From NCBI GenBank assembly GCA_965248925.1, contig CBDFLE010000006.1:1344001-1408000 (forward strand): 64,000 nt of DNA, written 5' to 3'. A program made the translations under genes and the position numbers. Numbering within the stretch: position 1 is the first letter of the stretch; the number at the start of each line of letters is the position of its first letter. This DNA is from Candidatus Multivoradales bacterium (lineage in GTDB: Bacteria > Acidobacteriota > Thermoanaerobaculia > Multivoradales > J023). This document shows, one piece after another, positions 1 through 64,000 of the stretch. Below the pieces are notes generated by a model. That model did not search any database and was not told the DNA's origin. It saw only the letters and a program-made list of their open reading frames with translations.

Positions 1-51
1 ACCTAGCCCTCTTCGCGAAAGGCTGAGCGGCGAGGTGCCAACCGTTTCGCA

Positions 52-77
52 GAAAGCCCGGCTGATGCCGGGCTTTC
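52..77. terminator. Rho-independent terminator-like hairpin (possibly bidirectional)
   Basis: Perfect 11-bp stem GAAAGCCCGGC-TGAT-GCCGGGCTTTC; lies between the window start and the convergent XRE gene. Confidence 0.65.
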
Positions 78-262
78 GTGCATCTGGGCTCAAGTAGCGG
101 CGTAGGATCGCCGGGTACGTGCGTCTCGGATGAGTCCATCGGCCTGCTGCGGAGGTGCCAGAAGGCGTTTCGCCGCAAGCCAACTGAAATCAGCGAGCTG
201 TATTGATCGAGCCCGGTGAGAGCCGGGTTTCCGTCTATATTGGATCAAGAGGCGCCGAAAGC

Positions 263-616
263 CTAGCGGGTCTTGGCTTCCCTAATGAGCGAGTCGACGA
301 CGTAGAGGATACGGTCCCGGTCGCTCGTCGCCAAAGCGTCGAGAGTCATCCACCGTTCGACCATTTCGCTTTGGGTGAGCAGATTGGGAACCTCCTGCTC
401 ACCCACCAAATAGTCGAGCGTCACACCAAAGACTTCGGCCATCTTCTGAGCCACCTTGATCGACGGCATCACCTCGCCTCGCTCGTAGCGCCCGATGACG
501 ACGCCCGAAGTGCCAAGCTTTTTGCCAAGCTCGTCTTGCTTCCAGCTGCGAGTCTTGCGTAGCTCAAGAACTCGCTTGCCGAACCGTGTCTTGATCGTGC
601 CGCTTTCTTGGCTCAT
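263..616 (-). CDS. XRE/HTH_3 family transcriptional regulator
   Basis: LRKTRSWKQDELGKKLGTSGVVIGRYERGEVMPS...FGVTLDYLVG is a cro/C1-type HTH. Confidence 0.9.
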   Translation of the reverse strand: MSQESGTIKTRFGKRVLELRKTRSWKQDELGKKLGTSGVVIGRYERGEVMPSIKVAQKMAEVFGVTLDYLVGEQEVPNLLTQSEMVERWMTLDALATSDRDRILYVVDSLIREAKTR

Positions 617-727
617 AGAACCTTCCAGTCCTTTCTTGTACGCCTTTTTCCGTCCTGAGTTAAATAATCATGACGAAAGAGTCCATTGACAGTTTACGGC
701 GGCCTGCACCGCCCGGAGGAGGAACCC

Positions 728-940
728 ATGATCGACCGCACTTTGACCGTCTCTAGCCTCTACCCAGCCTCATCATTCCCTTCGGGCTATCGCTCACTAC
801 GCCAGTCTCGGCGACAGCATCCGGTGCCCTTCCTGCGGCTCTCAGGCCGGTGGCTGGAATCGGCGGGATTTGAGATTGGCTCGAAGGTGCGGGTGGTGGT
901 CGAGTCGGATCGCCTGGTGGTGGAGCCAGCGGATGTCTGA
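728..940 (+). CDS. symE: SymE-family (AbrB-fold) toxin-like protein
   Basis: PFLRLSGRWLESAGFEIGSKVRVVV matches the SymE core motif; ATG 728 follows a GGAGG SD. Confidence 0.8.
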   Translation: MIDRTLTVSSLYPASSFPSGYRSLRQSRRQHPVPFLRLSGRWLESAGFEIGSKVRVVVESDRLVVEPADV

Positions 941-1154
941 ACAGAAACTTCGGGTGTCGGGCTTCTATCGCCCCGGTTGGCCGGCGCCGCCGGCTCTGGA
1001 GCGGCCATCGCCGCTCCTGCTGCTGGTGGGCTCGTGGCTGGCAGAGGCGGGATTTGCTCCTGGGGATGAGGTGCGGGTGTCGGGGCAAGATGGGCGGCTG
1101 CAGGTGGTGCGGCGAGAGCTCGACGATGAGACGCCGGCTTGGGGAGGGCGGTAG
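933..1154 (+). CDS. Second SymE-family protein
   Basis: PLLLLVGSWLAEAGFAPGDEVRVSGQDGRLQV; ATG 933 overlaps the end of the previous gene. Confidence 0.7.
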   Translation: MSEQKLRVSGFYRPGWPAPPALERPSPLLLLVGSWLAEAGFAPGDEVRVSGQDGRLQVVRRELDDETPAWGGR

Positions 1155-1156
1155 GG

Positions 1157-4100
1157 GTGAGCAGGATTCCGGAAGCGGAGGTGGAGCGGCTAAAGCGAGA
1201 GGTGTCGGTAGAGCGCCTGGCCCAGGCTCGGGGGGTGAAGCTGAAGCGGCACGGGGCAGATCTACTCGGCCTCTGTCCGTTTCACGACGACAAGGAGCCC
1301 TCTCTCGTCATTTCACCGAAGAAGAACCTGTGGCACTGCCTGGGCGCCTGCCAGGCGGGTGGCTCGGTGATCGATTGGGTGATGCGAGATCGCGGGGTGT
1401 CGTTTCGCCACGCGGTCGAGCTGCTGCGCTCGGATCTGCCGGCGGCGGCGGTCACTGAGGCGCGGCCTTCGGCGCCGGCTCTGCCTTCGCCGGTGGTGGC
1501 GGACGTCGAGGACGCGGAGCTGCTCGGCCAGGTCGTCGGCTACTACCACGAGGCTTTGAAGGAGAGCCCGGAGGCGCTGGCTTATCTGGAGAGCAGAGGG
1601 CTGAAGCACCCGGAGATGATCGAGCATTTCAGGCTTGGCTTCGCCAACCGGACGCTGGGCTATCGACTGCCATCGAAGCAGCTGAAGGCGGGTAAGGAGA
1701 TGCGGGGTCGATTGCAGAAGCTCGGCGTGCTGCGCAAGTCGGGTCATGAGCACTTCAACGGCTCGATCGTCTTTCCGGTCTTCAAGGGTGGCCGGGTGGT
1801 GGAGATCTACGGGCGCAAGATCACACTGAATCTTCGCAAGGGGACGCCCTTGCATCTCTATCTGCCGGGTCCACATCGAGGGATCTTTAATGCGGAAGCT
1901 CTGGTGGCCTCGACCGAGATCATCCTCTGCGAGTCGCTGATCGACGCTCTGACTTTCTGGTGTGCGGGTTACCGTAACGTCACCAGCGCCTACGGCATCC
2001 AGGGTTTCACCGCGGAGATGCTGGCAGCCTTCGGTGGCCACGGAGTCGAGCGGGTGCTGATCGCCTACGACCGTGACGATGCCGGCGAGAAGGCCGCCGG
2101 GAAGCTGGCCGAGAAGCTGGTGGGTGCCGGGATCGACTGCTACCGAATCCAATTTCCGCGTGGCATGGACGCCAACGAGTACGCGCTGAAGGTGACCCCG
2201 GCGGCGAAGTCGCTGGGGGTGGTGATCCGCAAAGCACAGTGGCTCGGCAAAGGCAAGCCGCCGGGCGTGAAACCGGGGTTTGGGCCAACAGCTGGCCTAA
2301 TCGCGCCAACGGTACGGCCAAACACAGCCGCAGAGGCGGTAATGGCTCCACCAACAGAGCAGCTGACATCATCGAATACCGCCGGAGAGGCGGTATTGGC
2401 ACTGCCCGCCCCGGCCGAAGCCTCCCCACTGCCCGCACCGCCTCCGCCAGATATGCCGGCTGAGGTGCGCGACCAGGAGGTGGTCTTGTCGCTCGGCGAT
2501 CGCCGCTACCGCATTCGCGGTCTGCCGAAGAATCTGGCCTACGACGTGCTCAAGGTCAACGTCCTGGCGTCGCGGGGCGACGCCTTCCACGTCGACACTT
2601 TCGATCTCTACGCGGCGCGGCCGCGGGCGGTGTTTCAGCGGGCGGCAGCCGCTGAGCTGGGGGTCGAGGAGCAGGTGGTCAAGAAGGATCTGGGCAAGGT
2701 GCTGCTGAAGCTCGAGGAGCTGCAGGACGAGCAGATCCGCTCAGCACTCGAGCCGCAGTCGACGGCGGTGGAGCTGTCAGAGGGAGAGAAGGAAGCGGCG
2801 CTTGAGCTGCTGCGCTCACCAGATCTCTTGGTGCGCATCCTCGCGGACTTCGAGCGCTGCGGGGTGGTGGGCGAGGAAACCAACAAGCTCATGGGCTATA
2901 TGGCGGCCACCTCGCGCTTTCTGGATCGGCCTTTGGCGGTGGTGGTGCAGTCGAGCTCGGCGGCCGGCAAGTCGGCGCTGATGGATGCGGTTCTGTCGCT
3001 GATGCCGGGTGAGGAGCAAGTGAAGTACTCGGCGATGACCGGGCAATCGCTGTTCTACATGGGCGAGACGAACTTGCAGCACAAGATTCTGGCGATCGTC
3101 GAGGAGGAAGGCGCCGAGCGGGCTAGCTACGCTTTGAAGCTGCTCCAATCGGAAGGCGAGCTGACGATTGCCTCAACCGGCAAGGACGCTTCAACGGGCA
3201 AGCTGGTGACGCACGAGTACCACGTCGAAGGGCCGGTGATGATCTTCTTGACGACCACGGCAATCGACATCGATGAAGAACTGCTGAATCGGTGTCTGGT
3301 GCTGTCGGTAGACGAGGCGCGGGAGCAGACTCGGGCGATTCACCGGCTGCAGCGAGAGCGGCGAACGCTCCAGGGGCTGTTGTCGCGCACCCGACGCGAC
3401 GGGGTGATGGCATTGCACCAGAACGCGCAGCGGCTGCTGCGGCCGCTGGCGGTGGTCAATCCCTTCGCTCCCGAGCTGACCTTTCTCGATACGCAGATCA
3501 GAACCCGTCGAGACCACGAGAAGTACCTGACCCTGATCGACGTGATTGCTCTCTTGCATCAGTACCAGCGGGAGGTGAAGCGGGCGGTGGTCGACGGGCG
3601 AGAGGTGGAATACGTGGAGGTGGTGGCCACGGACATCGGGACAGCCAACCGGCTAGCGCACGAGGTATTGGGGAGATCGCTCGACGAGCTGCCGCCGCAG
3701 ACGCGGCGCCTGCTGGGGCTGATCGACGAGATGGTCAGCGAAGCCTGTGAGGCGCTGGCGATGGATCGGCCGGACTACCGTTTCAGCCGGCGGGCGGTGC
3801 GTGAGCACACCGACTGGGGTGACACACAGCTGCGGCTGCACCTGGCGCGGCTGGTGTCGATGGAGTATTTGCTGGTGCATCAAGGAGGGCGAGGCCAGAG
3901 CTTCGTCTACGAGCTGGTGATCGAGATGAGTGGCGAGGAAGACCGCCCGCAGCTGCCCGGCTTGATCGAAGTGGAGGCACTCAAATCTGCGGGTACGACG
4001 AAAAGAACGCGGGGTCTGGAAGCAACCTCGCGGGGTCAAGGGGGTGAGAACGCGGGGCCAACGCGGCCCCAACGCGGGGGGGTTGCGGGGAAGTCGCGGG

Positions 4101-4249
4101 GTGCAGTTTCCCAAGCAGAATCAAAGACTTCGGCCGGAAATCGTGGAGTTTCTGCAAAAAACGCATATAAGGGGGAGCGAGAAAATGGCCCGTCATGTCG
4201 TAAACCGGGAAGTCGTACCGGCAGCTCGGCGGCGGCCGAGGGGGCCTGA
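1157..4249 (+). CDS. DNA primase-helicase fusion (zf-CHC2 + Toprim + P-loop AAA+ ATPase + C-terminal wHTH-like region)
   Basis: CPFHDDKEPS..WHCLGAC zinc finger; Toprim ESLIDA and YDRD; Walker A SSSAAGKS, Walker B ILAIVEEE, ELLNRC Arg-finger-like motif; probable GTG start 1157. Confidence 0.88.
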   Translation: MSRIPEAEVERLKREVSVERLAQARGVKLKRHGADLLGLCPFHDDKEPSLVISPKKNLWHCLGACQAGGSVIDWVMRDRGVSFRHAVELLRSDLPAAAVTEARPSAPALPSPVVADVEDAELLGQVVGYYHEALKESPEALAYLESRGLKHPEMIEHFRLGFANRTLGYRLPSKQLKAGKEMRGRLQKLGVLRKSGHEHFNGSIVFPVFKGGRVVEIYGRKITLNLRKGTPLHLYLPGPHRGIFNAEALVASTEIILCESLIDALTFWCAGYRNVTSAYGIQGFTAEMLAAFGGHGVERVLIAYDRDDAGEKAAGKLAEKLVGAGIDCYRIQFPRGMDANEYALKVTPAAKSLGVVIRKAQWLGKGKPPGVKPGFGPTAGLIAPTVRPNTAAEAVMAPPTEQLTSSNTAGEAVLALPAPAEASPLPAPPPPDMPAEVRDQEVVLSLGDRRYRIRGLPKNLAYDVLKVNVLASRGDAFHVDTFDLYAARPRAVFQRAAAAELGVEEQVVKKDLGKVLLKLEELQDEQIRSALEPQSTAVELSEGEKEAALELLRSPDLLVRILADFERCGVVGEETNKLMGYMAATSRFLDRPLAVVVQSSSAAGKSALMDAVLSLMPGEEQVKYSAMTGQSLFYMGETNLQHKILAIVEEEGAERASYALKLLQSEGELTIASTGKDASTGKLVTHEYHVEGPVMIFLTTTAIDIDEELLNRCLVLSVDEAREQTRAIHRLQRERRTLQGLLSRTRRDGVMALHQNAQRLLRPLAVVNPFAPELTFLDTQIRTRRDHEKYLTLIDVIALLHQYQREVKRAVVDGREVEYVEVVATDIGTANRLAHEVLGRSLDELPPQTRRLLGLIDEMVSEACEALAMDRPDYRFSRRAVREHTDWGDTQLRLHLARLVSMEYLLVHQGGRGQSFVYELVIEMSGEEDRPQLPGLIEVEALKSAGTTKRTRGLEATSRGQGGENAGPTRPQRGGVAGKSRGAVSQAESKTSAGNRGVSAKNAYKGERENGPSCRKPGSRTGSSAAAEGA
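4008..4101 (+). repeat. Helically phased (C/T)GCGGGG repeats, iteron-like
   Basis: Copies start at 4008, 4029, 4051, 4062 (partial), 4073, 4084 and 4095, giving an 11-bp period. Confidence 0.65.
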
Positions 4250-5322
4250 TGCCGCGCCGTGGCGAGCGCAAGATCCGCCTCTTGCCGGGCAATCCAACCG
4301 ACCCTCGGGGTTTCGCGGTGATGGCGGGTCAGTACCTGGAGTGGATGGCGATCAAGAACTACTCCCCACGAACCGTTGAGAACCGGCATCTATACCTCTC
4401 GTTTCTCATCGCATGGTGTGAAGAGCGTGGAGTGTCGCGGCCGTCGGACGTGACCAAGCCGATTTTGGAACGCTACGCCAGGTGGCTCTACCACTACCGC
4501 AAGCCCGAGGATGGGCGGCCGCTGTCTTTCCGGGCTCAGCACTCGCGGCTGGTGCCGGTAAGGGCCTTCTTCAAATGGGCGGCTCGGGCCAACCACCTGC
4601 TCTACAACCCGGCCTCGGAGCTGGAGCTACCGAAGCTGGAGCACCGGCTGCCGGCGGCGGTGCTGACCGCCTCTGAAGCCGACCAGGTGCTCAACCAGCC
4701 CGACACCACGGAGCCGCTCGGGATGCGCGACCGAACAATCCTTGAAGTCTTCTACTCCACGGGCATGCGCCGGGCTGAGCTGATCGGCCTCGGCCGTTAC
4801 GATCTCGACATCGAGCGCGGGACGGTGATGGTGCGCCAGGGCAAGGGGCGGAAAGACTGGATGATCCCGATCGGCGAGCGGGCGTTGGCCTGGATCGATC
4901 GCTACGTCACTGCGGTACGGCCGTCGCTGGTGGTCGAGCCGGACGGCGGGCCGCTCTTTCTCACCAACCAGGGGACGCCGTTTGCGCCGTCGCGAATGAC
5001 TCAGCTGGTGCGCGGCTACGTGCTCGCCGCCGATCTCGGCAAGTCGGGCGCTTGCCATCTCTTCCGCCACACGATGGCGACGCTGATGCTCGAAGGCGGC
5101 GCGGATATCCGCTTCATTCAGCAGATGCTCGGCCATGCCAAGCTGGAGACAACGCAGATCTACACTCAGGTATCGATCCGCAAACTGAAGTCGATCCACT
5201 CGGCAACCCATCCAGGGGCGAAGCTGGGGCGGCGGGTGGCACCGCCGACAGAAGAAGACGGCAGCGATGAAGTGACCGCCGAGGACTTACTCGATGTAGT
5301 CGAGACCGAGGCGGAGGACTGA
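4249..5322 (+). CDS. XerC/XerD-like site-specific tyrosine recombinase
   Basis: SAM-like N-terminus; catalytic R (TGMRRAEL), K (GKG), H-x-x-R (HLFRH), LGH and Y (TQIYT) intact; start overlaps the primase stop. Confidence 0.93.
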   Translation: MPRRGERKIRLLPGNPTDPRGFAVMAGQYLEWMAIKNYSPRTVENRHLYLSFLIAWCEERGVSRPSDVTKPILERYARWLYHYRKPEDGRPLSFRAQHSRLVPVRAFFKWAARANHLLYNPASELELPKLEHRLPAAVLTASEADQVLNQPDTTEPLGMRDRTILEVFYSTGMRRAELIGLGRYDLDIERGTVMVRQGKGRKDWMIPIGERALAWIDRYVTAVRPSLVVEPDGGPLFLTNQGTPFAPSRMTQLVRGYVLAADLGKSGACHLFRHTMATLMLEGGADIRFIQQMLGHAKLETTQIYTQVSIRKLKSIHSATHPGAKLGRRVAPPTEEDGSDEVTAEDLLDVVETEAED

Positions 5323-5867
5323 CCCCCGCCCGCCACCCGAAGCGGTCCGGGTCTGCGCGTCCCGCGCTGCGGCCGGCTGCGCCGTCCTCCGCTCGCGGGC
5401 CACGCAGCCCTCGGCGGTGTTTGTTTTGTCACCCCTGCCCGCCCCGGCCCGAGCATCTGCGATCCACCACCTGAGCCCTCCGATCACCGGCCCGGCGCGG
5501 GGCTTCAAGTAGTCCAAGAGAAGACTCTTCGAAAGCTCACCCCAAGCTCCGCCGGGGCGAGCACGTTGGTGGCCGTCGAAGGTCAGCGGCTTCGGAAGCA
5601 CGCCCCGCTCTTGGCCTCCTTGCCGAGATCCACCGACTTGCACTGCGACGGCTCGGCCCGGCCCCGTCCGCCCCCTCAAGGGGGCTCCCCATCCTCCTCC
5701 CAAGACCCGCCCTGCGTCGTGGCCTCCGTACCCTGCGCGCGGCGCCCTGCGGTCGCCGTGCTCGGCTCCGGCCCCGCCGCCACCACGCCCCCAACGTGCA
5801 GATTGGTTTGGCGGCTGCGCCGCCGGCACCAAACTGCCGGAAAGACCCGCGCTCGCTCCGACGACCA

Positions 5868-5926
5868 GCCCGACGAAAACGACCTAAGAAAACACCCACT
5901 GCCCGAAGAAAGCGGCCTAAGAAAAC
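5868..5926 (+). repeat. 26-bp imperfect direct repeat, 33-bp period
   Basis: GCCCGACGAAAACGACCTAAGAAAAC (5868-5893) vs GCCCGAAGAAAGCGGCCTAAGAAAAC (5901-5926), 23/26 identical. Confidence 0.7.
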
Positions 5927-6007
5927 CGCATCTCGCCTCCGCACCAACCACCCTTCCTCCTTTAGCCGCTGTCTTCGAGCGCCACCCGCGGCGTAGAATG
6001 GCCCGGC

Positions 6008-7087
6008 ATGAGGCAGGCAGCTAAAGGAAGAAGCACTTGGACGATGGCGCTCGGGCTGGTCGTCGCGCTCCTGGCGGTGACGATGCCGGCAACAGCGATC
6101 GCGCCGATCTCCGAGTCGAGCTACGCCGAAACTCGCCTCTGGACCTTCGAGCACCAAGACCCCGCCGGCAGTAGGGCCGAGCGAGGCTTAAGTAGAACAG
6201 GCATAGAGGGTTACCAGCTCTCAAGCTGGAAACCGCGTCGGGCTGTCCCCTTCACCCGAGGGGGTCAGCAGGTGGCGTTGCACAACTACTTTCCCTTTGG
6301 TCAAGAGGCGACCAGCGCGGAGGCTGACGAGATTCAGCTGAAGTTCACCGGGCATGAGCGGGACAAGACCGGGACCGGCAGCCGCTCCGAGCTGGACTAC
6401 ATGCACGCTCGGCATTGCAGCCCGGTGCTGGGGCGGTTCTTGAGTGTCGATCCGGCGAAGTCCGCCAAGCCCAGCGCGCCGGGAAGCTGGAACCGCTATT
6501 CCTATGCGGGAAACAACCCGATCAACGAGATCGACCCCAATGGGCGAGAAAGCCGTGCGGCGATGGCTCTCGAACAAGATATACAGCGCTTGATGCGGGG
6601 CGAGATCACCCAGGAGCAGTACATTGAGAACATCAATGCTCGGGGAATGGGAGCACTGTTTGCTGCCAGCCTTCTCTCGCCAGTCGACGAGACGACTCTT
6701 GTTGTCGCTGTTACTCGAAAAGCACTTCCTAGTGTTGGGTCAAAGCTGTCTGCTGTCTTTGCTCGACTTGGTAAGGTCTTTCAACGGGGATCGCGCGGAG
6801 GAGCAAGGGGGAGAGGTGCCCTCTCGAAACTAAAGATAGACCCCCAAACAGTACTGTCTGGCGGCCGAGGCGGAGGTAAGGTGAAGTCTCTTATTGGGCC
6901 TCCGAACGCTGCCGTTCGCGGTGGTGGACAACGGGTTTTCGTGACCAACGATAAGGGGCAAGTCATTCTCGACATCACGAAGAATCGAGTAAAGCCGGTG
7001 ACTCCAGGACAGGGTTTCGGGCCGAAGAGGGCCCCAACGAAAGAGGAGCTGGGCATCTTGCAGCAAATGCTGGGAAGTGGGTCATGA
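6008..7087 (+). CDS. Short Rhs-core polymorphic toxin with signal-peptide-like N-terminus and C-terminal toxin domain
   Basis: YFPFG, KFTGHERD, LDYMHAR, GRFLSVDP and NRYSYAGNNPINEIDPNG form the Rhs-associated core; variable C-terminus follows; no YD-repeat shell. Confidence 0.85.
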   Translation: MRQAAKGRSTWTMALGLVVALLAVTMPATAIAPISESSYAETRLWTFEHQDPAGSRAERGLSRTGIEGYQLSSWKPRRAVPFTRGGQQVALHNYFPFGQEATSAEADEIQLKFTGHERDKTGTGSRSELDYMHARHCSPVLGRFLSVDPAKSAKPSAPGSWNRYSYAGNNPINEIDPNGRESRAAMALEQDIQRLMRGEITQEQYIENINARGMGALFAASLLSPVDETTLVVAVTRKALPSVGSKLSAVFARLGKVFQRGSRGGARGRGALSKLKIDPQTVLSGGRGGGKVKSLIGPPNAAVRGGGQRVFVTNDKGQVILDITKNRVKPVTPGQGFGPKRAPTKEELGILQQMLGSGS

Positions 7088-7557
7088 CAGTTGCTTCCGT
7101 GTTGCTGAACTTCAGGCACGCGCTGATTGTTCTAGTGCCTTCGGTAGAGCGCGCAGGCATTCCCTGGAAGCGCCCAGACGCATACGATGAGTGGGACGCC
7201 ATCGCTTCGACACTCTTCGACGAGCTAGTCGTGAAGGTACTCCGGTGGTCGTTACCCCACGACAAACAAGAAGAATTCCGCATGTCCCCTTACGATTTGG
7301 TACTTGCAAGTTACACAGACCACAGCACCTTGGAGGTGACTCATCCATGCTTACGATCAGGCCGCTGGCTGTTTCATGCATTCGGAACGATGAGCGAGCC
7401 CTTCGACACCGTTGAGGTGCGCGAAGTATCTGCGAGTGGTCTGCCCCTTGGCGAGAACCTCGCGACCTGTCCGGTGACTGGTGCCAGCTTTTGTCTCAGG
7501 CTCCGCCGAGGGCTCGAGGATTCAAGGGTTTTGGATGAGGTAGTGATGTTCAACTGA
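7084..7557 (+). CDS. Putative cognate immunity protein
   Basis: 157 aa with ATGA overlap on the toxin stop; position typical of Rhs immunity genes. Confidence 0.7.
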   Translation: MTVASVLLNFRHALIVLVPSVERAGIPWKRPDAYDEWDAIASTLFDELVVKVLRWSLPHDKQEEFRMSPYDLVLASYTDHSTLEVTHPCLRSGRWLFHAFGTMSEPFDTVEVREVSASGLPLGENLATCPVTGASFCLRLRRGLEDSRVLDEVVMFN

Positions 7558-7560
7558 TAA

Positions 7561-7821
7561 CATCATGGAGCAAGGGGGACAGCGGCTAGAGCTAGGGTTC
7601 GCACTGCGCCACAAGATCTCTCAGAGAAGCTAGCGCTCGATGAAGCGGGAGCTGGAGCGGGCTGCCGGATCATGCAAGGGAAGATCAGAGATCCGAGGAT
7701 CCCGGAAAACATGTAGGCGAAGATGGAACATGTCCTCAAGAATCCAGACGGAACCCAGACGGTCATCCACTACTGGAAGAACTTGGAAACGTGCGTTCGC
7801 CAAGGCTTTAAGTTCAAATGA
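7561..7821 (+). pseudogene. Orphan toxin C-terminal domain with internal TAG
   Basis: Frame reads GARG...APQDLSEKLALDEAGAGAGCRIMQGKIRDPRIPENM*AKMEHVLKNPDGTQTVIHYWKNLETCVRQGFKFK*; no start at its 5' end; stop overlaps the next ATG. Confidence 0.65.
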
Positions 7822-8201
7822 AGGCAGTGAACCTCGAGCTTGTGGCGGCCAAGGCGATGCTTGGGTTGTTGCTGCCGGAGGATCTTCAGGGCGCTGCCGT
7901 GGATGCACTGGAAGAGGGTTGCGATTCGCCCTCACTGAGGATCCTCGCAGGACTGACCAAGGCGGAGGTCGGCGAAGCTCGCCAGCTCTTTGATCGACTT
8001 CTCGCTGAACTTCACGTACCAAAGACCAGTCGGAGGGGAGCCGTGGAACGGCTTGCGAGAGAGAGCGCAAAGGAAATCCTGAGCAGGAAGATTTGGCTCT
8101 CCTCAAATAGGAGTGGGTGGATTTCGCCACACTTGCTGCCGGCCGCCCATAGACGGGCGAGGCCGGCCGGCAGCAAGCATAGCGAAATGATGAGGCTGTA
8201 A
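7818..8201 (+). CDS. Putative immunity protein of the orphan toxin (3' end probably disrupted)
   Basis: ATGA coupling to the orphan toxin stop; helical N-terminal part (DSPSLRILAGL); ORF ends in the probable ISL3 terminus. Confidence 0.55.
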   Translation: MKAVNLELVAAKAMLGLLLPEDLQGAAVDALEEGCDSPSLRILAGLTKAEVGEARQLFDRLLAELHVPKTSRRGAVERLARESAKEILSRKIWLSSNRSGWISPHLLPAAHRRARPAGSKHSEMMRL

Positions 8202-8420
8202 GTAGTTGCCTGCACCGACGGAATCCGACCACCGATTCCGATTGAAAGTGACCAGTGATTCCAACGGAATCTGACCATCGATTCCGATCGAAAGTGACCA
8301 CTTTTCCGGGTCGATCGGAATGGGTGGTCAGATTGGATCGGAATCCTGGCCACGGCGGAGTTCGACGGTAGCGCGCTCCTCACAATTGGGGTATTCCAGC
8401 CTCCTTGAAAGGAGGATTGG

Positions 8421-9995
8421 ATGCCGAGAGTGAGGACATCGATGCGCAAGATACGCGAGGTACTGAGACTGAAATGGCAGCATGGCCTGTCGCACCGCCA
8501 GATCGGACGGTCGGTTCGGCTGGGCCACGGGACGGTGTGCAGCTACCTGCTGCGAGCCAAGGTTGAAGGCCTGAGCTGGGAGCAAGTAGCAGCTTTGAGC
8601 GACGCTGAGCTGGAGCAACGCCTGTACCCTCGGCCGCAGCCGCTTCGGAGGGGTGGTCAGCGAGCCTTGCCCGACTGGACCAAGGTGCATGGCGAGCTGA
8701 AGAAGAAGGGCGTAACCCTGTCGCTGCTGTGGCAAGAGTACCGGGAGGACCATCCCGACGGCTACGGTCTCAGCCGCTTCTGTCAGCTGTACCGGATCTG
8801 GGAAGGGCGCCTGGATGTGTGCCTGCGCCAAGCCTACCGGGCGGGCGAGAAGCTGTTCGTCGACTACGCCGGACAGACCGTGAGGGTGATCGACCCGGCG
8901 ACTGGCAAAGCGCGCGAAGCGCAGATCTTCGTGGCGGTGCTGGGGGCGAGCAATTACACCTATGCCGAAGCAACGTGGAGCCAGGGCCTGGAGGACTGGA
9001 TCGGCTCTCATGTGCGGACCTTCGCGGCTCTGGGCGGGGTGAGCGAGCTGGTGGTGCCGGACAATCTGAAGAGCGGCGTGACCAGCCCGTGCCGCTACGA
9101 GCCGGAGATCAATCGCACCTACGCGGAGTTGGCCGAGCACTACGGCGTGGCGGTGGTGCCGGCGCGGGTGAGGAAGCCCCAAGACAAGGCGAAGGTCGAA
9201 AACGGTGTATTGCAAGTGGAGCGCTGGATTCTGGCCCGGCTGCGTAACCAGCAGTTCTTCAGCCTGCGAGAGCTCAACGAGAGCATCGCGAAGCTTCTGG
9301 TCGAGCTTAACGACCGTCCGCTGAAGGTGTTGGGCGTCTCGCGCCGAGCGCTGTTCGAGCAGGTCGATCGTCCTGCTCTGGGTGCTTTGCCGCTCCAGCC
9401 CTACGAGCTTGCCGAATGGAAGAAGGTACGCGTTGCCCCGGACTACCACGTCGAGTTCGAGGGCCACTATTACAGTGTGCCGTACCAGCTGATCAAGAAG
9501 CAGCTCGATCTGCGGGCGACGGCGCAACTGGTGGAGGTGCTCGATCGCGGCAAGCGTGTGGCTGCTCATCGTCGCAATCGGTGTCGGGGTCGGCACACGA
9601 CCCAGAGCGAGCACATGCCCAAAGCGCACCAGGCGTACCTGGAGTGGACACCGACACGGCTGATCAGCTGGGCGGCGAAAACAGGCCAGGCGACGGCCGA
9701 ACTGGTGGAGACCATCATGCTTAACCGCTCCCATCCTCAGCACGGCTTTCGCTCGTGTCTGGGGCTGATGCGCCTGGGCAAGACCTATGGTGCCAATCGT
9801 TTGGAGGCTGCGTGCCGCCGCGCGCTCGCCATTCACGGCCTGTCCTACAAGAGCGTGAAGTCGATCCTGAAGAGCGGCCTGGACCAGCAAGCAACGCCCG
9901 AGCCCACCGAAGTGACGGCGCCGATCGAGCACCGCAACGTCCGCGGCGCCAGCTACTACAGTGCCGCGCGCCGCGAGGAGACGCCGCCATGCTGA
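8421..9995 (+). CDS. istA: IS21 transposase IstA
   Basis: N-terminal HTH; DDE motifs FVDYAG, VPDNLK and KAKVENGV. Confidence 0.95.
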   Translation: MPRVRTSMRKIREVLRLKWQHGLSHRQIGRSVRLGHGTVCSYLLRAKVEGLSWEQVAALSDAELEQRLYPRPQPLRRGGQRALPDWTKVHGELKKKGVTLSLLWQEYREDHPDGYGLSRFCQLYRIWEGRLDVCLRQAYRAGEKLFVDYAGQTVRVIDPATGKAREAQIFVAVLGASNYTYAEATWSQGLEDWIGSHVRTFAALGGVSELVVPDNLKSGVTSPCRYEPEINRTYAELAEHYGVAVVPARVRKPQDKAKVENGVLQVERWILARLRNQQFFSLRELNESIAKLLVELNDRPLKVLGVSRRALFEQVDRPALGALPLQPYELAEWKKVRVAPDYHVEFEGHYYSVPYQLIKKQLDLRATAQLVEVLDRGKRVAAHRRNRCRGRHTTQSEHMPKAHQAYLEWTPTRLISWAAKTGQATAELVETIMLNRSHPQHGFRSCLGLMRLGKTYGANRLEAACRRALAIHGLSYKSVKSILKSGLDQQATPEPTEVTAPIEHRNVRGASYYSAARREETPPC

Positions 9996-10753
9996 GGCAC
10001 GCGACGCTCGATCAACTCGCCGCGCTCAAGCTCCACGGTATGGCCAAAGCCTTTGAGGAGCAGCTGTTGATGGTCGATGTCTCAGAGCTCTCCTTCGAAG
10101 AGCGCCTCGGGCTGCTGGTCGAGCGCGAAGCGACCGAGCGATCCAGCCGCCGCTTGATAGCGCGGTTGCGAAAAGCCAAGCTGCGCGAGCAGGCGGCCAT
10201 CGAAGACATCGACTGGCGAGCCAAGAGGGGCCTGGACAAAGGCCAGATCCTGCGCCTGGCCTCGTGCCAGTGGATCGCCGAGCATCTCAACGTGCTGATC
10301 ACCGGCAAGGCCGGGGTGGGCAAGACCTTTCTCGCCTGCGCCTTCGCGCACAAGGCATGTCGGGAGGGTTACACCGCTTTGTACCTGCGGGTGCCGAGGC
10401 TGTTTCGCCAGCTCGCCATCGCGCGGGGTGATGGTAGCTACGAGAAGCTGCTCAAGAGCTATGCTCGCACAGACCTGCTCATCCTCGACGACTGGGGGCT
10501 GGCGCCGATCGGGGCCAGCGAGCGGCGCGACCTGCTCGAGATTCTTGAGGACCGCTACGGCAACCGCTCCACGCTGGTGACCTCCCAGCTACCGGTTGAG
10601 AGCTGGTACGAGGTCATCGGCGATCCGACCTTGGCCGACGCCATCCTCGATCGCATTGTCCACGGCGCCTACAAGCTCGCGGTGGACGGTGACTCCATGC
10701 GGGCGAAGAGAGCCGGCGGTATTCGCAAGGCCGCCCAGCGAGAGGCAAGGTGA
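9989..10753 (+). CDS. istB: IS21 helper ATPase IstB
   Basis: GKAGVGKT Walker A, LILDDWG Walker B, ADAILDRIVH; ATG at 9989. Confidence 0.95.
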   Translation: MLRHATLDQLAALKLHGMAKAFEEQLLMVDVSELSFEERLGLLVEREATERSSRRLIARLRKAKLREQAAIEDIDWRAKRGLDKGQILRLASCQWIAEHLNVLITGKAGVGKTFLACAFAHKACREGYTALYLRVPRLFRQLAIARGDGSYEKLLKSYARTDLLILDDWGLAPIGASERRDLLEILEDRYGNRSTLVTSQLPVESWYEVIGDPTLADAILDRIVHGAYKLAVDGDSMRAKRAGGIRKAAQREAR

Positions 10754-11179
10754 GATCCAAGAGCATGCTGAAGCGATCGCCGATCCTGACCCATCAGCGG
10801 GCCTGCGGCCCGATCCGGACCCGACCCAAGATGGACTGTGGAAGCTGCCGCGGTTGTGGAAATCGCTCTGCGATTCCCACAACCGCTTGGAAAACGCCCC
10901 CCGGCCATCCAACCTGCGTTTCCCACAGCTACGCACAGCCCCGACGACGGGTTATTTGAATACAATCAACCAAGAAGAAAAGCCGGAAGGAGGGCTCCAG
11001 CTACAGCGAAAGTGGACACCTACAACTGAGGAGAGCGCCAGCGTCGCTTCGCTCCGACAAGTGGTCGGTTTCGATCGGAATGGCTGGTCAGTTTCGTCGG
11101 AATAGGCAAGTAGTTGAAAACGCACAGGGTTTCCTGTACTCCTTGGAAGTACTACGAACCGAGGAGGAAGGGTCACCCC

Positions 11180-12412
11180 ATGCGCATCACTACTGTATTC
11201 CGTCGCCTTCTGGCTGTCACGAAGATGTACGTCGAAGACGTCGCGTTCACCGTCGAGGGTGGACTCGCGATCCAGGTCCGGCCGACCTGGCGTGTTTCCC
11301 GGTGCGGGCACTGCGGCCGGAAGGCCTCGCGGTATGATCGCCGACCTGTGCGCCGGTGGCGGCATGTCCCATGGGGACGGGCGTCTGTGGAGCTGATTTA
11401 TGAGCCTTGGCGGGTGAACTGCCGCGATTGCGGTGTGCGCGTCGAGCTGGTTCCGTGGGCCGACCAGGGTAGCCGCTTCACCTACGACTTTGAAGAGTTG
11501 GCAGCCTACCTGGCACAGGTCACTGACAAGACTCAAGTCCAACGACTCCTCGCCATCTCTTGGCAGACCGTCGGCTCGATCGTCAAGCGGGTCGTGGCAC
11601 GTCGCCTCGATCCTGAGCGCCTCCTGGGCCTGCGCCGGATTGGCATCGATGAGTTCAGCTATCGTAAGCGGCATAGGTACCTGACGATTGTCGGCGACCA
11701 TGATCGCCGGCGCGTCGTTTGGACGGGCGAAGGCAAAAGTTCCGAGACACTGGCACCCTTTTTCGAACTCCTGGGCAAGGAGCGGTGCCAGGAGGTCGAG
11801 ACCGTCACCATCAACCTTTCCGCAGCCTTCATCAAGGCCGCCCGTGAAGGGCTGTCGAAGGCAGAAGTCGTCTTCGATCGCTTCCATGTACAGCGCTTGG
11901 CTTCCGCCGCGGTTGACGGAGTGCGGCGCAGCATCGTCCGCGAGCTGGCGATCGATCCCGAGAGGGCTCGAGCCGTCAAGAGCACCCGCTACGTCCTGCT
12001 CAAGAATCCTTGGAACCTGAGTCTCGCCCAGCGCAGTAAGCTCGCGGAAATCCAAGCTACGAACCGGCGCCTGTACCGAGCTTACCTCCTCAAAGAGACG
12101 TTGGCTCAAGCCCTCGACTATCGCCAACCATGGCGGGCAGAGATGGCACTCGGCGAATGGCTGGCTTGGGCGTCGAGATCTAAGCTCAAGCCATTTGTCA
12201 AGGCCGCTCGAACGATCCGCAAACACCGGGTCGGCATTCTCGCCTACATCAGAACACGCCTCACCAATGGACTCGTCGAAGGGATCAACGGGAAGATCAG
12301 AATGATCGCCCGGCGTGCTTTTGGATTCCACTCCCATCAAGCACTCTCTGCCATGATCTTCCTCAACTGTGGCGGCATCGAACTACAGCCTCCGGTACCC
12401 ACTGCAAGTTGA
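11180..12412 (+). CDS. ISL3 family transposase (probably inactive)
   Basis: zf-ISL3 Cys pairs, GIDEF, VFDRFHV, TNGLVEGINGKI; expected second Asp reads Asn (TINLS). Confidence 0.9.
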   Translation: MRITTVFRRLLAVTKMYVEDVAFTVEGGLAIQVRPTWRVSRCGHCGRKASRYDRRPVRRWRHVPWGRASVELIYEPWRVNCRDCGVRVELVPWADQGSRFTYDFEELAAYLAQVTDKTQVQRLLAISWQTVGSIVKRVVARRLDPERLLGLRRIGIDEFSYRKRHRYLTIVGDHDRRRVVWTGEGKSSETLAPFFELLGKERCQEVETVTINLSAAFIKAAREGLSKAEVVFDRFHVQRLASAAVDGVRRSIVRELAIDPERARAVKSTRYVLLKNPWNLSLAQRSKLAEIQATNRRLYRAYLLKETLAQALDYRQPWRAEMALGEWLAWASRSKLKPFVKAARTIRKHRVGILAYIRTRLTNGLVEGINGKIRMIARRAFGFHSHQALSAMIFLNCGGIELQPPVPTAS

Positions 12413-12506
12413 GGAGAGTCTCAATGTGCGCTATGCCGTAAGACCTCGCCCCGCCCCACCTGGACAGATTGGCCTCAGTCGGGTAGCGAGTTGCGTCGTT
12501 CGGCGG

Positions 12507-13083
12507 TCAATCGCCGGGAATGGCCGGCAGGGTGACGGTGCCGGGTTTTTCGAGAGCGGCCCGAGTCGCCTTGAGCAGGTACGCGTAGGGCTCATCGCCG
12601 GCAAGCTTGGCGCTCTCGGTGAGGCTGTAGAGGATCGCCGCGACCTCGGTTCCCCGCTTGGAGCGCGACCCGTAGTGGTTCTTGCGTCCGATGACGACGC
12701 CTCGCAGCTCCCGCTCTGCAAGGTTGTTGTCGAGGGGAATTAGGGGGTTTTCAAGAAAACGCGTTAGCCCTTTCCAATGGCCGAGCAGGTAGTTGACTGC
12801 CTTGCCCAATCCGCTGCGCGGCAGGGCTACGGGTCTGGTCTCCATAGCCCAAGCTTGCAGCTTTTTGAGAATGGGCCCGGAGTGCTCGGCGCGCAGCTTC
12901 AGGCGCAGATCCAGAAGCTCTTGCGGCTCCGGAACTTGGATAGCCGGTACCTTCCGCTCCACTTTGAAAAGATCGCTGATCATGTCCAGCGCTTGACCAC
13001 AGTGTTTTGGGTAGTTGTGCTCTGCGTCGGCGAATTTTCTTCGTGCGTGTGCCCAGCAGTGGGCCAGTGTGAATCCAGGACCG
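12507..13083 (-). pseudogene. tnpC: IS66 transposase TnpC, C-terminal fragment
   Basis: LAHCWAHARRKF and DNNLAERELRGVVIGRKN motifs. Confidence 0.88.
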
Positions 13084-13161
13084 CGGAATGTGTCAATGAG
13101 AATGAGACACTTTCTTCTGGGAATTAGTACGGAATCCAGAACTCCTGACATACCCTTTTTC

Positions 13162-15555
13162 TCAAATGTCCGGTTGAGCCTCTCCGGAGGTGTTCCGAGG
13201 CCCTGGGAAGGCCAGGCTCCGGGGTGGCGCCTTCTTGATCGCGAACCGCATCCGTAGCTCGGTGCCGGGGAAGTGGGTGGCGGTAGCGTTGAGTTCTTCG
13301 CAGACGGCGGCGATCGCCGCCGTCTTGTGGGGAGAGCTGAGCGGGTCGATGGAAAGGAGCAGCACGGTGTCGGTAACCTCCATATCGCCGCCGGCCGCGA
13401 AAGCGCTTTGGATCAGGGTGCGTCCCTCCTGCTCGGTGCGGCGGTAGTGGGGTGATAGGAGCCGGAGAAGATCACCTTCGGCCTGGTAGGCGACCATCTT
13501 GAGAATATCGGTGAGGTGCTTGCGCTCGACGGACAGCTTGATGACATCCGCTTCGACGACCTCTTGGACGGGGACGCGGACGGGGAGGGTCGCGCGCTGG
13601 TTCTCGAGTTCGGTGATCTGCTCTATCGCTGCCCGGACCCTGGCGGAGATGGCGGCGTTGGCGATCTTGAATCCGCGCATCGTGCGCCGCCGATCCTCGC
13701 GGTTTTCAAGAGCAGCGATCCCGATGTGGGCCCGGAGCTGCTCGAGATGTGCGTGAGCTTTGCGCAGCTCTGCATTGATCTTGCCGCGCTCGGGATTCGG
13801 CACATCGCGGGCGGCGTCCGCTGGCTCGGTGCCATAGTCCACCAGGGCATCGAGTGCGAATTCTTCGCGCAGGTATTTGAAGAAGTTCTCTTGCCTCCAA
13901 CGATCGAACATGCGGTAGGCGACCTCGAGTGTGGAGAGGTCGCGGCGGGAGGTGATGATGGACGTCTGGTGGCCGTTGTCGCAGAGGCGGGTGACCTGGC
14001 GCAGGTACAGCCGCTTGCGCTTCTTCCTCGGGCCATACTCGAGGTAGATACGCTGATCGGCGAGGAGGTACTCGAGCTTCCGCCCGTGGATCGTGTCCTT
14101 GATCTGCCCGAACTTGCTCAACGGCACCGGACGAAAGGGGGCCTTTCGGTATGTGAGGATGTCGAACTTCTTGGCGATGAGCTTCGCAAACAGCTTCGGG
14201 CTCCAACCCCCACGGTCGAAGACGACGGTGACTCGCCGGTCTCCGAGTAGCTTTCGTACCTCTTCGAGAATGAGGGGAAGCATCGTCGCAAGCCCCTTGT
14301 TGGCCTCGGTGGGAACCACGAAGAGAGGCTCGCTCTCAGCATCGTTGACCCAGTAGTCGGTGGTGGCCGGCATCGCGATCCGCATCCGCGCTACGTGTGT
14401 CTTGGGAATCTCTCGGCCACCGTGGTAGGCGCGCACATGCCCGTCCACGTAGAGGAAGCCCATGGCATGGCCCCTGGTGGCGACCCGGCGCTGAGCGAGG
14501 GCGCGACCGAGATCCGCGGCCAGGCCATGCGCGGCCAGCCGAGCGAGCTTGTTGCGCAAGGTTTTCACTTCCGGCGCTCGGTCGAGCCCGAGAAGCTGAC
14601 CCAAATGCCGGGGTGAGCGCTCCTTGAGCCCTTCGGGTCGCTTGACCCGCAACAGTGCCATCAGCAGCAGGGTTACCAGAGTGGTGCGCAGCCCATAGAA
14701 GGCCGGCCCGATGCTGCCGTACAGCTCCTGCGCGATGGAGAGCACGCCGCTGTCCACCAGGGCGGGAATCGCCAGCAGAGCACCGGCGCCCGGTAGCTGG
14801 GTCGCCGCTCCGAAGATCGGCGCCGCATCATCGAGGAATCCCAGCCTCGCCAGCAGCCGATCGCTGGCGCGATCCGCTGGATCGAGGTCCAGCGAGAGGG
14901 GAACCTGATCTTGCTCGGACGCAGAAGCGGACAGTTTTGGGTCCGCAGCCGCTGGGTCACCGCCACCCTCAGCGTCGAGCGCAAGATCCGCAGTTTTCAG
15001 GGGGCCGTCGACCTGCTGCTCATCAGAGCCGGACAGTTTTGGGTCCGCACTCTCGAAGGGCATCGTCATCTGCACTACCGACCGCTCTTTCCAGCCCAGG
15101 CGCTTGGCGAGCTTGCGAACGGCCTTCTCATCGATGCCCAGCCGCCGGCCAATCTCGCGATTCGACACACCCTCGGCCTTCCAGCCGTTGACCGCGTCCA
15201 GGCGGCCCTGCGCTACCCGAGACTGACCCCGGGGAAAACCGCGCGGCCGGCCCAGAGCAGCCAGCCCACCTTCTTCGAAGCGGCGCTGATTCCGGCGCAC
15301 AGTCCGCACATCACAAGCGAACGCAAGGGCCACCTCGCGTTGCTGTGCCCAGCCCAATTCAACGAGACTCACCATCGCGTGGGCCTCGCCTGTCCTGTCG
15401 CCGGCAGCGAAGTGAGCGAGCGGCATGCCGCTGACCACCACCACCCGATAGCCGCCCCTCTGCTGGAGGCGGCAGCGGTCGTTGATCACCACAACCCCAT
15501 CGGGGACCCCGGCGTGGTCTGGGAACAGGACGGTGTGCTCGCTCGTCAGTGCCAT
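13162..15555 (-). CDS. Large putative DDE transposase with two N-terminal HTH motifs
   Basis: YVDGH, FDRGG and RWRQENFFK (IS4-superfamily-like) motifs; bounded by IRs. Confidence 0.8.
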   Translation of the reverse strand: MALTSEHTVLFPDHAGVPDGVVVINDRCRLQQRGGYRVVVVSGMPLAHFAAGDRTGEAHAMVSLVELGWAQQREVALAFACDVRTVRRNQRRFEEGGLAALGRPRGFPRGQSRVAQGRLDAVNGWKAEGVSNREIGRRLGIDEKAVRKLAKRLGWKERSVVQMTMPFESADPKLSGSDEQQVDGPLKTADLALDAEGGGDPAAADPKLSASASEQDQVPLSLDLDPADRASDRLLARLGFLDDAAPIFGAATQLPGAGALLAIPALVDSGVLSIAQELYGSIGPAFYGLRTTLVTLLLMALLRVKRPEGLKERSPRHLGQLLGLDRAPEVKTLRNKLARLAAHGLAADLGRALAQRRVATRGHAMGFLYVDGHVRAYHGGREIPKTHVARMRIAMPATTDYWVNDAESEPLFVVPTEANKGLATMLPLILEEVRKLLGDRRVTVVFDRGGWSPKLFAKLIAKKFDILTYRKAPFRPVPLSKFGQIKDTIHGRKLEYLLADQRIYLEYGPRKKRKRLYLRQVTRLCDNGHQTSIITSRRDLSTLEVAYRMFDRWRQENFFKYLREEFALDALVDYGTEPADAARDVPNPERGKINAELRKAHAHLEQLRAHIGIAALENREDRRRTMRGFKIANAAISARVRAAIEQITELENQRATLPVRVPVQEVVEADVIKLSVERKHLTDILKMVAYQAEGDLLRLLSPHYRRTEQEGRTLIQSAFAAGGDMEVTDTVLLLSIDPLSSPHKTAAIAAVCEELNATATHFPGTELRMRFAIKKAPPRSLAFPGPRNTSGEAQPDI

Positions 15556-15604
15556 GCTCGATCATGCCTCGGCACCGAAAAAAGCGGACAGTTTTGGGTC
15601 CGCA
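14928..15604. repeat. Three perfect copies of CGGACAGTTTTGGGTCCGCA
   Basis: Copies at 14928-14947, 15030-15049 and 15585-15604. Confidence 0.85.
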
Positions 15605-15639
15605 CCACCTCTGAGGGGCGGTCCTGTGTTTTCAGAGGG

Positions 15640-16779
15640 TTAGGAGGGGTAGGTCAGGAGGTCTGGAATCGGTAGTGGCTCCGGCACCATCGCTTTCAAC
15701 GAGGGCGCGCAGGCAGGTGTCTCGCCTGGTGCGTCGTCGTCTACGCGGTGTGTCACCTCGTTCTCGGTATCGGCTGGGTCAGTGCTGGTGGTGGTGATCG
15801 GCGGGTTGATCCAGACCTCGCCACTGGGCTCCGGCAAAGCCGGCGTTCGCCGCTTGAAGCGGCTCGGATGAGCGGCTGAGGCGGCGGCGAGGACTTCTCG
15901 ACGTTGCTCCAGCACTGAGGCCGTGAGGCCGTAGTGGACGGTCTCTGGCGTCAACAAACCGAGTCCTGTGTGGTAGTGCTGCGTGTTGTACCAGCCGAGG
16001 AACGAGCGGCAGAACGCTCGTGCATCTTCCAGTGATCCGAAGCGGTCGGGAAAGCTCGGATGGTACTTGAGCGTCTTGAACTGGGCCTCAGAGAACGGAT
16101 TGTCGTTGCTCGTGTAGGGCCGGTTCAGCGACCGTGTCATCCCGAGATCGGCCAGCAGTAGAGCCACTGGCTTGGATGTCATGCTCGAACCGCGGTCCGA
16201 GTGCAAGGTAAGTCGATCTCGCTCAACACCTTGCTTCTCAACACTGTCGGCGATCAACCGCTTCGCGAGTCCTCCGGACTCGCGGGAGGCGAGCATCCAG
16301 CCGACGATGTAGCGGCTGAAGACGTCCAGAATTACGTAAAGGTAGTAGTAGGTCCACTTCACCGGGCCCTTGAGCTTGGTGATGTCCCACGACCACACCT
16401 CGTTCGGCCCTGTGGCCAGCAGTTCGGGCTTGGTGTAGTTGGGATGACGCCGCTGACGGCGTCGCTCGCGCAGCTCGCCCTCAGACTCCAGGACCCGGTA
16501 CATGGTGCGCACCGAGCAGATATGGCGCTGGTCCTCGTCCAGCAGCGCCGCCCAGACTTGACGCGGCGAGCGGTCGACGAAGCGCTCCGAGTGCAACACA
16601 TCGAGGACCTCCTGGCGTTCAGCGGGCGTCAATGCCAGCGGCGGTCGACGCCGCGTCAATAGTCTCGGCCCTGCGCTCTGCTGCCGACGGCGGCGATAGA
16701 AAGTGGCTCTGGGGACCGCCAAGGCGACGCAGGCTGCTTGCACCCCCACCGTCAATGCCAGCGGCGCCACAGCGCTCAT
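15640..16779 (-). CDS. IS3 family transposase OrfB (rve integrase core)
   Basis: WSWDITK, LHSDRGS and NDNPFSEAQFKTLK DDE motifs. Confidence 0.92.
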   Translation of the reverse strand: MSAVAPLALTVGVQAACVALAVPRATFYRRRRQQSAGPRLLTRRRPPLALTPAERQEVLDVLHSERFVDRSPRQVWAALLDEDQRHICSVRTMYRVLESEGELRERRRQRRHPNYTKPELLATGPNEVWSWDITKLKGPVKWTYYYLYVILDVFSRYIVGWMLASRESGGLAKRLIADSVEKQGVERDRLTLHSDRGSSMTSKPVALLLADLGMTRSLNRPYTSNDNPFSEAQFKTLKYHPSFPDRFGSLEDARAFCRSFLGWYNTQHYHTGLGLLTPETVHYGLTASVLEQRREVLAAASAAHPSRFKRRTPALPEPSGEVWINPPITTTSTDPADTENEVTHRVDDDAPGETPACAPSLKAMVPEPLPIPDLLTYPS

Positions 16780-17188
16780 GACTGGCTCTCGCTCGGCTCG
16801 ATCCCTAGCAGTCGGGAAAGTTTTTTTTGGACATCGATGATCGTCTCGGCTTTGTACAGCTGATGCTTGAGCCGGGCAATCTCACGCTCAAGCTCCGCGA
16901 CGCGGCGGGCCTCAGCAGAGACCGACCGACGCTTACGACCGCGCTTCTTCGACAAACCGGCCAGAGCACTGGCATCGCGTTGTTGGCGCCAATTCGATAG
17001 TAGAGATGAATACAGACCCTCCCGGCGAAGCAGGGCGCCAATCTCGCCGGGCTTGCTACACGCGTCGGCGGCCTGGACGATGCTCAGCTTGTACGACGCG
17101 CTGTACCGCCGCCGCTTCGCCTTCTCAGTTACCTCGGGATCTGGTCGGTCAGCACTCATATCTCGCAGCTCGTGGCTTGGACTCGCCA
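16776..17188 (-). CDS. IS3 family OrfA (HTH + leucine zipper); -1 frameshift to OrfB likely
   Basis: RRRYSASYKLSIV..LRREGLYSS..WR; A8 run (16821-16828) whose -1 frame is open into orfB; start uncertain. Confidence 0.85.
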
Positions 17189-17258
17189 TGGTGTTTGCTC
17201 TCCACGCCCTCACTAATTTATCGGTACGGGAGTGTCTCACTTACATTGGCACAGAGGG

Positions 17259-18220
17259 CCGGCGCGGGATGCCGACTGATCGTCCCTCTTGGCCTCACTC
17301 TTGGCCAGAGCCTTGTAGGCCGAGTATCCGTCGCACACCACGATGCCCTGATAACCAGAGAGGATCGACCTGGCAGATTTTTCCGAGCGAGTTCCGCACA
17401 ATCGATAGAACACCGCCTGCCGATTGGCCACGCTCCACACCCACCACTTGGAATTTTCTTGACGAGTCACCAGCCGCCAGTGAGTCTCGTCGGCGTGGAC
17501 CACCGGAGCCATGAGCACCTTGTCATGCAGAGCCAGGTAGCTCGGCGTCAGCACCCTGGCCAAAGCTTCGATCTGGTCCCACAGAGTCTGCGAGCTGACG
17601 TTCAGCCCTTCCCGCGCCATGCTTCGGCTCTGGCGCTCAAGAGGTGCATGGTCAAGGTATTTGCTGATTGCCACCTCGACCGCGAACTCTGGTGCATAGC
17701 GCCCTCCAGGGATCAGCTTTGGCAGCGCTGGCGCCGTGACCACTGCCGCGTTGCAGCGACAGCGATACTTCTGACGCTGGTGCTTGACCATGATGAAGTG
17801 TCGCCGGACTACGGAGATCTCGTCGGAATCTTCCGTCTGATCACCCATCGGCTGAAGGGAGCCGTCGCAGGTCGGGCAAACCTGCTCTGCAATGGGTAGC
17901 TCGAGGAGTTTCTCGACCACTGGCAGCAAGGGCTGCGGAGTCGGCCCGTGGCCGGTCTGCGGCTTACGCTCCGACGCTGGGGTCCGCGTCCTGGGGCGTT
18001 TCTCCGAGGACGGGCCGAAGATCTTTCGCTCGCGTTGAGCGAGAATCTCCTGCAGTTGCTCAAGCTCAAGTTGCAGGGTAGCAGCGCCGGCCCCTGCAAG
18101 ATGTGCGTTGCTAACTATCAGATTCTTGATGCGCTCGTGCAGGTGTCGATTCTCGCGATCGAGCAGCAGCGCAATTTGACGCAGAACGTCGGGGCGCTGT
18201 TCGTTCTCGATCCGAAGCAT
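17259..18220 (-). pseudogene. tnpC: IS66 transposase TnpC, N-terminal fragment
   Basis: FGPSSEK, CPTC zinc finger, HADETHW and VCDGYSAY motifs; cut by the IS3-like element. Confidence 0.9.
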
Positions 18221-18241
18221 GCGTCTATTATAGATCAGAAA

Positions 18242-18616
18242 TCAGGCTGCGTCAGCAACCTTTTTCCTCACAAATAGGGGCGGCGAGAGCCTCATCTTTC
18301 CGATCAGCTTGCTGCCCTCCAAGAACAAGGCCAGCTCACTCATAGTCAGCCGCAGCCGGTCCTCTTCCCGTTCGCGCCACAGACAGGCAAACCGCCCCTG
18401 CTCGAGCCGCTTGCTGTAGACACAGAGCCCGGTACCGTCCCAGACCAGAACCTTCGCGAGGGTTTGCGCCCGATTGACGAATAGGAACAGATCGCCTGAG
18501 AGAGGGTCTTGGTCAAGCTCGCCGGTCACCAGACCCGAGAGACCGTCGAACCCCTTGCGGAGGTCGGCAGGCGCACCGAAGGCGTAGACGCTGACCCGGC
18601 GGGTCGAGCCGATCAT
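18242..18616 (-). CDS. tnpB: IS66 accessory protein TnpB (Orf2)
   Basis: DLRKGFDGL, LFLFVNR, KVLVWDGTGLCVYSKRLEQGRF. Confidence 0.92.
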   Translation of the reverse strand: MIGSTRRVSVYAFGAPADLRKGFDGLSGLVTGELDQDPLSGDLFLFVNRAQTLAKVLVWDGTGLCVYSKRLEQGRFACLWREREEDRLRLTMSELALFLEGSKLIGKMRLSPPLFVRKKVADAA

Positions 18617-18987
18617 CCGAGCGCTTCCAGCAGCAATGCCACGTCGGCCAGAGCCAGGCCCTCCACGCGGTGGCCAGCGACAGTCACCAGGACCAAGCCC
18701 TCTCGATGGCTTCGATTCATGATTGCTACTTCGTCGGCCTCTACGACTTCGACCGCCCGCAGCTGAATCGGCCTCGGCGGCGCTGCCTCGATCCAGCGGC
18801 GGAGCGTGTCGACGCCGACTCCCAAAGCAGCGGCCACCCGGCCCAACCGATCGCCGTTGGACTGCGCTTCCAAAGCCAGATCCACGGCTTCTGCCCGAAG
18901 GGAAGCCGGATACCGACATCCGCGGCCTGGGCGGCAGCCAAAGTAGACCTCGACCTGATGACGAAAGCTCGCAATTCGTTGTTCCAT
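18613..18987 (-). CDS. tnpA: IS66 accessory protein TnpA (HTH)
   Basis: RYPASLRAEAV...VAAALGVGVDTLRRW; coupled to tnpB. Confidence 0.8.
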   Translation of the reverse strand: MEQRIASFRHQVEVYFGCRPGRGCRYPASLRAEAVDLALEAQSNGDRLGRVAAALGVGVDTLRRWIEAAPPRPIQLRAVEVVEADEVAIMNRSHREGLVLVTVAGHRVEGLALADVALLLEALG

Positions 18988-19087
18988 AACGGTTCCTCCT
19001 TTTGAGGAATCACCATGCAACAGATCCGGCCGCTTGGCCAGACGGGGCGCGGCGATGTCTTACGGCGATAGCGCTGATTAGCCACAG

Positions 19088-19116
19088 TTGACATCGCCAT
19101 CACCGACAGGTACTAT
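19088..19116 (+). promoter_or_regulatory. Sigma70-type promoter
   Basis: TTGACA-N17-TACTAT upstream of the 19229 gene. Confidence 0.65.
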
Positions 19117-19177
19117 GCCGAAAAGCATACGATCCAAAGACTCCTGTTAGGATATTTGAGATACTTAGGATCAGCAA

Positions 19178-19225
19178 TATTCTGGGAGATGGAGGGATGA
19201 TTATTCGGGGAGATGGAGGGATGAT
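19178..19225 (+). repeat. 24-bp tandem duplication containing the SD sequence
   Basis: TATTCTGGGAGATGGAGGGATGAT / TATTCGGGGAGATGGAGGGATGAT. Confidence 0.8.
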
Positions 19226-19228
19226 GAT

Positions 19229-19666
19229 TTGAGTAGAGCTAGTCAGTATAAGGTAGTTCTCGCGATTTCTTCTTGTGGTTTCGCGTCGCTTGGCTGCGCT
19301 ACTATGCCCCTCTCCGATTCACCGATTCCGCAAGACATTACCCAGCAGTCGCCCACTACAGCAGCCAAGCTGGAGAATGGGGAATCTAGCGGCGGCATCA
19401 ACCTTGATCGGCGGATCACGATCCAGTCTCTGCCAGGTAAAGAAGGCATGGAGGCATCGGACATTCTGCAGGTGATCGCCCAAACCATCTTTAGTGGGCA
19501 GCTGATCATCAGTCCTGATTTCGCAGGCAAATTCTTAGCCACAATCGATGACCGACCAGTTCGTGAAGCTCTCGACGCGATTTGCCAGCAAGCGAATTGC
19601 TCGTGGGAAGTAACACAGTCCGGGGCGCTGAAGATAATAGACTCAGAATCCATTGCCCAGCCATAA
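19229..19666 (+). CDS. Putative lipoprotein with STN (secretin/TonB N-terminal)-like domain
   Basis: Lipobox-like SLGC; DILQVIA..LIISPDFAGKFLATIDDRPVREALDAICQQANCSWEV. Confidence 0.6.
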   Translation: MSRASQYKVVLAISSCGFASLGCATMPLSDSPIPQDITQQSPTTAAKLENGESSGGINLDRRITIQSLPGKEGMEASDILQVIAQTIFSGQLIISPDFAGKFLATIDDRPVREALDAICQQANCSWEVTQSGALKIIDSESIAQP

Positions 19667-19684
19667 CGCACTCGGGAGAATCCA

Positions 19685-19873
19685 ATGAAATTTCACAGAT
19701 CCACAATCATCTTGACCGCAATTGTTTGCCTCCTAATCGTAGCGCTACCCACAGTCTCTTTCGCCGCTTCCTCTCGTTGCAATTGCTGGGAAGGAAGCTA
19801 TATCTGCACATTCCATGACGACAATGGAGTCTATACAGGGTATTTGTATGTAGAAAATGCCAGTATTTGCTGA
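19685..19873 (+). CDS. Small secreted Cys-containing peptide
   Basis: GGAGA SD; Sec signal MKFHRSTIILTAIVCLLIVALPTVSFA; ~35-aa mature part with 4 Cys. Confidence 0.7.
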   Translation: MKFHRSTIILTAIVCLLIVALPTVSFAASSRCNCWEGSYICTFHDDNGVYTGYLYVENASIC

Positions 19874-20021
19874 CGGCTTCCGATTCGAAGACGCGGCAGG
19901 AATAATTCGACCCCTGGGCTCACCGGTAGAACTCTCCGTGTCGCGCGCTCAGCGGGACACCGAGAGCTGCGCCAGCTAGATGCGGGCAGATACTTGCCTG
20001 CTCCTCTGATCACAAGAATAG

Positions 20022-21380
20022 ATGCTTGGAAGGATCCACGATTTGCACACCTTACGGCGGCAGCTCCAACTACTCCCGCGGCATCTCCCTCGACCGTCTC
20101 CCAACATACTGGCCCGGCGCCGCTTGCACAGCAGGTTCGTCAAAGCAGCTACAGCGGTAGCGTTGCTTGCCTGCTCGCTTCGATCGGGCGCTGAAGTAGC
20201 GGAGTCGCCGACGGCCGATGAAGATGAGCCAAAGAAAGCACCCACCGTCACCCTGCAACTGGCGCCCGGAGCGTTGGGCGAATTGCGATCGGAAGGGCGA
20301 CTCTTGCTCGCTACCGAGGCTGGCGGGCAGGAGATCTACGTACTCAACACGCAAGACGAGGCAATCTGGACCTTTTTGGAGGACGGCGACTCCTGGGGGG
20401 ACCACGTTGGACTTCAGAGTGACGGAGTTTCATCACTGCCGATGTTTGGCAGCTTTGCGGTCGCCAACAGGAGTTTCGCGTTCGTCGGCCCAAAGGGCCT
20501 CTATCTTTTCAACAGGAAAGGATATCTACAGCAGAAGAAAGAGACCTTTGAGGCGAGAGATATTGTCAGCGATTTCGGGTCGCACTGGGCGGTTTCGTTG
20601 CTCAATCTTCCCCACCCCAAGATCCCTGGCCGCTTCTTCTTCCGTACCACCAAAAAAGGCGATCTGCCCGCGCAACTACTGATGGTGGATCGTCAGCTGG
20701 AGACCGCAGAAGAAGGATTGCCATCTAGTGATCAGAAGCACAGTGGCGGTGCTGCCGCCGGCCGATCCCTGCGGTTGGCTTGGGGCGATGGCAAACTCTA
20801 CGCTGCCGAGTTGGCCAACTACCAGATCTACGAACTCGACAGCAGCCTAGAAGAGGTGAACAGCTTTCGCGACCCGGAGCTGTTTCTAGAAGAAGGCCGC
20901 GAGTCAGGCGAGCAGGTCGAGGGCCAACCCGATGCCGAAGGGGAGAACGAAGCGGACGAGGAAAGTGCACCGCCCGACCTCAATCTGGGTAAGAACGCGT
21001 TGAAGAGCAGTGACGCTTCAAAGCGCAGGAAAGGAAGTTTCGTCAAGTTCAATCTTGTCCCTGTCATCCTGGACATCGCTTGGGATGATAGCGCCGGCCT
21101 CTTGGTGATCCTGCTCGACAGCGGAGCGGTGGGCGAGCACGCCGCGATCGATTGGCTGGACCCCAACACCGGTGAAGTAACAAGGATCTCAATTGCCCTG
21201 CCGAAGGCAGCGAAGGGTTCCGCCAAGCTGACCCAACTGGTGGTCAGCGAGCACTATCTCTGGCTGCGCGGATACCCTGGTACTTCGCCGACCTTCCGCC
21301 TGGAGAAAAACGTCAGGGAGCTGGGGATGAAGTTGCTGATTCCTGAATCCAGCCTAGAATCTCAAGAGCTGGAGAAGTGA
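20022..21380 (+). CDS. Exported beta-propeller-like protein (start uncertain)
   Basis: Hydrophobic segment AATAVALLAC followed by beta-rich blade-like segments (KLYAAELANYQIYELD, ILDIAWDD, LVVSEHYLW). Confidence 0.55.
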   Translation: MLGRIHDLHTLRRQLQLLPRHLPRPSPNILARRRLHSRFVKAATAVALLACSLRSGAEVAESPTADEDEPKKAPTVTLQLAPGALGELRSEGRLLLATEAGGQEIYVLNTQDEAIWTFLEDGDSWGDHVGLQSDGVSSLPMFGSFAVANRSFAFVGPKGLYLFNRKGYLQQKKETFEARDIVSDFGSHWAVSLLNLPHPKIPGRFFFRTTKKGDLPAQLLMVDRQLETAEEGLPSSDQKHSGGAAAGRSLRLAWGDGKLYAAELANYQIYELDSSLEEVNSFRDPELFLEEGRESGEQVEGQPDAEGENEADEESAPPDLNLGKNALKSSDASKRRKGSFVKFNLVPVILDIAWDDSAGLLVILLDSGAVGEHAAIDWLDPNTGEVTRISIALPKAAKGSAKLTQLVVSEHYLWLRGYPGTSPTFRLEKNVRELGMKLLIPESSLESQELEK

Positions 21381-21570
21381 CTGGCACACCAGTCGGTGGC
21401 ACCGGCTAGTCCTGGTTAGGTGAAGTGCCTGGCACCGTAACCACGGCCACCCTGCTCTCTGTTGAACACCTCGCTAGATCGTGACGACCGCAGAAAACGA
21501 GCCGTGGGCGATTGCCCTGCAACTCTGAACAGAGGTTGACAATCCGTAGAGAATCCGCTCTAAAGGTGCC

Positions 21571-24500
21571 ATGCAAAGTGGCTTCTCGGAAGGGCGCGGG
21601 CAACGATTAGCTGCCTGGCTCTGCTGGCTGATGTTTGCCGGCACCTCGGCGCTGTTCGCCGTTGGCGGCGGAGTCGCCCCAACCTCGGGCTGGGTCCATC
21701 AACAGTGGACGGTGGAAGACGGGCTGCCGGTCAACACCCTGAGCACAATCCTCGAAGCCCGGGATGGCTATTTGTGGATCAGTACCTACGACGGGTTGGT
21801 GCGCTTCGACGGCGCCCGCTTCACCGTCCTGCGGACTGACAACCTACCGGCGCTGGGCAGCAACCGGGTGATCGCGCTCGCAGAAACCCTCGACGGCCTG
21901 TGGATTCGCACCGAGCCGGGAAGCCTGACTCGGTTGCGCGATGGAGTCTTCGAGCGCCTCGATGTTTCGTTGGGTGACCATCCCAGCCCTACCGCCTTCG
22001 TTCGCGGCACCGCTGGCGAGTTGTGGATCGCCGGCCCGCGCAGCCTCTATCTTGCTGGTCCGGCCGGCCTGGAGGAACTCGGCTTCAGGCTTCCCGAGGG
22101 GGAATCTCTGCTGCGCTTCGCCGTGGATCGAGACAGCACCCTATGGCTCGGAACTTCCAGCGGTATCGCCACCTTCAAAGACCACCAGCTACGCCGCGTC
22201 CGCAACACCCCGGACGTCGAAGTGATTCTGGCCGATGGCGACCGGATGTTGTTCTTTCGCAAAGACATCGCACCGCTCGAGTATCGAGTGGGGCGTTGGC
22301 GTAGCCTCACCGAGGAGGTCTCGCCGGGGGTGCTGCTACGCGGCGCGGCCTTCATCACGCCACGGTCCTGGGGGGGCTCTTTGGTGCTCAACGGCGGGCA
22401 CTTACTCGCTTTCGAAAACGGTCGGGTCGAGGTCTTGGCGAACCACTCAGGCTCCACCCTACTTGGATCGGGGGCCGCGATCGGGCCGGACGGAAGCCAT
22501 TGGTGGACGATCGGCGAGCGGGTGATCCGAGACGGCGAGACGGTTTTTACGCTGGCCTCTGGCGCGGCCATCACCGATCTGGCCTTTGACCGTGAAGGCA
22601 CCCTCTGGATGACTACCCAGAACGCCGGCTTGCACGCCCTGAGACCGGCGTTGATCGGCGTCCTCGGGCAGCTCGAGGGATTGCCGAACGAAAATGTCAT
22701 TGCGGTCTACGAGGACCGCCACGAGAGCCTGTGGATCGGCACCCACGGCGGCGGCTTGTGGCGGCTCAGGGGAGGCGAGCTGGTGGCCTTCAGCAAACGC
22801 CAGGGGGAGAAGCAAAGCTCGTATGCGCGAGCCTTGGTCGAGGATGCGGAGGGCAACCTGTGGGTCGGGCTGTTGGGCGGGCTTTACCGGGTCGAGGATG
22901 GTGAGCTGGTGCTGGCGACGCAGGCCGGCACGCCGGTCTTCACCGGTCGCGTCAATGCCCTTCTGGCCGATCGGACCGGCCGGCTGTGGATGGGTACGAC
23001 CGCTGGCCTCTATCGGCGCAACGCCGCAGTGGATACCGCAGTGGATACCGCAGTGGATACCGCAGTGGATACTGCAGCGGGCGACGCTTGGCAGCGGATC
23101 GATCCTGCTCTGCTACCCCACCTCAACATCCGCACCCTGGCCGAGACCAACGACGGCGCCCTGTGGGTCGGCACCGCCGGCGGGTTGGCCCGGCTGAAGG
23201 ACGGAGCTAGCAATATCATCGATCGCCAGGCTGGACTCCCCAGCAACCTGGTCCGCGCGTTCTACATCGATGATCGCGGCATCCTCTGGATAGGCACCGA
23301 GGACCGGGGGCTGGCGCGCCTCGACCCCACCTCCTTCGCTCGGCCGGGCGGTCCAGACATCGCTAGTTTTGGTACCCCACAGGGCCTATTCTCGAACGGT
23401 ATCCACCACATCCTGGAAGACGACATCGACAATCTGTGGATGAGTTCTAACCAGGGAATCTTTCGCGTCCAGCGAGCTGAACTCGATGCCTTCGCCCGCG
23501 ACGAGATCAGCCACCTCGAGTCGGTCGGCTACACGGAACGCGAAGGCATGCGCAACCGCGAAGCCAACGGTGGCAGCCGCAACGCTGGCTGGCGCGCTAG
23601 CGATGGACGACTGTGGTTTGCCACTCAGGCCGGCCTGGTGGTGATCGACCCACCCACCCTGGTGGGTGAGACCCGCGCGGCACCGCCAGCTCGCATCGAG
23701 GGCTTGCGCCTGGGGGTGCGAGAGCGCCACTGGCCGTCGTCAGGCCTGCGCCTGGCAGCTGGCGAACGGACCTTCTCGATCGACTTCACCGCCATCACCT
23801 TCAGCTCGGCGGAGCAGATGCGCTTTCGCTATCGCCTGCAGGGCTACGATGCGGAGTGGATTGACGCGGGTCGGCGGCGCGAAGCCTTCTTTACCCGCGT
23901 ACCAGCAGGAAGCTACACATTCCAAGTCGAAAGCCGGGTCGTCGGCCAGGATTGGGGCGGCGCGGTGGCATCTCGGCCGTTGGCGATCGAACCTCTTATC
24001 TACGAGACCTGGTGGTTCAAAGCGCTGGCAACGGCCGGTGTATTGATCGCTTTTCTCGGCGCCCTGCGCTTTCAGGCTCGCCGCCAGCTCACTCACCGGC
24101 GGCGGCTAGAAAACCTGGTGGCGGAGCGCACCGCGGTGATCGCCCGGCAGACCGACAAGCTGCGCGAGTTCGATCGGCTCAAGTCCGACCTATTTACCAA
24201 TGTCTCGCACGAGTTTCGCACCCCTCTGACCCTGGTCATCGGCCCCCTACAAGATCTGCTCGACGGTGCTCGCGGCCCATTACACAGTGGAGTCGAAGAG
24301 GATGTGGCGCTGGCCTTGCGCAATTCGCAGCGCGTCCTCGGTCTGATCAACCAGATCCTCGAGGTGGCCCGGCTCGAAGCCGGCCAGGTTCGGCTGCGGG
24401 TTGAGGCACTGGATCTGGGGCCTTGGCTGCGGCACCGTCTGGACGCTTTTCTCTTGTTGGCCAAACGGAACGGGGTCCAGGCGATCTTCGATCAGTCCGA

Positions 24501-25821
24501 GGCCGAATGCAGCGCCTTCGTCGATCCAAAGCAGCTGAAGAAGGTGCTGGACAACTTGCTGGCCAACGCCTTCAACCTGACCCCCAGCGGCGGCACCGTG
24601 CGGCTGACCCTGGCGACCGAAGCAGCGGATTGGCTGCGGATCGAAGTCCGCGATACCGGCCCCGGAATTCCGCCGGCCGCCTTGGCGAAGATTTTCGACC
24701 GCTTCCACCAAGTCGACGCCGGTCAGGCCAATGGTAAGACTCTTATCGGCCACCGCCGCTGGCCCGGCACCGGCATCGGCCTGGCCTTGGCCAAAGAAGT
24801 CGTCGACCTGCACCACGGCACCCTCCGGGCCGCAAGCGTCGAGGGTCAGGGGGCCACCTTCATTCTGCGTCTACGCCGCGGCCGGGACCACTTAGTCGAC
24901 GCTGAACTAGTCGACCCGAACGGCGAGATCGACCCCTCCGACTCTGTCGACGCCGTGGCGGAGCAAGCACTGCCCAAGACTCCCGTGGCCAGCCCGGCAC
25001 CCGCGGTGGAGGAGATTGAAGAACCAGGACGAGAAGAGGATCTGCCGACCGTGCTGGTGGTCGACGATCAGCTCGAAGTCCGGCGCTACGTAAAGCGCCA
25101 GCTGAAGGCCGATTTTCGGGTGCTCGAGGCGGAAGACGGTGCCACGGCCTTGCTCTTGGCCCGCGACCGAGTTCCTGACCTGATCGTCTCCGATGTGATG
25201 ATGCCGAATTTGGATGGCTATGGGCTGGCGCGGGCTCTCAAGGCCGATCCTGAACTCGACTTCATACCGCTGATCCTGCTCACCGCCAAGGCATCGGCCA
25301 GCAGCCGAATCGCGGGGCTAGAAGAGGGAGTCGACGATTATCTGACCAAGCCCTTCGCAGGCCGCGAGCTGCGCGCCCGAGTGCGCAACTTGATCGACGG
25401 TCGGCGGCGACTACTCCAACGTTTTGAGGTCGAAGAAGGGCTGGTGATGCGCTTGCCGGCGATCGATCTAATACCGGCCGACCAGGCGTTCCTCAAGCGG
25501 GTTCATCTGCTGATTGCCGAACGTCTGGAAGACACAGATTTCGGTGTCGAAGCGCTGGCCAGCACCCTCGGCTGTGACCGCACCTACCTCTTCCGCAAGC
25601 TCCGCGAGCTGATCGGTGAGACGCCGTCGGCATTGATTCGCGAGCTCCGCCTGGCCCGTGCCGAGCAGCTGCTAAGCGCCGCGGTCGGCTCGGTGGCCGA
25701 AGTCGCCTACGCCGTCGGCTTCAAGAGCGTGTCGCACTTCTCCCAATGCTTCCGCCAGCGCTACTCTGCGACCCCCTCCTCCTACGCTTCCCAGCGCGTG
25801 GCTCCCCGCACGACTAGATAG
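21571..25821 (+). CDS. Hybrid sensor kinase/regulator: Reg_prop beta-propellers, Y_Y_Y, HisKA, HATPase, REC, AraC HTH
   Basis: Repeated LWIGT blades, FRYRLQGYD, NVSHEFRTPL, GTGIGL, SDVMMP, VAYAVGFKSVSHFSQCF. Confidence 0.93.
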   Translation: MQSGFSEGRGQRLAAWLCWLMFAGTSALFAVGGGVAPTSGWVHQQWTVEDGLPVNTLSTILEARDGYLWISTYDGLVRFDGARFTVLRTDNLPALGSNRVIALAETLDGLWIRTEPGSLTRLRDGVFERLDVSLGDHPSPTAFVRGTAGELWIAGPRSLYLAGPAGLEELGFRLPEGESLLRFAVDRDSTLWLGTSSGIATFKDHQLRRVRNTPDVEVILADGDRMLFFRKDIAPLEYRVGRWRSLTEEVSPGVLLRGAAFITPRSWGGSLVLNGGHLLAFENGRVEVLANHSGSTLLGSGAAIGPDGSHWWTIGERVIRDGETVFTLASGAAITDLAFDREGTLWMTTQNAGLHALRPALIGVLGQLEGLPNENVIAVYEDRHESLWIGTHGGGLWRLRGGELVAFSKRQGEKQSSYARALVEDAEGNLWVGLLGGLYRVEDGELVLATQAGTPVFTGRVNALLADRTGRLWMGTTAGLYRRNAAVDTAVDTAVDTAVDTAAGDAWQRIDPALLPHLNIRTLAETNDGALWVGTAGGLARLKDGASNIIDRQAGLPSNLVRAFYIDDRGILWIGTEDRGLARLDPTSFARPGGPDIASFGTPQGLFSNGIHHILEDDIDNLWMSSNQGIFRVQRAELDAFARDEISHLESVGYTEREGMRNREANGGSRNAGWRASDGRLWFATQAGLVVIDPPTLVGETRAAPPARIEGLRLGVRERHWPSSGLRLAAGERTFSIDFTAITFSSAEQMRFRYRLQGYDAEWIDAGRRREAFFTRVPAGSYTFQVESRVVGQDWGGAVASRPLAIEPLIYETWWFKALATAGVLIAFLGALRFQARRQLTHRRRLENLVAERTAVIARQTDKLREFDRLKSDLFTNVSHEFRTPLTLVIGPLQDLLDGARGPLHSGVEEDVALALRNSQRVLGLINQILEVARLEAGQVRLRVEALDLGPWLRHRLDAFLLLAKRNGVQAIFDQSEAECSAFVDPKQLKKVLDNLLANAFNLTPSGGTVRLTLATEAADWLRIEVRDTGPGIPPAALAKIFDRFHQVDAGQANGKTLIGHRRWPGTGIGLALAKEVVDLHHGTLRAASVEGQGATFILRLRRGRDHLVDAELVDPNGEIDPSDSVDAVAEQALPKTPVASPAPAVEEIEEPGREEDLPTVLVVDDQLEVRRYVKRQLKADFRVLEAEDGATALLLARDRVPDLIVSDVMMPNLDGYGLARALKADPELDFIPLILLTAKASASSRIAGLEEGVDDYLTKPFAGRELRARVRNLIDGRRRLLQRFEVEEGLVMRLPAIDLIPADQAFLKRVHLLIAERLEDTDFGVEALASTLGCDRTYLFRKLRELIGETPSALIRELRLARAEQLLSAAVGSVAEVAYAVGFKSVSHFSQCFRQRYSATPSSYASQRVAPRTTR
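23026..23073 (+). repeat. In-frame 12-bp tandem repeat x4 (AVDT)
   Basis: GCAGTGGATACC x3 + GCAGTGGATACT. Confidence 0.9.
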
Positions 25822-25881
25822 CTTCGGCCACCTTGTCGCCCTGGTTGCCATCATCGTCACCTCGGTTGCCAGCAACCTGGT

Positions 25882-25907
25882 CGACAAACATCGCAACCTG
25901 AGCAACA
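25882..25907 (+). promoter_or_regulatory. Candidate AraC-domain operator, copy 1
   Basis: CGACAAACATCGCAACCTGAGCAACA; 21/26 identical to 41257-41282; flanked by 21-bp-period repeats. Confidence 0.55.
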
Positions 25908-26005
25908 GACCCACCGCGCGCACTTCTTTACCCTCGACTCGACCACGGTAGCGACCCTGGCTTGATTGACGAGCTGGGATCATCTCGGCCGGCTTGAGAG
26001 CAAGG

Positions 26006-26458
26006 ATGCGCAGCACCAACCCACTCACCGCACCCAGCCGGCCAGCGGCGACAAGACCGCGGCCGGTGGTGTTGGTGGTCGACGACGACCGCGAGATGCG
26101 CGACTACTTGCGCCGCTGCCTGAAGCCGCTCGAGGATCGTCTGGGGACCATCCTTGAAGCAGCGGACGGTCAGGCCGCCTTCGAACTTGCCATCAGCGAG
26201 CAAGTCGACCTGGTGATCACCGACGTGGTGATGCCGCGGCTCGATGGCCTGGCCTTGCTGCGACGCCTTGGCGCCCGACGCTCGCCACCGAAGGTGCTGG
26301 TGGTGTCCGGCGAACCCGGACCTGAGCAGGCCCGCGCCGCTGGGGTCGAGAGCTGGCTGGCGAGGCCCTTTGACCGCCGCACTCTGTGTCGGCAGGTCAG
26401 CATTTTTCTTGATTCTCGGGAGGACGGTAGGAAACGCGAAGAGCAACAAGGGGAATGA
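26006..26458 (+). CDS. Single-domain response regulator (REC)
   Basis: VLVVDDD, ITDVVMP and VVSG motifs; conserved KP reads RP; stop overlaps the giant gene start. Confidence 0.85.
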   Translation: MRSTNPLTAPSRPAATRPRPVVLVVDDDREMRDYLRRCLKPLEDRLGTILEAADGQAAFELAISEQVDLVITDVVMPRLDGLALLRRLGARRSPPKVLVVSGEPGPEQARAAGVESWLARPFDRRTLCRQVSIFLDSREDGRKREEQQGE

Positions 26459-29400
26459 GCATGTCGCAACGGGTACAGCTGACACGGCAATCTCGGATCG
26501 AGAACCGGTTCGGGAGACTAGGACTCTGGCTCTGGGCGGCTTTGGCCGTGCTACTCGCCCTGCCGACCCACGCGGCAGCCTTGACCCTCGCCACCCCTTA
26601 CAACAGCAACAATGGCCAGCGTGGCGCCATGTTCGACGTCGCCGCGACCAATACGGTCACCATTCGTACTTTCGATGCCAATCTCTACGTCGGCACCACC
26701 GCCAACTACGAGATCTACTACCGCGCCGGCAGCCATGTCGGCAACGAAACCAACGCCGCCGCCTGGACTCTGATCGGCACAACGACCGGACTGACGTCGC
26801 TGGGAAGCGACCTTCCGACACCCATTCCAATCCCGGTCGACATCACCATTCCAGCCGGCCAAACCTACGCTTTCTACGTCACCAACGACTTCGGTGGCGG
26901 CACCTCCTACACCGATGGCACGGCGGTCGGCAATTTCCTCGCTGGCGACGCCAACCTGACGGTCTTTGAAGGGGTCGGCAAGTCCTACCCTTTCGGCCTG
27001 ACTTTCAGTGTGCGGAATTTCAACGGCACCCTGCACTATGACCTCGGCGGCGGAGCGGTGTCGGTAGTGCCCGCGCCAACCACTGTGCCGGCACCCGGCG
27101 GCACAGTGACTTACAAAGTCACGGTGACCAACTTCGAAACCGGAACGCTGTCGCTGACCGGCCTCAGCGACAGCTTGCTCGGCTCCCTCGACGGCGTCGG
27201 CAGCTGTGCCGTGCCGCAGACTCTCGCCCCTAGCACCTCCTACAGCTGCAGCTTCACCGCCTCGGTCAACGGCGCGGCCGGGTCGTCAGTCACCAGGACG
27301 GTGACCGCCATTGGCACCAGCGGCGGTAATAACTTCTCCGATTCTGGCGTTGCTACGGTCGATATTGTCGGTGGCTTGGTGGGCATTGCCCTGACCAAGA
27401 CCGCCAGTCCGACCAGCATCACCGAGCCCTCTGGAACGGTGACCTTCACCGTGCGGATCGACAACACCGGCACCCAGAGCGCCGACATCACTGCGTTGAG
27501 CGACGATATTCACGGCAATCTCAATGGCCAAGGCGACTGCAACGTGCCCCAGACCCTGGCGATCGGCGGTTTCTACCAATGCAGTTTCACCGCCACCGTG
27601 ACTGGCGGCGGCGGCGGATCTGAAACCGACACGGTGACCGCGAGCGGCGTGTCGGGAGGATTGAGCGTCACCGGCCAAGACTCCGCGACGGTGACCTTCA
27701 CCGACTTGCCTTCCTCGATCATCGTCACCAAGACGGCAACACCGAGCAGCGTCGCCGAACCGAGCGGCGCGGTATCGTTCACTGTCCGGATCGACAACAC
27801 CAGCGCTGTCGACGTGGTGACGATCACCGCCCTGACGGACGACATCCACGGCAACCTCGCGGGCCAAGGCAGCTGCGCCATACCGCAGGTCATCGCCGTC
27901 GGCGCCTTCTACCAATGTGCCTTTCCAGCGACAGTCAGCGGCAACGCCGGAACCAGCGAGACCGACACCGTCACTGCCTCGGGATCGGATGACGACGGCA
28001 ACCTGGTCTCGGCGCAAGGTTCGGCAACGGTCACCATCACCGATGTGCTGCCCGCCGCATTGGTGACCAAGACCGCCAGCCCGACCTCCGTCGATGAGCC
28101 CGGCGGCAACATCACCTTCACCGTCCGGGTCGACAACACCGGCAGCGCCGAGTCGCTATCGCTCAGCGACCTCAACGACGATATTCACGGCGACCTCAAT
28201 GGCCAGGGCGACTGCGCCGTGCCGCAGACAGTCGCCGCCGGCGGCTTCTACCAATGCAGCTTCACCGCCGCCGTCAATGGCAACGCCGGCGACAGTGAAA
28301 CCGACACCGTCACTGCCACACTGGCCGACGACGATAGCAACACGATCACTCCCAGCGACTCGGCGACCGTCACAATCACCGATGTGGCCTCCTCGATCAG
28401 CGTCACCAAGACCGCCTCACCGACCTCCGTTGCCGAACCGGGTGGCACCGTCACTTTCACCGTCCGAGTCGACAACACCAGCACCGTCGACAGCGTGGCC
28501 ATCTCCAGCCTGTCCGACGACATCCACGGCAACCTAGCCGGCCAAGGCGACTGCGCCGTGCCGCAGACTGTCGCCGCCGCCGGCTTCTACCAGTGCAGCT
28601 TCACCGCCGCCGTCAACGGCAACGCTGGCGACAGCGAGACCAACACCGTCACCGCGTCGGGCACTGACGATGATTCCAATCCGGTCTCGGCACAGGACTC
28701 GGCGACGGTCACCGTCACCGATGTAATGCCCACCGCATCGGTGACCAAGACCGCCAGCCCGAACACCGTCGACGAGCCCGGCGGCAATGTCACCTTCACC
28801 GTCCGCGTCGACAACACCGGCAGCGCGGAGTCGCTGGCACTCAGCGCCCTTGACGACGATATCCACGGCGACCTCAACGGCCAGGGCGATTGTGCCGTGC
28901 CGCAGACAGTCGCCGCCGGCGGCTTCTACCAATGCAGCTTCACCGCCGCCGTCAATGGCAACGCGGGCGATAGTGAAACCGACACCGTCACCGCCACGCT
29001 CTCCGACGACGACGGCAACTCCATCACTCCCAACGACTCGGCCACCGTCACCATTACCGGCACCGATTGGGGCGATGCCGCCGATCCGAGCTACCCGACC
29101 TTGCTGGCCAACGACGGCGCGCGCCACACCATCGTCGCCGGTTTCTTCCTCGGCGCTGGGATCGACGCCGAGGCCGACGGCCAGCCCGATGCCACCGCCA
29201 CCGGCGACGACACCGATGGCAATGACGACGAAGACGGCGTCGCCTTCGCGAGTGTTCTGGTACCAGGGATGTCGGTCGGGGTCGATATCATCGCTTCGGC
29301 AGCCGGGCTGCTCGATGCTTGGATCGACTTCAACGGCAATGGCTCCTGGGCCGACACCGGCGAGCAGGTCTTCACCGGCCAGGCACTCACCAGCGGCCTC

Positions 29401-32400
29401 AACAACCTGTCGATCAGCGTGCCGGCCACCGCGACCACCGGTGCCACAGGGGCCCGCTTCCGCCTGAGTTCGGCCGGCACCCCCGACCCGACCGGCCTGG
29501 CGGCCGACGGCGAGGTCGAGGACTATCAGGTGGCGATCGAAGCGCCTTCGATCAGCGTCACCAAGACCGCCAGCCCGGCCTCGCTCAACGAGCCCGGCGG
29601 CAGCGTCACCTTCACCGTCAGGGTCGACAACACCGGCACCGCCACCGTTGCTCTAAGCAGCTTGGTGGACGATGTCCACGGCGACCTCAGCGGCCAAGGA
29701 GACTGCGCCATGCCGCAGACAATCGCCACCGGTGGCTTCTACCAATGCAGCTTCGCCACCACGGTCAGCGGCAACGCCGGCTTCTCGGAAACCGACACGG
29801 TCACCACCACGGGCATCTCGGTCGCTCTGCCAGTCTCGGCCCAGGACTCGGAAACCGTCACCATCAACGACGTCGCGCCCACAGCAGCGGTGACCAAGAC
29901 CGCCAGCCCGACCTCTATCGACGAGCCCGGCGGTAACATCACCTTCACCGTCCGCGTCGACAACACCGGCAGCGCCGAGTCGCTGGCGCTCAGCGACCTT
30001 AACGACGATATCCACGGCGACCTCAATGGCCAGGGCGACTGCGCCGTGCCGCAGACAATCGCCGCCGGTGGCTTCTACCAATGCAGTTTCACCGCCGCCG
30101 TCAACGGCAACGCTGGCGACAGCGAGACCGACACTGTCACCGCCACCCTCGCCGACGACGATGGCAACGCCATCACTCCCAGCGACTCGGCCACCGTCTC
30201 CATCACCGATGTGGCCTCCTCGATCAGCGTCACCAAGACCGCCTCACCGACCTCCGTTGCCGAACCGGGTGGCACCATCACTTTCACCGTCCGAGTCGAC
30301 AACACCAGCACCATCGACAGCGTGACCATCTCCAGCCTGTCCGACGACATCCATGGCAACCTCGCCGGCCAAGGCGACTGCGCCGTGCCGCAGACCCTGG
30401 CCGCCGGCGGCTTCTACCAATGCAGCTTCACCGCCGCCGTCAACGGCAACGCTGGCGACAGCGAGACCGACACAGTGACCGCGTCGGGTACCGACGATGA
30501 TTCCAATCCGGTCTCGGCCCTGGGCTCGGCAACGGTCACCGTCACCGATGTAATGCCCACCGCATCGGTGACCAAGACCGCCAGCCCGAACACCGTCGAC
30601 GAGCCCGGCGGCAATGTCACCTTCACCGTCCGCGTCGACAACACCGGCAGCGCGGAGTCGCTGGCACTCAGCGCCCTTGACGACGATATCCACGGCGACC
30701 TCAACGGCCAGGGCGATTGTACCGTGCCGCAGACAGTCGCCGCCGGCGGTTTCTACCAATGCAGCTTCACCGCCGCCGTCAATGGCAACGCGGGCGATAG
30801 TGAAACCGACACCGTCACCGCCACGCTCTCCGACGACGACGGCAACTCCATCACTCCCAACGACTCGGCCACCGTCACCATTACCGGCACCGATTGGGGC
30901 GACGCGGCCGATCCGAGTTACCCGACCTTGCTGGCCAACGACGGCGCGCGCCACACCATCGTCGCCGGTTTCTTCCTCGGCGCTGGGGTCGACGCCGAGG
31001 CCGACGGCCAGCCCGATGCCACCGCCACCGGCGACGACACCGATAGCAATGACGACGAAGACGGCGTCGCCTTCGCGAGTGTTCTGGTACCAGGGATGTC
31101 GGTCGGGGTCGATATCACCGCTTCGGCAGCCGGACTGCTCGATGCCTGGGTTGACTTCAACGGCAACGGCTCCTGGACCGACGCCGGCGAGCAGGTCTTC
31201 TCCGGCCAGGCACTCACCAGCGGCCTCAACAGTCTGTCGATCAGCGTGCCGGCCACCGCGACCACCGGTGCTACAGGGGCCCGCTTCCGGCTGAGCTCGG
31301 CCGGCACTTCCGACCCGACCGGCCTAGCAGCCGACGGCGAGGTCGAGGACTATCAGGTGGTGATCGAAGCGCCTTCGATCAGCGTTACCAAGACCGCCAA
31401 CCCAACCTCGCTCAACGAGCCCGGCGGCAGCGTCACCTTCACCGTCCGCGTCGACAACACCGGCACCGCCAGCGTAGCGCTGAGCAGCCTGGTGGACGAT
31501 GTCCACGGCGACCTCAACGGCCAGGGCGACTGTGCCGTGCCGCAGACCCTCGCCACCGGTGGCTTCTACCAATGCAGCTTCGCCACGACGGTCAGCGGCA
31601 ACGCTGGCTTCTTGGAGACCGACACGGTCACTGCCACGGGCACCTCGGTCGGTCTAGCGGTCTCGGCACAGGACTCGGCAACGGTCAACATCACCGATGT
31701 GCTGCCCACCGCATCGGTGACCAAAACCGCCAGCCCGACCTCCGTCGATGAGCCCGGCGGCAACATCACCTTCACCGTTCGGGTCGACAACACCGGAAGC
31801 GCCGAGTCGCTGTCACTCTCAGCCCTTAACGACAATATCCACGGCGACCTCAACGGCCAGGGCGACTGTGCCCTGCCGCAGACAATCGCTGTCGGTGGCT
31901 TCTACCAGTGCAGCTTCACCGCCGCCGTCAACGGCAACGCCGGAGACTCGGAAACCGACACCGTCACCGCCATCTTGGCCGACGACGATGGCAACTCCAT
32001 CACTCCCAGCGACTCGGCCACCGTCACCATCACCGATGTGGTCTCCTCGATCACAGTCACCAAGACCGCCTCGCCAACCACTGTCGCCGAACCGGGTGGC
32101 ACCATCACCTTCACCATCCGAGTCGACAACACCAGCACGGTCGACAGTGTGACTATCTCCTCCCTCGCCGACGACATCCACGGCAACCTCGCGGGCCAAG
32201 GGGACTGCGCCGTGCCGCAGACCCTCGCCGCGGGCGCCTTCTACCAGTGCAGCTTCACCGCCGCAGTCAACGGCAACGCTGGCGACAGCGAGACCGACAC
32301 CGTCACCGCGTCGGGCACTGACGATGATTCCAATCCGGTCTCGGCACAGGACTCGGCGACGGTCACCGTCACCGATGTAATGCCCACCGCATCGGTGACC

Positions 32401-35400
32401 AAGACCGCCAGCCCGAACACCGTCGACGAGCCCGGCGGCAATGTCACCTTCACCGTCCGCGTCGACAACACCGGCAGCGCGGAGTCGCTGGCACTCAGCG
32501 CCCTTGACGACGATATCCACGGCGACCTCAACGGCCAGGGCGATTGTGCCGTGCCGCAGACAGTCGCCGCCGGCGGCTTCTACCAATGCAGCTTCACCGC
32601 CGCCGTCAATGGCAACGCGGGCGATAGTGAAACCGACACCGTCACCGCCACGCTCTCCGACGACGACGGCAACTCCATCACTCCCAACGACTCGGCCACC
32701 GTCACCATTACCGGCACCGATTGGGGCGATGCCGCCGATCCGAGCTACCCGACCTTGCTGGCCAACGACGGCGCGCGCCACACCATCGTCGCCGGTTTCT
32801 TCCTCGGCGCTGGGGTCGACGCCGAGGCCGACGGCCAGCCCGATGCCACCGCCACCGGCGACGACACCGATGGCAATGACGACGAAGACGGCGTCGCCTT
32901 CGCGAGTGTTCTGGTACCAGGGATGTCGGTCGGGGTCGATATCACCGCTTCGGCAGCCGGACTGCTCGATGCCTGGGTCGACTTCAACGGCAACGGCTCC
33001 TGGACCGACGCCGGCGAGCAAGTCTTCTCCGGCCAGGCACTCACCAGCGGCCTTAACAGCCTGTCGATCAGCGTGCCGGGCTCCGCGACCACCGGTGCCA
33101 CAGTGGCCCGCTTCCGGCTGAGCTCGGCCGGCACCTCCGACCCGACCGGCCTGGCAGCCGACGGCGAGGTCGAGGACTATCAGGTGGTGATCGAAGCGCC
33201 TTCGATCAGCGTTTCCAAGACCGCTAACCCAACCTCGCTCAACGAGCCCGGCGGCAGCGTCACCTTCACCGTCCGCGTCGACAACACCGGCACCGCCAGC
33301 GTAGCGCTGAGCAGCCTGGTGGACGATGTCCACGGCGATCTCAACGGCCAGGGCGACTGTGCCGTGCCGCAGGCCCTCGCCACCGGTGGCTTCTACCAAT
33401 GCAGCTTCGCCACCACGGTCAACGGCAACGCTGGCTTCTTGGAGACCGACACGGTCACTGCCACGGGCACCTCGGTCGGTCTGGCGGTCTCGGCAGAGAA
33501 CTCGGCAACGGTCACCATCACCGATGTACTGCCTACTGCTTCGGTGACCAAAACCGCCAGCCCGACCTCCGTCGATGAGCCCGGCGGTAACGTCACTTTC
33601 ACTATCCGGGTCGACAACACCGGCAGCGCCGAGTCGCTGGCACTCAGCGCCCTCAACGACGATATCCACGGCGATCTCAACGGCCAGGGCGACTGCGCCG
33701 TGCCGCAGACTCTGGCGGCGGGTGGCTTCTACCAATGCAGCTTCACCGCCGCCGTCAATGGCAATGCCGGTGATACTCAGACCGACACCGTCACCGCGAC
33801 GCTCTCGGACGACGATGGCAACACGATCACTCCCAGCGACTCGGCGACGGTCACCATCACCGACGTGGCCTCCTCGATCAGCGTCACCAAGACCGCCTCA
33901 CCGACCTCCGTTGCCGAACCGGGTGGCACCGTCACTTTCACCATCCGAGTCGACAACACCAGCACCGTCGACAGCGTGGCTATCTCCAGCCTGTCCGACG
34001 ACATCCATGGCAACCTCGCCGGCCAAGGCGACTGCGCCGTGTCGCAGACCCTGGCCGCCGCCGGCTTCTACCAGTGCAGCTTCACCGCCGCCGTCAACGG
34101 CAACGCTGGCGACAGCGAGACCAACACCGTCACCGCGTCGGGCACTGACGATGATTCCAATCCGGTCTCGGCACAGGACTCGGCGACGGTCACCGTCACC
34201 GATGTTCTACCCACCGCATCGGTGACCAAGACCGCCAACCCGACCTCCATCGACGAGCCCGGCGGCAACATCACCTTCACCGTCCGCGTCGACAACACCG
34301 GCAGCGCGGAGTCGCTGGCACTCAGCGCCCTTGACGACGATATCCACGGCGACCTCAACGGCCAGGGCGATTGTGCCGTGCCGCAGACAGTCGCCGCCGG
34401 CGGCTTCTACCAATGCAGCTTCACCGCCGCCGTCAATGGCAACGCGGGCGATAGTGAAACCGACACCGTCACCGCCACGCTCTCCGACGACGACGGCAAC
34501 TCCATCACTCCCAACGACTCGGCCACCGTCACCATTACCGGCACCGATTGGGGCGATGCCGCCGATCCGAGCTACCCGACCTTGCTGGCCAACGACGGCG
34601 CGCGCCACACCATCGTCGCCGGTTTCTTCCTCGGCGCCGGGGTCGACGCCGAGGCCGACGGCCAGCCCGACGCCACCGCCACTGGCGACGACACCGATGG
34701 CAATGACGACGAAGACGGCGTCGCCTTCACCAGCACTCTAGCGCCCGGAATAACGGCGATGATCGAAGTGACAGCGTCGCAAGCCGGCCTGCTCGACGCT
34801 TGGATCGACTTCGATGGTGATGGCTCGTGGGCCGGTGCGGGGGAGCAGATCTTCGCTAACGAGCCACTGATCGGGGGCCTCAACAACCTGGCGATCAACG
34901 TGCCTGGCACCCTCGCCGCACGAGTGGTCGGCCGCTTCCGCCTGTCGAGTTCTGGCGGACTGAGCTATGACGGCTTGGCCAGCGACGGCGAGGTCGAGGA
35001 CTACGAGATCGTGGTCGACGATGTCCCCCCGCGGGTCGAGCTGATCGGTTCGACGCCTGATACCGGAGACGGCCAGCTGACCTACTGCGAAACCGCGCAG
35101 GTGGTGGTCTCAGAACTCCGCGTCGTCTTCAACGAGGCCATGCGGGCGGGTGGTGGGTCCGCGGCGGCCGACAATCCCGCCAACTATCGACTGATCACCC
35201 CAGGGGCGGACCACACCTTCGATTCCTCGGATTGCCTGGCCCTCAGCGGCGACGACAGTCAGATTCCCATCACCGGCGTCGTCTATCAAGCAGGCTCACC
35301 CAGCGCCGAGCAGGCCACCGCCAGACTTCAGCTGGCGCAGCCGTTGGTCGACAACCACTACCGGTTGCTGGCTTGCGGCACCCTCGCCGACGCCGTGGGC

Positions 35401-35997
35401 AACCCGCTGCAGGGCGGCGACTTCAGCCTCGACTTCCGTGCCGATGCGCTCAATCTGTTCCACAATGGGCATTTCGACTGCGATCTGCAAGGGTGGTGGT
35501 TGGATCCACCCGGAACCGCTCTGCTGCAGCACGCTGCGGTCGACGCCGATGACTCGGCAGACTCGGGTTCTATGCAAGTTCTGCAGGACGGCACCGCAGA
35601 GTTGGCCATCAGCCAGTGCATTGGAGTCAGCGGCGGCGCGGAGCTACGCCTCGGCGGCAGATTCCGGGTCGATGCGCCAGCCCAGGTCCAAGTGGGTCTG
35701 ATCCGCGGCTGCGAAATATTCAACCAGGTGAGCTGCAACGGGGCGATTGTTGACTCATTCTTCAGCATCGAGTTGTTCGAGGACACCGCGATGAGCTTCA
35801 CCGCTCGCGAGTCCTCTGTCCAAGTACACGGCAGTGGGGCCTCGGCCTTCTGTGCCTTCACCTTTTCCTCCCCCGACATGGAGCCCGTGGATCTTTACGT
35901 CGACCGCTTATTCGCTCGAGCCACGGCTCAGGGCCCGATTTTCGCGGATGGCTTCGAGACCGGTAATACCGCGGCTTGGACGGCGGTGGCGCCGTGA
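26455..35997 (+). CDS. Giant secreted repeat protein (adhesin-like): ~18 DUF11-like Ig repeats + 4 GEVED domains, C-terminal IFADGFE motif
   Basis: Signal peptide; ~125-aa repeats TKTASP..FTVRVDNTG..C..C..ETDTVTA; DWGDA..GEVEDY x4; 1827-bp super-repeat. Confidence 0.9.
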   Translation: MSMSQRVQLTRQSRIENRFGRLGLWLWAALAVLLALPTHAAALTLATPYNSNNGQRGAMFDVAATNTVTIRTFDANLYVGTTANYEIYYRAGSHVGNETNAAAWTLIGTTTGLTSLGSDLPTPIPIPVDITIPAGQTYAFYVTNDFGGGTSYTDGTAVGNFLAGDANLTVFEGVGKSYPFGLTFSVRNFNGTLHYDLGGGAVSVVPAPTTVPAPGGTVTYKVTVTNFETGTLSLTGLSDSLLGSLDGVGSCAVPQTLAPSTSYSCSFTASVNGAAGSSVTRTVTAIGTSGGNNFSDSGVATVDIVGGLVGIALTKTASPTSITEPSGTVTFTVRIDNTGTQSADITALSDDIHGNLNGQGDCNVPQTLAIGGFYQCSFTATVTGGGGGSETDTVTASGVSGGLSVTGQDSATVTFTDLPSSIIVTKTATPSSVAEPSGAVSFTVRIDNTSAVDVVTITALTDDIHGNLAGQGSCAIPQVIAVGAFYQCAFPATVSGNAGTSETDTVTASGSDDDGNLVSAQGSATVTITDVLPAALVTKTASPTSVDEPGGNITFTVRVDNTGSAESLSLSDLNDDIHGDLNGQGDCAVPQTVAAGGFYQCSFTAAVNGNAGDSETDTVTATLADDDSNTITPSDSATVTITDVASSISVTKTASPTSVAEPGGTVTFTVRVDNTSTVDSVAISSLSDDIHGNLAGQGDCAVPQTVAAAGFYQCSFTAAVNGNAGDSETNTVTASGTDDDSNPVSAQDSATVTVTDVMPTASVTKTASPNTVDEPGGNVTFTVRVDNTGSAESLALSALDDDIHGDLNGQGDCAVPQTVAAGGFYQCSFTAAVNGNAGDSETDTVTATLSDDDGNSITPNDSATVTITGTDWGDAADPSYPTLLANDGARHTIVAGFFLGAGIDAEADGQPDATATGDDTDGNDDEDGVAFASVLVPGMSVGVDIIASAAGLLDAWIDFNGNGSWADTGEQVFTGQALTSGLNNLSISVPATATTGATGARFRLSSAGTPDPTGLAADGEVEDYQVAIEAPSISVTKTASPASLNEPGGSVTFTVRVDNTGTATVALSSLVDDVHGDLSGQGDCAMPQTIATGGFYQCSFATTVSGNAGFSETDTVTTTGISVALPVSAQDSETVTINDVAPTAAVTKTASPTSIDEPGGNITFTVRVDNTGSAESLALSDLNDDIHGDLNGQGDCAVPQTIAAGGFYQCSFTAAVNGNAGDSETDTVTATLADDDGNAITPSDSATVSITDVASSISVTKTASPTSVAEPGGTITFTVRVDNTSTIDSVTISSLSDDIHGNLAGQGDCAVPQTLAAGGFYQCSFTAAVNGNAGDSETDTVTASGTDDDSNPVSALGSATVTVTDVMPTASVTKTASPNTVDEPGGNVTFTVRVDNTGSAESLALSALDDDIHGDLNGQGDCTVPQTVAAGGFYQCSFTAAVNGNAGDSETDTVTATLSDDDGNSITPNDSATVTITGTDWGDAADPSYPTLLANDGARHTIVAGFFLGAGVDAEADGQPDATATGDDTDSNDDEDGVAFASVLVPGMSVGVDITASAAGLLDAWVDFNGNGSWTDAGEQVFSGQALTSGLNSLSISVPATATTGATGARFRLSSAGTSDPTGLAADGEVEDYQVVIEAPSISVTKTANPTSLNEPGGSVTFTVRVDNTGTASVALSSLVDDVHGDLNGQGDCAVPQTLATGGFYQCSFATTVSGNAGFLETDTVTATGTSVGLAVSAQDSATVNITDVLPTASVTKTASPTSVDEPGGNITFTVRVDNTGSAESLSLSALNDNIHGDLNGQGDCALPQTIAVGGFYQCSFTAAVNGNAGDSETDTVTAILADDDGNSITPSDSATVTITDVVSSITVTKTASPTTVAEPGGTITFTIRVDNTSTVDSVTISSLADDIHGNLAGQGDCAVPQTLAAGAFYQCSFTAAVNGNAGDSETDTVTASGTDDDSNPVSAQDSATVTVTDVMPTASVTKTASPNTVDEPGGNVTFTVRVDNTGSAESLALSALDDDIHGDLNGQGDCAVPQTVAAGGFYQCSFTAAVNGNAGDSETDTVTATLSDDDGNSITPNDSATVTITGTDWGDAADPSYPTLLANDGARHTIVAGFFLGAGVDAEADGQPDATATGDDTDGNDDEDGVAFASVLVPGMSVGVDITASAAGLLDAWVDFNGNGSWTDAGEQVFSGQALTSGLNSLSISVPGSATTGATVARFRLSSAGTSDPTGLAADGEVEDYQVVIEAPSISVSKTANPTSLNEPGGSVTFTVRVDNTGTASVALSSLVDDVHGDLNGQGDCAVPQALATGGFYQCSFATTVNGNAGFLETDTVTATGTSVGLAVSAENSATVTITDVLPTASVTKTASPTSVDEPGGNVTFTIRVDNTGSAESLALSALNDDIHGDLNGQGDCAVPQTLAAGGFYQCSFTAAVNGNAGDTQTDTVTATLSDDDGNTITPSDSATVTITDVASSISVTKTASPTSVAEPGGTVTFTIRVDNTSTVDSVAISSLSDDIHGNLAGQGDCAVSQTLAAAGFYQCSFTAAVNGNAGDSETNTVTASGTDDDSNPVSAQDSATVTVTDVLPTASVTKTANPTSIDEPGGNITFTVRVDNTGSAESLALSALDDDIHGDLNGQGDCAVPQTVAAGGFYQCSFTAAVNGNAGDSETDTVTATLSDDDGNSITPNDSATVTITGTDWGDAADPSYPTLLANDGARHTIVAGFFLGAGVDAEADGQPDATATGDDTDGNDDEDGVAFTSTLAPGITAMIEVTASQAGLLDAWIDFDGDGSWAGAGEQIFANEPLIGGLNNLAINVPGTLAARVVGRFRLSSSGGLSYDGLASDGEVEDYEIVVDDVPPRVELIGSTPDTGDGQLTYCETAQVVVSELRVVFNEAMRAGGGSAAADNPANYRLITPGADHTFDSSDCLALSGDDSQIPITGVVYQAGSPSAEQATARLQLAQPLVDNHYRLLACGTLADAVGNPLQGGDFSLDFRADALNLFHNGHFDCDLQGWWLDPPGTALLQHAAVDADDSADSGSMQVLQDGTAELAISQCIGVSGGAELRLGGRFRVDAPAQVQVGLIRGCEIFNQVSCNGAIVDSFFSIELFEDTAMSFTARESSVQVHGSGASAFCAFTFSSPDMEPVDLYVDRLFARATAQGPIFADGFETGNTAAWTAVAP

Positions 35998-36023
35998 TCT
36001 TCCTGCCGGCGCGTGAGATCGAT

Positions 36024-36860
36024 ATGAAAGAGAATCGACCAATGAAACAGCTGCTGCGAACCCCGTGCCGCCCCGCCGCCTTCTTCGGGATGCTCTGCCT
36101 GTTGGCCATGACCGGCGCCTCTGTCTCCGCCGACGAACTTGGTACCAGCTGGCGATTCTCCCCCAGCGCCCAAGTCTTGCCAGCGATTCCAGAGTTGGCG
36201 GCAGCAGGCGGCACTGAAGTTCAGCTGGTGCTGGACGACGGCACCGCCGAAGGCGAATTCGGTGCCGGCGCCAGCACGGCGCGGCAATTCATGTGGTTCA
36301 ACAGCTTCTCTGCTGGCAGCAACCTCTTGCTCGAGGAGATCTGGGTTCTATTCCCTAGTGGCACCAATATTCAAGTCGGAGAGCCGATCGATCTGGTGGT
36401 CTTTGGCGACGCGGACGGCGATCCGAGCAACGGTGCCAATTTGCTGACGGTGGTCCCCGAGGTCATTCAGCAGAACGATGGCGTAACTTTCTCGATCTAC
36501 TCTCTGGCTGCACCACTCACCGTTGGCGAGGGCAACGTCTACCTCGGGGTCATTCCGAGATTCATCGTCTCCGGCGTCACTCCGGCGACCCTGCCAGCGG
36601 CCCTCGACATCGACAGCAGCCAGCAGAGTTCGTGGATCGCGCTGTGGAGCGGCGATCCACCGAGCCAGCCCCTACTGCCGCCCGACGTTCAGCTCAACCT
36701 GGTCGACGATCTGATTCCGGGCAATTGGATGATCCGCGGCTTTGGCCGTTCGCAGCCGGTCCTTGAGGTGCCGGTGCTCGACTGCCGCGGGCTGGCCACG
36801 CTGGTCGTTCTACTACTCGTCGCCGGTCTGCTGGCACTGCGTTCGACTTCGCGCTTCTGA
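36024..36860 (+). CDS. Secreted protein with IPTL-CTERM-like sorting tail
   Basis: Signal peptide; C-terminal EVPVLDCRGLATLVVLLLVAGLLALR + basic residues. Confidence 0.7.
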   Translation: MKENRPMKQLLRTPCRPAAFFGMLCLLAMTGASVSADELGTSWRFSPSAQVLPAIPELAAAGGTEVQLVLDDGTAEGEFGAGASTARQFMWFNSFSAGSNLLLEEIWVLFPSGTNIQVGEPIDLVVFGDADGDPSNGANLLTVVPEVIQQNDGVTFSIYSLAAPLTVGEGNVYLGVIPRFIVSGVTPATLPAALDIDSSQQSSWIALWSGDPPSQPLLPPDVQLNLVDDLIPGNWMIRGFGRSQPVLEVPVLDCRGLATLVVLLLVAGLLALRSTSRF

Positions 36861-36966
36861 CCTTGGGCTCAGCCAACGCCACGGTGGCGGGGTCGCTGGC
36901 TCAAAGCGGGTAGCTCAAGCAAAAGAGCTTCTCTCCGGCCCGGCGGTGGTTTTAGAATCGTTGCCT

Positions 36967-39900
36967 ATGAACCCTCGTCTGCTTCCCAGGGTCAACCAAC
37001 CCAATCCTTGGACCCTCCTTGCCCTCTGCTACTGGCTGAGCTTCCTGGCGTGGGCGAGCGCCTTTGGCGAGGCAGCCCAGAGCGAGGAGATCGATCTCGA
37101 TCCGGGCTATGTCCACCGCCACTGGACCACCGACGATGGCCTACCCGTTCATGCCCTGAGCGGGGTGTTGCAAGACTCTGAAGGCTATCTGTGGATCGGC
37201 AGTTATGACGGCCTGATCCGCTTCGACGGCCATCGATTCACCACCTTCATGCCTGATCGAGTGCCGCAGCTCGGCAGCCCCCGAATCCGCGACCTCACCA
37301 GGTCCATGGCCGGTATCTGGATTCTCACCAGCACCGGCAAGCTGACTTTGTATCGCCAAGGAAGATTCTCGGACCCGGTGGGCTGGGAACCTGCCGATGG
37401 GCTGATCCGCTTTCTCAAGCAGCAGGACGACGAGCTCTGGGTGGTGGCCGAGCATGCCCTCTTCCGGGTCGGCGACGACGGCCAGTTGGAGCGCGTTCAA
37501 CGCCTGCCCAACGACCGTGATCTGACCGGCTTCGCTGACGATCTCAGCGGACGGCGTTGGCTGACCACTTCGCAGGGCATTGCCTGGCTCGAAGGAGAGC
37601 AGCTTCGCTGGCACGAAACCTCGAGCCGGGTGCTCGGGGCGGTCCGCCTGGGCGAGGGCATGCTCTTCTTCCGCCAAGACGCGGTCCCCCTCGAATTTCG
37701 CGGCGACCAGTGGCACCCTTGGACCCAGGAGATCGCCCCGGGGATCCAACTGCACGGCACCAGCAGTGTCGCCCAGCTACCTTGGGGCGGTAGCCTGCTG
37801 ATCAACGGCGGTCGCTATTTCCAGGCCGAGAATGGCCGCTTGGAATTCGTCGAAGTACCAGCCAGGCCACTATCGTTGAAGAATTCGTTCGCCAGCCAGG
37901 CCAATGGCGACCACTGGCTGGCCCTGGGCACCAAGCTGTATCGCAATGACCAACTGATCTTTGAGTTGAACAGCGACAGCGGTATTCAGTCCTTGACTAT
38001 CGACCGGGAGGGCACGGTTTGGATGGCGACCTCCAGCGACGGGCTGCACGCGCTGGTGCCAGCAGTCTTCGCGCTGATCGACCAGAGCCGTGGTCTGGCC
38101 ACGGAGAACGCCTATGCGGTGTACCAGGATCGCTCCCGGCAAATCTGGATCGGCACCCACGGAGGCGGCGCCTGGCGGTTAACCGGCAACCACTTGACCG
38201 CCATCGACCAGGCACCGGGAACACTTTTGCGGAACTTTCCCCGCGCTTTCCTGGAGGATGACCAAGGCACCCTGTGGGTGGGCCTGTCGGGAGGACTGTC
38301 GGGGGGCATCTACCAGCTCGCCGATGGCCAGCTCCAACGGGTCACAGATGAGCTAGGAGAAGTGCCCAATTGGTCGGTGAACGCCCTGTTGCAAGACCCA
38401 TCTGGACAGATCTGGGCTGGCACCGAAGCGGGTCTCTACCGTCGCCTGAAAGGCACTGAAGATAGCCCAGCACGGTGGCAGCGAGTCGGTAAGGCCGAAC
38501 TGCCGCAGGCAGAGATTCGCAGCCTCGCCTTCTCACCCAAGGGGCATTTGTGGGTGGCGACGGCTGGCGGAGTGGGCCGCTACGCCGACGGCGAATGGCG
38601 GACCCTAGACACCACCGACGGACTGCCCAACCAGCTGATTCGGGCGCTGCATTTCGACTCTCAGGGGGTGCTCTGGATCGGCACCGAGGGGGGCGGATTG
38701 GCCCGCCTCGGTGCAGCCGAATTCGACCCCACCGAGCGGCCGGCGATCACTGTCTTCAGTACTGCCAACGGGCTCTTCTCCAACGGCATCCACGCCATTC
38801 TGGAAGATGGTCTCGGCTATCTTTGGATGAGTAGCAACCAGGGGATATTTCGAGTCGAGCGCGCCCAGCTCGAAGAAGTAGCGGCAGGGCGGGCGCGACA
38901 GATCGAGTGCTTGGCCTTCGGCGAGAGCGATGGCCTGCGCAATCGAGAAGCCAACGGCGGCACCCTCAATGCCGGTCTGCGCAGCAGCGATGGCCGCCTT
39001 TGGTTCGCTACCCAAGGGGGCGTGGCAATGATCGATCCGGCCAACACCCACTTGTTCGCCACTGGCGAGTTCCCCAGCAAGGTGTTGATCGAGGGGCTGA
39101 GGATCGAAGGGGAAGGAGGGCGCCAGCTCGAGGTGCGCAATGCGGACCTTGTGCTAGCCGCCACCGAACGCTCCTTCTTGATCGACTACACCCTGCCCAC
39201 CTCACGCTATGCCGAGCGAGCCCGCTTTCGCTATCGACTCCAGGGCTACAACCGGGAATGGACTCTCGCCGGGGCCCGGCGCCAGGCGATCTTCACCCAA
39301 GTGCCGGCCGGCACCTATACTTTTCGCGTCGAAGCCCATGGCTTGGGCGGCAGTACCCGCCCGAGCCCAGCCGCTCTGACGTTGACCATCCGCCCCTACT
39401 TCTATGAGACCTTGTGGTTTCGCAGCATAGCCTTGCTCGCTCTACTCGGCGGCGCCAGCGCTCTGCTCGAATTCCGCCACCGACGCCAACATGCTCGCCA
39501 GCGAGCCCAGCGGCGTGAACTCGAGCAGTTGGTGGTCCAACGCACCGCGGTGATCGCCGAGCAAGCTGAGAAATTGCGCGAGCTCGACCGTCTCAAATCC
39601 GAGCTCTTTACCAACGTCTCCCATGAGTTTCGAACGCCGCTAACCCTGGCCATTGGCCCGCTGCAAGATCTGCTCGATGGCGCCCAAGGCCCCCTTGAGC
39701 CAGGTGTCGAGGAAGATGTGGCGCTGGCGCTGCGCAATTCGCGCCGCGTGTTGGGACTGATCAACCAAATCCTCGAAGTTGCCCGACTCGAATCAGGTGA
39801 AGTCCGCCTGCGGGTGCGGCAAACCGAGGTGGTGTCGTTTGTCCAGCAACGGTTCGAGAGCTTCCGGGCTCTCGGCGAACGCAGCGGAATCAGCTCGATC

Positions 39901-41202
39901 TTTGAGTCGCCGGTCGATCAGCTCACCGCCTGGTTCGCCCCCCAACAGCTTGCCAAGGTGCTCGACAACCTGCTCGCCAACGCCTTCAACCTGACCCCTG
40001 GTGGCGGCACGGTCACCCTCGGCTTGACGGTCGATGCGCCCGAGTGGCTACGCATTTGGGTCCGCGACACGGGTCCCGGAGTTCCACCACAAAGCCTGGA
40101 GCGGATCTTCGTCCGCTTCCAGCAAGGAACGGATCGGCAAGCGGGTCCAAGTGGCCAGACCACACCGCGTCGGTGGACCGGAACAGGCATCGGTCTGGCC
40201 CTGGCCAAGGAGCTTGTCGCGCTACACAGAGGGACTCTTGAAGTCGACAGCAGCGAAGGGGAGGGAGCGACCTTCACCGTCTCTCTGAGGCTGGGTCGCG
40301 AGCATTTCCAAGCGGACGAGCTGGCCGCGGAAGGCACCGAGCCCGAGCCCTGCTCGCTGCTCCAAGAAACCTGGTCTACGGCTCCTCGTGCGGCCGACCC
40401 TAGCGATGCCGAAGAGGTCCTGGAAGAAGATTTCCAAGATCGGGCCAAAGTGCTGGTGGTCGACGACGATCCCGAGATCCGCCTCTATGTCCGCCGCAGC
40501 CTGCCAGGCTATCGCGTCATCGAGGCAGCCGAGGGGGGGCAAGCGCTGCGCTGCGCGGCTGCCCAACTGCCCGATCTCATCCTCTCCGACGTGATGATGC
40601 CCGGCATGGATGGTTTCGCCCTCGCCCGAGCGCTGCGGCAGGATCCTGAACTCGACTGCATCCCGATCATCTTGCTCACCGCCAAGGGATCGATGGAAAG
40701 CAAGTTGCAAGGGCTGGAGATCGGCATCGATGACTACCTCACCAAGCCGTTCAACGCCCGGGAGCTGCTCGGCCGCGTTCGCGGCTTGATCGACGGTCGA
40801 CGACGCTTGCTCGAGCACTTCACTGCCATCACCCGGCTGTCGCTGGTACCGCCGCAAATCGAGGTGCAGGCGGCCGACCAGGACTTCGTGCGCCGAGTCG
40901 GCGACCTGATCGAAGAGAACCTCGCCGACCCGGACTTCGGCGTCGAGTCGCTGGCCTCCAGGCTTGGCTGCGATCGCTCCTATCTGTTTCGCAAACTTCG
41001 CGACCTGCTCGGAGAAACTCCTTCAGCGGCCCTCCGCCGACTGCGCTTGGCCAGAGCCGAGCAGCTGATTCTCGGCCAGGCAGGAAGCATTAGCGAAATT
41101 GCCTACCAGGTGGGATTCAAGAGTCTGTCGCACTTCTCTCAGTGTTTCCGCGACCAATACGGCACGTCGCCTTCTGCTTATGGCCGCCCTGACGACGGTT
41201 AG
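36967..41202 (+). CDS. Second hybrid sensor kinase/AraC regulator (paralog of 21571-25821)
   Basis: Same domain order; shared near-identical segments (VEEDVALALRNS, DNLLANAFNLTP); probable ATG 36967. Confidence 0.92.
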   Translation: MNPRLLPRVNQPNPWTLLALCYWLSFLAWASAFGEAAQSEEIDLDPGYVHRHWTTDDGLPVHALSGVLQDSEGYLWIGSYDGLIRFDGHRFTTFMPDRVPQLGSPRIRDLTRSMAGIWILTSTGKLTLYRQGRFSDPVGWEPADGLIRFLKQQDDELWVVAEHALFRVGDDGQLERVQRLPNDRDLTGFADDLSGRRWLTTSQGIAWLEGEQLRWHETSSRVLGAVRLGEGMLFFRQDAVPLEFRGDQWHPWTQEIAPGIQLHGTSSVAQLPWGGSLLINGGRYFQAENGRLEFVEVPARPLSLKNSFASQANGDHWLALGTKLYRNDQLIFELNSDSGIQSLTIDREGTVWMATSSDGLHALVPAVFALIDQSRGLATENAYAVYQDRSRQIWIGTHGGGAWRLTGNHLTAIDQAPGTLLRNFPRAFLEDDQGTLWVGLSGGLSGGIYQLADGQLQRVTDELGEVPNWSVNALLQDPSGQIWAGTEAGLYRRLKGTEDSPARWQRVGKAELPQAEIRSLAFSPKGHLWVATAGGVGRYADGEWRTLDTTDGLPNQLIRALHFDSQGVLWIGTEGGGLARLGAAEFDPTERPAITVFSTANGLFSNGIHAILEDGLGYLWMSSNQGIFRVERAQLEEVAAGRARQIECLAFGESDGLRNREANGGTLNAGLRSSDGRLWFATQGGVAMIDPANTHLFATGEFPSKVLIEGLRIEGEGGRQLEVRNADLVLAATERSFLIDYTLPTSRYAERARFRYRLQGYNREWTLAGARRQAIFTQVPAGTYTFRVEAHGLGGSTRPSPAALTLTIRPYFYETLWFRSIALLALLGGASALLEFRHRRQHARQRAQRRELEQLVVQRTAVIAEQAEKLRELDRLKSELFTNVSHEFRTPLTLAIGPLQDLLDGAQGPLEPGVEEDVALALRNSRRVLGLINQILEVARLESGEVRLRVRQTEVVSFVQQRFESFRALGERSGISSIFESPVDQLTAWFAPQQLAKVLDNLLANAFNLTPGGGTVTLGLTVDAPEWLRIWVRDTGPGVPPQSLERIFVRFQQGTDRQAGPSGQTTPRRWTGTGIGLALAKELVALHRGTLEVDSSEGEGATFTVSLRLGREHFQADELAAEGTEPEPCSLLQETWSTAPRAADPSDAEEVLEEDFQDRAKVLVVDDDPEIRLYVRRSLPGYRVIEAAEGGQALRCAAAQLPDLILSDVMMPGMDGFALARALRQDPELDCIPIILLTAKGSMESKLQGLEIGIDDYLTKPFNARELLGRVRGLIDGRRRLLEHFTAITRLSLVPPQIEVQAADQDFVRRVGDLIEENLADPDFGVESLASRLGCDRSYLFRKLRDLLGETPSAALRRLRLARAEQLILGQAGSISEIAYQVGFKSLSHFSQCFRDQYGTSPSAYGRPDDG

Positions 41203-41256
41203 CGAGCCAGCGAAGAAGTCGTTCCCGAGATCTCTCGACACTGCCGACACCCCTGA

Positions 41257-41282
41257 CGACAATCTTCGCAACCTCGGCTACA
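41257..41282 (+). promoter_or_regulatory. Candidate AraC-domain operator, copy 2
   Basis: CGACAATCTTCGCAACCTCGGCTACA, ~55 bp after the sensor stop, similar to copy 1. Confidence 0.55.
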
Positions 41283-41408
41283 ACCTCTGATCGCCGCGGT
41301 CGGTAGCCTGCTCAGTAGCAGCCCACCGGCTGCCAGAAAGAACTTTCAAGCAGCGGTAGCCGCCGCTGGGTGAGCTCTGCCCGCTGCACTCTAGAAGGAG
41401 GTGCCACC

Positions 41409-42974
41409 ATGACCTGCACTCGTCCGCTCTCCCGCCCCCAGCCTCTGCACTCGGCGGCTCACAGGAGGCCAGCAAGGTCTTTCCTGCAGCTGACCATCAC
41501 CCTCTTGCTGCTCGTGTTTAGCGGTGAACACCTGTTCGCCGCGGACTCTGAGTTCACCGTCTGCGATGGATCCTACGCGCTGTGTAGCGCCGCTCCCTGC
41601 ACACCGACACCCCTGGCCGACGAACAGGGCCAGAGCATCGCACCGACCGAAGCGGTGTGTGATTGCGTGGTCGCCCAAGGTGCCAATGTTGGGCCGAGCA
41701 GCTGCGCCGACCGGGAAGCGGAAGTGGACCAAGGTCGGCTGGTGTCGACCTATTCTTTCGGCTTGATGGCCACCCAGCCGACGATGATCTGCGATGGCGG
41801 TGCCTACACCGACTGCTTCGGCTACCCTTGCATCGTCGACCTGGACGATCCGACCCGCGCCTCGTGTACGTGCGCGATAGTCGACAATGAATTCGACCAG
41901 CCCTTCGCCACCCAAGGGGGCCAATGCGACCTGGGTAGCTGCCGCGAAACCCTGTGGTCGGCAGCGACCGTCGGCGCCGACCTCGCCGCCAACAAAGTGC
42001 TGGCTTCCAGCATGGGGTTGAGCCAGCCGCCCAGCAACTGGTGTTCAGCCGTGGTGGAGACCGCGGCAGCCGAGAATCTGTGTGCCGACTACTGCTACCA
42101 AGTGATGGGCGAGCCGGGAGTCTGCACCGGCGAGTACCAGCTCTACAGCTCCCTCGGCGAGTGCCTCGACACCTGCGCGAAGTTTCCAGCCGATGGAGTG
42201 GCCGACGCGGTATCAGGCAACAGCGTGCAATGCCGTATCGAGCACGCCAAGTTAGCCCAGGGAGTCGAGGGACCCAAGAAGCACTGTCCCCATGCCTCTC
42301 CGGCCGGCGGTGGAGTCTGCATAGATCGCAGCCCCTGTCAGGCCTACTGCCTGTTCTACTACGACCGGGTGGAGGAAGGCGATTGCCCCCTACTCGAAGA
42401 TCTCTGGGGGTCGAGTATCGGGGAAATGGGTGAGAAAAATGTTTTCCATCCCAATCCTGAGTGCATGCAGACTTGTGCCACTTTCGCCGGTGCCGGCCAG
42501 GCTTGGGAGATGAGTGGCGACAGCGCCAACTGCCGCATGCAGTTCTACTTGATGGCTCACCGAACCAGCGACCCGACCCAGCTTGACAGTCTCTGCGGCA
42601 ACGCCAATCCAGTCTCCTCGACGATGTGTCAGGGCAGCACTTTCGGCGACTACTACAAAACACGCGCCACCGATCCTTGTCAGGAGCTGTGCTACAACGA
42701 CTGGCTTACTTGCGACAGCAGCTACGGCAGCGAACGGCAATGCCTGGCAACCTGTGCCGGTTTCCCCGCCCTGGGCGAGCGTCAGAGCACTCAAGGCGAC
42801 ACCGTGCAATGCCGACTGAGCTGGGCACAATATGCCTTCTTCGTCACCGGTGAACAGCGCCAGATATTCTGCGATTTCGCCCAGGCCGAGAGCCCGGTAT
42901 GTCGTCAGCCAAACGCCGAGGGCGGCCCCGCGACCCTACCCACGGCAGTGCAAGAGGCTTTGATGGGCCACTGA
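41409..42974 (+). CDS. Secreted cysteine-rich repeat protein
   Basis: AAGGAGG SD; hydrophobic signal; N-terminal Cys domain plus three C..C..C..CA.F..G[ND][ST]..CR repeats. Confidence 0.75.
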   Translation: MTCTRPLSRPQPLHSAAHRRPARSFLQLTITLLLLVFSGEHLFAADSEFTVCDGSYALCSAAPCTPTPLADEQGQSIAPTEAVCDCVVAQGANVGPSSCADREAEVDQGRLVSTYSFGLMATQPTMICDGGAYTDCFGYPCIVDLDDPTRASCTCAIVDNEFDQPFATQGGQCDLGSCRETLWSAATVGADLAANKVLASSMGLSQPPSNWCSAVVETAAAENLCADYCYQVMGEPGVCTGEYQLYSSLGECLDTCAKFPADGVADAVSGNSVQCRIEHAKLAQGVEGPKKHCPHASPAGGGVCIDRSPCQAYCLFYYDRVEEGDCPLLEDLWGSSIGEMGEKNVFHPNPECMQTCATFAGAGQAWEMSGDSANCRMQFYLMAHRTSDPTQLDSLCGNANPVSSTMCQGSTFGDYYKTRATDPCQELCYNDWLTCDSSYGSERQCLATCAGFPALGERQSTQGDTVQCRLSWAQYAFFVTGEQRQIFCDFAQAESPVCRQPNAEGGPATLPTAVQEALMGH

Positions 42975-43053
42975 TTCCGACCCCGCGATCAGGACCCCGC
43001 AGTGCCCAACGACCGTCACCGGGACGACAACTGCCCTGACCGGGGCAAGCCTC

Positions 43054-45249
43054 TTATTTGCCGCGGCGAATCTCGAATCCTGGGTCACGGTCGTCAGGCC
43101 GGCGGAAGTTGCTCTCGAACTCACCCGCCACTCGCGCGGAGATCTCGAAGCTGCTTGAGCGAGCCTTGGAGTCGATCATGCCGACCTCGCGGCCACTGAT
43201 CCCACCACGGCGACAGAGCAGCGCCAGCAGCCGCTTGGCGTTGGCCCCGTTGCTATAGCCCCAATTGATCGAGAAGCTGGTGAAATCACCACTTCGCCGC
43301 CCACCCGGCGCACCGCTTCGCGGCATCCTAGGGCCACCGCGCGGACCCGAAAAACCTCCTCGCGGGCCACCGAAGCCGCCGCGCGGGCCGCCAAAACCAG
43401 AGCGTGGCCGAGGTCCACTGCCACGCGGCCCGCGACCGCGAGGCCCGCCGCCAGAACCGCGACCACGATCTTCCCAACTGGTCGAGCGCATCTCGGGAAC
43501 GCGCAATTCGAAGGGCTCTCGCGGCGGCCCCGGCTGGCGTGACAGCAGCACCGCGACGACCCGCGCGGGATCGTTATCCTCGATCAAGCGTTGGGCATAG
43601 GCCAGGTGTTCCGTAGGGGTTGGTGAATCGTCGATCAGCGCGTGGTACAGCCCGCGACGCGCTCGCTTGATGATCTTCTTGCTGATCTTGGCGGCGCTCG
43701 GTAACTCGCTCCAGCCGGCATCGACCCGTGCTTCGAAGAGTAGCCGGCGGGCGCGCCGCACCTGGTGCACCGGCACCAGCAAGACGCTACGCCCCTTGCT
43801 GCCGGCGCGGCCAGTGCGACCGCTCCGGTGAGTGTAGCTCTCACCGTCGAACGGTAGATCGCCGTGAATCACCATCGCCACGTCGGGGATGTCGAGCCCC
43901 CGCGCCGCCACATCGGTGGCCACCAACACGCTGATCATCCCAGCGCGAAAAGCCGCCAAAGTGCGAGTGCGCTGAGCTTGCTGCAAATCGCCACTGATGG
44001 CCAGCGCCGAGAAACCGTCTTTGGCCAGACGTTCGGCAACCTGGGCTGCGTCGATCCGCGTCTTGACGAACACCAGGGTCCGCTGACTGCCGGTCATCAG
44101 CAGCAGGTTGACCAACGCGGGGTAGCGGTCACGCTCATAGATCACATGCGCGATGTGGGCAATGTCCTCGTGCGCTTCGCCCAGGCGGGTGCCTTCGATG
44201 TGCATCGGATCGCGCTGGTAGCGCTCGGCCAACCGGCGGATGGCGGCGGGGAAGGTCGCCGACACTAGATGCGTGGTGCGTTCCTTGGGAGTTGTCTCAA
44301 GGATCGCCTCGAGCTCCTCGCGGAAGCCCATGTCGAGCATCTGGTCGGCCTCGTCAAGCACTAACTGAGTAATTCCCGAGCCGTCAAGGGCGCCATTCCG
44401 CAAGTGGTCGAGCAACCGGCCAGGGGTACCGACCACCACCTGTGGCGGCCGGTTCAGGCGTCGGAGGTCACGGCGAATATCGGTGCCGCCGGTGAACGAC
44501 TCGACCCGCAAACCACTGACTTTGGAGAATAGCCAAGCGAGCTCTTCGCAGACCTGCACCGCTAGCTCGCGGGTCGGCGCGATGATCATCGCCTGAGTAC
44601 CGCCGTGGTACTCCTCGTCATTGAGCAACACGGGAGCCATCAACATGCCCAACGCCACCGTCTTGCCCGAGCCGGTCTGGGAGGAAATCTGCACATCCCG
44701 GCCTTGGACTTCGCTTTCGAGTACCGCTCTCTGTACCGCCGTCGCCTGGTGATAGCCGCGGCCTTCCAGGGCTCGACGGAGGGGCTTGGCCAGAGTGGCA
44801 AACACATCCGCCGCGGCTGGCTCCGCCGCCACTTCAGCAGCAGCGGGGTCGGTACCAGGCTCTTCCACCGGCTGCTCTTGCACAGGCTCTTTGGCGACGG
44901 TGGCTTGCGCCTCGGCAGGTTCAGCCGCCGGTTCTACTTCAACTTCTGTTTCTGCTTCTGCTTCTACTTCTGTTTCTGCTTCTACTTCTGCTTCAATTGC
45001 GGCTTCCGCTTCAACCTCTGCCGGCTCTGTGCCTTCGGTCTCGGCAGGCTCGGCAGCATTCGCCGCCGCAGACTCGGCTTCGCCCGCGGTCGCGGACGGC
45101 TCTGCCGCTATTTCTTCGGTGGTCGCAGAATCGCCAATCACGGCTGCTTCCTCAACCTCGGTGTTTGTTTCGTTCGACGATTCGGTGGCCCGTTCGGGGT
45201 CGCTTTCGAGGTCCGACTCGCCCTGGGCGTCGCTATCTGGAGCTTTCAT
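43054..45249 (-). CDS. DEAD-box RNA helicase (DeaD/CsdA-like) with acidic N-terminal extension and DbpA-type C-terminal domain
   Basis: QTGSGKT, PTRELA, TPGR, LDEAD, SAT and HRSGRTGRAG motifs; RGG-rich linker. Confidence 0.92.
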   Translation of the reverse strand: MKAPDSDAQGESDLESDPERATESSNETNTEVEEAAVIGDSATTEEIAAEPSATAGEAESAAANAAEPAETEGTEPAEVEAEAAIEAEVEAETEVEAEAETEVEVEPAAEPAEAQATVAKEPVQEQPVEEPGTDPAAAEVAAEPAAADVFATLAKPLRRALEGRGYHQATAVQRAVLESEVQGRDVQISSQTGSGKTVALGMLMAPVLLNDEEYHGGTQAMIIAPTRELAVQVCEELAWLFSKVSGLRVESFTGGTDIRRDLRRLNRPPQVVVGTPGRLLDHLRNGALDGSGITQLVLDEADQMLDMGFREELEAILETTPKERTTHLVSATFPAAIRRLAERYQRDPMHIEGTRLGEAHEDIAHIAHVIYERDRYPALVNLLLMTGSQRTLVFVKTRIDAAQVAERLAKDGFSALAISGDLQQAQRTRTLAAFRAGMISVLVATDVAARGLDIPDVAMVIHGDLPFDGESYTHRSGRTGRAGSKGRSVLLVPVHQVRRARRLLFEARVDAGWSELPSAAKISKKIIKRARRGLYHALIDDSPTPTEHLAYAQRLIEDNDPARVVAVLLSRQPGPPREPFELRVPEMRSTSWEDRGRGSGGGPRGRGPRGSGPRPRSGFGGPRGGFGGPRGGFSGPRGGPRMPRSGAPGGRRSGDFTSFSINWGYSNGANAKRLLALLCRRGGISGREVGMIDSKARSSSFEISARVAGEFESNFRRPDDRDPGFEIRRGK

Positions 45250-45460
45250 GAGTTTCCTTCCATCTCTACGATCGGAGTCTGACCACCCATGCCCGCGGGC
45301 AGGCGTATTCCTGGGTGCCCCGGCGGCACACTCGACGAGCTACGGCGAGATTGGGAATTGAAGTGGCAAACCCTCGACCTGCCAAGGATACCCGAAGAAG
45401 CCGCCGCGGCACAGAGCATTGACACCCAGGAAGGAACGAGCTCGACCTGGGCTGCCGCTC

Positions 45461-47521
45461 TCAGCCGCCGAGCAGCGCTTCGACCTGGCGCCGCTGCGGA
45501 TCGTAGGCCGGCCGCGGCGCCAGTTCGACGAACCGACGCAGGGTATGGACCGCGTCGGCCACTCCGAGTTCGCGCTCGAGCAAGCCTACGTTGAGCAGCA
45601 GCTGCCAATCCCGCGGCGCCAGCTCCAGCGCCCGGCGCCAGGCCTTGAGGGCCGCTTGGGGTTGCTGGCTCTGGTAACGCGCCTGCCCCAAATTGCGCCA
45701 CGCCGCCAGCCGTCCAGGATCGAGGGCCACGGCCCGCTCGGCGTGCTCGGCGGCGAGTTCGCCGCGGCCCACTTCGAGAGCGAGGTAGGAGAGGTTTTCG
45801 AAGGTCAGCGGCTCGTCGGGCGCTTCCTCGGCCAACGCTTCGAGACTCGCCAGCGCTTCGCCCGCACGCCCCAGGTAGGCCAGCGCCAATGCACGGTGAT
45901 TGCGCGCCGCCGAATCCGCCAGGGGTTCGAGCACGCGCAACGCTTCTCCGGGCCGACCGGCAGCGAGCAACGACAGACCGAGCTGGCGCAGCAAAGGCGG
46001 TGTCGCGGCGGCCCGGCGCAATACCTCGACGGCCTCTTCCGGCTTGCCGATGGCGCTGAGAAAGGTGCCGACATGAAGCGCCACAACGGTCATCGTCGGC
46101 CTTTGGGCGAGCACTTCGCGGCCGATGGCGATCGCTTTCTCTGTATGGCCGGCCAGGCGCAGGTCAAGCATTAGCTGCACCCGCCGATCGAGTTCTAGCA
46201 AGTTCTTTGGATCGTCTTCCGGACCGAAAACCCGCGCCGACCCCGCGTCCCCTCCTACATAGCCCAAGCTGCGCAGCCGCGCCGCATTCTCCGGCGCGAT
46301 CGCGGCATCCGCCGGTGGCCAGCCGGTGTCTGGCAAGAGCGCCGCTAGCTCGGCCTTGAGCCGACGGTTATCAAGCGCCAGATTGCTCAACTCACGCGGG
46401 TCGACAGCCAGGTCGTAGAGCTCAGGCAGAGGTAGGTCGAGATACTTGAACCCACCTCGCAACTGCCCCCGCAACGGTGCCCATCCATAGTCGTAGTAAG
46501 CCGAAAGAGCCTCGAAGTAGGAGCTTGGCTGTGCCCCGGCCGGAGCCAGCAGAGAACTACCCGGCAAGCCCGCGGGCAGCTCCAAGTCGAGCCGCTCAAG
46601 AACCGTGGGAAAGACATCGATCAACCGCGCCGGCCGGCGGTCGCGAGCCGGCTCGACACCCACCCCCCACAGCACCAAGGGCACTTTCAAGGTGGCCTCG
46701 TAGGCGAACAAGCCGTGACTCGCCTCGCCATGCTCGCCACGGGCCTCGCCGTGGTCCGAGGTGAAGATCACCAGGGTGTCGCCAGCGCTCTTCTCCAGCT
46801 CGCTGAGGAAAGGTTGCAAGTAGGAGTCCACCGCCGCCACCTCGCCGAGGTAGGGATCCGCGGCATAGCGGGTCGCGAAGGGCTCGGGAGGGTCGTAGGG
46901 GGCGTGCGGTTCGAATAAGTGCAACCACAGAAAGCGGCGCTCGCCAGCCCGCGAACGCCACCAGCGCAAAGCCTCGGTAACCGCCTGATCGCCAGCCCGC
47001 TCAGCGTAGAGCAAGCCTCCCGAAACGGCGCCGAACTCGTCGTCATAGAGTTCGAAACCGCGATCTAGACCAAAGCGCCGATCGAGGGGAAAGGCAGAAA
47101 CAAAGGCTGCTGTGCGAAAACCGGCGGCTGACAGTCGGCTGGCCAACGTCGGCACCGTGGCGTCGAAGGTGGTGGCACCGTTGCGCCGGGCACCATGCTC
47201 GGTCGGATAGAGGCCGGTCAGCAGGCTGGCGTGCGACGGCAGCGTGGTGACGCTGTGCACATGGGCATGCTCAAAGACCCGGCCAGCGGCGGCCAGGCGA
47301 TCCAGGGCAGGGGTCTCTACGGACGGGTTGCCGGCAAAACCCAGGGCATCGGCACGCAAGGTGTCGATGGTGATCAGCACCACCCCTTGTACCGCTAGCG
47401 GTGGCGGCTCAGCTGAGGGCCCGGAACAGCCACCGGTGCCCAGGCTGAGGGCCAGCAGACCCAGGCTGAGAAGCCCACGGCCCGGTGGCCGAATCTTGAG
47501 CGTCAATGCACCTCGTCGCAT
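45461..47521 (-). CDS. Sulfatase-like hydrolase with C-terminal TPR repeats
   Basis: ITIDTLRAD, TLPSHASLLTG, FEPHAPY and SDHGE motifs; TPR tail. Confidence 0.88.
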   Translation of the reverse strand: MRRGALTLKIRPPGRGLLSLGLLALSLGTGGCSGPSAEPPPLAVQGVVLITIDTLRADALGFAGNPSVETPALDRLAAAGRVFEHAHVHSVTTLPSHASLLTGLYPTEHGARRNGATTFDATVPTLASRLSAAGFRTAAFVSAFPLDRRFGLDRGFELYDDEFGAVSGGLLYAERAGDQAVTEALRWWRSRAGERRFLWLHLFEPHAPYDPPEPFATRYAADPYLGEVAAVDSYLQPFLSELEKSAGDTLVIFTSDHGEARGEHGEASHGLFAYEATLKVPLVLWGVGVEPARDRRPARLIDVFPTVLERLDLELPAGLPGSSLLAPAGAQPSSYFEALSAYYDYGWAPLRGQLRGGFKYLDLPLPELYDLAVDPRELSNLALDNRRLKAELAALLPDTGWPPADAAIAPENAARLRSLGYVGGDAGSARVFGPEDDPKNLLELDRRVQLMLDLRLAGHTEKAIAIGREVLAQRPTMTVVALHVGTFLSAIGKPEEAVEVLRRAAATPPLLRQLGLSLLAAGRPGEALRVLEPLADSAARNHRALALAYLGRAGEALASLEALAEEAPDEPLTFENLSYLALEVGRGELAAEHAERAVALDPGRLAAWRNLGQARYQSQQPQAALKAWRRALELAPRDWQLLLNVGLLERELGVADAVHTLRRFVELAPRPAYDPQRRQVEALLGG

Positions 47522-47597
47522 CTGCCGACTTTATCCCGAGTTGTCGCGGGTTCGACTATCGCTCGCCCGCCGATCGAGCACGGGTTATCCTCAGGCC

Positions 47598-48677
47598 ATG
47601 AACGCAGACTTCTGGAACGGACGCCGGGTTCTGATCACCGGTCACACGGGCTTCAAAGGCAGCTGGCTGACCCTCTGGCTGGCGCGGGCGGGCGCCGAGG
47701 TGACAGGTTTCGCCCTCGCCCCCCCCTCGCAGCCCAGCCTCTTCGAACTCGCTCGCCTCGACCAGCTCTGCCACTCGCTCCACGGCGACGTTCGCGATCC
47801 GTCAGCCCTCGCTCAGGCTTTCGCCAGCAGTCGCCCGGAAATCGTGCTGCACCTCGCCGCCCAGGCCCTGGTGCGGCCGAGCTACGAAGATCCGGTAACT
47901 ACTTTCGACACCAACGTCATGGGCACGGTACAGGTGCTCGACAGGGTACGCCGCGCCACTAGCGTCCGCTCGGTAGTGGTGGTGACCAGTGACAAATGCT
48001 ACGACAATCGGGAGTGGTTGTGGCCTTACCGCGAAGACGAGCCGATGGGCGGTCACGATCCTTATTCCAGCAGCAAGGGTTGCGCCGAATTGGTGACTGC
48101 CGCCTACCGCCGCTCGTTCCTGGCCGGCGCCGACGCCCCGGCGGTGGCCAGCGCCCGCGCCGGCAATGTGATCGGTGGTGGCGATTGGGGCCGCGACCGT
48201 TTGATTCCGGACCTGATGCGAGCCACTGCCGCCGGCCGCAGCACAGAGATTCGCTCCCCCGCCGCCATTCGTCCTTGGCAACATGTGCTGGAACCCCTGG
48301 CTGGCTATCTGCGGCTCGCCGAGCGGCTCGCGGGTGACGACGGAGCAAGCTTTGCCGAAGGCTGGAACTTCGGCCCGGCGCTGCACGACTCGCGCACCGT
48401 CGGCTGGGTATTGCAACGGCTAGCCGATCATTGGGGGCCGGGGCTCACCTGGCAACACCAGGGCGGCGAGCAGCCGCACGAGGCCCACACCTTGAGGCTC
48501 GACGCCAGCAAAGCGCACACCCTACTCGGCTGGCGCCCTCGACTGGCACTCGACGACGCCCTGGCTTGGGTGGCGGAGTGGTACCGCCAACAGACAGCCG
48601 GCGACGACGCGCGCCAGCTTTGTGCAGCCCAAATCGACCGCTACCAAGAACTCGACGATGGAGCACAAGGCAGCTGA
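47598..48677 (+). CDS. rfbG: CDP-glucose 4,6-dehydratase
   Basis: ITGHTGFKGSWL, HLAAQALVR, TSDKCY, DPYSSSK, RAGNVIGGGDW, RPWQHVLEPL. Confidence 0.95.
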   Translation: MNADFWNGRRVLITGHTGFKGSWLTLWLARAGAEVTGFALAPPSQPSLFELARLDQLCHSLHGDVRDPSALAQAFASSRPEIVLHLAAQALVRPSYEDPVTTFDTNVMGTVQVLDRVRRATSVRSVVVVTSDKCYDNREWLWPYREDEPMGGHDPYSSSKGCAELVTAAYRRSFLAGADAPAVASARAGNVIGGGDWGRDRLIPDLMRATAAGRSTEIRSPAAIRPWQHVLEPLAGYLRLAERLAGDDGASFAEGWNFGPALHDSRTVGWVLQRLADHWGPGLTWQHQGGEQPHEAHTLRLDASKAHTLLGWRPRLALDDALAWVAEWYRQQTAGDDARQLCAAQIDRYQELDDGAQGS

Positions 48678-48732
48678 GCCACCGTCTGAAACCGGGTGCT
48701 GGCGACTAGGAGTCTGCTGACGGGGTGTCTGC

Positions 48733-49209
48733 TCACTGCGTTGCTTGAGGAGTCATGTCCCGCAGTCCAACCAGCAGAAAGAGGATTTCTCCCGCGGCGG
48801 CCCGGCGACCGCTGGACTTGAGTTCGAGATCGCAGCGAAACCGAACCATCAAGCCCCGCGACCGTTCTTTGCCCGAGATCAGCCAGACCCGCAGACGCAG
48901 AGCGTCGCCCACCACCACCGGCTGGATGAAACGCAGCCGCTCTAAGCCATAGTTGACCACCATCTCGCAAGGCGGGAATTGAGCCACTTGCGAAAATAAG
49001 TGGGGGATCAACGACACGGTGAGGAACCCGTGAGCGATAGTGCCACCAAAGGGAGTCTGTTTGGCCCGTTCTTGATCGAGGTGAATCCACTGCCGATCCT
49101 CGGTCACCTCGGCAAAACCGTTGACCCTCTCTTGATCGATCGGCAACCAATCGCTGGTACCGATCTCCAGGTTGTCGGCTTGTTGAATCTGGGCACTAGT
49201 GAGCTGCAT
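48733..49209 (-). CDS. MaoC-family (hotdog) dehydratase
   Basis: FAEVTEDRQWIHLD, TIAHGFLT, NYGLERLRF. Confidence 0.9.
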   Translation of the reverse strand: MQLTSAQIQQADNLEIGTSDWLPIDQERVNGFAEVTEDRQWIHLDQERAKQTPFGGTIAHGFLTVSLIPHLFSQVAQFPPCEMVVNYGLERLRFIQPVVVGDALRLRVWLISGKERSRGLMVRFRCDLELKSSGRRAAAGEILFLLVGLRDMTPQATQ

Positions 49210-49423
49210 GCCTATCCTCTCGATCGGCGGCCAATCATTGACAAAGAATGCGACTTAGAACGGTGGACTCCAGTCTTGGCAACTAGCCTTCCACCGATCA
49301 CCCGAAGACCTATATACTGAAATGCACATCCGGCTCGCGTGACTTTCTCTCTGTTTCTTGCCCTCGCGCGTGTCCGATCGAGCTATCTACACTCGTATTT
49401 GCGAATTTCCTGGAGGTCTTGTG

Positions 49424-51274
49424 ATGCCTGCTTATTCTATCCGACGCCACCCCCTACTTTTCACCGCCCTCTCCCTGCTCGCTTTGGCCAGTCTGCCTTT
49501 GCAAGCTACCACCTACATGCCGGTGGCCGATGAGCATCTGGCGGTGCAAGCAGACCTGATCGCGCGGGTCGAGATTGGCGACGCCCGAGTCGACCGCTTC
49601 GATGGCCGGGTGATGACCGAATACAACGTCAATATCCTCGACCTGATCAAGGGCCAAACCAACGGCTCACACCTCACTCTGCGGGTGATTGGCGGCAGCT
49701 CTCCGGAACTCGGCATGAGTCTCAAAGTGTTTGGCGCTCCCCAATTCGGTCTGGGCCAAAAGGCGCTCCTATTCCTCGTCGCTCAAGCCGATGGCAGCTA
49801 TCGGTTACAGCACTTTTTGCAGGGAGCGTTCTACGAAGTTCGGCAAGACGGCGAAGCTCTGTTTGCCCGTGACACCAGCGAAGCTCGAGTGCTGAAGATC
49901 ACCCGCGGCGCGACCGACAGCAGCGACCAAGTGTCCACCGAAGCTGCTCCTGATGGCGACGGTTGGCGCCACGCCGATCGTTTTGTCCATTGGCTGCGCG
50001 ACCGGGTGGCCGGCATCGAGCGACAGGCCGATTACCGGCTGCCACGGCCGGCGGATCGTGACCAATTTCGGAGTGAGTTCACCCTGATCGGCGGCCAGTC
50101 GTTCTTCCGCTGGTTCCAGTTCGACGACAATGTTTCAGTGCGCTGGCGGCGCCATGTGGATGGCCAGGACGGTTTGTCCGATGGTGGGCGACTAGCCATC
50201 GTCCGGGCCCTGCGGGCGTGGACTAACGAGCCCAACACTCCGGTGCGTTATCTCAACGCCGGCACCACCGCCAGCGACCTGGGTTTCTCCGCCACGGCCC
50301 CCGTGGGCGAGAACGTGATCCTCTTCGACGACCGTAACGACGACATCAGCTCGAACTTCAGCTGCCGCACCGGCGGCACCCTGGCGGTGGGTGGAATCAC
50401 CTTCGTCGAGGGTGGCAACCGCTCCTTCAAAGGCGAGCAGTGGCGGCCGATCTTCGAGGCTGCGATTGTCATCAACGACGGCGTCTCCTGCATCTTGAGC
50501 AACAACCAGTCAGCGGCGGAAGAACTCTACACCCACGAACTCGGCCACACCCTGGGATTGGGCCACGCCTGTGGTGACGGCGCGAGCCCCGACTGTGGCA
50601 GCAGCAGCCGTTTCGACGACGCCATCCTGGGCGCCTTCATCAGTGACGACGGCCGCGGCGCCACCCTCGGTGGCGACGACGTGGAAGGCTTGCGCTACCT
50701 CTACCAAAGTAACTTCTCAGCCGCCCCCTGCTCGCTGCCTCCCGGCCATGGCAGGTTCTGCTCCTCGTGCAGCCCTTGTGGTGTCGGCCAGGGTGACTGT
50801 GACAACAACGCGCAATGCGGCGCCGGCTTGATCTGCGTCTTCGATGTCGGCGCCCGGCACGGCTTCAACCCCAACATCGACGTCTGCGAACGGCCCGGCG
50901 GCGAACCGCCACCGCCACCGCCACCAACCGGCTGCCCCTTCCCCGATGGCCACGGCCGCTTCTGCACCGACTGCGGTCCATGCATCGCTGGCGAGGGCGA
51001 TTGCGATAACGACGCCGAATGCGCTCCCGGCCTGCGTTGCAGCCAAGATGTCGGCGCCCAATTCGGTTTCAACCCCAATATCGACGTCTGCACCGGCGAC
51101 GCCACCTCCTGCACTCGGCTAGCCGGCCACGGTCGCTTCTGCACCGAATGTGGTCCTTGCACCGCGGGTCAAGGAGACTGCGACAACGATGCCGAGTGCG
51201 CCCCGGGCTTGACCTGCGTCAACAACATCGGCGCCCAATTCGGCTTCCCGCCGGCGGTCGACGTCTGCCAGTGA
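49424..51274 (+). CDS. Secreted metzincin-type metalloprotease with three C-terminal Cys-rich repeats
   Basis: Signal peptide; [11 protein letters not shown]; 3x GHGRFC..C.PC..G.GDCDN.A.C..GL.C..DVC. Confidence 0.82.
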
Positions 51275-51280
51275 CAAAGA

Positions 51281-51310
51281 TCCCCGGGTTTGGGAACCCA
51301 AGCTCGGGGA
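51281..51310. terminator. GC-rich hairpin after the protease gene
   Basis: TCCCCGGGTTTGGG / CCCAAGCTCGGGGA stem; no clear U-tract. Confidence 0.4.
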
Positions 51311-51434
51311 CGCTGGTCTAAGAGGACATCAGAACAGAGCGAAGGTCCGCACCGTCGTTCGCCGCCCGCCAGCCGCCGTGGCGGGTGCCCAGAAAGCCAA
51401 CCGGCGCGGGGCGTCGCGCCGAGGAGAGCTGCCG

Positions 51435-52196
51435 ATGTCCAAAGAAATCAGAACTTCCGTCCCCCAAGCCACCCCTACCGCGATTCCTCAGCCGGCCTAC
51501 TTCGAGACCCTGGATGCCGAGGACCAGGGCCATTCGCAGCGCACGTCCCTGGTGATCGCCGCCGCCCTCCACCTGCTGGTCTTAGCGGTCACCGTGCCCC
51601 AGCTCTACTCGGAGGATCTGGTCGCCGAAGCACCCGACGACAAGGTCTACATGTTGAATCCGCTGAGATTCCGACCCCCACCACCGCCTACACCGGAACC
51701 GCCCCCCACCCCACAGGCGAGCATTCCGGTACCCGACATCACTCCCGACGACCCCGAGCCGGTGCCCCTTGAGGATCCGTTGCCAGAATTCCAACTCGCT
51801 GCTCTCGATCTGTCCTTCGGCGTGCCGGAGGCTCCCCCAGCGCCCAGCGAAGCGCTCCTGCCGGCCACTCCGCCGCCAGATGTTCCACTGCGGGTCGGGG
51901 TCGACATCGAGGCGCCGGATCGCCTGCATTTCGTAAAACCGAGATACCCTCACCGCGCCATCCGCACTCAGTTGCGCGGCAAGGTCGTCTTGCAATTGAC
52001 GATCGATAAGAAAGGGCTGGTCACCAACTTGGTGGTGCGCAAGAAACTACCTCTGGGCCTCACCGAAGCGGCGGTCACCGCCGTCAAACAGTGGCGGTTT
52101 CGGCCAACACTGGTCAACGGCCGGCCGGTCGAGCTGCTCTACGTCGTTACGGTCAACTTCGAGCTGAATTCCGCGCCACGCTTCGCCGCCAACTAG
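51435..52196 (+). CDS. TonB family energy transducer
   Basis: TM helix with ALH, Pro-rich linker, C-terminal YP..A..GKVVLQLTID..QWRFRP. Confidence 0.88.
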   Translation: MSKEIRTSVPQATPTAIPQPAYFETLDAEDQGHSQRTSLVIAAALHLLVLAVTVPQLYSEDLVAEAPDDKVYMLNPLRFRPPPPPTPEPPPTPQASIPVPDITPDDPEPVPLEDPLPEFQLAALDLSFGVPEAPPAPSEALLPATPPPDVPLRVGVDIEAPDRLHFVKPRYPHRAIRTQLRGKVVLQLTIDKKGLVTNLVVRKKLPLGLTEAAVTAVKQWRFRPTLVNGRPVELLYVVTVNFELNSAPRFAAN

Positions 52197-52204
52197 CGAC
52201 GCGC

Positions 52205-53626
52205 CTAGATCACTTGGGTCTTCCACCGACCGCGGCGGAAGGCCCAGACCGACACCACTGCCACCAAAGCCTCGGCAATGGGTATGGCGGCGAATACCCC
52301 CACCGGGCCATAGCCCCAATGCTGCGCCAGCAAGTAGGCCAGCGGAATCTGCACCAGCCAGTAACAGAACAGGTTGATGTAGGTCGGAGTCACCGTATCG
52401 CCCGCCCCGTTGAAAGCCTGCGGCATGACCATGCCATAGGCATAGAACAGGTAGCCAAAGCTCACCCAGCGCAGACATTGCACCCCCCAACGCAACACCT
52501 CCGGATCGTCGGTAAACAGGTCCACAAGCGGCCGGGCGAAAATCACGAACACCACCCCCACCGAGCCGAGAAAACAGAGGTTGTAGAGCCCGGTCAGCCA
52601 CACCGAGCGTTCCGCCCGCTCAGGTTGGCCAGCACCTAGGTTCTGTCCAACCAGGGTCGCCGCGGCGTTGCACATGCCCCACGACGGCAAGATCGCCATC
52701 AACACCAGCCGGATGGCGATGGCGTAACCGGCTAGAACTTCGCTGCCGTAGGTCGAGAGGATTCTGACCATCCCGACCCAGCTCGAGGTGGATACCAGAA
52801 ACTGCAAGATACCGGTCGAGGAGACCCGAGCGAGGCGGCTGATTATCGGCAGATTGAGACGCAGATGCTGCCAACCGAGGGTGAATCGAGCACGGCCAGA
52901 GCTCAAGATCCAGAGCTGGAATAGCACCCCGCAGCCACGACCGATGGCGGTGGCGATGGCCGCCCCAGTAAGACCCAGCTCAGGGAACGGCCCGAGGCCG
53001 AAAATCAGGCAGGGGTCGAGAACGATATTGATACCGTTGGCCAGCCACAGGGCGCGCATGGCGTAGGCGGCGTCGCCAGCACCGCGAAACACCGCGTTGA
53101 TCAGGAACAAATAGTAGATGACCAAAGAGCTACCGAGCACGATGGTGGTGTAGGCCGAGCCGCCCTCTATTACTTCGGCTTCGGCACCCATCAGCGCCAA
53201 CAACCGAGGCGCCATGAGAATGCCAATCACGGCGGTGATTGACGCCGCCAACAAGCCGAGCAGCAAAGCCTGCGCCGCGGCGGTGCCAGCATCATTGAAG
53301 CGCTTCTCCCCAATCCGCCGCGCCACCATCGCGGTGGTGGCCGCTGACAGGCCGATGGCCACCGAAAAGACAATGGTCATCATGGTCTCGGTCAACGCCA
53401 CCGCCGCCACCGCCGAGGCTCCCAGCCGAGCGACGAAAAAGACGTCCACCAAGCCGAAAACCGACTCCATCAACATCTCCAAGACCATCGGCACCGCCAG
53501 CAACAGCACCGCCCGCGGGATGCTACCCTGGGTGTAGTCTCGTTGTGCGCCGCGAATCGCCGCCCGCACCTCAAACCCCAGGCTGGGGTCTTCAGTTGTC
53601 AAACTAGGGTCCGCGGTGGCGCTCAT
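52205..53626 (-). CDS. MATE family efflux transporter
   Basis: ~12 TM segments; LAVPMVLE, VDVFFV, NIVLDPCLIFG and GAAIAT motifs. Confidence 0.93.
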   Translation of the reverse strand: MSATADPSLTTEDPSLGFEVRAAIRGAQRDYTQGSIPRAVLLLAVPMVLEMLMESVFGLVDVFFVARLGASAVAAVALTETMMTIVFSVAIGLSAATTAMVARRIGEKRFNDAGTAAAQALLLGLLAASITAVIGILMAPRLLALMGAEAEVIEGGSAYTTIVLGSSLVIYYLFLINAVFRGAGDAAYAMRALWLANGINIVLDPCLIFGLGPFPELGLTGAAIATAIGRGCGVLFQLWILSSGRARFTLGWQHLRLNLPIISRLARVSSTGILQFLVSTSSWVGMVRILSTYGSEVLAGYAIAIRLVLMAILPSWGMCNAAATLVGQNLGAGQPERAERSVWLTGLYNLCFLGSVGVVFVIFARPLVDLFTDDPEVLRWGVQCLRWVSFGYLFYAYGMVMPQAFNGAGDTVTPTYINLFCYWLVQIPLAYLLAQHWGYGPVGVFAAIPIAEALVAVVSVWAFRRGRWKTQVI

Positions 53627-53770
53627 CGCTCACTCTGCGCCAACCCGTGACGATCCGGCCGGTGCCAACTAGCACGGTGCAAGTTGGCGCGGTGTAGGCT
53701 GTAGCACTGGAGAACTAGTGCGAAACCTGGCGGCAAGTCCGCACGTAGTCGGCGATAGGAGGTATCGAAC

Positions 53771-53971
53771 ATGGTGAAGTTTCTGCTTTGGTGTCTGCTC
53801 TTTGTGATCTCGTGGCCGGTGGCGATCTTAGCGCTGCTGATCTATCCCCTGGTCTGGCTGATATCGATCCCGTTTCGCATCCTCGGGTTCACGGCCCATG
53901 CCCTGCTGGACTTCTTGAAGGCCATTCTGATGCTGCCGTCGCGGCTGCTCGGTGGTCGCAGCGCGGCTTGA
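53771..53971 (+). CDS. Small hydrophobic membrane protein
   Basis: AGGAGG SD; 66 aa, highly hydrophobic. Confidence 0.7.
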   Translation: MVKFLLWCLLFVISWPVAILALLIYPLVWLISIPFRILGFTAHALLDFLKAILMLPSRLLGGRSAA

Positions 53972-53999
53972 AGATTCCGCTGCGATTCCCCAGCCTAGT

Positions 54000-55796
54000 T
54001 TACTCATCACCGATGGCGGGCAGGTAACCCGGCTCCCTGGGCAAAGCCAAACGCTGGTTGCGCTCACCAGCCAGCTTGTAGACCTGAAGAAAAGCCTCAT
54101 CTTCAGCGCTCCACCGATCCTTGGCCTGACGCCGAGCAGCACGCTGGGTCTCATGAGCCAGCAAGTAGTGGCCGCCCTCATAAGCCACCCAGGCGATCAA
54201 CCGCTGGCTCTCGAGCGGCTCACCATTCCAATCTGCCAAGCCCAGTGCGCGCTCGAGGTGGCTACGGGCCTGGAAAGGATAGCCCCGGCGGAGAGAGGTT
54301 CGGGTCAGACGCAGTGAGGCGGTGCCGATGTCGGCAGTCTCACCGAGCTGCTCGGCTAGCTCCAGGAGATCTTCCCAGCGCTCTTCGGCCCTATCTAGCT
54401 GGCCCCGTTGGTAAGCCAGAGCCGCCAACCGCCGCAGCAGTATCCGTTGGTGTTGGCGATGACCGAGCCGCAGGCGATAAGCCAGAGCTTGATTCCAGCT
54501 CTTCTCGGCAGCCGCCAGATCACCCCGTTGGCGCTGAACCTCACCCAAGCTGGCCAGGGCGCGGTGCTCGAGTTCGCCATCCTCGAAGCCAACGGCCAGC
54601 TGTCGTGATTCGCCGAATAAGTCAGCCGCGGCGGCCAGGTCTCGCCCCTGCGCCAGGCTACCAAGCTGCAACAGGCTATCCGCCTGGCCGAGCAGGTCGC
54701 CGAGTTGCTGCTCTAGTTGCAGACGCTCGAAATACAGCTCTTCAGCCCGCTCGGTCCGACCCCGCGTCAGCGCCAGGCGCGCTTGCAAATGGAGTAAGGC
54801 CAGTAAACCCCGGCGCTCTGTCGGTCCTGCGAGCAGACCGCGAGCCTGCGTCTGCAAGTCGGCCGCCTGCCGCAGGCGACCTTGAGCGACCGCCAACTCG
54901 GCCAGGCCGACCAAAGCAGCGGCTTGAAGCCGTCGATCACCGCTCTGCTGCCCAGCGAGCAATACTGCCGCCCACAACTCAGCACTCTCGGCCAACTGCC
55001 CAAGAGCGCCGCGAGCGCTAGCCAAGCCGGCCTGCGCAGCAACGAAATCCGCGGTCTCGAGGCAGGTCTCGAAATGGCGTTCCGCGATCGCCGGCTCACC
55101 CTCGACCAATGCCTCTACTCCCATGGAATAGAGGCGCAATAAGAACGGGCTGGCGATAAACAACCCGGCCACCGGCGGCGGCTCGACATTGGTACCCACC
55201 GCCGCGGCTAGCAGCGCCACCAGGCCATCGGCCAACGCCACCAGATCATCACCTTCGAGGCTAGCCCGGCCGACTTCCCCTTGGCTGTCAAACAGCGTCA
55301 ACCCAGCCAACCAGCCACCGTCGCGGCGTGAGACCTCGATTCGAGTAACAAACTCGGCGCCCAAAGCCAGCGCCAGCCGACGCTGACTCTGGTGATTCAT
55401 CTCGGTAGAGCCATCGAGCGCCCGGCGGCGGAGCTCCACGGCCAAACGTTCGGAGTCGATCAGGTCGACCCCGGGAGTCCGCTCTAGGGACTCAGCGACC
55501 ACCCGCAACAAACCGTGTTCGACCCAATCGACGCTGACCGCGCCCTGGGCGTTGACCATCGGCAGCAGCGCCAGCCCCCCCTTTCGCGGCAAGGTGAGGC
55601 GCGAGGCATTGCCACCACCGCTCTGCGAATAGAGCACCAAGACCACCACCAGTAGCGCGGCGACCAAGGCCACCCAAGGCCACCACCCACGGCCGCGACT
55701 CGGGGAGTGGGAGGAGCGCGACCGAGAACCCGCGAAGCCGAAACCGTGGCCAGCCACCGGCGTCGGGTCTTCCTGCTTGCCTGCCACCGAACTCAT
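54000..55796 (-). CDS. Membrane-anchored TPR protein with TolB-N/FlgO-like domain
   Basis: TM segment, LALLPMVNA..DWVEHGL motif, multiple TPR helices; start uncertain. Confidence 0.7.
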   Translation of the reverse strand: MSSVAGKQEDPTPVAGHGFGFAGSRSRSSHSPSRGRGWWPWVALVAALLVVVLVLYSQSGGGNASRLTLPRKGGLALLPMVNAQGAVSVDWVEHGLLRVVAESLERTPGVDLIDSERLAVELRRRALDGSTEMNHQSQRRLALALGAEFVTRIEVSRRDGGWLAGLTLFDSQGEVGRASLEGDDLVALADGLVALLAAAVGTNVEPPPVAGLFIASPFLLRLYSMGVEALVEGEPAIAERHFETCLETADFVAAQAGLASARGALGQLAESAELWAAVLLAGQQSGDRRLQAAALVGLAELAVAQGRLRQAADLQTQARGLLAGPTERRGLLALLHLQARLALTRGRTERAEELYFERLQLEQQLGDLLGQADSLLQLGSLAQGRDLAAAADLFGESRQLAVGFEDGELEHRALASLGEVQRQRGDLAAAEKSWNQALAYRLRLGHRQHQRILLRRLAALAYQRGQLDRAEERWEDLLELAEQLGETADIGTASLRLTRTSLRRGYPFQARSHLERALGLADWNGEPLESQRLIAWVAYEGGHYLLAHETQRAARRQAKDRWSAEDEAFLQVYKLAGERNQRLALPREPGYLPAIGDE

Positions 55797-55991
55797 AGCG
55801 GCTTTATACCACCGTGCTCGTGCCTCACCCGCGCACCGCTCGGCTCTTACCACCGGCCGACCGGCGCCAATCAGCTACAATGATCCTCTCAAACCTAAAA
55901 GAGTAAGCTTGGATCCTAGCTTGAAGTGGTTTCTGCAACCACCTCGATCCACTACAACAACCCTAGCGAAAATCACTGCGACACCCACACC

Positions 55992-57896
55992 ATGGCTCTT
56001 CCTGTTCAGCAGCTCGAAGGCAAATACGAGATCGTCGCCAAGATCAAAGAGGGCGGCATGGGGGCAATCTATCGGGTGCGCCATCGCTTGCTCGACGAGA
56101 TTCGAGTGGTCAAGGTGCTGCGTCCACAACTCGAGAAGGACAGCAATCTGAAGGCCAGGTTTGCCCACGAGGCAAGAGCCGCGATCCAGCTCAAACATCC
56201 CAACATCGTGCAGATCTTCGACTACAGCGTCGACCCTACGGGGATTGGCTGCATCGTCATGGAGCACATCGACGGGATTGACCTGCGGCAGCTGATTGCC
56301 GTCGCCGAGCCACCTTCGTTGCGGTTGGCTCTGGAGATCGCGCGCCAGGCACTGCGGGCGCTGGCCTATCTCCACAATCGCGGATTTGTGCATCGCGACC
56401 TGTCACCCGACAACCTGATGCTGACTCTCGACGTCGACCACCAGCCGCTGGTCAAGATCATTGATCTGGGCATCGCCAAACGCCGTGACAGCACTAGCCA
56501 ACTGACCGTCAGCGGTAGCTTCCTGGGAAAGTTCCGCTACTCCTCGCCGGAGCACTTCGGCAGCGAAGGACCCGGCGGAGTCAACGCCCAGAGTGATCTC
56601 TACGCTTTCGGCGTGGTGCTCTATGAATTGATCACCGGTTGCTATCCGATTGCTGGTGAAAGTACTTCTCAACTGATCGCCGGGCACCTATTCCAAGAAC
56701 CGATGTCTTTTGCCGACAGCGATCCAGCGGGAAAAATCCCCTCTGAGCTGCGTCAAGCAGTGATGCGGGCACTAGCCAAGCGGCCCGACGATCGATTCGC
56801 CCAGGCAGCGGACTTTGCCCAAGCTATCGCCAAACTGCAACGCCGTTTCCCTCTCGAAGCGGAGCAATCCAGCGAGGCCGGGCGCTTCGCCGCACTCGGT
56901 GCCCGAGTGCTGCCCTCCGCGACCCCAGGATCCACCCAGGCCAAACTCGACCAAGATTTCGGCGCCGGCGCCACGCCGCTACACATTGACTCCGGCAGCG
57001 CTCTCGAAGACATCGAGCGCGAGGTCGGGGAGCTACTGGCTGGAGCCGAGAGTCTAGAGCGTGAACGCCGCTCCGAACAAGCCAGGCTACAGGCCCAAGC
57101 GGCGCTCAGCCTGGCCCCGGAGAACACCGCTGCCAAGCGCCTGGTTGCCCAGCTGAGCGACAAACTACCGACCCTACCGCCCACTTCGAGCGCCCTACCT
57201 TCACCACCAACGCCCACTGCCGAGGCACCCTCCCCCGACAAGCCCGCTTCTAGCTACAACCATCTGGCGGCGGCCCTCGAGGCTACCGAGCGCGGCAACT
57301 TTAGCCGCGCCAGCCAAGCACTTGAACGAGTGTTGGATCAAGGCCCTGGCGACTCCTCGGTCGAGGCCCTGCTTAGCGATAGCCAGAAACGGCTGGCCGC
57401 CGAGCAGGAGACCAGCGCCATCGAGCGTGAGTGCGTTGCTATCCGCAAGCTGATCGAGCACGACGATCTCGAGACTGCCGAGAGCCAGGTGCTGGTGGCG
57501 GAGAGCCGGTTTGGCCGCCGCTCGGACTTTACTCAGCTGAGCGACGAGATAGCCGAGCATCACCGCCGCCGAGTGAGCGACTTGATCGGCGCCGCCGGGC
57601 GCGCTTTCGAGGCCGCCGACTTGCCACGAGCCGCGACCCTGCTGCGTCGTGCGCATCAGTTGGAGCCCGAAGACGACTGGATCCGGGCCCGCTTGCGCCA
57701 AGCCGAGGCTGGTCAAACCAGCCGCTCGCCAGCAGACACCAGCCTGGCGGAGATCAAACGCCTGCGCGCGGCTGGAGAATCGGTGGCCGCCTGGCAGCGG
57801 CTCAAGCAACTGCTCGACACAGGATCCGAGGACCCCCGGCTCGAACAGCTACAACGCCAACTAGCCCGCGAGATCCTCGGCGACGAGCCTCAGTAA
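55992..57896 (+). CDS. Hanks-type Ser/Thr protein kinase with TPR-like C-terminus
   Basis: EGGMG, VVK, HRDLSPDN, DLG, YSSPE and SDLYAFG motifs. Confidence 0.93.
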   Translation: MALPVQQLEGKYEIVAKIKEGGMGAIYRVRHRLLDEIRVVKVLRPQLEKDSNLKARFAHEARAAIQLKHPNIVQIFDYSVDPTGIGCIVMEHIDGIDLRQLIAVAEPPSLRLALEIARQALRALAYLHNRGFVHRDLSPDNLMLTLDVDHQPLVKIIDLGIAKRRDSTSQLTVSGSFLGKFRYSSPEHFGSEGPGGVNAQSDLYAFGVVLYELITGCYPIAGESTSQLIAGHLFQEPMSFADSDPAGKIPSELRQAVMRALAKRPDDRFAQAADFAQAIAKLQRRFPLEAEQSSEAGRFAALGARVLPSATPGSTQAKLDQDFGAGATPLHIDSGSALEDIEREVGELLAGAESLERERRSEQARLQAQAALSLAPENTAAKRLVAQLSDKLPTLPPTSSALPSPPTPTAEAPSPDKPASSYNHLAAALEATERGNFSRASQALERVLDQGPGDSSVEALLSDSQKRLAAEQETSAIERECVAIRKLIEHDDLETAESQVLVAESRFGRRSDFTQLSDEIAEHHRRRVSDLIGAAGRAFEAADLPRAATLLRRAHQLEPEDDWIRARLRQAEAGQTSRSPADTSLAEIKRLRAAGESVAAWQRLKQLLDTGSEDPRLEQLQRQLAREILGDEPQ

Positions 57897-58035
57897 CTCC
57901 CCCCAGAAGGAGAAGCACGCCTCTCCACCCGCGTGGGATCTTCTGGTTCGTGATCAAGGAACTGCTGCCGACCCAGCAAAAGTTCGGGTACAATAGAAAA
58001 TTCACCGAAACAAAACTGGATCTTCAGAGAGCTAC

Positions 58036-61027
<2,992 letters not shown>

Positions 61028-61035
<8 letters not shown>

Positions 61036-61540
61036 ATCCACCGCCCACCACCGCGCCGCCGCGGCCGGCCAGGTGGGTGCTTGCGCGGTGCTGTCGGTCA
61101 GTGACACTCGCACCCCCGCAACCGACCAAGGCGGTCGGCTGATCATCGAGCGCCTGGAAAACGCCGGTCACCGCTTGGCCGCTTACCAATTGACCAAAGA
61201 CGAACCGGCGAAGATCGAGGCGCCTCTGCAAGCCTGGATCGAAGACACCGAGATCGACTTGATCCTCACCACAGGCGGCACCGGCATCTCCCGCCGCGAT
61301 ACCACCATCGAAGTTGTCGAGCGGCTACTCGACAAACCCCTACCCGGCTTCGGCGAACTCTTCCGCATGCTCAGCTGGCAAGAAATCCAAGCCGCCGCCA
61401 TGCTCAGCCGCGCCACCGCCGGCCTGGCCAGTCAAACGATGATCTTCGCCATGCCCGGCTCGGTCGCCGCTGTGCGGCTGGCATTGGACCAGCTGATCAT
61501 CCCCGAGCTGCGTCACCTGATCTGGGAACGACGTCGCTGA
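61028..61540 (+). CDS. moaB: Molybdenum cofactor biosynthesis protein MoaB/MogA family
   Basis: SVSDTRT..D, TTGGTG, PGFGELFR, AMLSRA, MPGS. Confidence 0.88.
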
Positions 61541-61778
61541 GCGGCAGCTTTCCGCGAGATCACTGAGTCGTAACTCGGTGAGTCGTGACTCAGCGAAGGC
61601 CTCCCGCTGCATGGAGCCTGGAGGCACTAAAAGAAGAAACCGCAAGTCGTCGGTATCCCGATGGTTTCCACGAGGGTAGACCAGGCTTTATCTGCCCCGC
61701 CAAGCCAGATATCCTCGGCCACAGCGACTCCATTGCAAGCTCACCCAACCCAACCCAATCGATCGTCCTGGAGGTTTC

Positions 61779-64000
61779 ATGCCTGCACGTCTGCTCGTCT
61801 GCCTGCTCGCCCTTCTGCTACCGGGGCTCGCCACGCCCTCGGTCGACGCCCACCCCGATCACGGCGAAACCGCAGCGGCCAACGAGCACGGCACCAGCAC
61901 CAGCAGCCGCTTGCCGGGACGGAAGAAACACGGCCACAAGGGCACCAAGCACGGCGCCGACACAGCTGCTGAGGAGAGCGACGAAAAGCAAGAGAAGTGG
62001 GATGTTGACCATCCCCCTGGCAACGATCCCTACCCGGTAGGAATCGATGTCGACGAAGGCACCTGGATGAGCCTCGACGTCTCACCCGATGGCCAGCAGA
62101 TCGTCTTCGACCTGCTGGGCGACATCTACCGCCTGCCGATCACCGGCGGCGACGCCGAAGCATTGACCGCCGGCATGGCCTGGGACATGCAACCGCGCTA
62201 CAGCCCGGACGGACAGCAGATCGCCTTCACCAGCGACCGGGGCGGCGGCGACAACATCTGGCGCATGGGCGCTGACGGCAGCGATCCCGAAGCGGTGAGC
62301 AGCGAGGACTTCCGGCTGCTCAATTCACCCGCTTGGAGCCCCGACGGAGAGTGGATCGTGGCGCGCAAGCATTTCACCTCACGACGCTCGCTGGGAGCGG
62401 GTGAAATCTGGCTCTACCATCGCTCGGGCGGCCATGGGATGCAGATGACCGAGAAGCCCAACGAGCAGAAGGATCTCGGCGAGCCGGCCTTCTCGGCCGA
62501 CGGCCATTACGTCTATTTCAGCCGCGACACCACCCCCGGCGACACCTTCCAATACTCGAAAGACCCCAACGACGAGATCTACACCATCCGCCGCCTCGAC
62601 CGCGACACCGGCGAGATCGAGCCCTTCATCACCGGTCCCGGCGGCGCGGTGCGCCCCACCCCTTCACCAGATGGCAAATACCTGGCCTTTGTGCGCCGAG
62701 TGCGCTTCCGGACCGTGCTTTTTTTGCACGATCTCGAAAGCGGCCGCAACACACCGCTATACGAGAACCTAGAGCGGGACCTGCAAGAGACCTGGGCGAT
62801 CCACGGGGTCTATCCGACCTTCGCCTGGACTCCCGACAGTCGTTCCATCGTGTTCTACGCCAAGGGCAAGATTCGCCGCATCGAAATCGCCAGCGGCGAA
62901 TCGCAAGTGATTCCCTTCCGGGTACGCCAAACCCACCATCTGCTCACAGCCCTGCGCTTCCCGGTGGAGGTGGCGCCGGACCAATTCAAAGTCAAAATGC
63001 TGCGCTGGGTACAGGTATCGCCAAGCGGCGACCAGGTGATCTTCCAAGCTCTGGGCCGACTGTGGAGCCGCCAGCTTCCCGACGGCGAGCCCCAGAGGCT
63101 GACCGATCAGAACGACCATTTCGAACTCTACCCATCGTTCTCCCGCGATGGCCAGCAGATCGTCTACGTCAGCTGGGATGATCAAAAACTGGGCGCAGTG
63201 CGAATCATCGCGTCGAGCGGCGGCGCCAGCCGCAGCCTGACCGCGGAGCCCGGCCACTACGTAGAGCCGGTGTTCTCCCCCAATGGCAAGACCGTGGTCT
63301 TTCGAAAGATCGGCGGCGGTTTAGTGCGCAGCCCGCTGTATTCTCGCAACCAGGGTCTCTACGCCCTAGCAACCGATGGCGGCGAGCCGCTCAAAGTGAC
63401 TTCGAACGGTGTACGCCCGCACTTCGCGGCCGACTCCCAGCGAGTCTACTTCCAGAGCTTCGACGGCCCCAAAGAGCGCACCTTACGCTCGATCGAGCTC
63501 GATGGCAGCGATGAGCGCAGCCACTTCCAGAACGAGGCCGTCACCGAATACCGGATTTCTCCAGACGGCCTCTGGGTAGCCTTCCGCGAGCATTTCAACG
63601 CCTACGTGGCCCCCTTCGTCGCCACCGGCAAAGCGATCTCACTGGGCCCCAAGACCAAGAACCTGCCGCTGCGCCAAGTGTCGCGTGACGCTGGCGAGTA
63701 CTTGCATTGGTCGGGGGACAGTTCCAAACTCTACTGGGCTCTGGGTCCAGAACTCTACGAACGCCAACTCAGCGACGCCTTCGCCTTCCTCGACGGCGCC
63801 CCTGAGGAACTCCCCGAAGCGGCCGGGAGCGGTCTCGACATCGGCTTCGAGCTGGCCACCGACAAGCCCTCCGGCCGAGTGGCCTTCGTCGGTGCCCGGT
63901 TGATCACCATGCGCGGTGAAGAGATCATCGAAGACGGCACGGTGTTGGTCGAGGGTGACCGCATCGTCGCTGTGGGCAACCGAGAAGAGATCGAAGTGCC
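61779..64000 (+). CDS. Secreted PD40/TolB beta-propeller + amidohydrolase-family protein (3' partial, absent from the ORF track)
   Basis: GGAGG SD, signal peptide, EGTWMSLDVSPDG..FDLLGDIY, repeated SPDG blades; ends in an amidohydrolase-type N-terminal segment (ARLITMRG..IEDGTVLVEGDRIVAVG). Confidence 0.85.
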   Translation, partial: MPARLLVCLLALLLPGLATPSVDAHPDHGETAAANEHGTSTSSRLPGRKKHGHKGTKHGADTAAEESDEKQEKWDVDHPPGNDPYPVGIDVDEGTWMSLDVSPDGQQIVFDLLGDIYRLPITGGDAEALTAGMAWDMQPRYSPDGQQIAFTSDRGGGDNIWRMGADGSDPEAVSSEDFRLLNSPAWSPDGEWIVARKHFTSRRSLGAGEIWLYHRSGGHGMQMTEKPNEQKDLGEPAFSADGHYVYFSRDTTPGDTFQYSKDPNDEIYTIRRLDRDTGEIEPFITGPGGAVRPTPSPDGKYLAFVRRVRFRTVLFLHDLESGRNTPLYENLERDLQETWAIHGVYPTFAWTPDSRSIVFYAKGKIRRIEIASGESQVIPFRVRQTHHLLTALRFPVEVAPDQFKVKMLRWVQVSPSGDQVIFQALGRLWSRQLPDGEPQRLTDQNDHFELYPSFSRDGQQIVYVSWDDQKLGAVRIIASSGGASRSLTAEPGHYVEPVFSPNGKTVVFRKIGGGLVRSPLYSRNQGLYALATDGGEPLKVTSNGVRPHFAADSQRVYFQSFDGPKERTLRSIELDGSDERSHFQNEAVTEYRISPDGLWVAFREHFNAYVAPFVATGKAISLGPKTKNLPLRQVSRDAGEYLHWSGDSSKLYWALGPELYERQLSDAFAFLDGAPEELPEAAGSGLDIGFELATDKPSGRVAFVGARLITMRGEEIIEDGTVLVEGDRIVAVGNREEIEV

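Follow-up and report, generated by a model that had tools for sequence, protein, structure and literature searches.

P4/PICI satellites are small integrative elements that combine a repressor, a primase/helicase and a tyrosine recombinase, and the tycheposons of marine cyanobacteria couple a tyrosine recombinase to a replicative module, carry cargo, pile up in tandem and integrate site-specifically at tRNA genes. Integrative plasmids and episomes enter the chromosome by homologous recombination, and the arrays of CTX-phi/RS1 contain heteroimmune RstR alleles. In polymorphic-toxin loci, displacement of the Rhs C-terminus through a hypothetical circular intermediate has been proposed (Jackson et al. 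2009, PMC2935791), and recombinase-associated cassette arrays are represented by the orphan immunity arrays (rAID) of Bacteroidales (10.1101/2025.05.03.651265) and by polyimmunity loci adjoining XerC/D (Zhang et al. 2012, PMC3482391).

Here, we analysed a window of 64,000 nt, the whole stretch under study, from Candidatus Multivoradales bacterium (GCA_965248925.1, contig CBDFLE010000006.1, 1,344,001-1,408,000, forward strand). The region summarized in Table 1 is best read, at a probability of roughly 0.6, as a single copy of an integrative, plasmid-like replicon that resides in polymorphic-toxin loci and carries toxin tips. Its backbone consists of an XRE regulator, a primase/MCM-like helicase and a XerC-type recombinase, accompanied here by two SymE-like genes, with rhs-core sequence on both sides. 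On the left of the backbone lie the tip now fused to a full-length rhs and its candidate immunity gene, and on the right a short rhs-core stub carries the presumably displaced tip together with its candidate immunity gene. An earlier note on this DNA had placed the region close to P4/PICI satellites; the core of repressor, primase-helicase and integrase is indeed shared, but no phage genes were found (PHROG matches were limited to generic regulator, primase and integrase families), phage-interaction genes for capsid redirection, packaging or helper sensing are lacking in 1-19 kb, the target is toxin coding sequence, and relatives carry ParAB or addiction genes. The element differs from tycheposons in its target, rhs/cdiA loci, and in having crossovers in long homology. 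With episomes and CTX-phi/RS1 it shares entry by one Campbell-type crossover, arrangement in tandem and a divergent repressor whose alleles differ strongly between elements that are similar in other respects, whereas the homology used here is the conserved 3' part of a toxin gene, integration rewrites the tip, and the element has its own Xer-like enzyme, with no dif site as far as seen. Like the rAID and polyimmunity loci, it has a tyrosine recombinase next to an array of cassettes related to toxins, with conserved motifs in the intergenic DNA; those loci, as described in the available text of the two sources, comprise one recombinase and short immunity genes, and lack a primase/helicase, a repressor and the unit-wise repetition of the recombinase.

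Table 1. Features of the element and its surroundings (window positions unless a contig is given)
Feature	Position	Strand	Remarks
Full-length rhs upstream of the window	C6:1338441-1343477		1678-aa frame; own tip and immunity candidate, ending at window base 6
Terminal codons, immunity-candidate ORF of the upstream full-length rhs	1..6	+	ORF at offset 617-1156 past the end of the rhs core
Left edge, conserved element block	23..262		Homology among copies
XRE-family HTH regulator	263..616	-	Pfam HTH_3, 6.7e-15; divergent from operon
SymE-like (AbrB-fold) small protein 1	686..940	+	SymE_toxin family, 2.3e-15
SymE-like small protein 2	870..1154	+	SymE_toxin family, 6.6e-8
DnaG-type primase fused to MCM-like AAA+ helicase and winged-helix part	1139..4249	+	1036 aa; PF27228 (MTBMA_p00010_2nd)
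XerC-type tyrosine recombinase	4249..5322	+	Start overlaps primase stop; PF00589, 3.7e-36
GC-rich spacer	5323..6007		Copies differ by indels; 26-nt direct repeats (5868-5893, 5901-5926)
Stub-tip ORF	6008..7087	+	Signal-peptide-like N-terminus, Rhs core (aa 82-180), ~85-aa linker (class A), ~95-aa variable toxin domain
Conserved DNA block	6083..6262	+	Just 5' of the Rhs-homologous part, inside the stub ORF here; R1 = GAAACTCGCCTCTGGA at 6128-6143
rhs-core segment, ~200 bp	6252..6453	+	Common to the upstream full-length rhs (95%) and every other unit
Candidate immunity gene	7084..7557	+	Overlaps toxin stop; without family match
Small ORF	7818..8201	+	3' end resembles DNA beside other IS copies
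IS21-family insertion sequence	8207..10753	+	IstA 8421-9995, IstB 9755-10753; bounds the locus; many genomic copies

The upstream rhs frame contains both an RHS_repeat match and the Rhs-associated core, which marks it as a full-length rhs. Similarity to other element copies begins abruptly at 23, 9-78 nt past three differing immunity ORFs, and a hairpin (AAAGCCCGGC-tgat-GCCGGGCTTT, 53-76) lies between the convergent genes. The XRE regulator scores 75 bits against the RstR model (cut-off 80), and several very different alleles of its gene occur among element copies that are otherwise ~93% identical; these alleles are probably element-specific switches. The two SymE-like ORFs carry the SymE_toxin domain (PF08845, 56.9 and 33 bits; cut-off 29) and lie far under the equivalog cut-off of Escherichia coli SymE (26 vs 132 bits). 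The first probably starts at the ATG at 728, behind a GGAGGAGG, and a search of 1-9000 for a SymR-type antisense RNA antitoxin returned no Rfam family at E <= 0.1. Residues 1-352 of the primase comprise a CHC2 zinc finger, the DnaG core and Toprim. The C-terminal half is predicted to adopt an MCM AAA+ helicase-like fold (AF2 pLDDT 81.7; Foldseek best E 2.1e-9, all matches listed being MCM chains), and a PDB sequence search with this half gave one chance match alone (E 0.51). PF27228 takes its name from an archaeal plasmid protein; taken together, the primase, the predicted fold and this family match point to a replication initiator/helicase of the element's own, as expected of a plasmid. The XerC-type recombinase scores 429 bits with NF002331 (NCBI XerC subfamily cut-off, 371), and its R-K-H-R-H-Y catalytic residues are all visible. 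Other Xer-like genes of this genome share 27-36% identity with it.

In the stub-tip ORF, a match to the Rhs-associated core (TIGR03696, Rhs_assc_core) spans aa 94-179 (7e-18), and the 200-bp rhs-core homology stops abruptly past the ...RFLSVDP codons. The putative toxin domain matched no family in Pfam and NCBI profile searches. This tip differs from that of the upstream full-length rhs and is directly followed by the candidate immunity gene, as in Rhs loci with displaced (orphan) tips; the small ORF behind it may be an orphan immunity gene. Genes for a capsid, a relaxase or conjugation were not found within 19 kb, where the IS21 and IS66 transposases are the only genes of note after the element, and there is no tRNA gene in the window. 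A sigma-70 promoter scan gave 0 sites, and terminator-like sites were not above shuffles. The gene string of XRE, two SymE, primase-helicase, intact recombinase and Rhs stub that the earlier note had read from the sequence was recovered by profile searches and fold, and the lack of capsid, relaxase and conjugation genes likewise held. Of the stacked toxin/immunity units that it had described at 263-8190, one clear stub-tip/immunity unit is present, but no second clear one.

Fourteen primase-XerC copies are present in this genome, in arrays of seven and three units and as four singles. Each array is headed by a full-length rhs (1459-1719-aa frame) and the same 200-bp core segment lies on both sides of every unit; the genome is very Rhs-rich, with a whole-genome background of 85 Rhs-core matches in 7.98 Mb. 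XerC is intact in 13 of the 14 copies (in-frame stop reached, no internal stop), the extraction of the 14th having ended before its stop, and its dN/dS ranges from 0.04 to 0.18 (11 same-length pairs compared). Units are linked to their left-hand tip: three copies are identical from the tip through the immunity, XRE and SymE genes to the start of the primase over 3 kb while their right-hand tips differ. Within the 200-bp core, SNPs are mosaic and their linkage gives no single exchange point. Some arrays (C5 and C6) share 100% identical multi-kb segments, rhs gene included, and classic orphan arrays without the element are also found.

The trio of repressor, primase-helicase and recombinase was detected across many phyla, in soil, water, plant-associated and gut bacteria, with primases 55-65% identical and a patchy occurrence (17/301 genomes of the phylum and 60/5,426 E. 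coli genomes). In 10 other genomes of the phylum, a co-oriented Rhs core accompanies 12 of 13 loci. Among 78 loci sampled across phyla, the primase is followed by XerC in 72/75, and 100 Rhs-core matches lie on the primase strand and 0 on the opposite one; the link of primase-recombinase pairs with Rhs implied by the earlier note was borne out by a strong enrichment in these homologues, and co-orientation this strict fits in-frame tip delivery. Of the 33 loci with enough upstream flank, 25 have a Rhs core within 4.5 kb upstream and eight lack one; of the 31 with at least 3 kb of flank after XerC, 25 have a core in those 3 kb downstream and six do not. In the complete genome G139 (L031), the element follows a rhs gene, but no stub is detectable downstream. 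On a Pseudomonas aeruginosa plasmid, the backbone is found after a CdiA-like TpsA2 gene. In plasmids of Leptospira and Salmonella, the trio occurs without an annotated Rhs/toxin-tip gene nearby in PLSDB, whose annotation is incomplete, the flanks of the Salmonella copy containing unnamed ORFs only. Addiction-type genes (SymE, RelE/ParE) travel with the element and are probably addiction modules. No account of a primase-XerC element in Rhs/CDI loci turned up in a search of the main text of openly accessible literature. Two papers were set aside: no link to the element primase is claimed for the mcr-10/xerC paper (PMC9431528), the available part of which shows none, and the unclassified eight-gene element of the Ralstonia T6SS atlas (PMC11481896), which has a Toprim protein and carries lipase clusters, is, from the part available, not evidently identical to it.

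Two taxa allowed a comparison of occupied with empty sites. The megaplasmids of Ralstonia solanacearum Po82 and IBSBF1503 are 99.5-99.8% identical in the flanks and differ by an 8,880-bp insert and a 1,079-bp rhs duplication. A MAFFT alignment shows a single changeover between donor and recipient alleles, with 8 columns to one side of it, 54 to the other and 0 contrary, which places the crossover at 7900-7967 of the locus (L123), within rhs homology; the full-length rhs frame is intact with the new tip and the old tip lies on an orphan. Comparison of the two sequences shows that one reciprocal crossover joined the new tip to the rhs already in place, with displacement of its previous tip. E. 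coli MP1 and R12 differ by a 6,810-bp unit between 1-kb repeats with a single allele switch, which by the same kind of comparison shows one unit gained or lost via a single crossover. The arrangement resembles the model of Jackson et al. (PMC2935791), in which a full-length rhs is followed by core-fragment/tip orphans and recombination in the core swaps the tip, the outcome seen in Ralstonia; as set out in the available text, that model has no vehicle, whereas here a replicon with a primase-helicase and a recombinase lies between the displaced and the incoming tips. Both mapped crossovers are located 800-950 bp from the conserved block and the tip junction. The unit enters or leaves as a block, and in both cases the crossover sits in long homology rather than at a fixed att site. 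The left-end motif CTGAGCGGC did not recur as a direct repeat at the right end above chance (52 vs 46 expected), and no common interval of upstream and downstream DNA homology was found across 22 unit pairs. A paralogous rhs locus (C6:1739319), tried as an empty site for the C4 copy, was uninformative, its toxin/immunity cassettes being different.

Free forms are known among relatives. A Lonsdalea populi record is an 11,289-bp circular plasmid with two units that include nuclease tips, immunity genes and mini-stubs, and in Leptospira plasmids the trio lies beside ParA/ParB. Of 50 whole metagenome contigs, six are self-closing, with a unit of 7.0-8.6 kb and one stub and tip each, and in a seventh (L109) the first 500 nt recur at a 9,294-bp offset; because identical tandem units exist in this genome, self-closing contigs could equally be such units collapsed. 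Short-read contigs of four runs from one sample revealed no circle, no excision product and no increase in copy number for this genome. Depth was ~100-260 in repeated parts and ~20 in unique flanks, which fits the chromosomal copy number; the 13453->5108 joint that 'goes back' is supported on one of its sides by only 30 nt, and the sequence at the 6200->7663 joint is matched by other copies in the genome.

We propose that recombination between two core repeats would free a circle that consists of the backbone, a single copy of the core and a single tip/immunity pair. Such a circle may be maintained by its own primase-helicase, as free plasmid relatives and the fold suggest, and could re-enter any rhs gene sharing the core by a single reciprocal crossover of the kind shown in the two taxa above. 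With each entry, the Rhs shell already present would receive the incoming tip in frame, and the old tip and immunity gene would be pushed behind the stub, as in Ralstonia, and repeated rounds would yield tandem arrays like those observed in this genome. The recombinase and the conserved block probably serve circle formation or multimer resolution, not target choice. The earlier idea of a replicon that captures, amplifies and re-expresses Rhs tips gains support from the enrichment, the occupied/empty pairs and the circular plasmid relatives, and loses its tie to a fixed att site and, apart from the gene trio, to P4/PICI.

A larger role for the recombinase would follow from an integron-like process, in which XerC itself would catalyse cleavage and joining within or next to the rhs core, at the conserved R-block or at the ...GRFxSxDP codons, and so insert and excise tip cassettes, crossovers in long homology being secondary. 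The conserved block motif AAAACTCGCGTCNGGG, ~100-130 nt ahead of the stub, has 33 matches at <=1 mismatch in the 78 loci; of these, 31 lie on the element strand no more than 2.5 kb past XerC, and the other strand has none. An initial motif count that preceded this one was raw, with no shuffle control. The block occupies its place ahead of the Rhs-homologous part across phyla and is also present in E. coli and the CdiA-linked copy, and the Rhs-derived part starts at a fixed distance past it, yet at lineage-specific Rhs coordinates, as expected of a fixed element end and variable targets. The ...DP codons are the common starting point of tip cassettes in this genome as well as in L036, Lonsdalea and E. 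coli, flanking homology at L036 is only ~60 bp (20 identical), and more distant relatives contain two tandem, XerC/XerD-like Xer paralogues. The process nevertheless appears unlikely, with both mapped crossovers so far from the block, homology of varying extent with no interval in common, and no inverted-repeat core site identified. XerC scores well under the integron-integrase cut-offs (TIGR02249, 100 vs 265 bits; NF011946, 71 vs 435). Nor is there an attC-like structure: RNAalifold gave 0 pairs for the conserved block, and the spacer, which the earlier note had called structured, folds no better than shuffles (z = -1.0; 5/20 shuffles fold equally well; Rfam 0 matches).

A slightly less probable alternative is a selfish plasmid that lands on rhs/cdiA sequence, the tips and immunity genes being resident content with no part in diversification. 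Both crossovers fall within long homology and require no enzyme encoded by the element, so that arrays could arise by unequal crossing-over alone; the Leptospira and Salmonella copies without annotated tips, the accompanying addiction-type genes and the element-free orphan arrays also fit. In Ralstonia, however, the inserted block brought the tip now on the full-length rhs, two tip/immunity pairs with mini-stubs are present on the free plasmid of Lonsdalea and one stub and tip on each self-closing contig, and strict co-orientation fits in-frame delivery. A fixed, non-mobile accessory module of rhs loci (e.g. a regulator/repair or defence cassette) copied by segmental duplication would account for the identical multi-kb segments of the C5 and C6 arrays and for excision not being seen. 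It is already disfavoured and very improbable in view of the patchy cross-phylum spread, the presence/absence polymorphism between near-identical strains and the existence of plasmid-borne and free forms.

The tip-carrying replicon that we favour would be candidate machinery for tip acquisition and for strings of orphans, which have been explained since 2009 by a hypothetical circle with no known machinery, as far as the available text of that proposal describes it (PMC2935791). Replication, recombination and regulation genes sit where tips are exchanged, and natural before/after pairs show the tip swap. More tentatively, and at somewhat less than even odds, this replicon family, from Acidobacteriota to E. 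coli, may be the missing vehicle of polymorphic-toxin evolution: self-replicating circles that use the conserved coding end of Rhs/CdiA shells as their 'attachment site' and whose entry would arm the cell with a new tip and keep the old immunity gene behind an element-supplied stub, with XerC acting on the R-block to make or resolve circles and heteroimmune XRE alleles deciding coexistence. Such elements would also explain the recurrent SymE, XerC and 'DNA primase' annotations in Rhs/CDI loci, hitherto read as unrelated toxin-antitoxin genes, and the breaking of metagenome assemblies into 5-8 kb contigs at such loci. The presence of the element in the tractable E. coli commensals MP1 and R12 makes the idea directly testable.

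The gene string described in the earlier note (XRE, SymE, SymE, primase/helicase, tyrosine recombinase and an Rhs ORF) was borne out by an ORF listing combined with family scans. No tRNA genes were identified within the window and no phage structural or conjugation genes near the element. Kinship with phage satellites, as suggested in that note, was not supported, nor did a fold test of the spacer support its description as structured. On the right, an IS21 element is followed by an IS66 nest; this IS21-family element bounds the locus and has several dozen near-identical copies in the source genome (G000), as judged from 194-nt end matches, and the region right of the rhs locus is an IS graveyard.

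Features of the window copy and its right flank (gene string read from the ORF listing and family scans)
Feature	Window position	Strand	Description
XRE/HTH_3 regulator	263-616	minus	
SymE_toxin-family ORFs (two, overlapping)	686-940, 870-1154		
Primase-helicase, 1036 aa	1139-4249		Residues 1-352 DnaG-type primase: CHC2 zinc finger, DnaG core, Toprim; winged-helix part at the C-terminus of the helicase
Tyrosine recombinase	4249-5322		Above NCBI XerC subfamily cut-off (429 vs 371 bits)
Spacer, 685 bp	between recombinase and stub ORF		GC-rich
Stub ORF, 359 aa	6008-7087		Signal-peptide-like start; Rhs-associated core TIGR03696 at aa 94-179; C-terminal part without assigned family
157-aa ORF	7084-7557		No family match in family scans
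IS21-family element	8207-10753		
IS66 element	12507-18919		TnpB 18242-18919; transposase halves 17237-18220 and 12507-13151
Transposase genes breaking IS66	13162-15555, 15640-16779		Transposase_29 and rve, respectively
Very long ORFs	21571-41202		1416, 3180 and 1486 aa; size typical of NRPS/PKS or adhesins

PF27228, named MTBMA_p00010_2nd in the protein atlas, is present in all 120 listed homologues of the primase according to precomputed annotations, and a PDB sequence search with the second half of the protein returned no match. An AlphaFold2 model of residues 455-945, resting on a 28-sequence alignment, reached a mean pLDDT of 81.7 and a pTM of 0.68. Because all Foldseek matches listed for this model are MCM2-7 or archaeal MCM chains (best match E 2.1e-9, TM 0.44; 327 matches at E <= 0.001), the original label of primase/AAA+ helicase is correct and can be refined to MCM-like.

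The window corresponds to C6:1344001-1408000 of the source genome (7.98 Mb, 62% GC, six contigs). A full-length rhs gene ends 0.5 kb 5' of it (1678-aa frame with RHS repeats and an N-terminal signal peptide), and behind the tip of this gene lies a 179-aa ORF, the stop codon of which is at window base 6. The element is therefore located between a working rhs tip/immunity pair and the displaced tip carried by the stub, a short rhs-core fragment 3' of XerC. The 4.4-kb primase-XerC segment is repeated in the genome at 92-95% identity, and tblastn identified 14 copies: contig C5 carries seven in tandem, with an IS21 copy interrupting the primase gene of one (C5:977236-980138), C6 has three in tandem plus the window copy, C4 has one, and two more are diverged, with primases 80-85% identical. 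A 1459-1719-aa rhs frame heads every array, and the units run in the order core, tip, small ORF, XRE (opposite strand), SymE, SymE, primase, XerC, spacer, and stub with core. The rhs segment common to the units comprises only ~200 bp (window 6252-6453), stops abruptly past the ...RFLSVDP codons, ~30 codons short of the DPxG motif, and contains mosaic SNPs.

The tips are modular: a ~350-nt linker, which falls into a few classes, precedes a variable toxin part and a partner gene. Between units, XRE and SymE are 28-100% and 40-100% identical, respectively, and primase and XerC 90-99%. The XRE block has a sharp left boundary, 9-78 nt past three unrelated partner ORFs, and starts with a hairpin. 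Several units are exact duplicates across at least 3 kb, and three copies share the same left-hand tip-to-primase segment and carry different right-hand tips. In 13 of the 14 copies, XerC reaches an in-frame stop without an internal stop (the 14th extraction ended before the stop codon), and dN/dS against the window copy is 0.04-0.18 in 11 same-length pairs. The genome is unusually Rhs-rich, with 85 matches to an Rhs-core HMM in 7.98 Mb; its large arsenal includes frames of 3,300-5,100 aa (C4 and C5) as well as classic orphan arrays that lack the element, e.g. seven cores at C6:2440003-2457561. In short-read contigs from three runs, a joint was observed that goes back 8346 within the window locus plus upstream rhs (L122), from 13453 to 5108, i.e. 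from window 6453 to the upstream rhs. It begins exactly where the core segment ends, and may derive from another rhs copy, since one side has 30 letters only.

The primase family is very large, with at least 8000 scored candidates, all at E <= 0.001 and mostly on 4-20 kb metagenome contigs. Within the phylum, matches at E <= 1e-30 were found in 17 of 301 genomes, and 13 loci from 10 of these were sampled. The Rhs-core HMM, seeded with the cores of the source genome and iterated on the loci, detected a co-oriented Rhs core at 12 of the 13, the exception (L040) being a 7-kb contig; of 10 downstream ORFs submitted from the phylum loci, 5 were confirmed by NCBIfam to carry TIGR03696. The distant relatives in the phylum (L032-L043) possess two tandem Xer-type recombinase paralogues in place of a single gene and lack SymE. 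When GTDB species genomes were scanned with a profile, 554 relatives emerged, of which the best 78 loci were analysed; these belong to Acidobacteriota, Beta- and Gammaproteobacteria, Myxococcota, Planctomycetota, Nitrospirota, Riflebacteria, Desulfobacterota and Bacteroidia, and their primases are 55-65% identical. An Rhs core was found at 58 of the 78 loci. XerC lies 3' of the primase in 72 of 75, at least eight loci contain tandem units, and when strict flank requirements are imposed, 25 of 33 loci have a core <=4.5 kb upstream and 25 of 31 have one <=3 kb past XerC. Tabulating the neighbours of primase-recombinase homologues thus upheld the Rhs link across phyla, with 100 of 100 core matches at the 78 loci on the primase strand versus 0 opposite; the yardstick for this number is the 85 matches in the whole of the Rhs-rich source genome.

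Just before the Rhs part of the stub lies a conserved DNA block (R-block, window 6083-6262), the alignment of which shows three or four related repeats plus CTAAG boxes and no conserved RNA structure. A 12-mer search, run without a shuffle control, found ACTCGCGTCGGG-like words in 28 of 38 XerC-to-stub spacers, and the motif AAAACTCGCGTCNGGG is located 100-130 nt 5' of the detected core in most spacers. At <=1 mismatch, this motif occurs 33 times in the 78 loci and 0 times on the other strand; 31 occurrences lie <=2.5 kb past XerC on the element strand, and the remaining two are on a self-closing contig (also 5' of the stub) and 2.9 kb past XerC. Looser matches occupy the equivalent position in the P. 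aeruginosa, Salmonella, G139 (a genome of the survey) and E. coli copies. Rhs-derived sequence begins at a fixed distance past the R-block, but at Rhs coordinates that differ among lineages. In the source genome the block lies within the stub ORF (motif copy R1, 6128-6143), so the 'signal peptide plus 81 residues' of the stub may be partly incidental. The R-block may serve as recombinase site, origin or operator.

Occupied and empty sites were compared in two lineages. The R. solanacearum Po82 megaplasmid has the order rhs (1725-aa ORF), XRE, primase, XerC, mini-stub and 475-aa rhs orphan. In Ralstonia IBSBF1503, both flanks are 99.5-99.8% identical to those of Po82 and the middle is absent; Po82 is longer by 8,880 bases and, in addition, has a 1,079-bp rhs segment duplicated. 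When the three sequences were aligned, alleles of the empty site were found in the full-length gene's rhs copy as far as position 7899 (8 columns) and in the orphan copy from 7968 to the tip junction (54 columns, of which 9 are edge gaps); 0 columns are contrary to a single switch, and two are private to the empty strain. Judged from these alleles, Po82 is the product of one reciprocal crossover, ~920-985 bp 5' of the tip junction, in which the resident rhs recombined with a putative circle that joined the backbone to an rhs fragment and a new tip. The full-length rhs of Po82 bears the new tip, and the old tip sits on the orphan.

When the Salmonella primase was used as a DNA query against 5,426 complete E. 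coli genomes, 60 of them proved to carry the element, always on the chromosome and at a median of 4 places per genome, and a search with the MP1 locus (L129) listed many more strains with primase, xerC and RHS annotations. The MP1 locus starts with VgrG, DcrB-like, Rhs, small ORF, SymE, HTH, primase and XerC, and continues with two small ORFs, SymE, HTH, primase, XerC and an Rhs fragment. Strain R12 encodes the same proteins but as a single unit; the difference of 6,810 bp lies between 1-kb repeats, 94% identical, that span from just past xerC to the mini-stub end in MP1. The R12 alleles change once from copy-1 to copy-2, between L129 18250 and 18316, with 55 interior columns of copy-1 type before the switch and 141 of copy-2 type after it; the outer edges of the alignment hold 5 copy-2-type columns and 1 three-way column. 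Past the first XerC of MP1, a G run in the mini-stub (L129 18980-19110) shifts the frame between ...DDPIGLAGG and ...NLYQYAPNPLGWIDPLGL, leaving the orphan tip out of frame with its stub. The empty-site comparisons revealed two single-crossover gain/loss events, the Ralstonia one with a tip swap. Both are compatible with ordinary homologous recombination, and neither crossover point coincides with a conserved motif.

Exact terminal overlaps of 63-129 nt in 6 of 50 whole contigs define units of 7.0-8.6 kb, and in one further contig the first 500 nt recur at a 9,294-bp offset; either a circle or identical tandem units would leave this kind of self-overlap, and the pattern is the same for both. 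Free plasmid relatives exist, the primase matching 40 plasmid records in PLSDB. 'Plasmid unnamed1' of Lonsdalea populi N-5-1, a circular record of 11,289 bp, contains a first unit of XerC, primase, HTH, SymE and a nuclease tip, the immunity gene of which is of the NTF2-fold type; a degenerate second unit, whose tip is an HNH one; and a RelE/DinJ pair. Both tips open with the mini-stub ...DDPIG...NYGYVHNP..W.DPFGLA. Leptospira plasmids encode HTH, primase and recombinase followed directly by ParA and ParB, and a Salmonella IncF plasmid carries HTH, primase, XerC and ParDE. In P. aeruginosa pPA1609-475, a tandem backbone lies behind a CdiA-like TpsA2 gene and its partner and a C39-peptidase tip comes after it; host loci are therefore not confined to Rhs. 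RelE/ParE-type toxin-antitoxin pairs lie directly 3' of xerC in three gammaproteobacterial copies (Lonsdalea L125, Salmonella L126 and P. aeruginosa L127), a position that holds the spacer alone in the source genome. Further plasmid copies of the primase share ~49% identity (H15, H16 and H18, Enterobacter; H19, Providencia).

In related reports, displacement through a circular intermediate has been proposed (Jackson et al. 2009, PMC2935791), XerC/D genes adjoin polyimmunity loci (Zhang et al. 2012, PMC3482391), orphan immunity arrays accompany a tyrosine recombinase in rAID systems (10.1101/2025.05.03.651265), and SymE genes in Rhs or CDI clusters of Erwinia and Proteus are reported as separate toxin-antitoxin modules. 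No description of the primase-XerC element was found in searches of openly accessible full-text articles. We infer that the element excises to a circle and that this circle replicates in the source organism; the functions of XerC, XRE, SymE and the R-block are likewise putative. The evidence is best fitted by a plasmid-like replicon that moves together with toxin tips and gains entry to rhs (or cdiA) via the shared core. Such entry would change the tip that is deployed and would leave the old tip and its immunity gene behind.

Follow-up and report, generated by a model that had tools for sequence, protein, structure and literature searches.

Organization of the locus

The window analysed here (a stretch of 64,000 nt from a Candidatus Multivoradales genome) carries at 6008..7087, on the forward strand, an ORF of 359 aa in which a signal-peptide-like N-terminus is followed by 52 unrelated residues, an Rhs core and a toxin tip, and whose 3' end is overlapped by a candidate immunity gene. 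Genes for a regulator, two SymE-like ORFs, a primase and a tyrosine recombinase lie upstream (Table 1). Further upstream, outside the window, is a full-length Rhs gene (the head Rhs), whose open frame of 1678 aa ends at position -523 of the window and starts with its own, different signal peptide.

Table 1. Coordinates of the features at the short leader–Rhs gene and in the neighbouring unit.
Feature	Position in window	Strand	Evidence or remark
XRE-type HTH regulator, 117 aa	263..616	-	Pfam HTH_3 E 6.7e-15; matching gene at the matching position in L043
Two overlapping SymE/AbrB-like small ORFs	728..1154 (728..940, 933..1154)	+	Pfam SymE_toxin E 1.4e-15, 3.5e-8; the pair also precedes the primase in L043
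DnaG-type primase with C-terminal P-loop region, 1036 aa; presumed replication protein	1139..4249	+	Zn_ribbon_DnaG E 1e-20, Toprim_2 E 7e-18, DNAG_N
XerC-like tyrosine recombinase, 357 aa	4249..5322	+	PF00589 E 3.7e-36; NF002331 XerC subfamily, 429 bits vs cut-off 371
Non-coding spacer from integrase to leader; presumed promoter and attP P-arm	5323..6007	+	Repeats, conservation
Element-encoded leader, up to the junction	6008..6251	+	Signal-peptide-like aa 1-30 and conserved SYAETRLW..IEGY segment (aa 38-69)
Junction, proposed recombination core TCACCCGAGGGGG	6252..6264	+	6252 is the first base common to full-length Rhs genes
Rhs core fragment of the displaced tip, aa 82-179, DPNG end	6252..6544	+	TIGR03696; 6252-6453 has 95% identity over 202 nt to the upstream full-length Rhs core
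Linker or pre-toxin segment common to other tips of the genome	6545..6802	+	BLASTN
Inner junction GCAAGGGGG, codons A266-R267-G268	6803..6811	+	Linker-sharing tips diverge here; homology stops at 6811
Terminal toxin domain, ~90 aa	6812..7087	+	Unique within the genome; own BLASTP cluster
Candidate cognate immunity gene, 157 aa	7084..7557	+	Start overlaps the toxin stop (ATGA)

The translation of the ORF begins with MRQAAKGRSTWTMALGLVVALLAVTMPATA, then IAP. Residues 1-12 have a net charge of +3, the best 12-residue window of the hydrophobic region (MALGLVVALLAV) has a mean Kyte-Doolittle value of 2.89, and A-T-A occupies -3/-1, ahead of I31. Judged by a heuristic of charge, hydrophobicity and small residues at -3/-1, the leader fits the pattern of a Sec (type I) signal peptide, with a basic n-region, an h-region of 7-15 residues and small residues at -3/-1. 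Residues 31-82 have no match in the full-length Rhs. Rhs homology starts within codon 82, after VPF, with TRGGQQVALHNYFPFG; the Rhs_assc_core model TIGR03696 matches aa 94-179 (E 7.1e-18, 64.9 bits versus a cut-off of 32.5), and DPNG at aa 176-179 (nt 6533-6544) closes the core. Only 81 non-Rhs residues precede the core region and the YD-repeat shell of more than 1000 aa is absent, the ORF being a tip and not a full Rhs. An initial annotation of this DNA had described an Rhs core fused to a signal-peptide-like leader in place of the shell, and the TIGR03696 match, the h-region and the unmatched residues 31-82 confirm that description.

The terminal toxin domain matched no family in Pfam or NCBIfam, and the immunity candidate none in Pfam, NCBIfam or PHROG; in the Pfam/NCBIfam search of the two, a VbhA match (E 0.039) fell below threshold and was discarded. 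An AlphaFold2 model of the ORF, built on a 50-sequence alignment, had a mean pLDDT of 53.9, too poor for a fold search; the leader segment and the shell-less core were unstructured in it, and helices at aa 180-211 were modelled at pLDDT 86-96.

A single junction in all copies of the leader

The genome contains 12 copies of the leader, 100% identical over aa 1-92, all of them in frame with a core and a tip; the tips form 8 BLASTP classes, and a downstream ORF of 78-175 aa was present at -1 to +25 nt from each of the 12 leader–tip ORFs. Such recurrence, together with the 59 proteins retrieved by a leader profile (below), goes far beyond chance. Two further leader copies have decayed and contain stops. 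The gene at 6008..7087 resembles orphan rhs-CT sequences in that its core fragment, tip and immunity-type ORF are preceded by a full-length rhs belonging to the same clade. It lacks their hallmark, the missing start and variable 5' truncation: the leader ATG is in frame, and the junction is the same, in 12/12 copies.

In the breakpoint alignment to full-length Rhs genes, homology ran from nt 6252 onwards, and the switch from element to Rhs DNA fell at this identical base (6251/6252) in all 12 leader copies, so that the initial estimate of a junction near 6230-6270 was right. The segment 6252-6400 has 30 matches in the genome; the DNA in front of the match is leader sequence in 12 of them and Rhs shell in the other 18. 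By contrast, an element-free array of the same genome (C6:2444213-2458404) holds six classical orphans with six shell start points, from -1380 to -2419.

The sequence TCACCCGAGG was found at all 12 leaders, and the proposed recombination core can also be given as CCGAGGGG or CCAAGGGG. Its positional homologue in other Acidobacteriota elements of the same family is an 11-nt core, GTCCCAAGGGG (codons VPRG), which directly precedes the toxin domain. Ten of 12 VPRG-type junctions (from the genomes G016 and G052 and from metagenomes) have exactly this sequence, the other two differing from it at one and at two of the 11 bases; all 12 use the rare codons CCA and AGG, and divergence is complete past the core. 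In G016, the head Rhs and the four leaders behind it have just these 11 nt in common at the join; a short identical core is therefore present at both junctions and kept among relatives, as in site-specific elements. The P-arm just upstream of the core is conserved between genera (GGGCTGTCCCCT here, GGGCTGTTCCCCT in G016) despite a different target position in Rhs, which precedes the Rhs core here and follows it by about 178 aa in G016.

Within the tips, BLASTN matches to five other loci span 6252 (or 5554) to 6811-6813 and end there. The inner junction core at this divergence point of linker-sharing tips is of the same kind as the outer one, [GC]CAA[AG]GGGG being found in 7/9 tips with the linker motif. 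Polymorphisms at +11 and +14 past the outer junction vary among leader copies, and the exact crossover point cannot be fixed.

The leader belongs to a repeat unit with its own recombinase and primase

The leader had been attributed to a mobile element, and it proved to end a repeat unit of about 7.5 kb that carries an integrase. The order in this unit is tip, immunity gene, XRE regulator, two SymE-like ORFs, DnaG-type primase, XerC-like tyrosine recombinase, spacer and leader; units occur singly or in tandem, behind full-length Rhs genes bearing a Sec signal. The counterparts of 1156..6252 are 91-97% identical between copies, and the leader ends every one of them. The primase matches the dnaG model TIGR01391 with E 1.9e-44, below the cut-off of the model, and also matches PHROG DNA primase families. 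The translated recombinase contains HLFRH and TQIYTQV motifs; it scores below the equivalog cut-offs of chromosomal XerC (220.8 versus 335) and XerD (215.1 versus 329.6) and is therefore not a housekeeping Xer protein. Genes for packaging or conjugation were not seen in the unit, and no leader relatives were found in viral contigs.

The spacer contains a direct repeat, GCCCGAnGAAAnCGnCCTAAGAAAAC, at 5868-5893 and 5901-5926, and an inverted repeat (5953-5969 / 6017-6033) flanks the leader ATG. Rfam gave no match in window 1-8300. Region 5588..6262 is ~100% identical across the 12 copies, while column identity in the integrase gene is 0.66-0.83; the near-identity of these 670 nt before the junction despite differing integrases points to gene conversion, and thereby to homologous processes being active as well.

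In 8 pairs of units the integrases were identical to 0.988 or more; 5 of these pairs had identical left cargo, and in none of the 8 did the identity of the right tip exceed 0.27. When all 66 unit pairs were compared, integrase identity was not significantly correlated with the identity of the left or the right tip (Spearman rho 0.16 and -0.17), and only the near-identical pairs are informative. One cross-locus pair (C6:3495909 / C5:984654) is not a clean independent insertion, because its 98.5% identity extends through most of the head gene too.

Relatives of the leader in other genomes

A profile of the leader was searched against 1.84 billion representative proteins and retrieved 59 proteins, 54 of them from outside this genome. 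A word-index homology search with the leader reached proteins of its own genome only; the relatives came from the profile search. The ETR motif is present in 48 of the 54 outside relatives. Among these 48, a hydrophobic stretch with a mean Kyte-Doolittle value of at least 2, then an ASA-type site, is found in 45, and an in-frame junction of the [LV][VA][PA]RG type about 45 aa later in 44, at identities down to ~20-30%. Most relatives outside this genome are stand-alone proteins of 160-250 aa, made of a signal peptide, a constant segment and a variable domain of ~100 aa. Fifty C-termini were examined and fell into 42 clusters, one of which is CdiA_C (E 4e-13). Weak leader matches (E 0.003-0.007) were obtained in G020, G026 and G060. 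As a check of its reading, the initial annotation had named conservation of the leader, in frame with different toxins, in related elements; the 12 copies with 8 tip classes here and additional copies from other genera bear this out.

In G016, four units stand behind an Rhs of 3741 aa (core E 3.5e-22); the array reads X-E1, X-E1, Y-E2, Y-E2 and closes with a short tip. The frame is open into the tip in 4/4 leaders of G016, as in 12/12 here, and also in G052 and in the metagenome contig L043. The array of G052 ends with leader, tip and a small ORF, directly followed by recO, glyQ and glyS; in its congener G033 recO was found, with different upstream synteny and with neither a toxin locus nor an empty site. 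L043 (10,413 nt) has a 127-nt exact terminal overlap and represents either a 10,286-nt circle or a tandem unit; its gene order matches, and its leader heads its own tip. Logan contigs from 4 runs, all belonging to one sample, showed neither excision nor circle joints; the three joints observed on L047 (3200>4663, 9327>9447 and 10453>2108) fit paralogous arrays.

Proposed exchange of Rhs toxin tips

Array order shows that the element carries a tip at its left end and that its leader lands on the displaced tip. We propose that the attR side of an integrated and probably self-replicating element of ~7.5 kb, which swaps Rhs toxin tips, gave rise to ORF 6008..7087, a reading to which we assign a probability of about two in three. 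In the free element, a single continuous gene would consist of the signal-peptide leader, the short constant segment, the recombination core and a toxin tip, followed by immunity, the XRE regulator, the two SymE-like ORFs, the DnaG-type primase and the XerC-like recombinase. The core, in frame inside the leader–toxin gene, would be attP, and the matching short sequence at a module boundary of chromosomal Rhs toxin genes would be attB. Recombination between the two cores, presumably of a free circle with the chromosome and catalysed by the recombinase of the element, would insert the element, so that the resident Rhs shell gains the tip and immunity gene of the element, and the old tip and its immunity gene come to lie farther downstream, where the leader is joined to this tip in frame. 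At this locus, the new tip would be the one on the upstream Rhs that ends at window -523, and the displaced tip would be ORF 6008..7087. The leader and the upstream spacer, a presumed promoter, would give the displaced tip a start and a Sec-type signal; as these are supplied, the displaced tip and its translationally coupled immunity gene could still be expressed. Repeated rounds of integration would produce tandem arrays. The duplicate phase of an array is by itself no proof of integration, because unequal crossing-over could make tandem duplicates.

The supposition that the junction is a recombination site agrees with the fixed base in 12/12 copies and with the GTCCCAAGGGG core found elsewhere, and is probably correct. 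The initial idea that the element reactivates a captured tip holds in part: the displaced tip gains a start and a signal, but array order shows that it was not captured, because the element brings a tip of its own, with immunity gene, at the left end. In its general form, the proposal is that self-replicating integrative elements exchange protein domains in frame and site-specifically, with attP in the leader–toxin gene and attB an ~11-nt Rhs core, each integration adding a new toxin with its matching immunity and re-heading the displaced pair with a start and a signal peptide (the promoter being presumed) so that the old immunity stays on; for this wider statement the odds seem to us even.

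Start codon, constraint and alternative readings

The stored gene calls of the protein database put the start of the leader ORFs at Met13. Met1 and the AAKGR n-region are kept in a relative from another family (MTRAAKGR), and Met1 is favoured as the start because of this conservation. A promoter scan found no sigma-70 consensus in 5300-7700. The omega of the leader is 0.6-1.0 (median ~0.85, 21 pairs), compared with a dN/dS of 0.08-0.19 for the integrase against its relatives, which marks the recombinase as being under selection, and in every compared pair the synonymous divergence of the leader was at or below that of the integrase. At close range the leader is thus nearly neutral, with weak constraint at the protein level, and its conservation may in part be at the DNA level. 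These observations could mean that the leader ORF is non-functional, the conserved DNA being a recombinase-binding attP arm, the frame incidental in GC-rich DNA and the displaced tips silent; the choice of Met13 by gene callers, the lack of an upstream sigma-70 consensus and the stops in the two decayed copies would fit. We nevertheless consider it unlikely, since the hydrophobic core and the small-residue cleavage motif in 45/48 ETR-bearing relatives, the in-frame junction in 44/48, the open frame into every tip listed above and the immunity ORF tightly coupled to the stop in 12/12 copies all argue against it. In a diderm cell, Sec export by itself ends in the periplasm, which weighs against a further reading, the function given in the initial annotation taken literally, in which the fusion mainly serves to produce a small Sec-exported, bacteriocin-like toxin that works without the Rhs shell. 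The weak protein-level constraint at close range and the unfolded shell-less Rhs core of the model also speak against such a purpose, whereas the predominance of stand-alone proteins with signal peptide and variable domain among outside relatives, the CdiA_C domain of one of them and the start codon and n-region conserved between families speak for it. Sec-dependent polymorphic toxins with short constant N-domains are, moreover, a known class (Zhang et al., 2012; PMC3482391). On balance this purpose is possible but doubtful. Export of the leader fusion protein is plausible as such; signal-peptide features retained across the family would fit the Sec-exported mini-toxin of the initial annotation, but the nearly neutral evolution of the leader at close range has to be set against them.

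The same DNA might also have arisen by classical C-terminal displacement, in which tips travel on DNA circles and RecA crosses them over anywhere in the rhs core; the element would be a mere passenger or vehicle, its integrase idle at the junction and the leader accidental. A published model stands behind this explanation (Jackson et al., 2009; PMC2935791), and at the present locus the head and the orphan share, rightwards of the junction, ~200 nt of core at 95% identity, on which RecA-mediated exchange could act. The homogenized leader region, which suggests gene conversion, the variable polymorphisms right after the junction and the element-free orphan arrays of the classical kind in the same genome also agree with it. 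However, it would have to produce a junction on one nucleotide in 12 cases out of 12, against six breakpoints in six classical orphans; it does not account for a G016 head and leaders that share only 11 nt, for a core with rare codons kept exactly in 10/12 junctions of diverged elements, or for a core-adjacent P-arm conserved between genera that target different positions in Rhs. We therefore judge it quite unlikely that this process alone made the gene. Finally, full-length Rhs genes of this genome likewise start with a signal peptide, and the short gene might be viewed as an internal-deletion derivative that joined such a peptide to the C-terminal core. This origin is refuted and retains practically no credit: the N-terminus of the head Rhs (MRIRPLTFILLGLCIALPLTAQ...) is unrelated to the leader, and in a tblastn search the leader matched the 12 + 2 element copies alone, not the 5' end of any Rhs gene. 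Integration of a tip-swapping element remains our preferred reading.

Relation to known toxin–immunity arrays

Arrays of orphan rhs-CT/immunity pairs were reportedly described by Koskiniemi and colleagues in 2014. An earlier study explains Rhs tip displacement by a postulated circular intermediate and homologous recombination, naming no enzyme or vehicle (Jackson et al., 2009; PMC2935791). As in that account, a full-length rhs is followed here by core-plus-tip fragments, each with an immunity gene, and old tips are kept. The present loci differ in that the vehicle is identifiable, as a unit encoding a tyrosine recombinase and a primase of its own, and in that the breakpoint is fixed to a single nucleotide or an 11-nt core, where the known orphans have cores of variable length. 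In addition, the displaced tip gains a start codon and a signal peptide. Delivery as a type VI secretion effector does not fit this Rhs, as no PF05943 match (the sheath protein TssC/VipB) was found in the genome, which is 96.9% complete, and the head Rhs has an N-terminal signal peptide.

Integrons have one platform integrase, an attI site with a promoter, and cassettes bounded by attC. The proposed element resembles them, and also the int-primase-XRE elements of phage and satellite type, in that a tyrosine recombinase would insert circular DNA and so build up ordered arrays, the most recent unit lying closest to the expressed position. It differs from integrons in that the site lies inside a coding sequence and the frame is kept on both products, so that protein domains would be exchanged, not genes; each unit has its own recombinase and primase, and there is no attC-type structure and no single platform integrase. 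A Xer-family recombinase together with toxin–immunity arrays, and suspected site-specific acquisition, is also a feature of rAID-1 of Bacteroidales (Ross et al., bioRxiv 10.1101/471110) and of the XerC/D genes by polyimmunity loci (Zhang et al., 2012; PMC3482391). As described in these two reports, they consist of immunity genes separated by intergenic repeats in an integron-like array that has a single recombinase, unlike the one recombinase per unit found here, and no in-frame site in a toxin gene, Rhs-shell grafting, primase or leader is reported for them. The MafB/MAFB-N, Microscilla-N and APD1/2 Sec-dependent toxins, as outlined by Zhang et al. (2012; PMC3482391), likewise combine a signal peptide, a short constant region, a hypervariable C-terminal toxin and a downstream immunity gene; here, by comparison, the constant region is ~50 aa, ends in a recombination core conserved at the DNA level and lies on a mobile unit beside a recombinase.

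In Snodgrassella and Gilliamella from the bee gut, Rhs loci are repeatedly accompanied by integrase genes, which were suggested to aid Rhs capture (Steele et al., 2017; PMC5727410); that report gives co-occurrence only, with no junction, att site, leader or array logic. Full-text literature searches, beyond whose reach lay 2026 work on Rhs poly-immunity arrays, found no description of an element such as this one. If our reading is true, the circular vehicle that has long been postulated for Rhs C-terminal displacement would be this element, which would effectively act as an 'integron for protein domains', and a mobile element could exchange protein domains in frame while the displaced immunity genes stay expressed. 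The locus and its relatives offer concrete candidates for each piece (a Xer-like recombinase unit, a primase, a defined core of 11-13 nt and a predictable pair of products), and the hypothesis of a circular vehicle thereby becomes testable. This Acidobacteriota genome holds 85 Rhs cores, an extreme load for which such an element would help to account.

The leader-tip ORF and its copies in the genome

The leader-tip ORF begins with MRQAAKGRSTWTMALGLVVALLAVTMPATA followed by IAP; it has a net charge of +3 over aa 1-12, a best 12-residue hydrophobic window of mean Kyte-Doolittle 2.89 and A-T-A at -3/-1. Residues 31-82 resembled nothing in Rhs proteins. The Rhs core begins at codon 82 (…VPF, then TRGGQQVALHNYFPFG; TIGR03696 at aa 94-179, E 7.1e-18), ends with DPNG (aa 176-179) and is directly followed by a 180-aa tip, the variable C-terminal toxin part. 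The initial annotation of a signal-peptide-like leader joined to an Rhs core was confirmed, and its coordinates, sequence and junction estimate (6230-6270) were correct.

Leader aa 1-92 were used as a tblastn query against the whole source genome, G000 (8.0 Mb, six contigs, 85 Rhs cores). Twelve copies with 100% identity were found, together with two decayed copies containing stop codons. All 12 read in frame through a core into a tip (total 351-367 aa), and an ORF of 78-175 aa comes next in every case, at -1 to +25 nt. BLASTP sorted the final 95 residues of these tips into eight classes; the leader is therefore conserved while fused to different toxins, a point that the initial annotation had proposed to check. 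Among the 85 Rhs-core matches are several tandem sets, as well as families whose open frames measure about 1700, 3600 and 5000 aa.

The leader is the right end of a repeat unit whose copies are 91-97% identical (BLASTN; see table). Units are located behind full-length Rhs genes, called heads: one head then eight units on contig C5 (spacings of 7.5 to 12.2 kb, with an IS copy in the longer ones), and one head then three units at C6:3.50 Mb. The signal peptide of the head Rhs is its own, unrelated to the leader, and no T6SS sheath gene was found in the G000 genome; the Rhs proteins of G000 are therefore probably Sec-dependent.

Features of the element and its surroundings (window coordinates unless prefixed by a contig; negative, left of the window)
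Feature	Position	Strand	Remarks
Head Rhs	end at -523		1678-aa frame
Two SymE-like ORFs and divergent XRE regulator			left of primase
Repeat unit	1156..6252
DnaG-type primase with C-terminal P-loop region	1139..4249		in repeat unit
Tyrosine recombinase	4249..5322		PF00589, E 3.7e-36; XerC-like subfamily NF002331, 429 bits (cut-off 371)
Spacer			685 nt, between recombinase and leader
Leader-tip ORF	6008..7087	+	single open frame, 359 aa
Candidate immunity ORF	7084..7557		157 aa; ATG overlaps stop of leader-tip ORF
Decayed element copies	C4:259861-261200; C6:3629356-3631400		82-85% identical; leaders with stop codons

Leader and Rhs sequences meet at a fixed core

Thirty genomic places match 6252-6400, preceded by leader DNA (…gtcgggctgtcccct) in 12 and by Rhs-shell DNA (…ggcacaccccggcaga) in 18. 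Alignment to full-length Rhs genes, proposed initially as a way to find the breakpoint, placed the switch at one and the same base in 12/12 leader copies; the next ten bases are TCACCCGAGG.

A leader search of 60 relatives gave matches in G016 (another genus of the same family, four tandem copies), G052 (another family of the same order) and G009, and three further, weaker ones; the relatives with a leader are Thermoanaerobaculia/Acidobacteriota MAGs. G016 has a 3741-aa Rhs (core E 3.5e-22) with four units behind it, each made up of primase, recombinase and leader. The join to the leader there lies about 178 aa beyond the core domain, immediately before the toxin domain (…SPVPRG, then toxin), and the only sequence common to head and leaders at the join is GTCCCAAGGGG. 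Among 12 such VPRG-type junctions (from G016, G052, G009/L037 and six metagenome contigs), GTCCCAAGGGG was exact in ten and off at one and two of 11 bases in the others (GTCCCAAGGTG, TTCCCAAGGTG). CCA for Pro and AGG for Arg, both rare codons, were kept in all 12, and the sequences diverged completely 3' of the core. Conservation between genera extends to the DNA immediately 5' of the core (GGGCTGTCCCCT in G000, GGGCTGTTCCCCT in G016, GGGCTATCCCCTT in the G052 group). What sets the core in the window, CACCCGAGGGGG, apart from CCCAAGGGGG is chiefly a short insertion.

A second junction lies inside the tip. In BLASTN, the window's tip matches five other loci, in each case only as far as 6811-6813, where the DNA is GCAAGGGGG (6803-6811, codons A266-R267-G268), and seven of nine tips with the linker motif diverge exactly after [GC]CAA[AG]GGGG. 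The tip at C5:922161 reads …RGVPRG up to this point; the part beyond matches a VPRG-type leader-toxin from elsewhere, the stand-alone protein P0027. G000 Rhs tips are therefore nested modules whose two boundaries carry cores of one kind.

By contrast, in an element-free, classical orphan array of G000 (C6:2444213-2458404; core-plus-tip fragments spaced 1.3-2.6 kb), six orphans start at six different shell points, from -1380 to -2419, the scatter expected of homologous recombination. Three features together are the hallmark of site-specific recombination: a short core that is fixed and conserved in its DNA sequence, the conserved element arm beside it, and a recombinase gene under selection (omega 0.08-0.19). 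Action of the recombinase itself at the core is slightly favoured.

Which tip the element brings

The initial annotation took the tip next to the leader to be captured. The G016 array reads head and toxin X; E1, leader and X; E1, leader, Y and immunity Y; E2, leader', Y and immunity Y; E2, leader' and a six-residue stub. E1 and E2, the two unit types, are 85.7% identical, and the two E1 units 99.96%. Toxin therefore co-varies with the backbone on its right (X-E1, X-E1, Y-E2, Y-E2), not on its left. In eight G000 unit pairs with recombinase identity of at least 0.988, the left cargo was identical in five and the right tip at most 0.27 identical in all eight. In G052, leader, tip and a small ORF close the array, and recO, glyQ and glyS come directly after it. 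The ends of metagenome contig L043 (10,413 nt) overlap exactly over 127 nt, giving a 10,286-nt circle or tandem unit in the order recombinase, spacer, leader and toxin, immunity, cargo, XRE, two SymE-like ORFs, primase, collinear with the window when read from the junction. Its extra cargo between immunity and XRE genes consists of minus-strand ORFs of 380 and 241 aa.

Taken together, these observations indicate that the mobile unit runs from core to core and brings a tip with its immunity gene on the left, and that the leader of an incoming unit becomes fused to whatever tip stood there before. The toxin now on the window's head Rhs (-1148..-523) and its candidate immunity gene (-533..6) would then have arrived with the element, and the leader-tip ORF would carry the displaced tip. 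The interpretation given initially thus holds as regards a conserved, in-frame leader, but not as regards capture, as array order indicates that the element brings its own tip. At C5:984654 and C6:3495909, full-length Rhs genes still carry the window's tip (6252-6811, 96.6% identical); the two heads are themselves 98.5% identical, so these are not clean independent insertions. Unequal crossing-over can also give rise to tandem duplicates. Overall, we favour, with a probability of about two in three, describing the leader-tip ORF as the attR fusion, or right-hand product, of a toxin-swapping integrative element.

A 2026 study by Martinkus et al. in Current Biology reportedly deals with Rhs poly-immunity arrays. 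In a full-text literature search, which that study lay outside, no element was found that swaps Rhs tips and has its att core in frame within a leader-toxin gene. Related work proposes C-terminal displacement via circular intermediates and homologous recombination (Jackson et al., 2009; PMC2935791), and describes integrase-like genes close to Rhs loci in bee-gut bacteria (Steele et al., 2017; PMC5727410), Sec-dependent polymorphic toxins whose constant N-domains are lineage-specific, along with XerC/D genes adjoining polyimmunity loci (Zhang et al., 2012; PMC3482391), the XerD-associated, integron-like immunity arrays rAID-1 (Ross et al., bioRxiv 10.1101/471110), and Xer-dependent recombination beside poly-immunity arrays in Xenorhabdus and Photorhabdus (a 2026 preprint). 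Compared with Rhs C-terminal displacement, the toxin-swapping element would be a new, mechanistically explicit variant.

The leader as a probable export signal

A profile built from four leaders, searched among 1.84 billion representatives, retrieved 59 proteins (28 at E <= 1e-10; 54 from outside G000), most of them 160-250 aa long. An ETR motif was present in 48 of the 54; 45 of these 48 have a hydrophobic stretch (mean Kyte-Doolittle at least 2) and then, a few residues ahead of the motif, an ASA-type site; in 44 of the 48 a [LV][VA][PA]RG-type junction follows some 45 residues further on. C-termini are hypervariable (42 clusters among 50), one being a CdiA_C toxin domain (E 4e-13). One G000 tip gave weak Ntox10 and EndoU matches, both under Pfam cut-offs. 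Met1 with AAKGR is common to G000 and the G052 group.

Median dN/dS was 0.85 among seven close leaders and 0.47-1.03 between lineages; in all pairs compared, synonymous divergence was no higher than in the recombinase gene. Leader conservation may thus be partly at the DNA level, as an att arm. Database gene calls put the start at Met13. The AlphaFold model of the leader-tip ORF is poor (mean pLDDT 53.9), confident only for an N-terminal helix, helices at 180-211 and a small C-terminal sheet-helix unit, and the core without its shell is unstructured. Near-neutral dN/dS, the Met13 calls and the poor model speak against a strong protein-level role. On balance the leader is probably a signal peptide, and the chances of the fusion protein being exported are even. 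The ATGA-type coupling of tip and immunity ORFs suggests that an in-frame leader may serve translation of this operon as much as toxin delivery: it would keep the pair translated in the free element and, after integration, the displaced pair. The linker ESRAAMALEQDIQRLMRGEITQEQYIENINARG (6545-6650, aa 180-212), a confidently modelled helical part (pLDDT 86-96), gave a sub-threshold VbhA antitoxin-like Pfam match (E 0.039).

Other features of the locus

Positions 5588..6262 are about 100% identical in all 12 copies, and the adjoining recombinase genes differ (column identity 0.66-0.83); our guess is that gene conversion spreading from a recombination hot spot made this stretch uniform. A 17-nt inverted repeat (5953-5969/6017-6033, 88% complementary) lies either side of the ATG at 6008, pairing the CCTCCTTT stretch with AAAGGAAG preceding Met13, and may form a translational control hairpin. 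In the two decayed copies, a VPRG-type or decayed leader (one ends ...GYPLSPRG, resembling the VPRG type) is joined to mid-shell YD repeats, not to the core; the target position has therefore moved more than once.

An IS21-type insertion sequence (8207-10753; istA-like 8421..9995, istB-like ORF to 10753) lies directly 3' of the immunity gene; its first 800 nt occur at more than 20 genomic places at 98-99% identity, some inside C5 element copies. Further right, ORFs of 1416 and 1486 aa stand on either side of a 3180-aa open frame (26455-35997).
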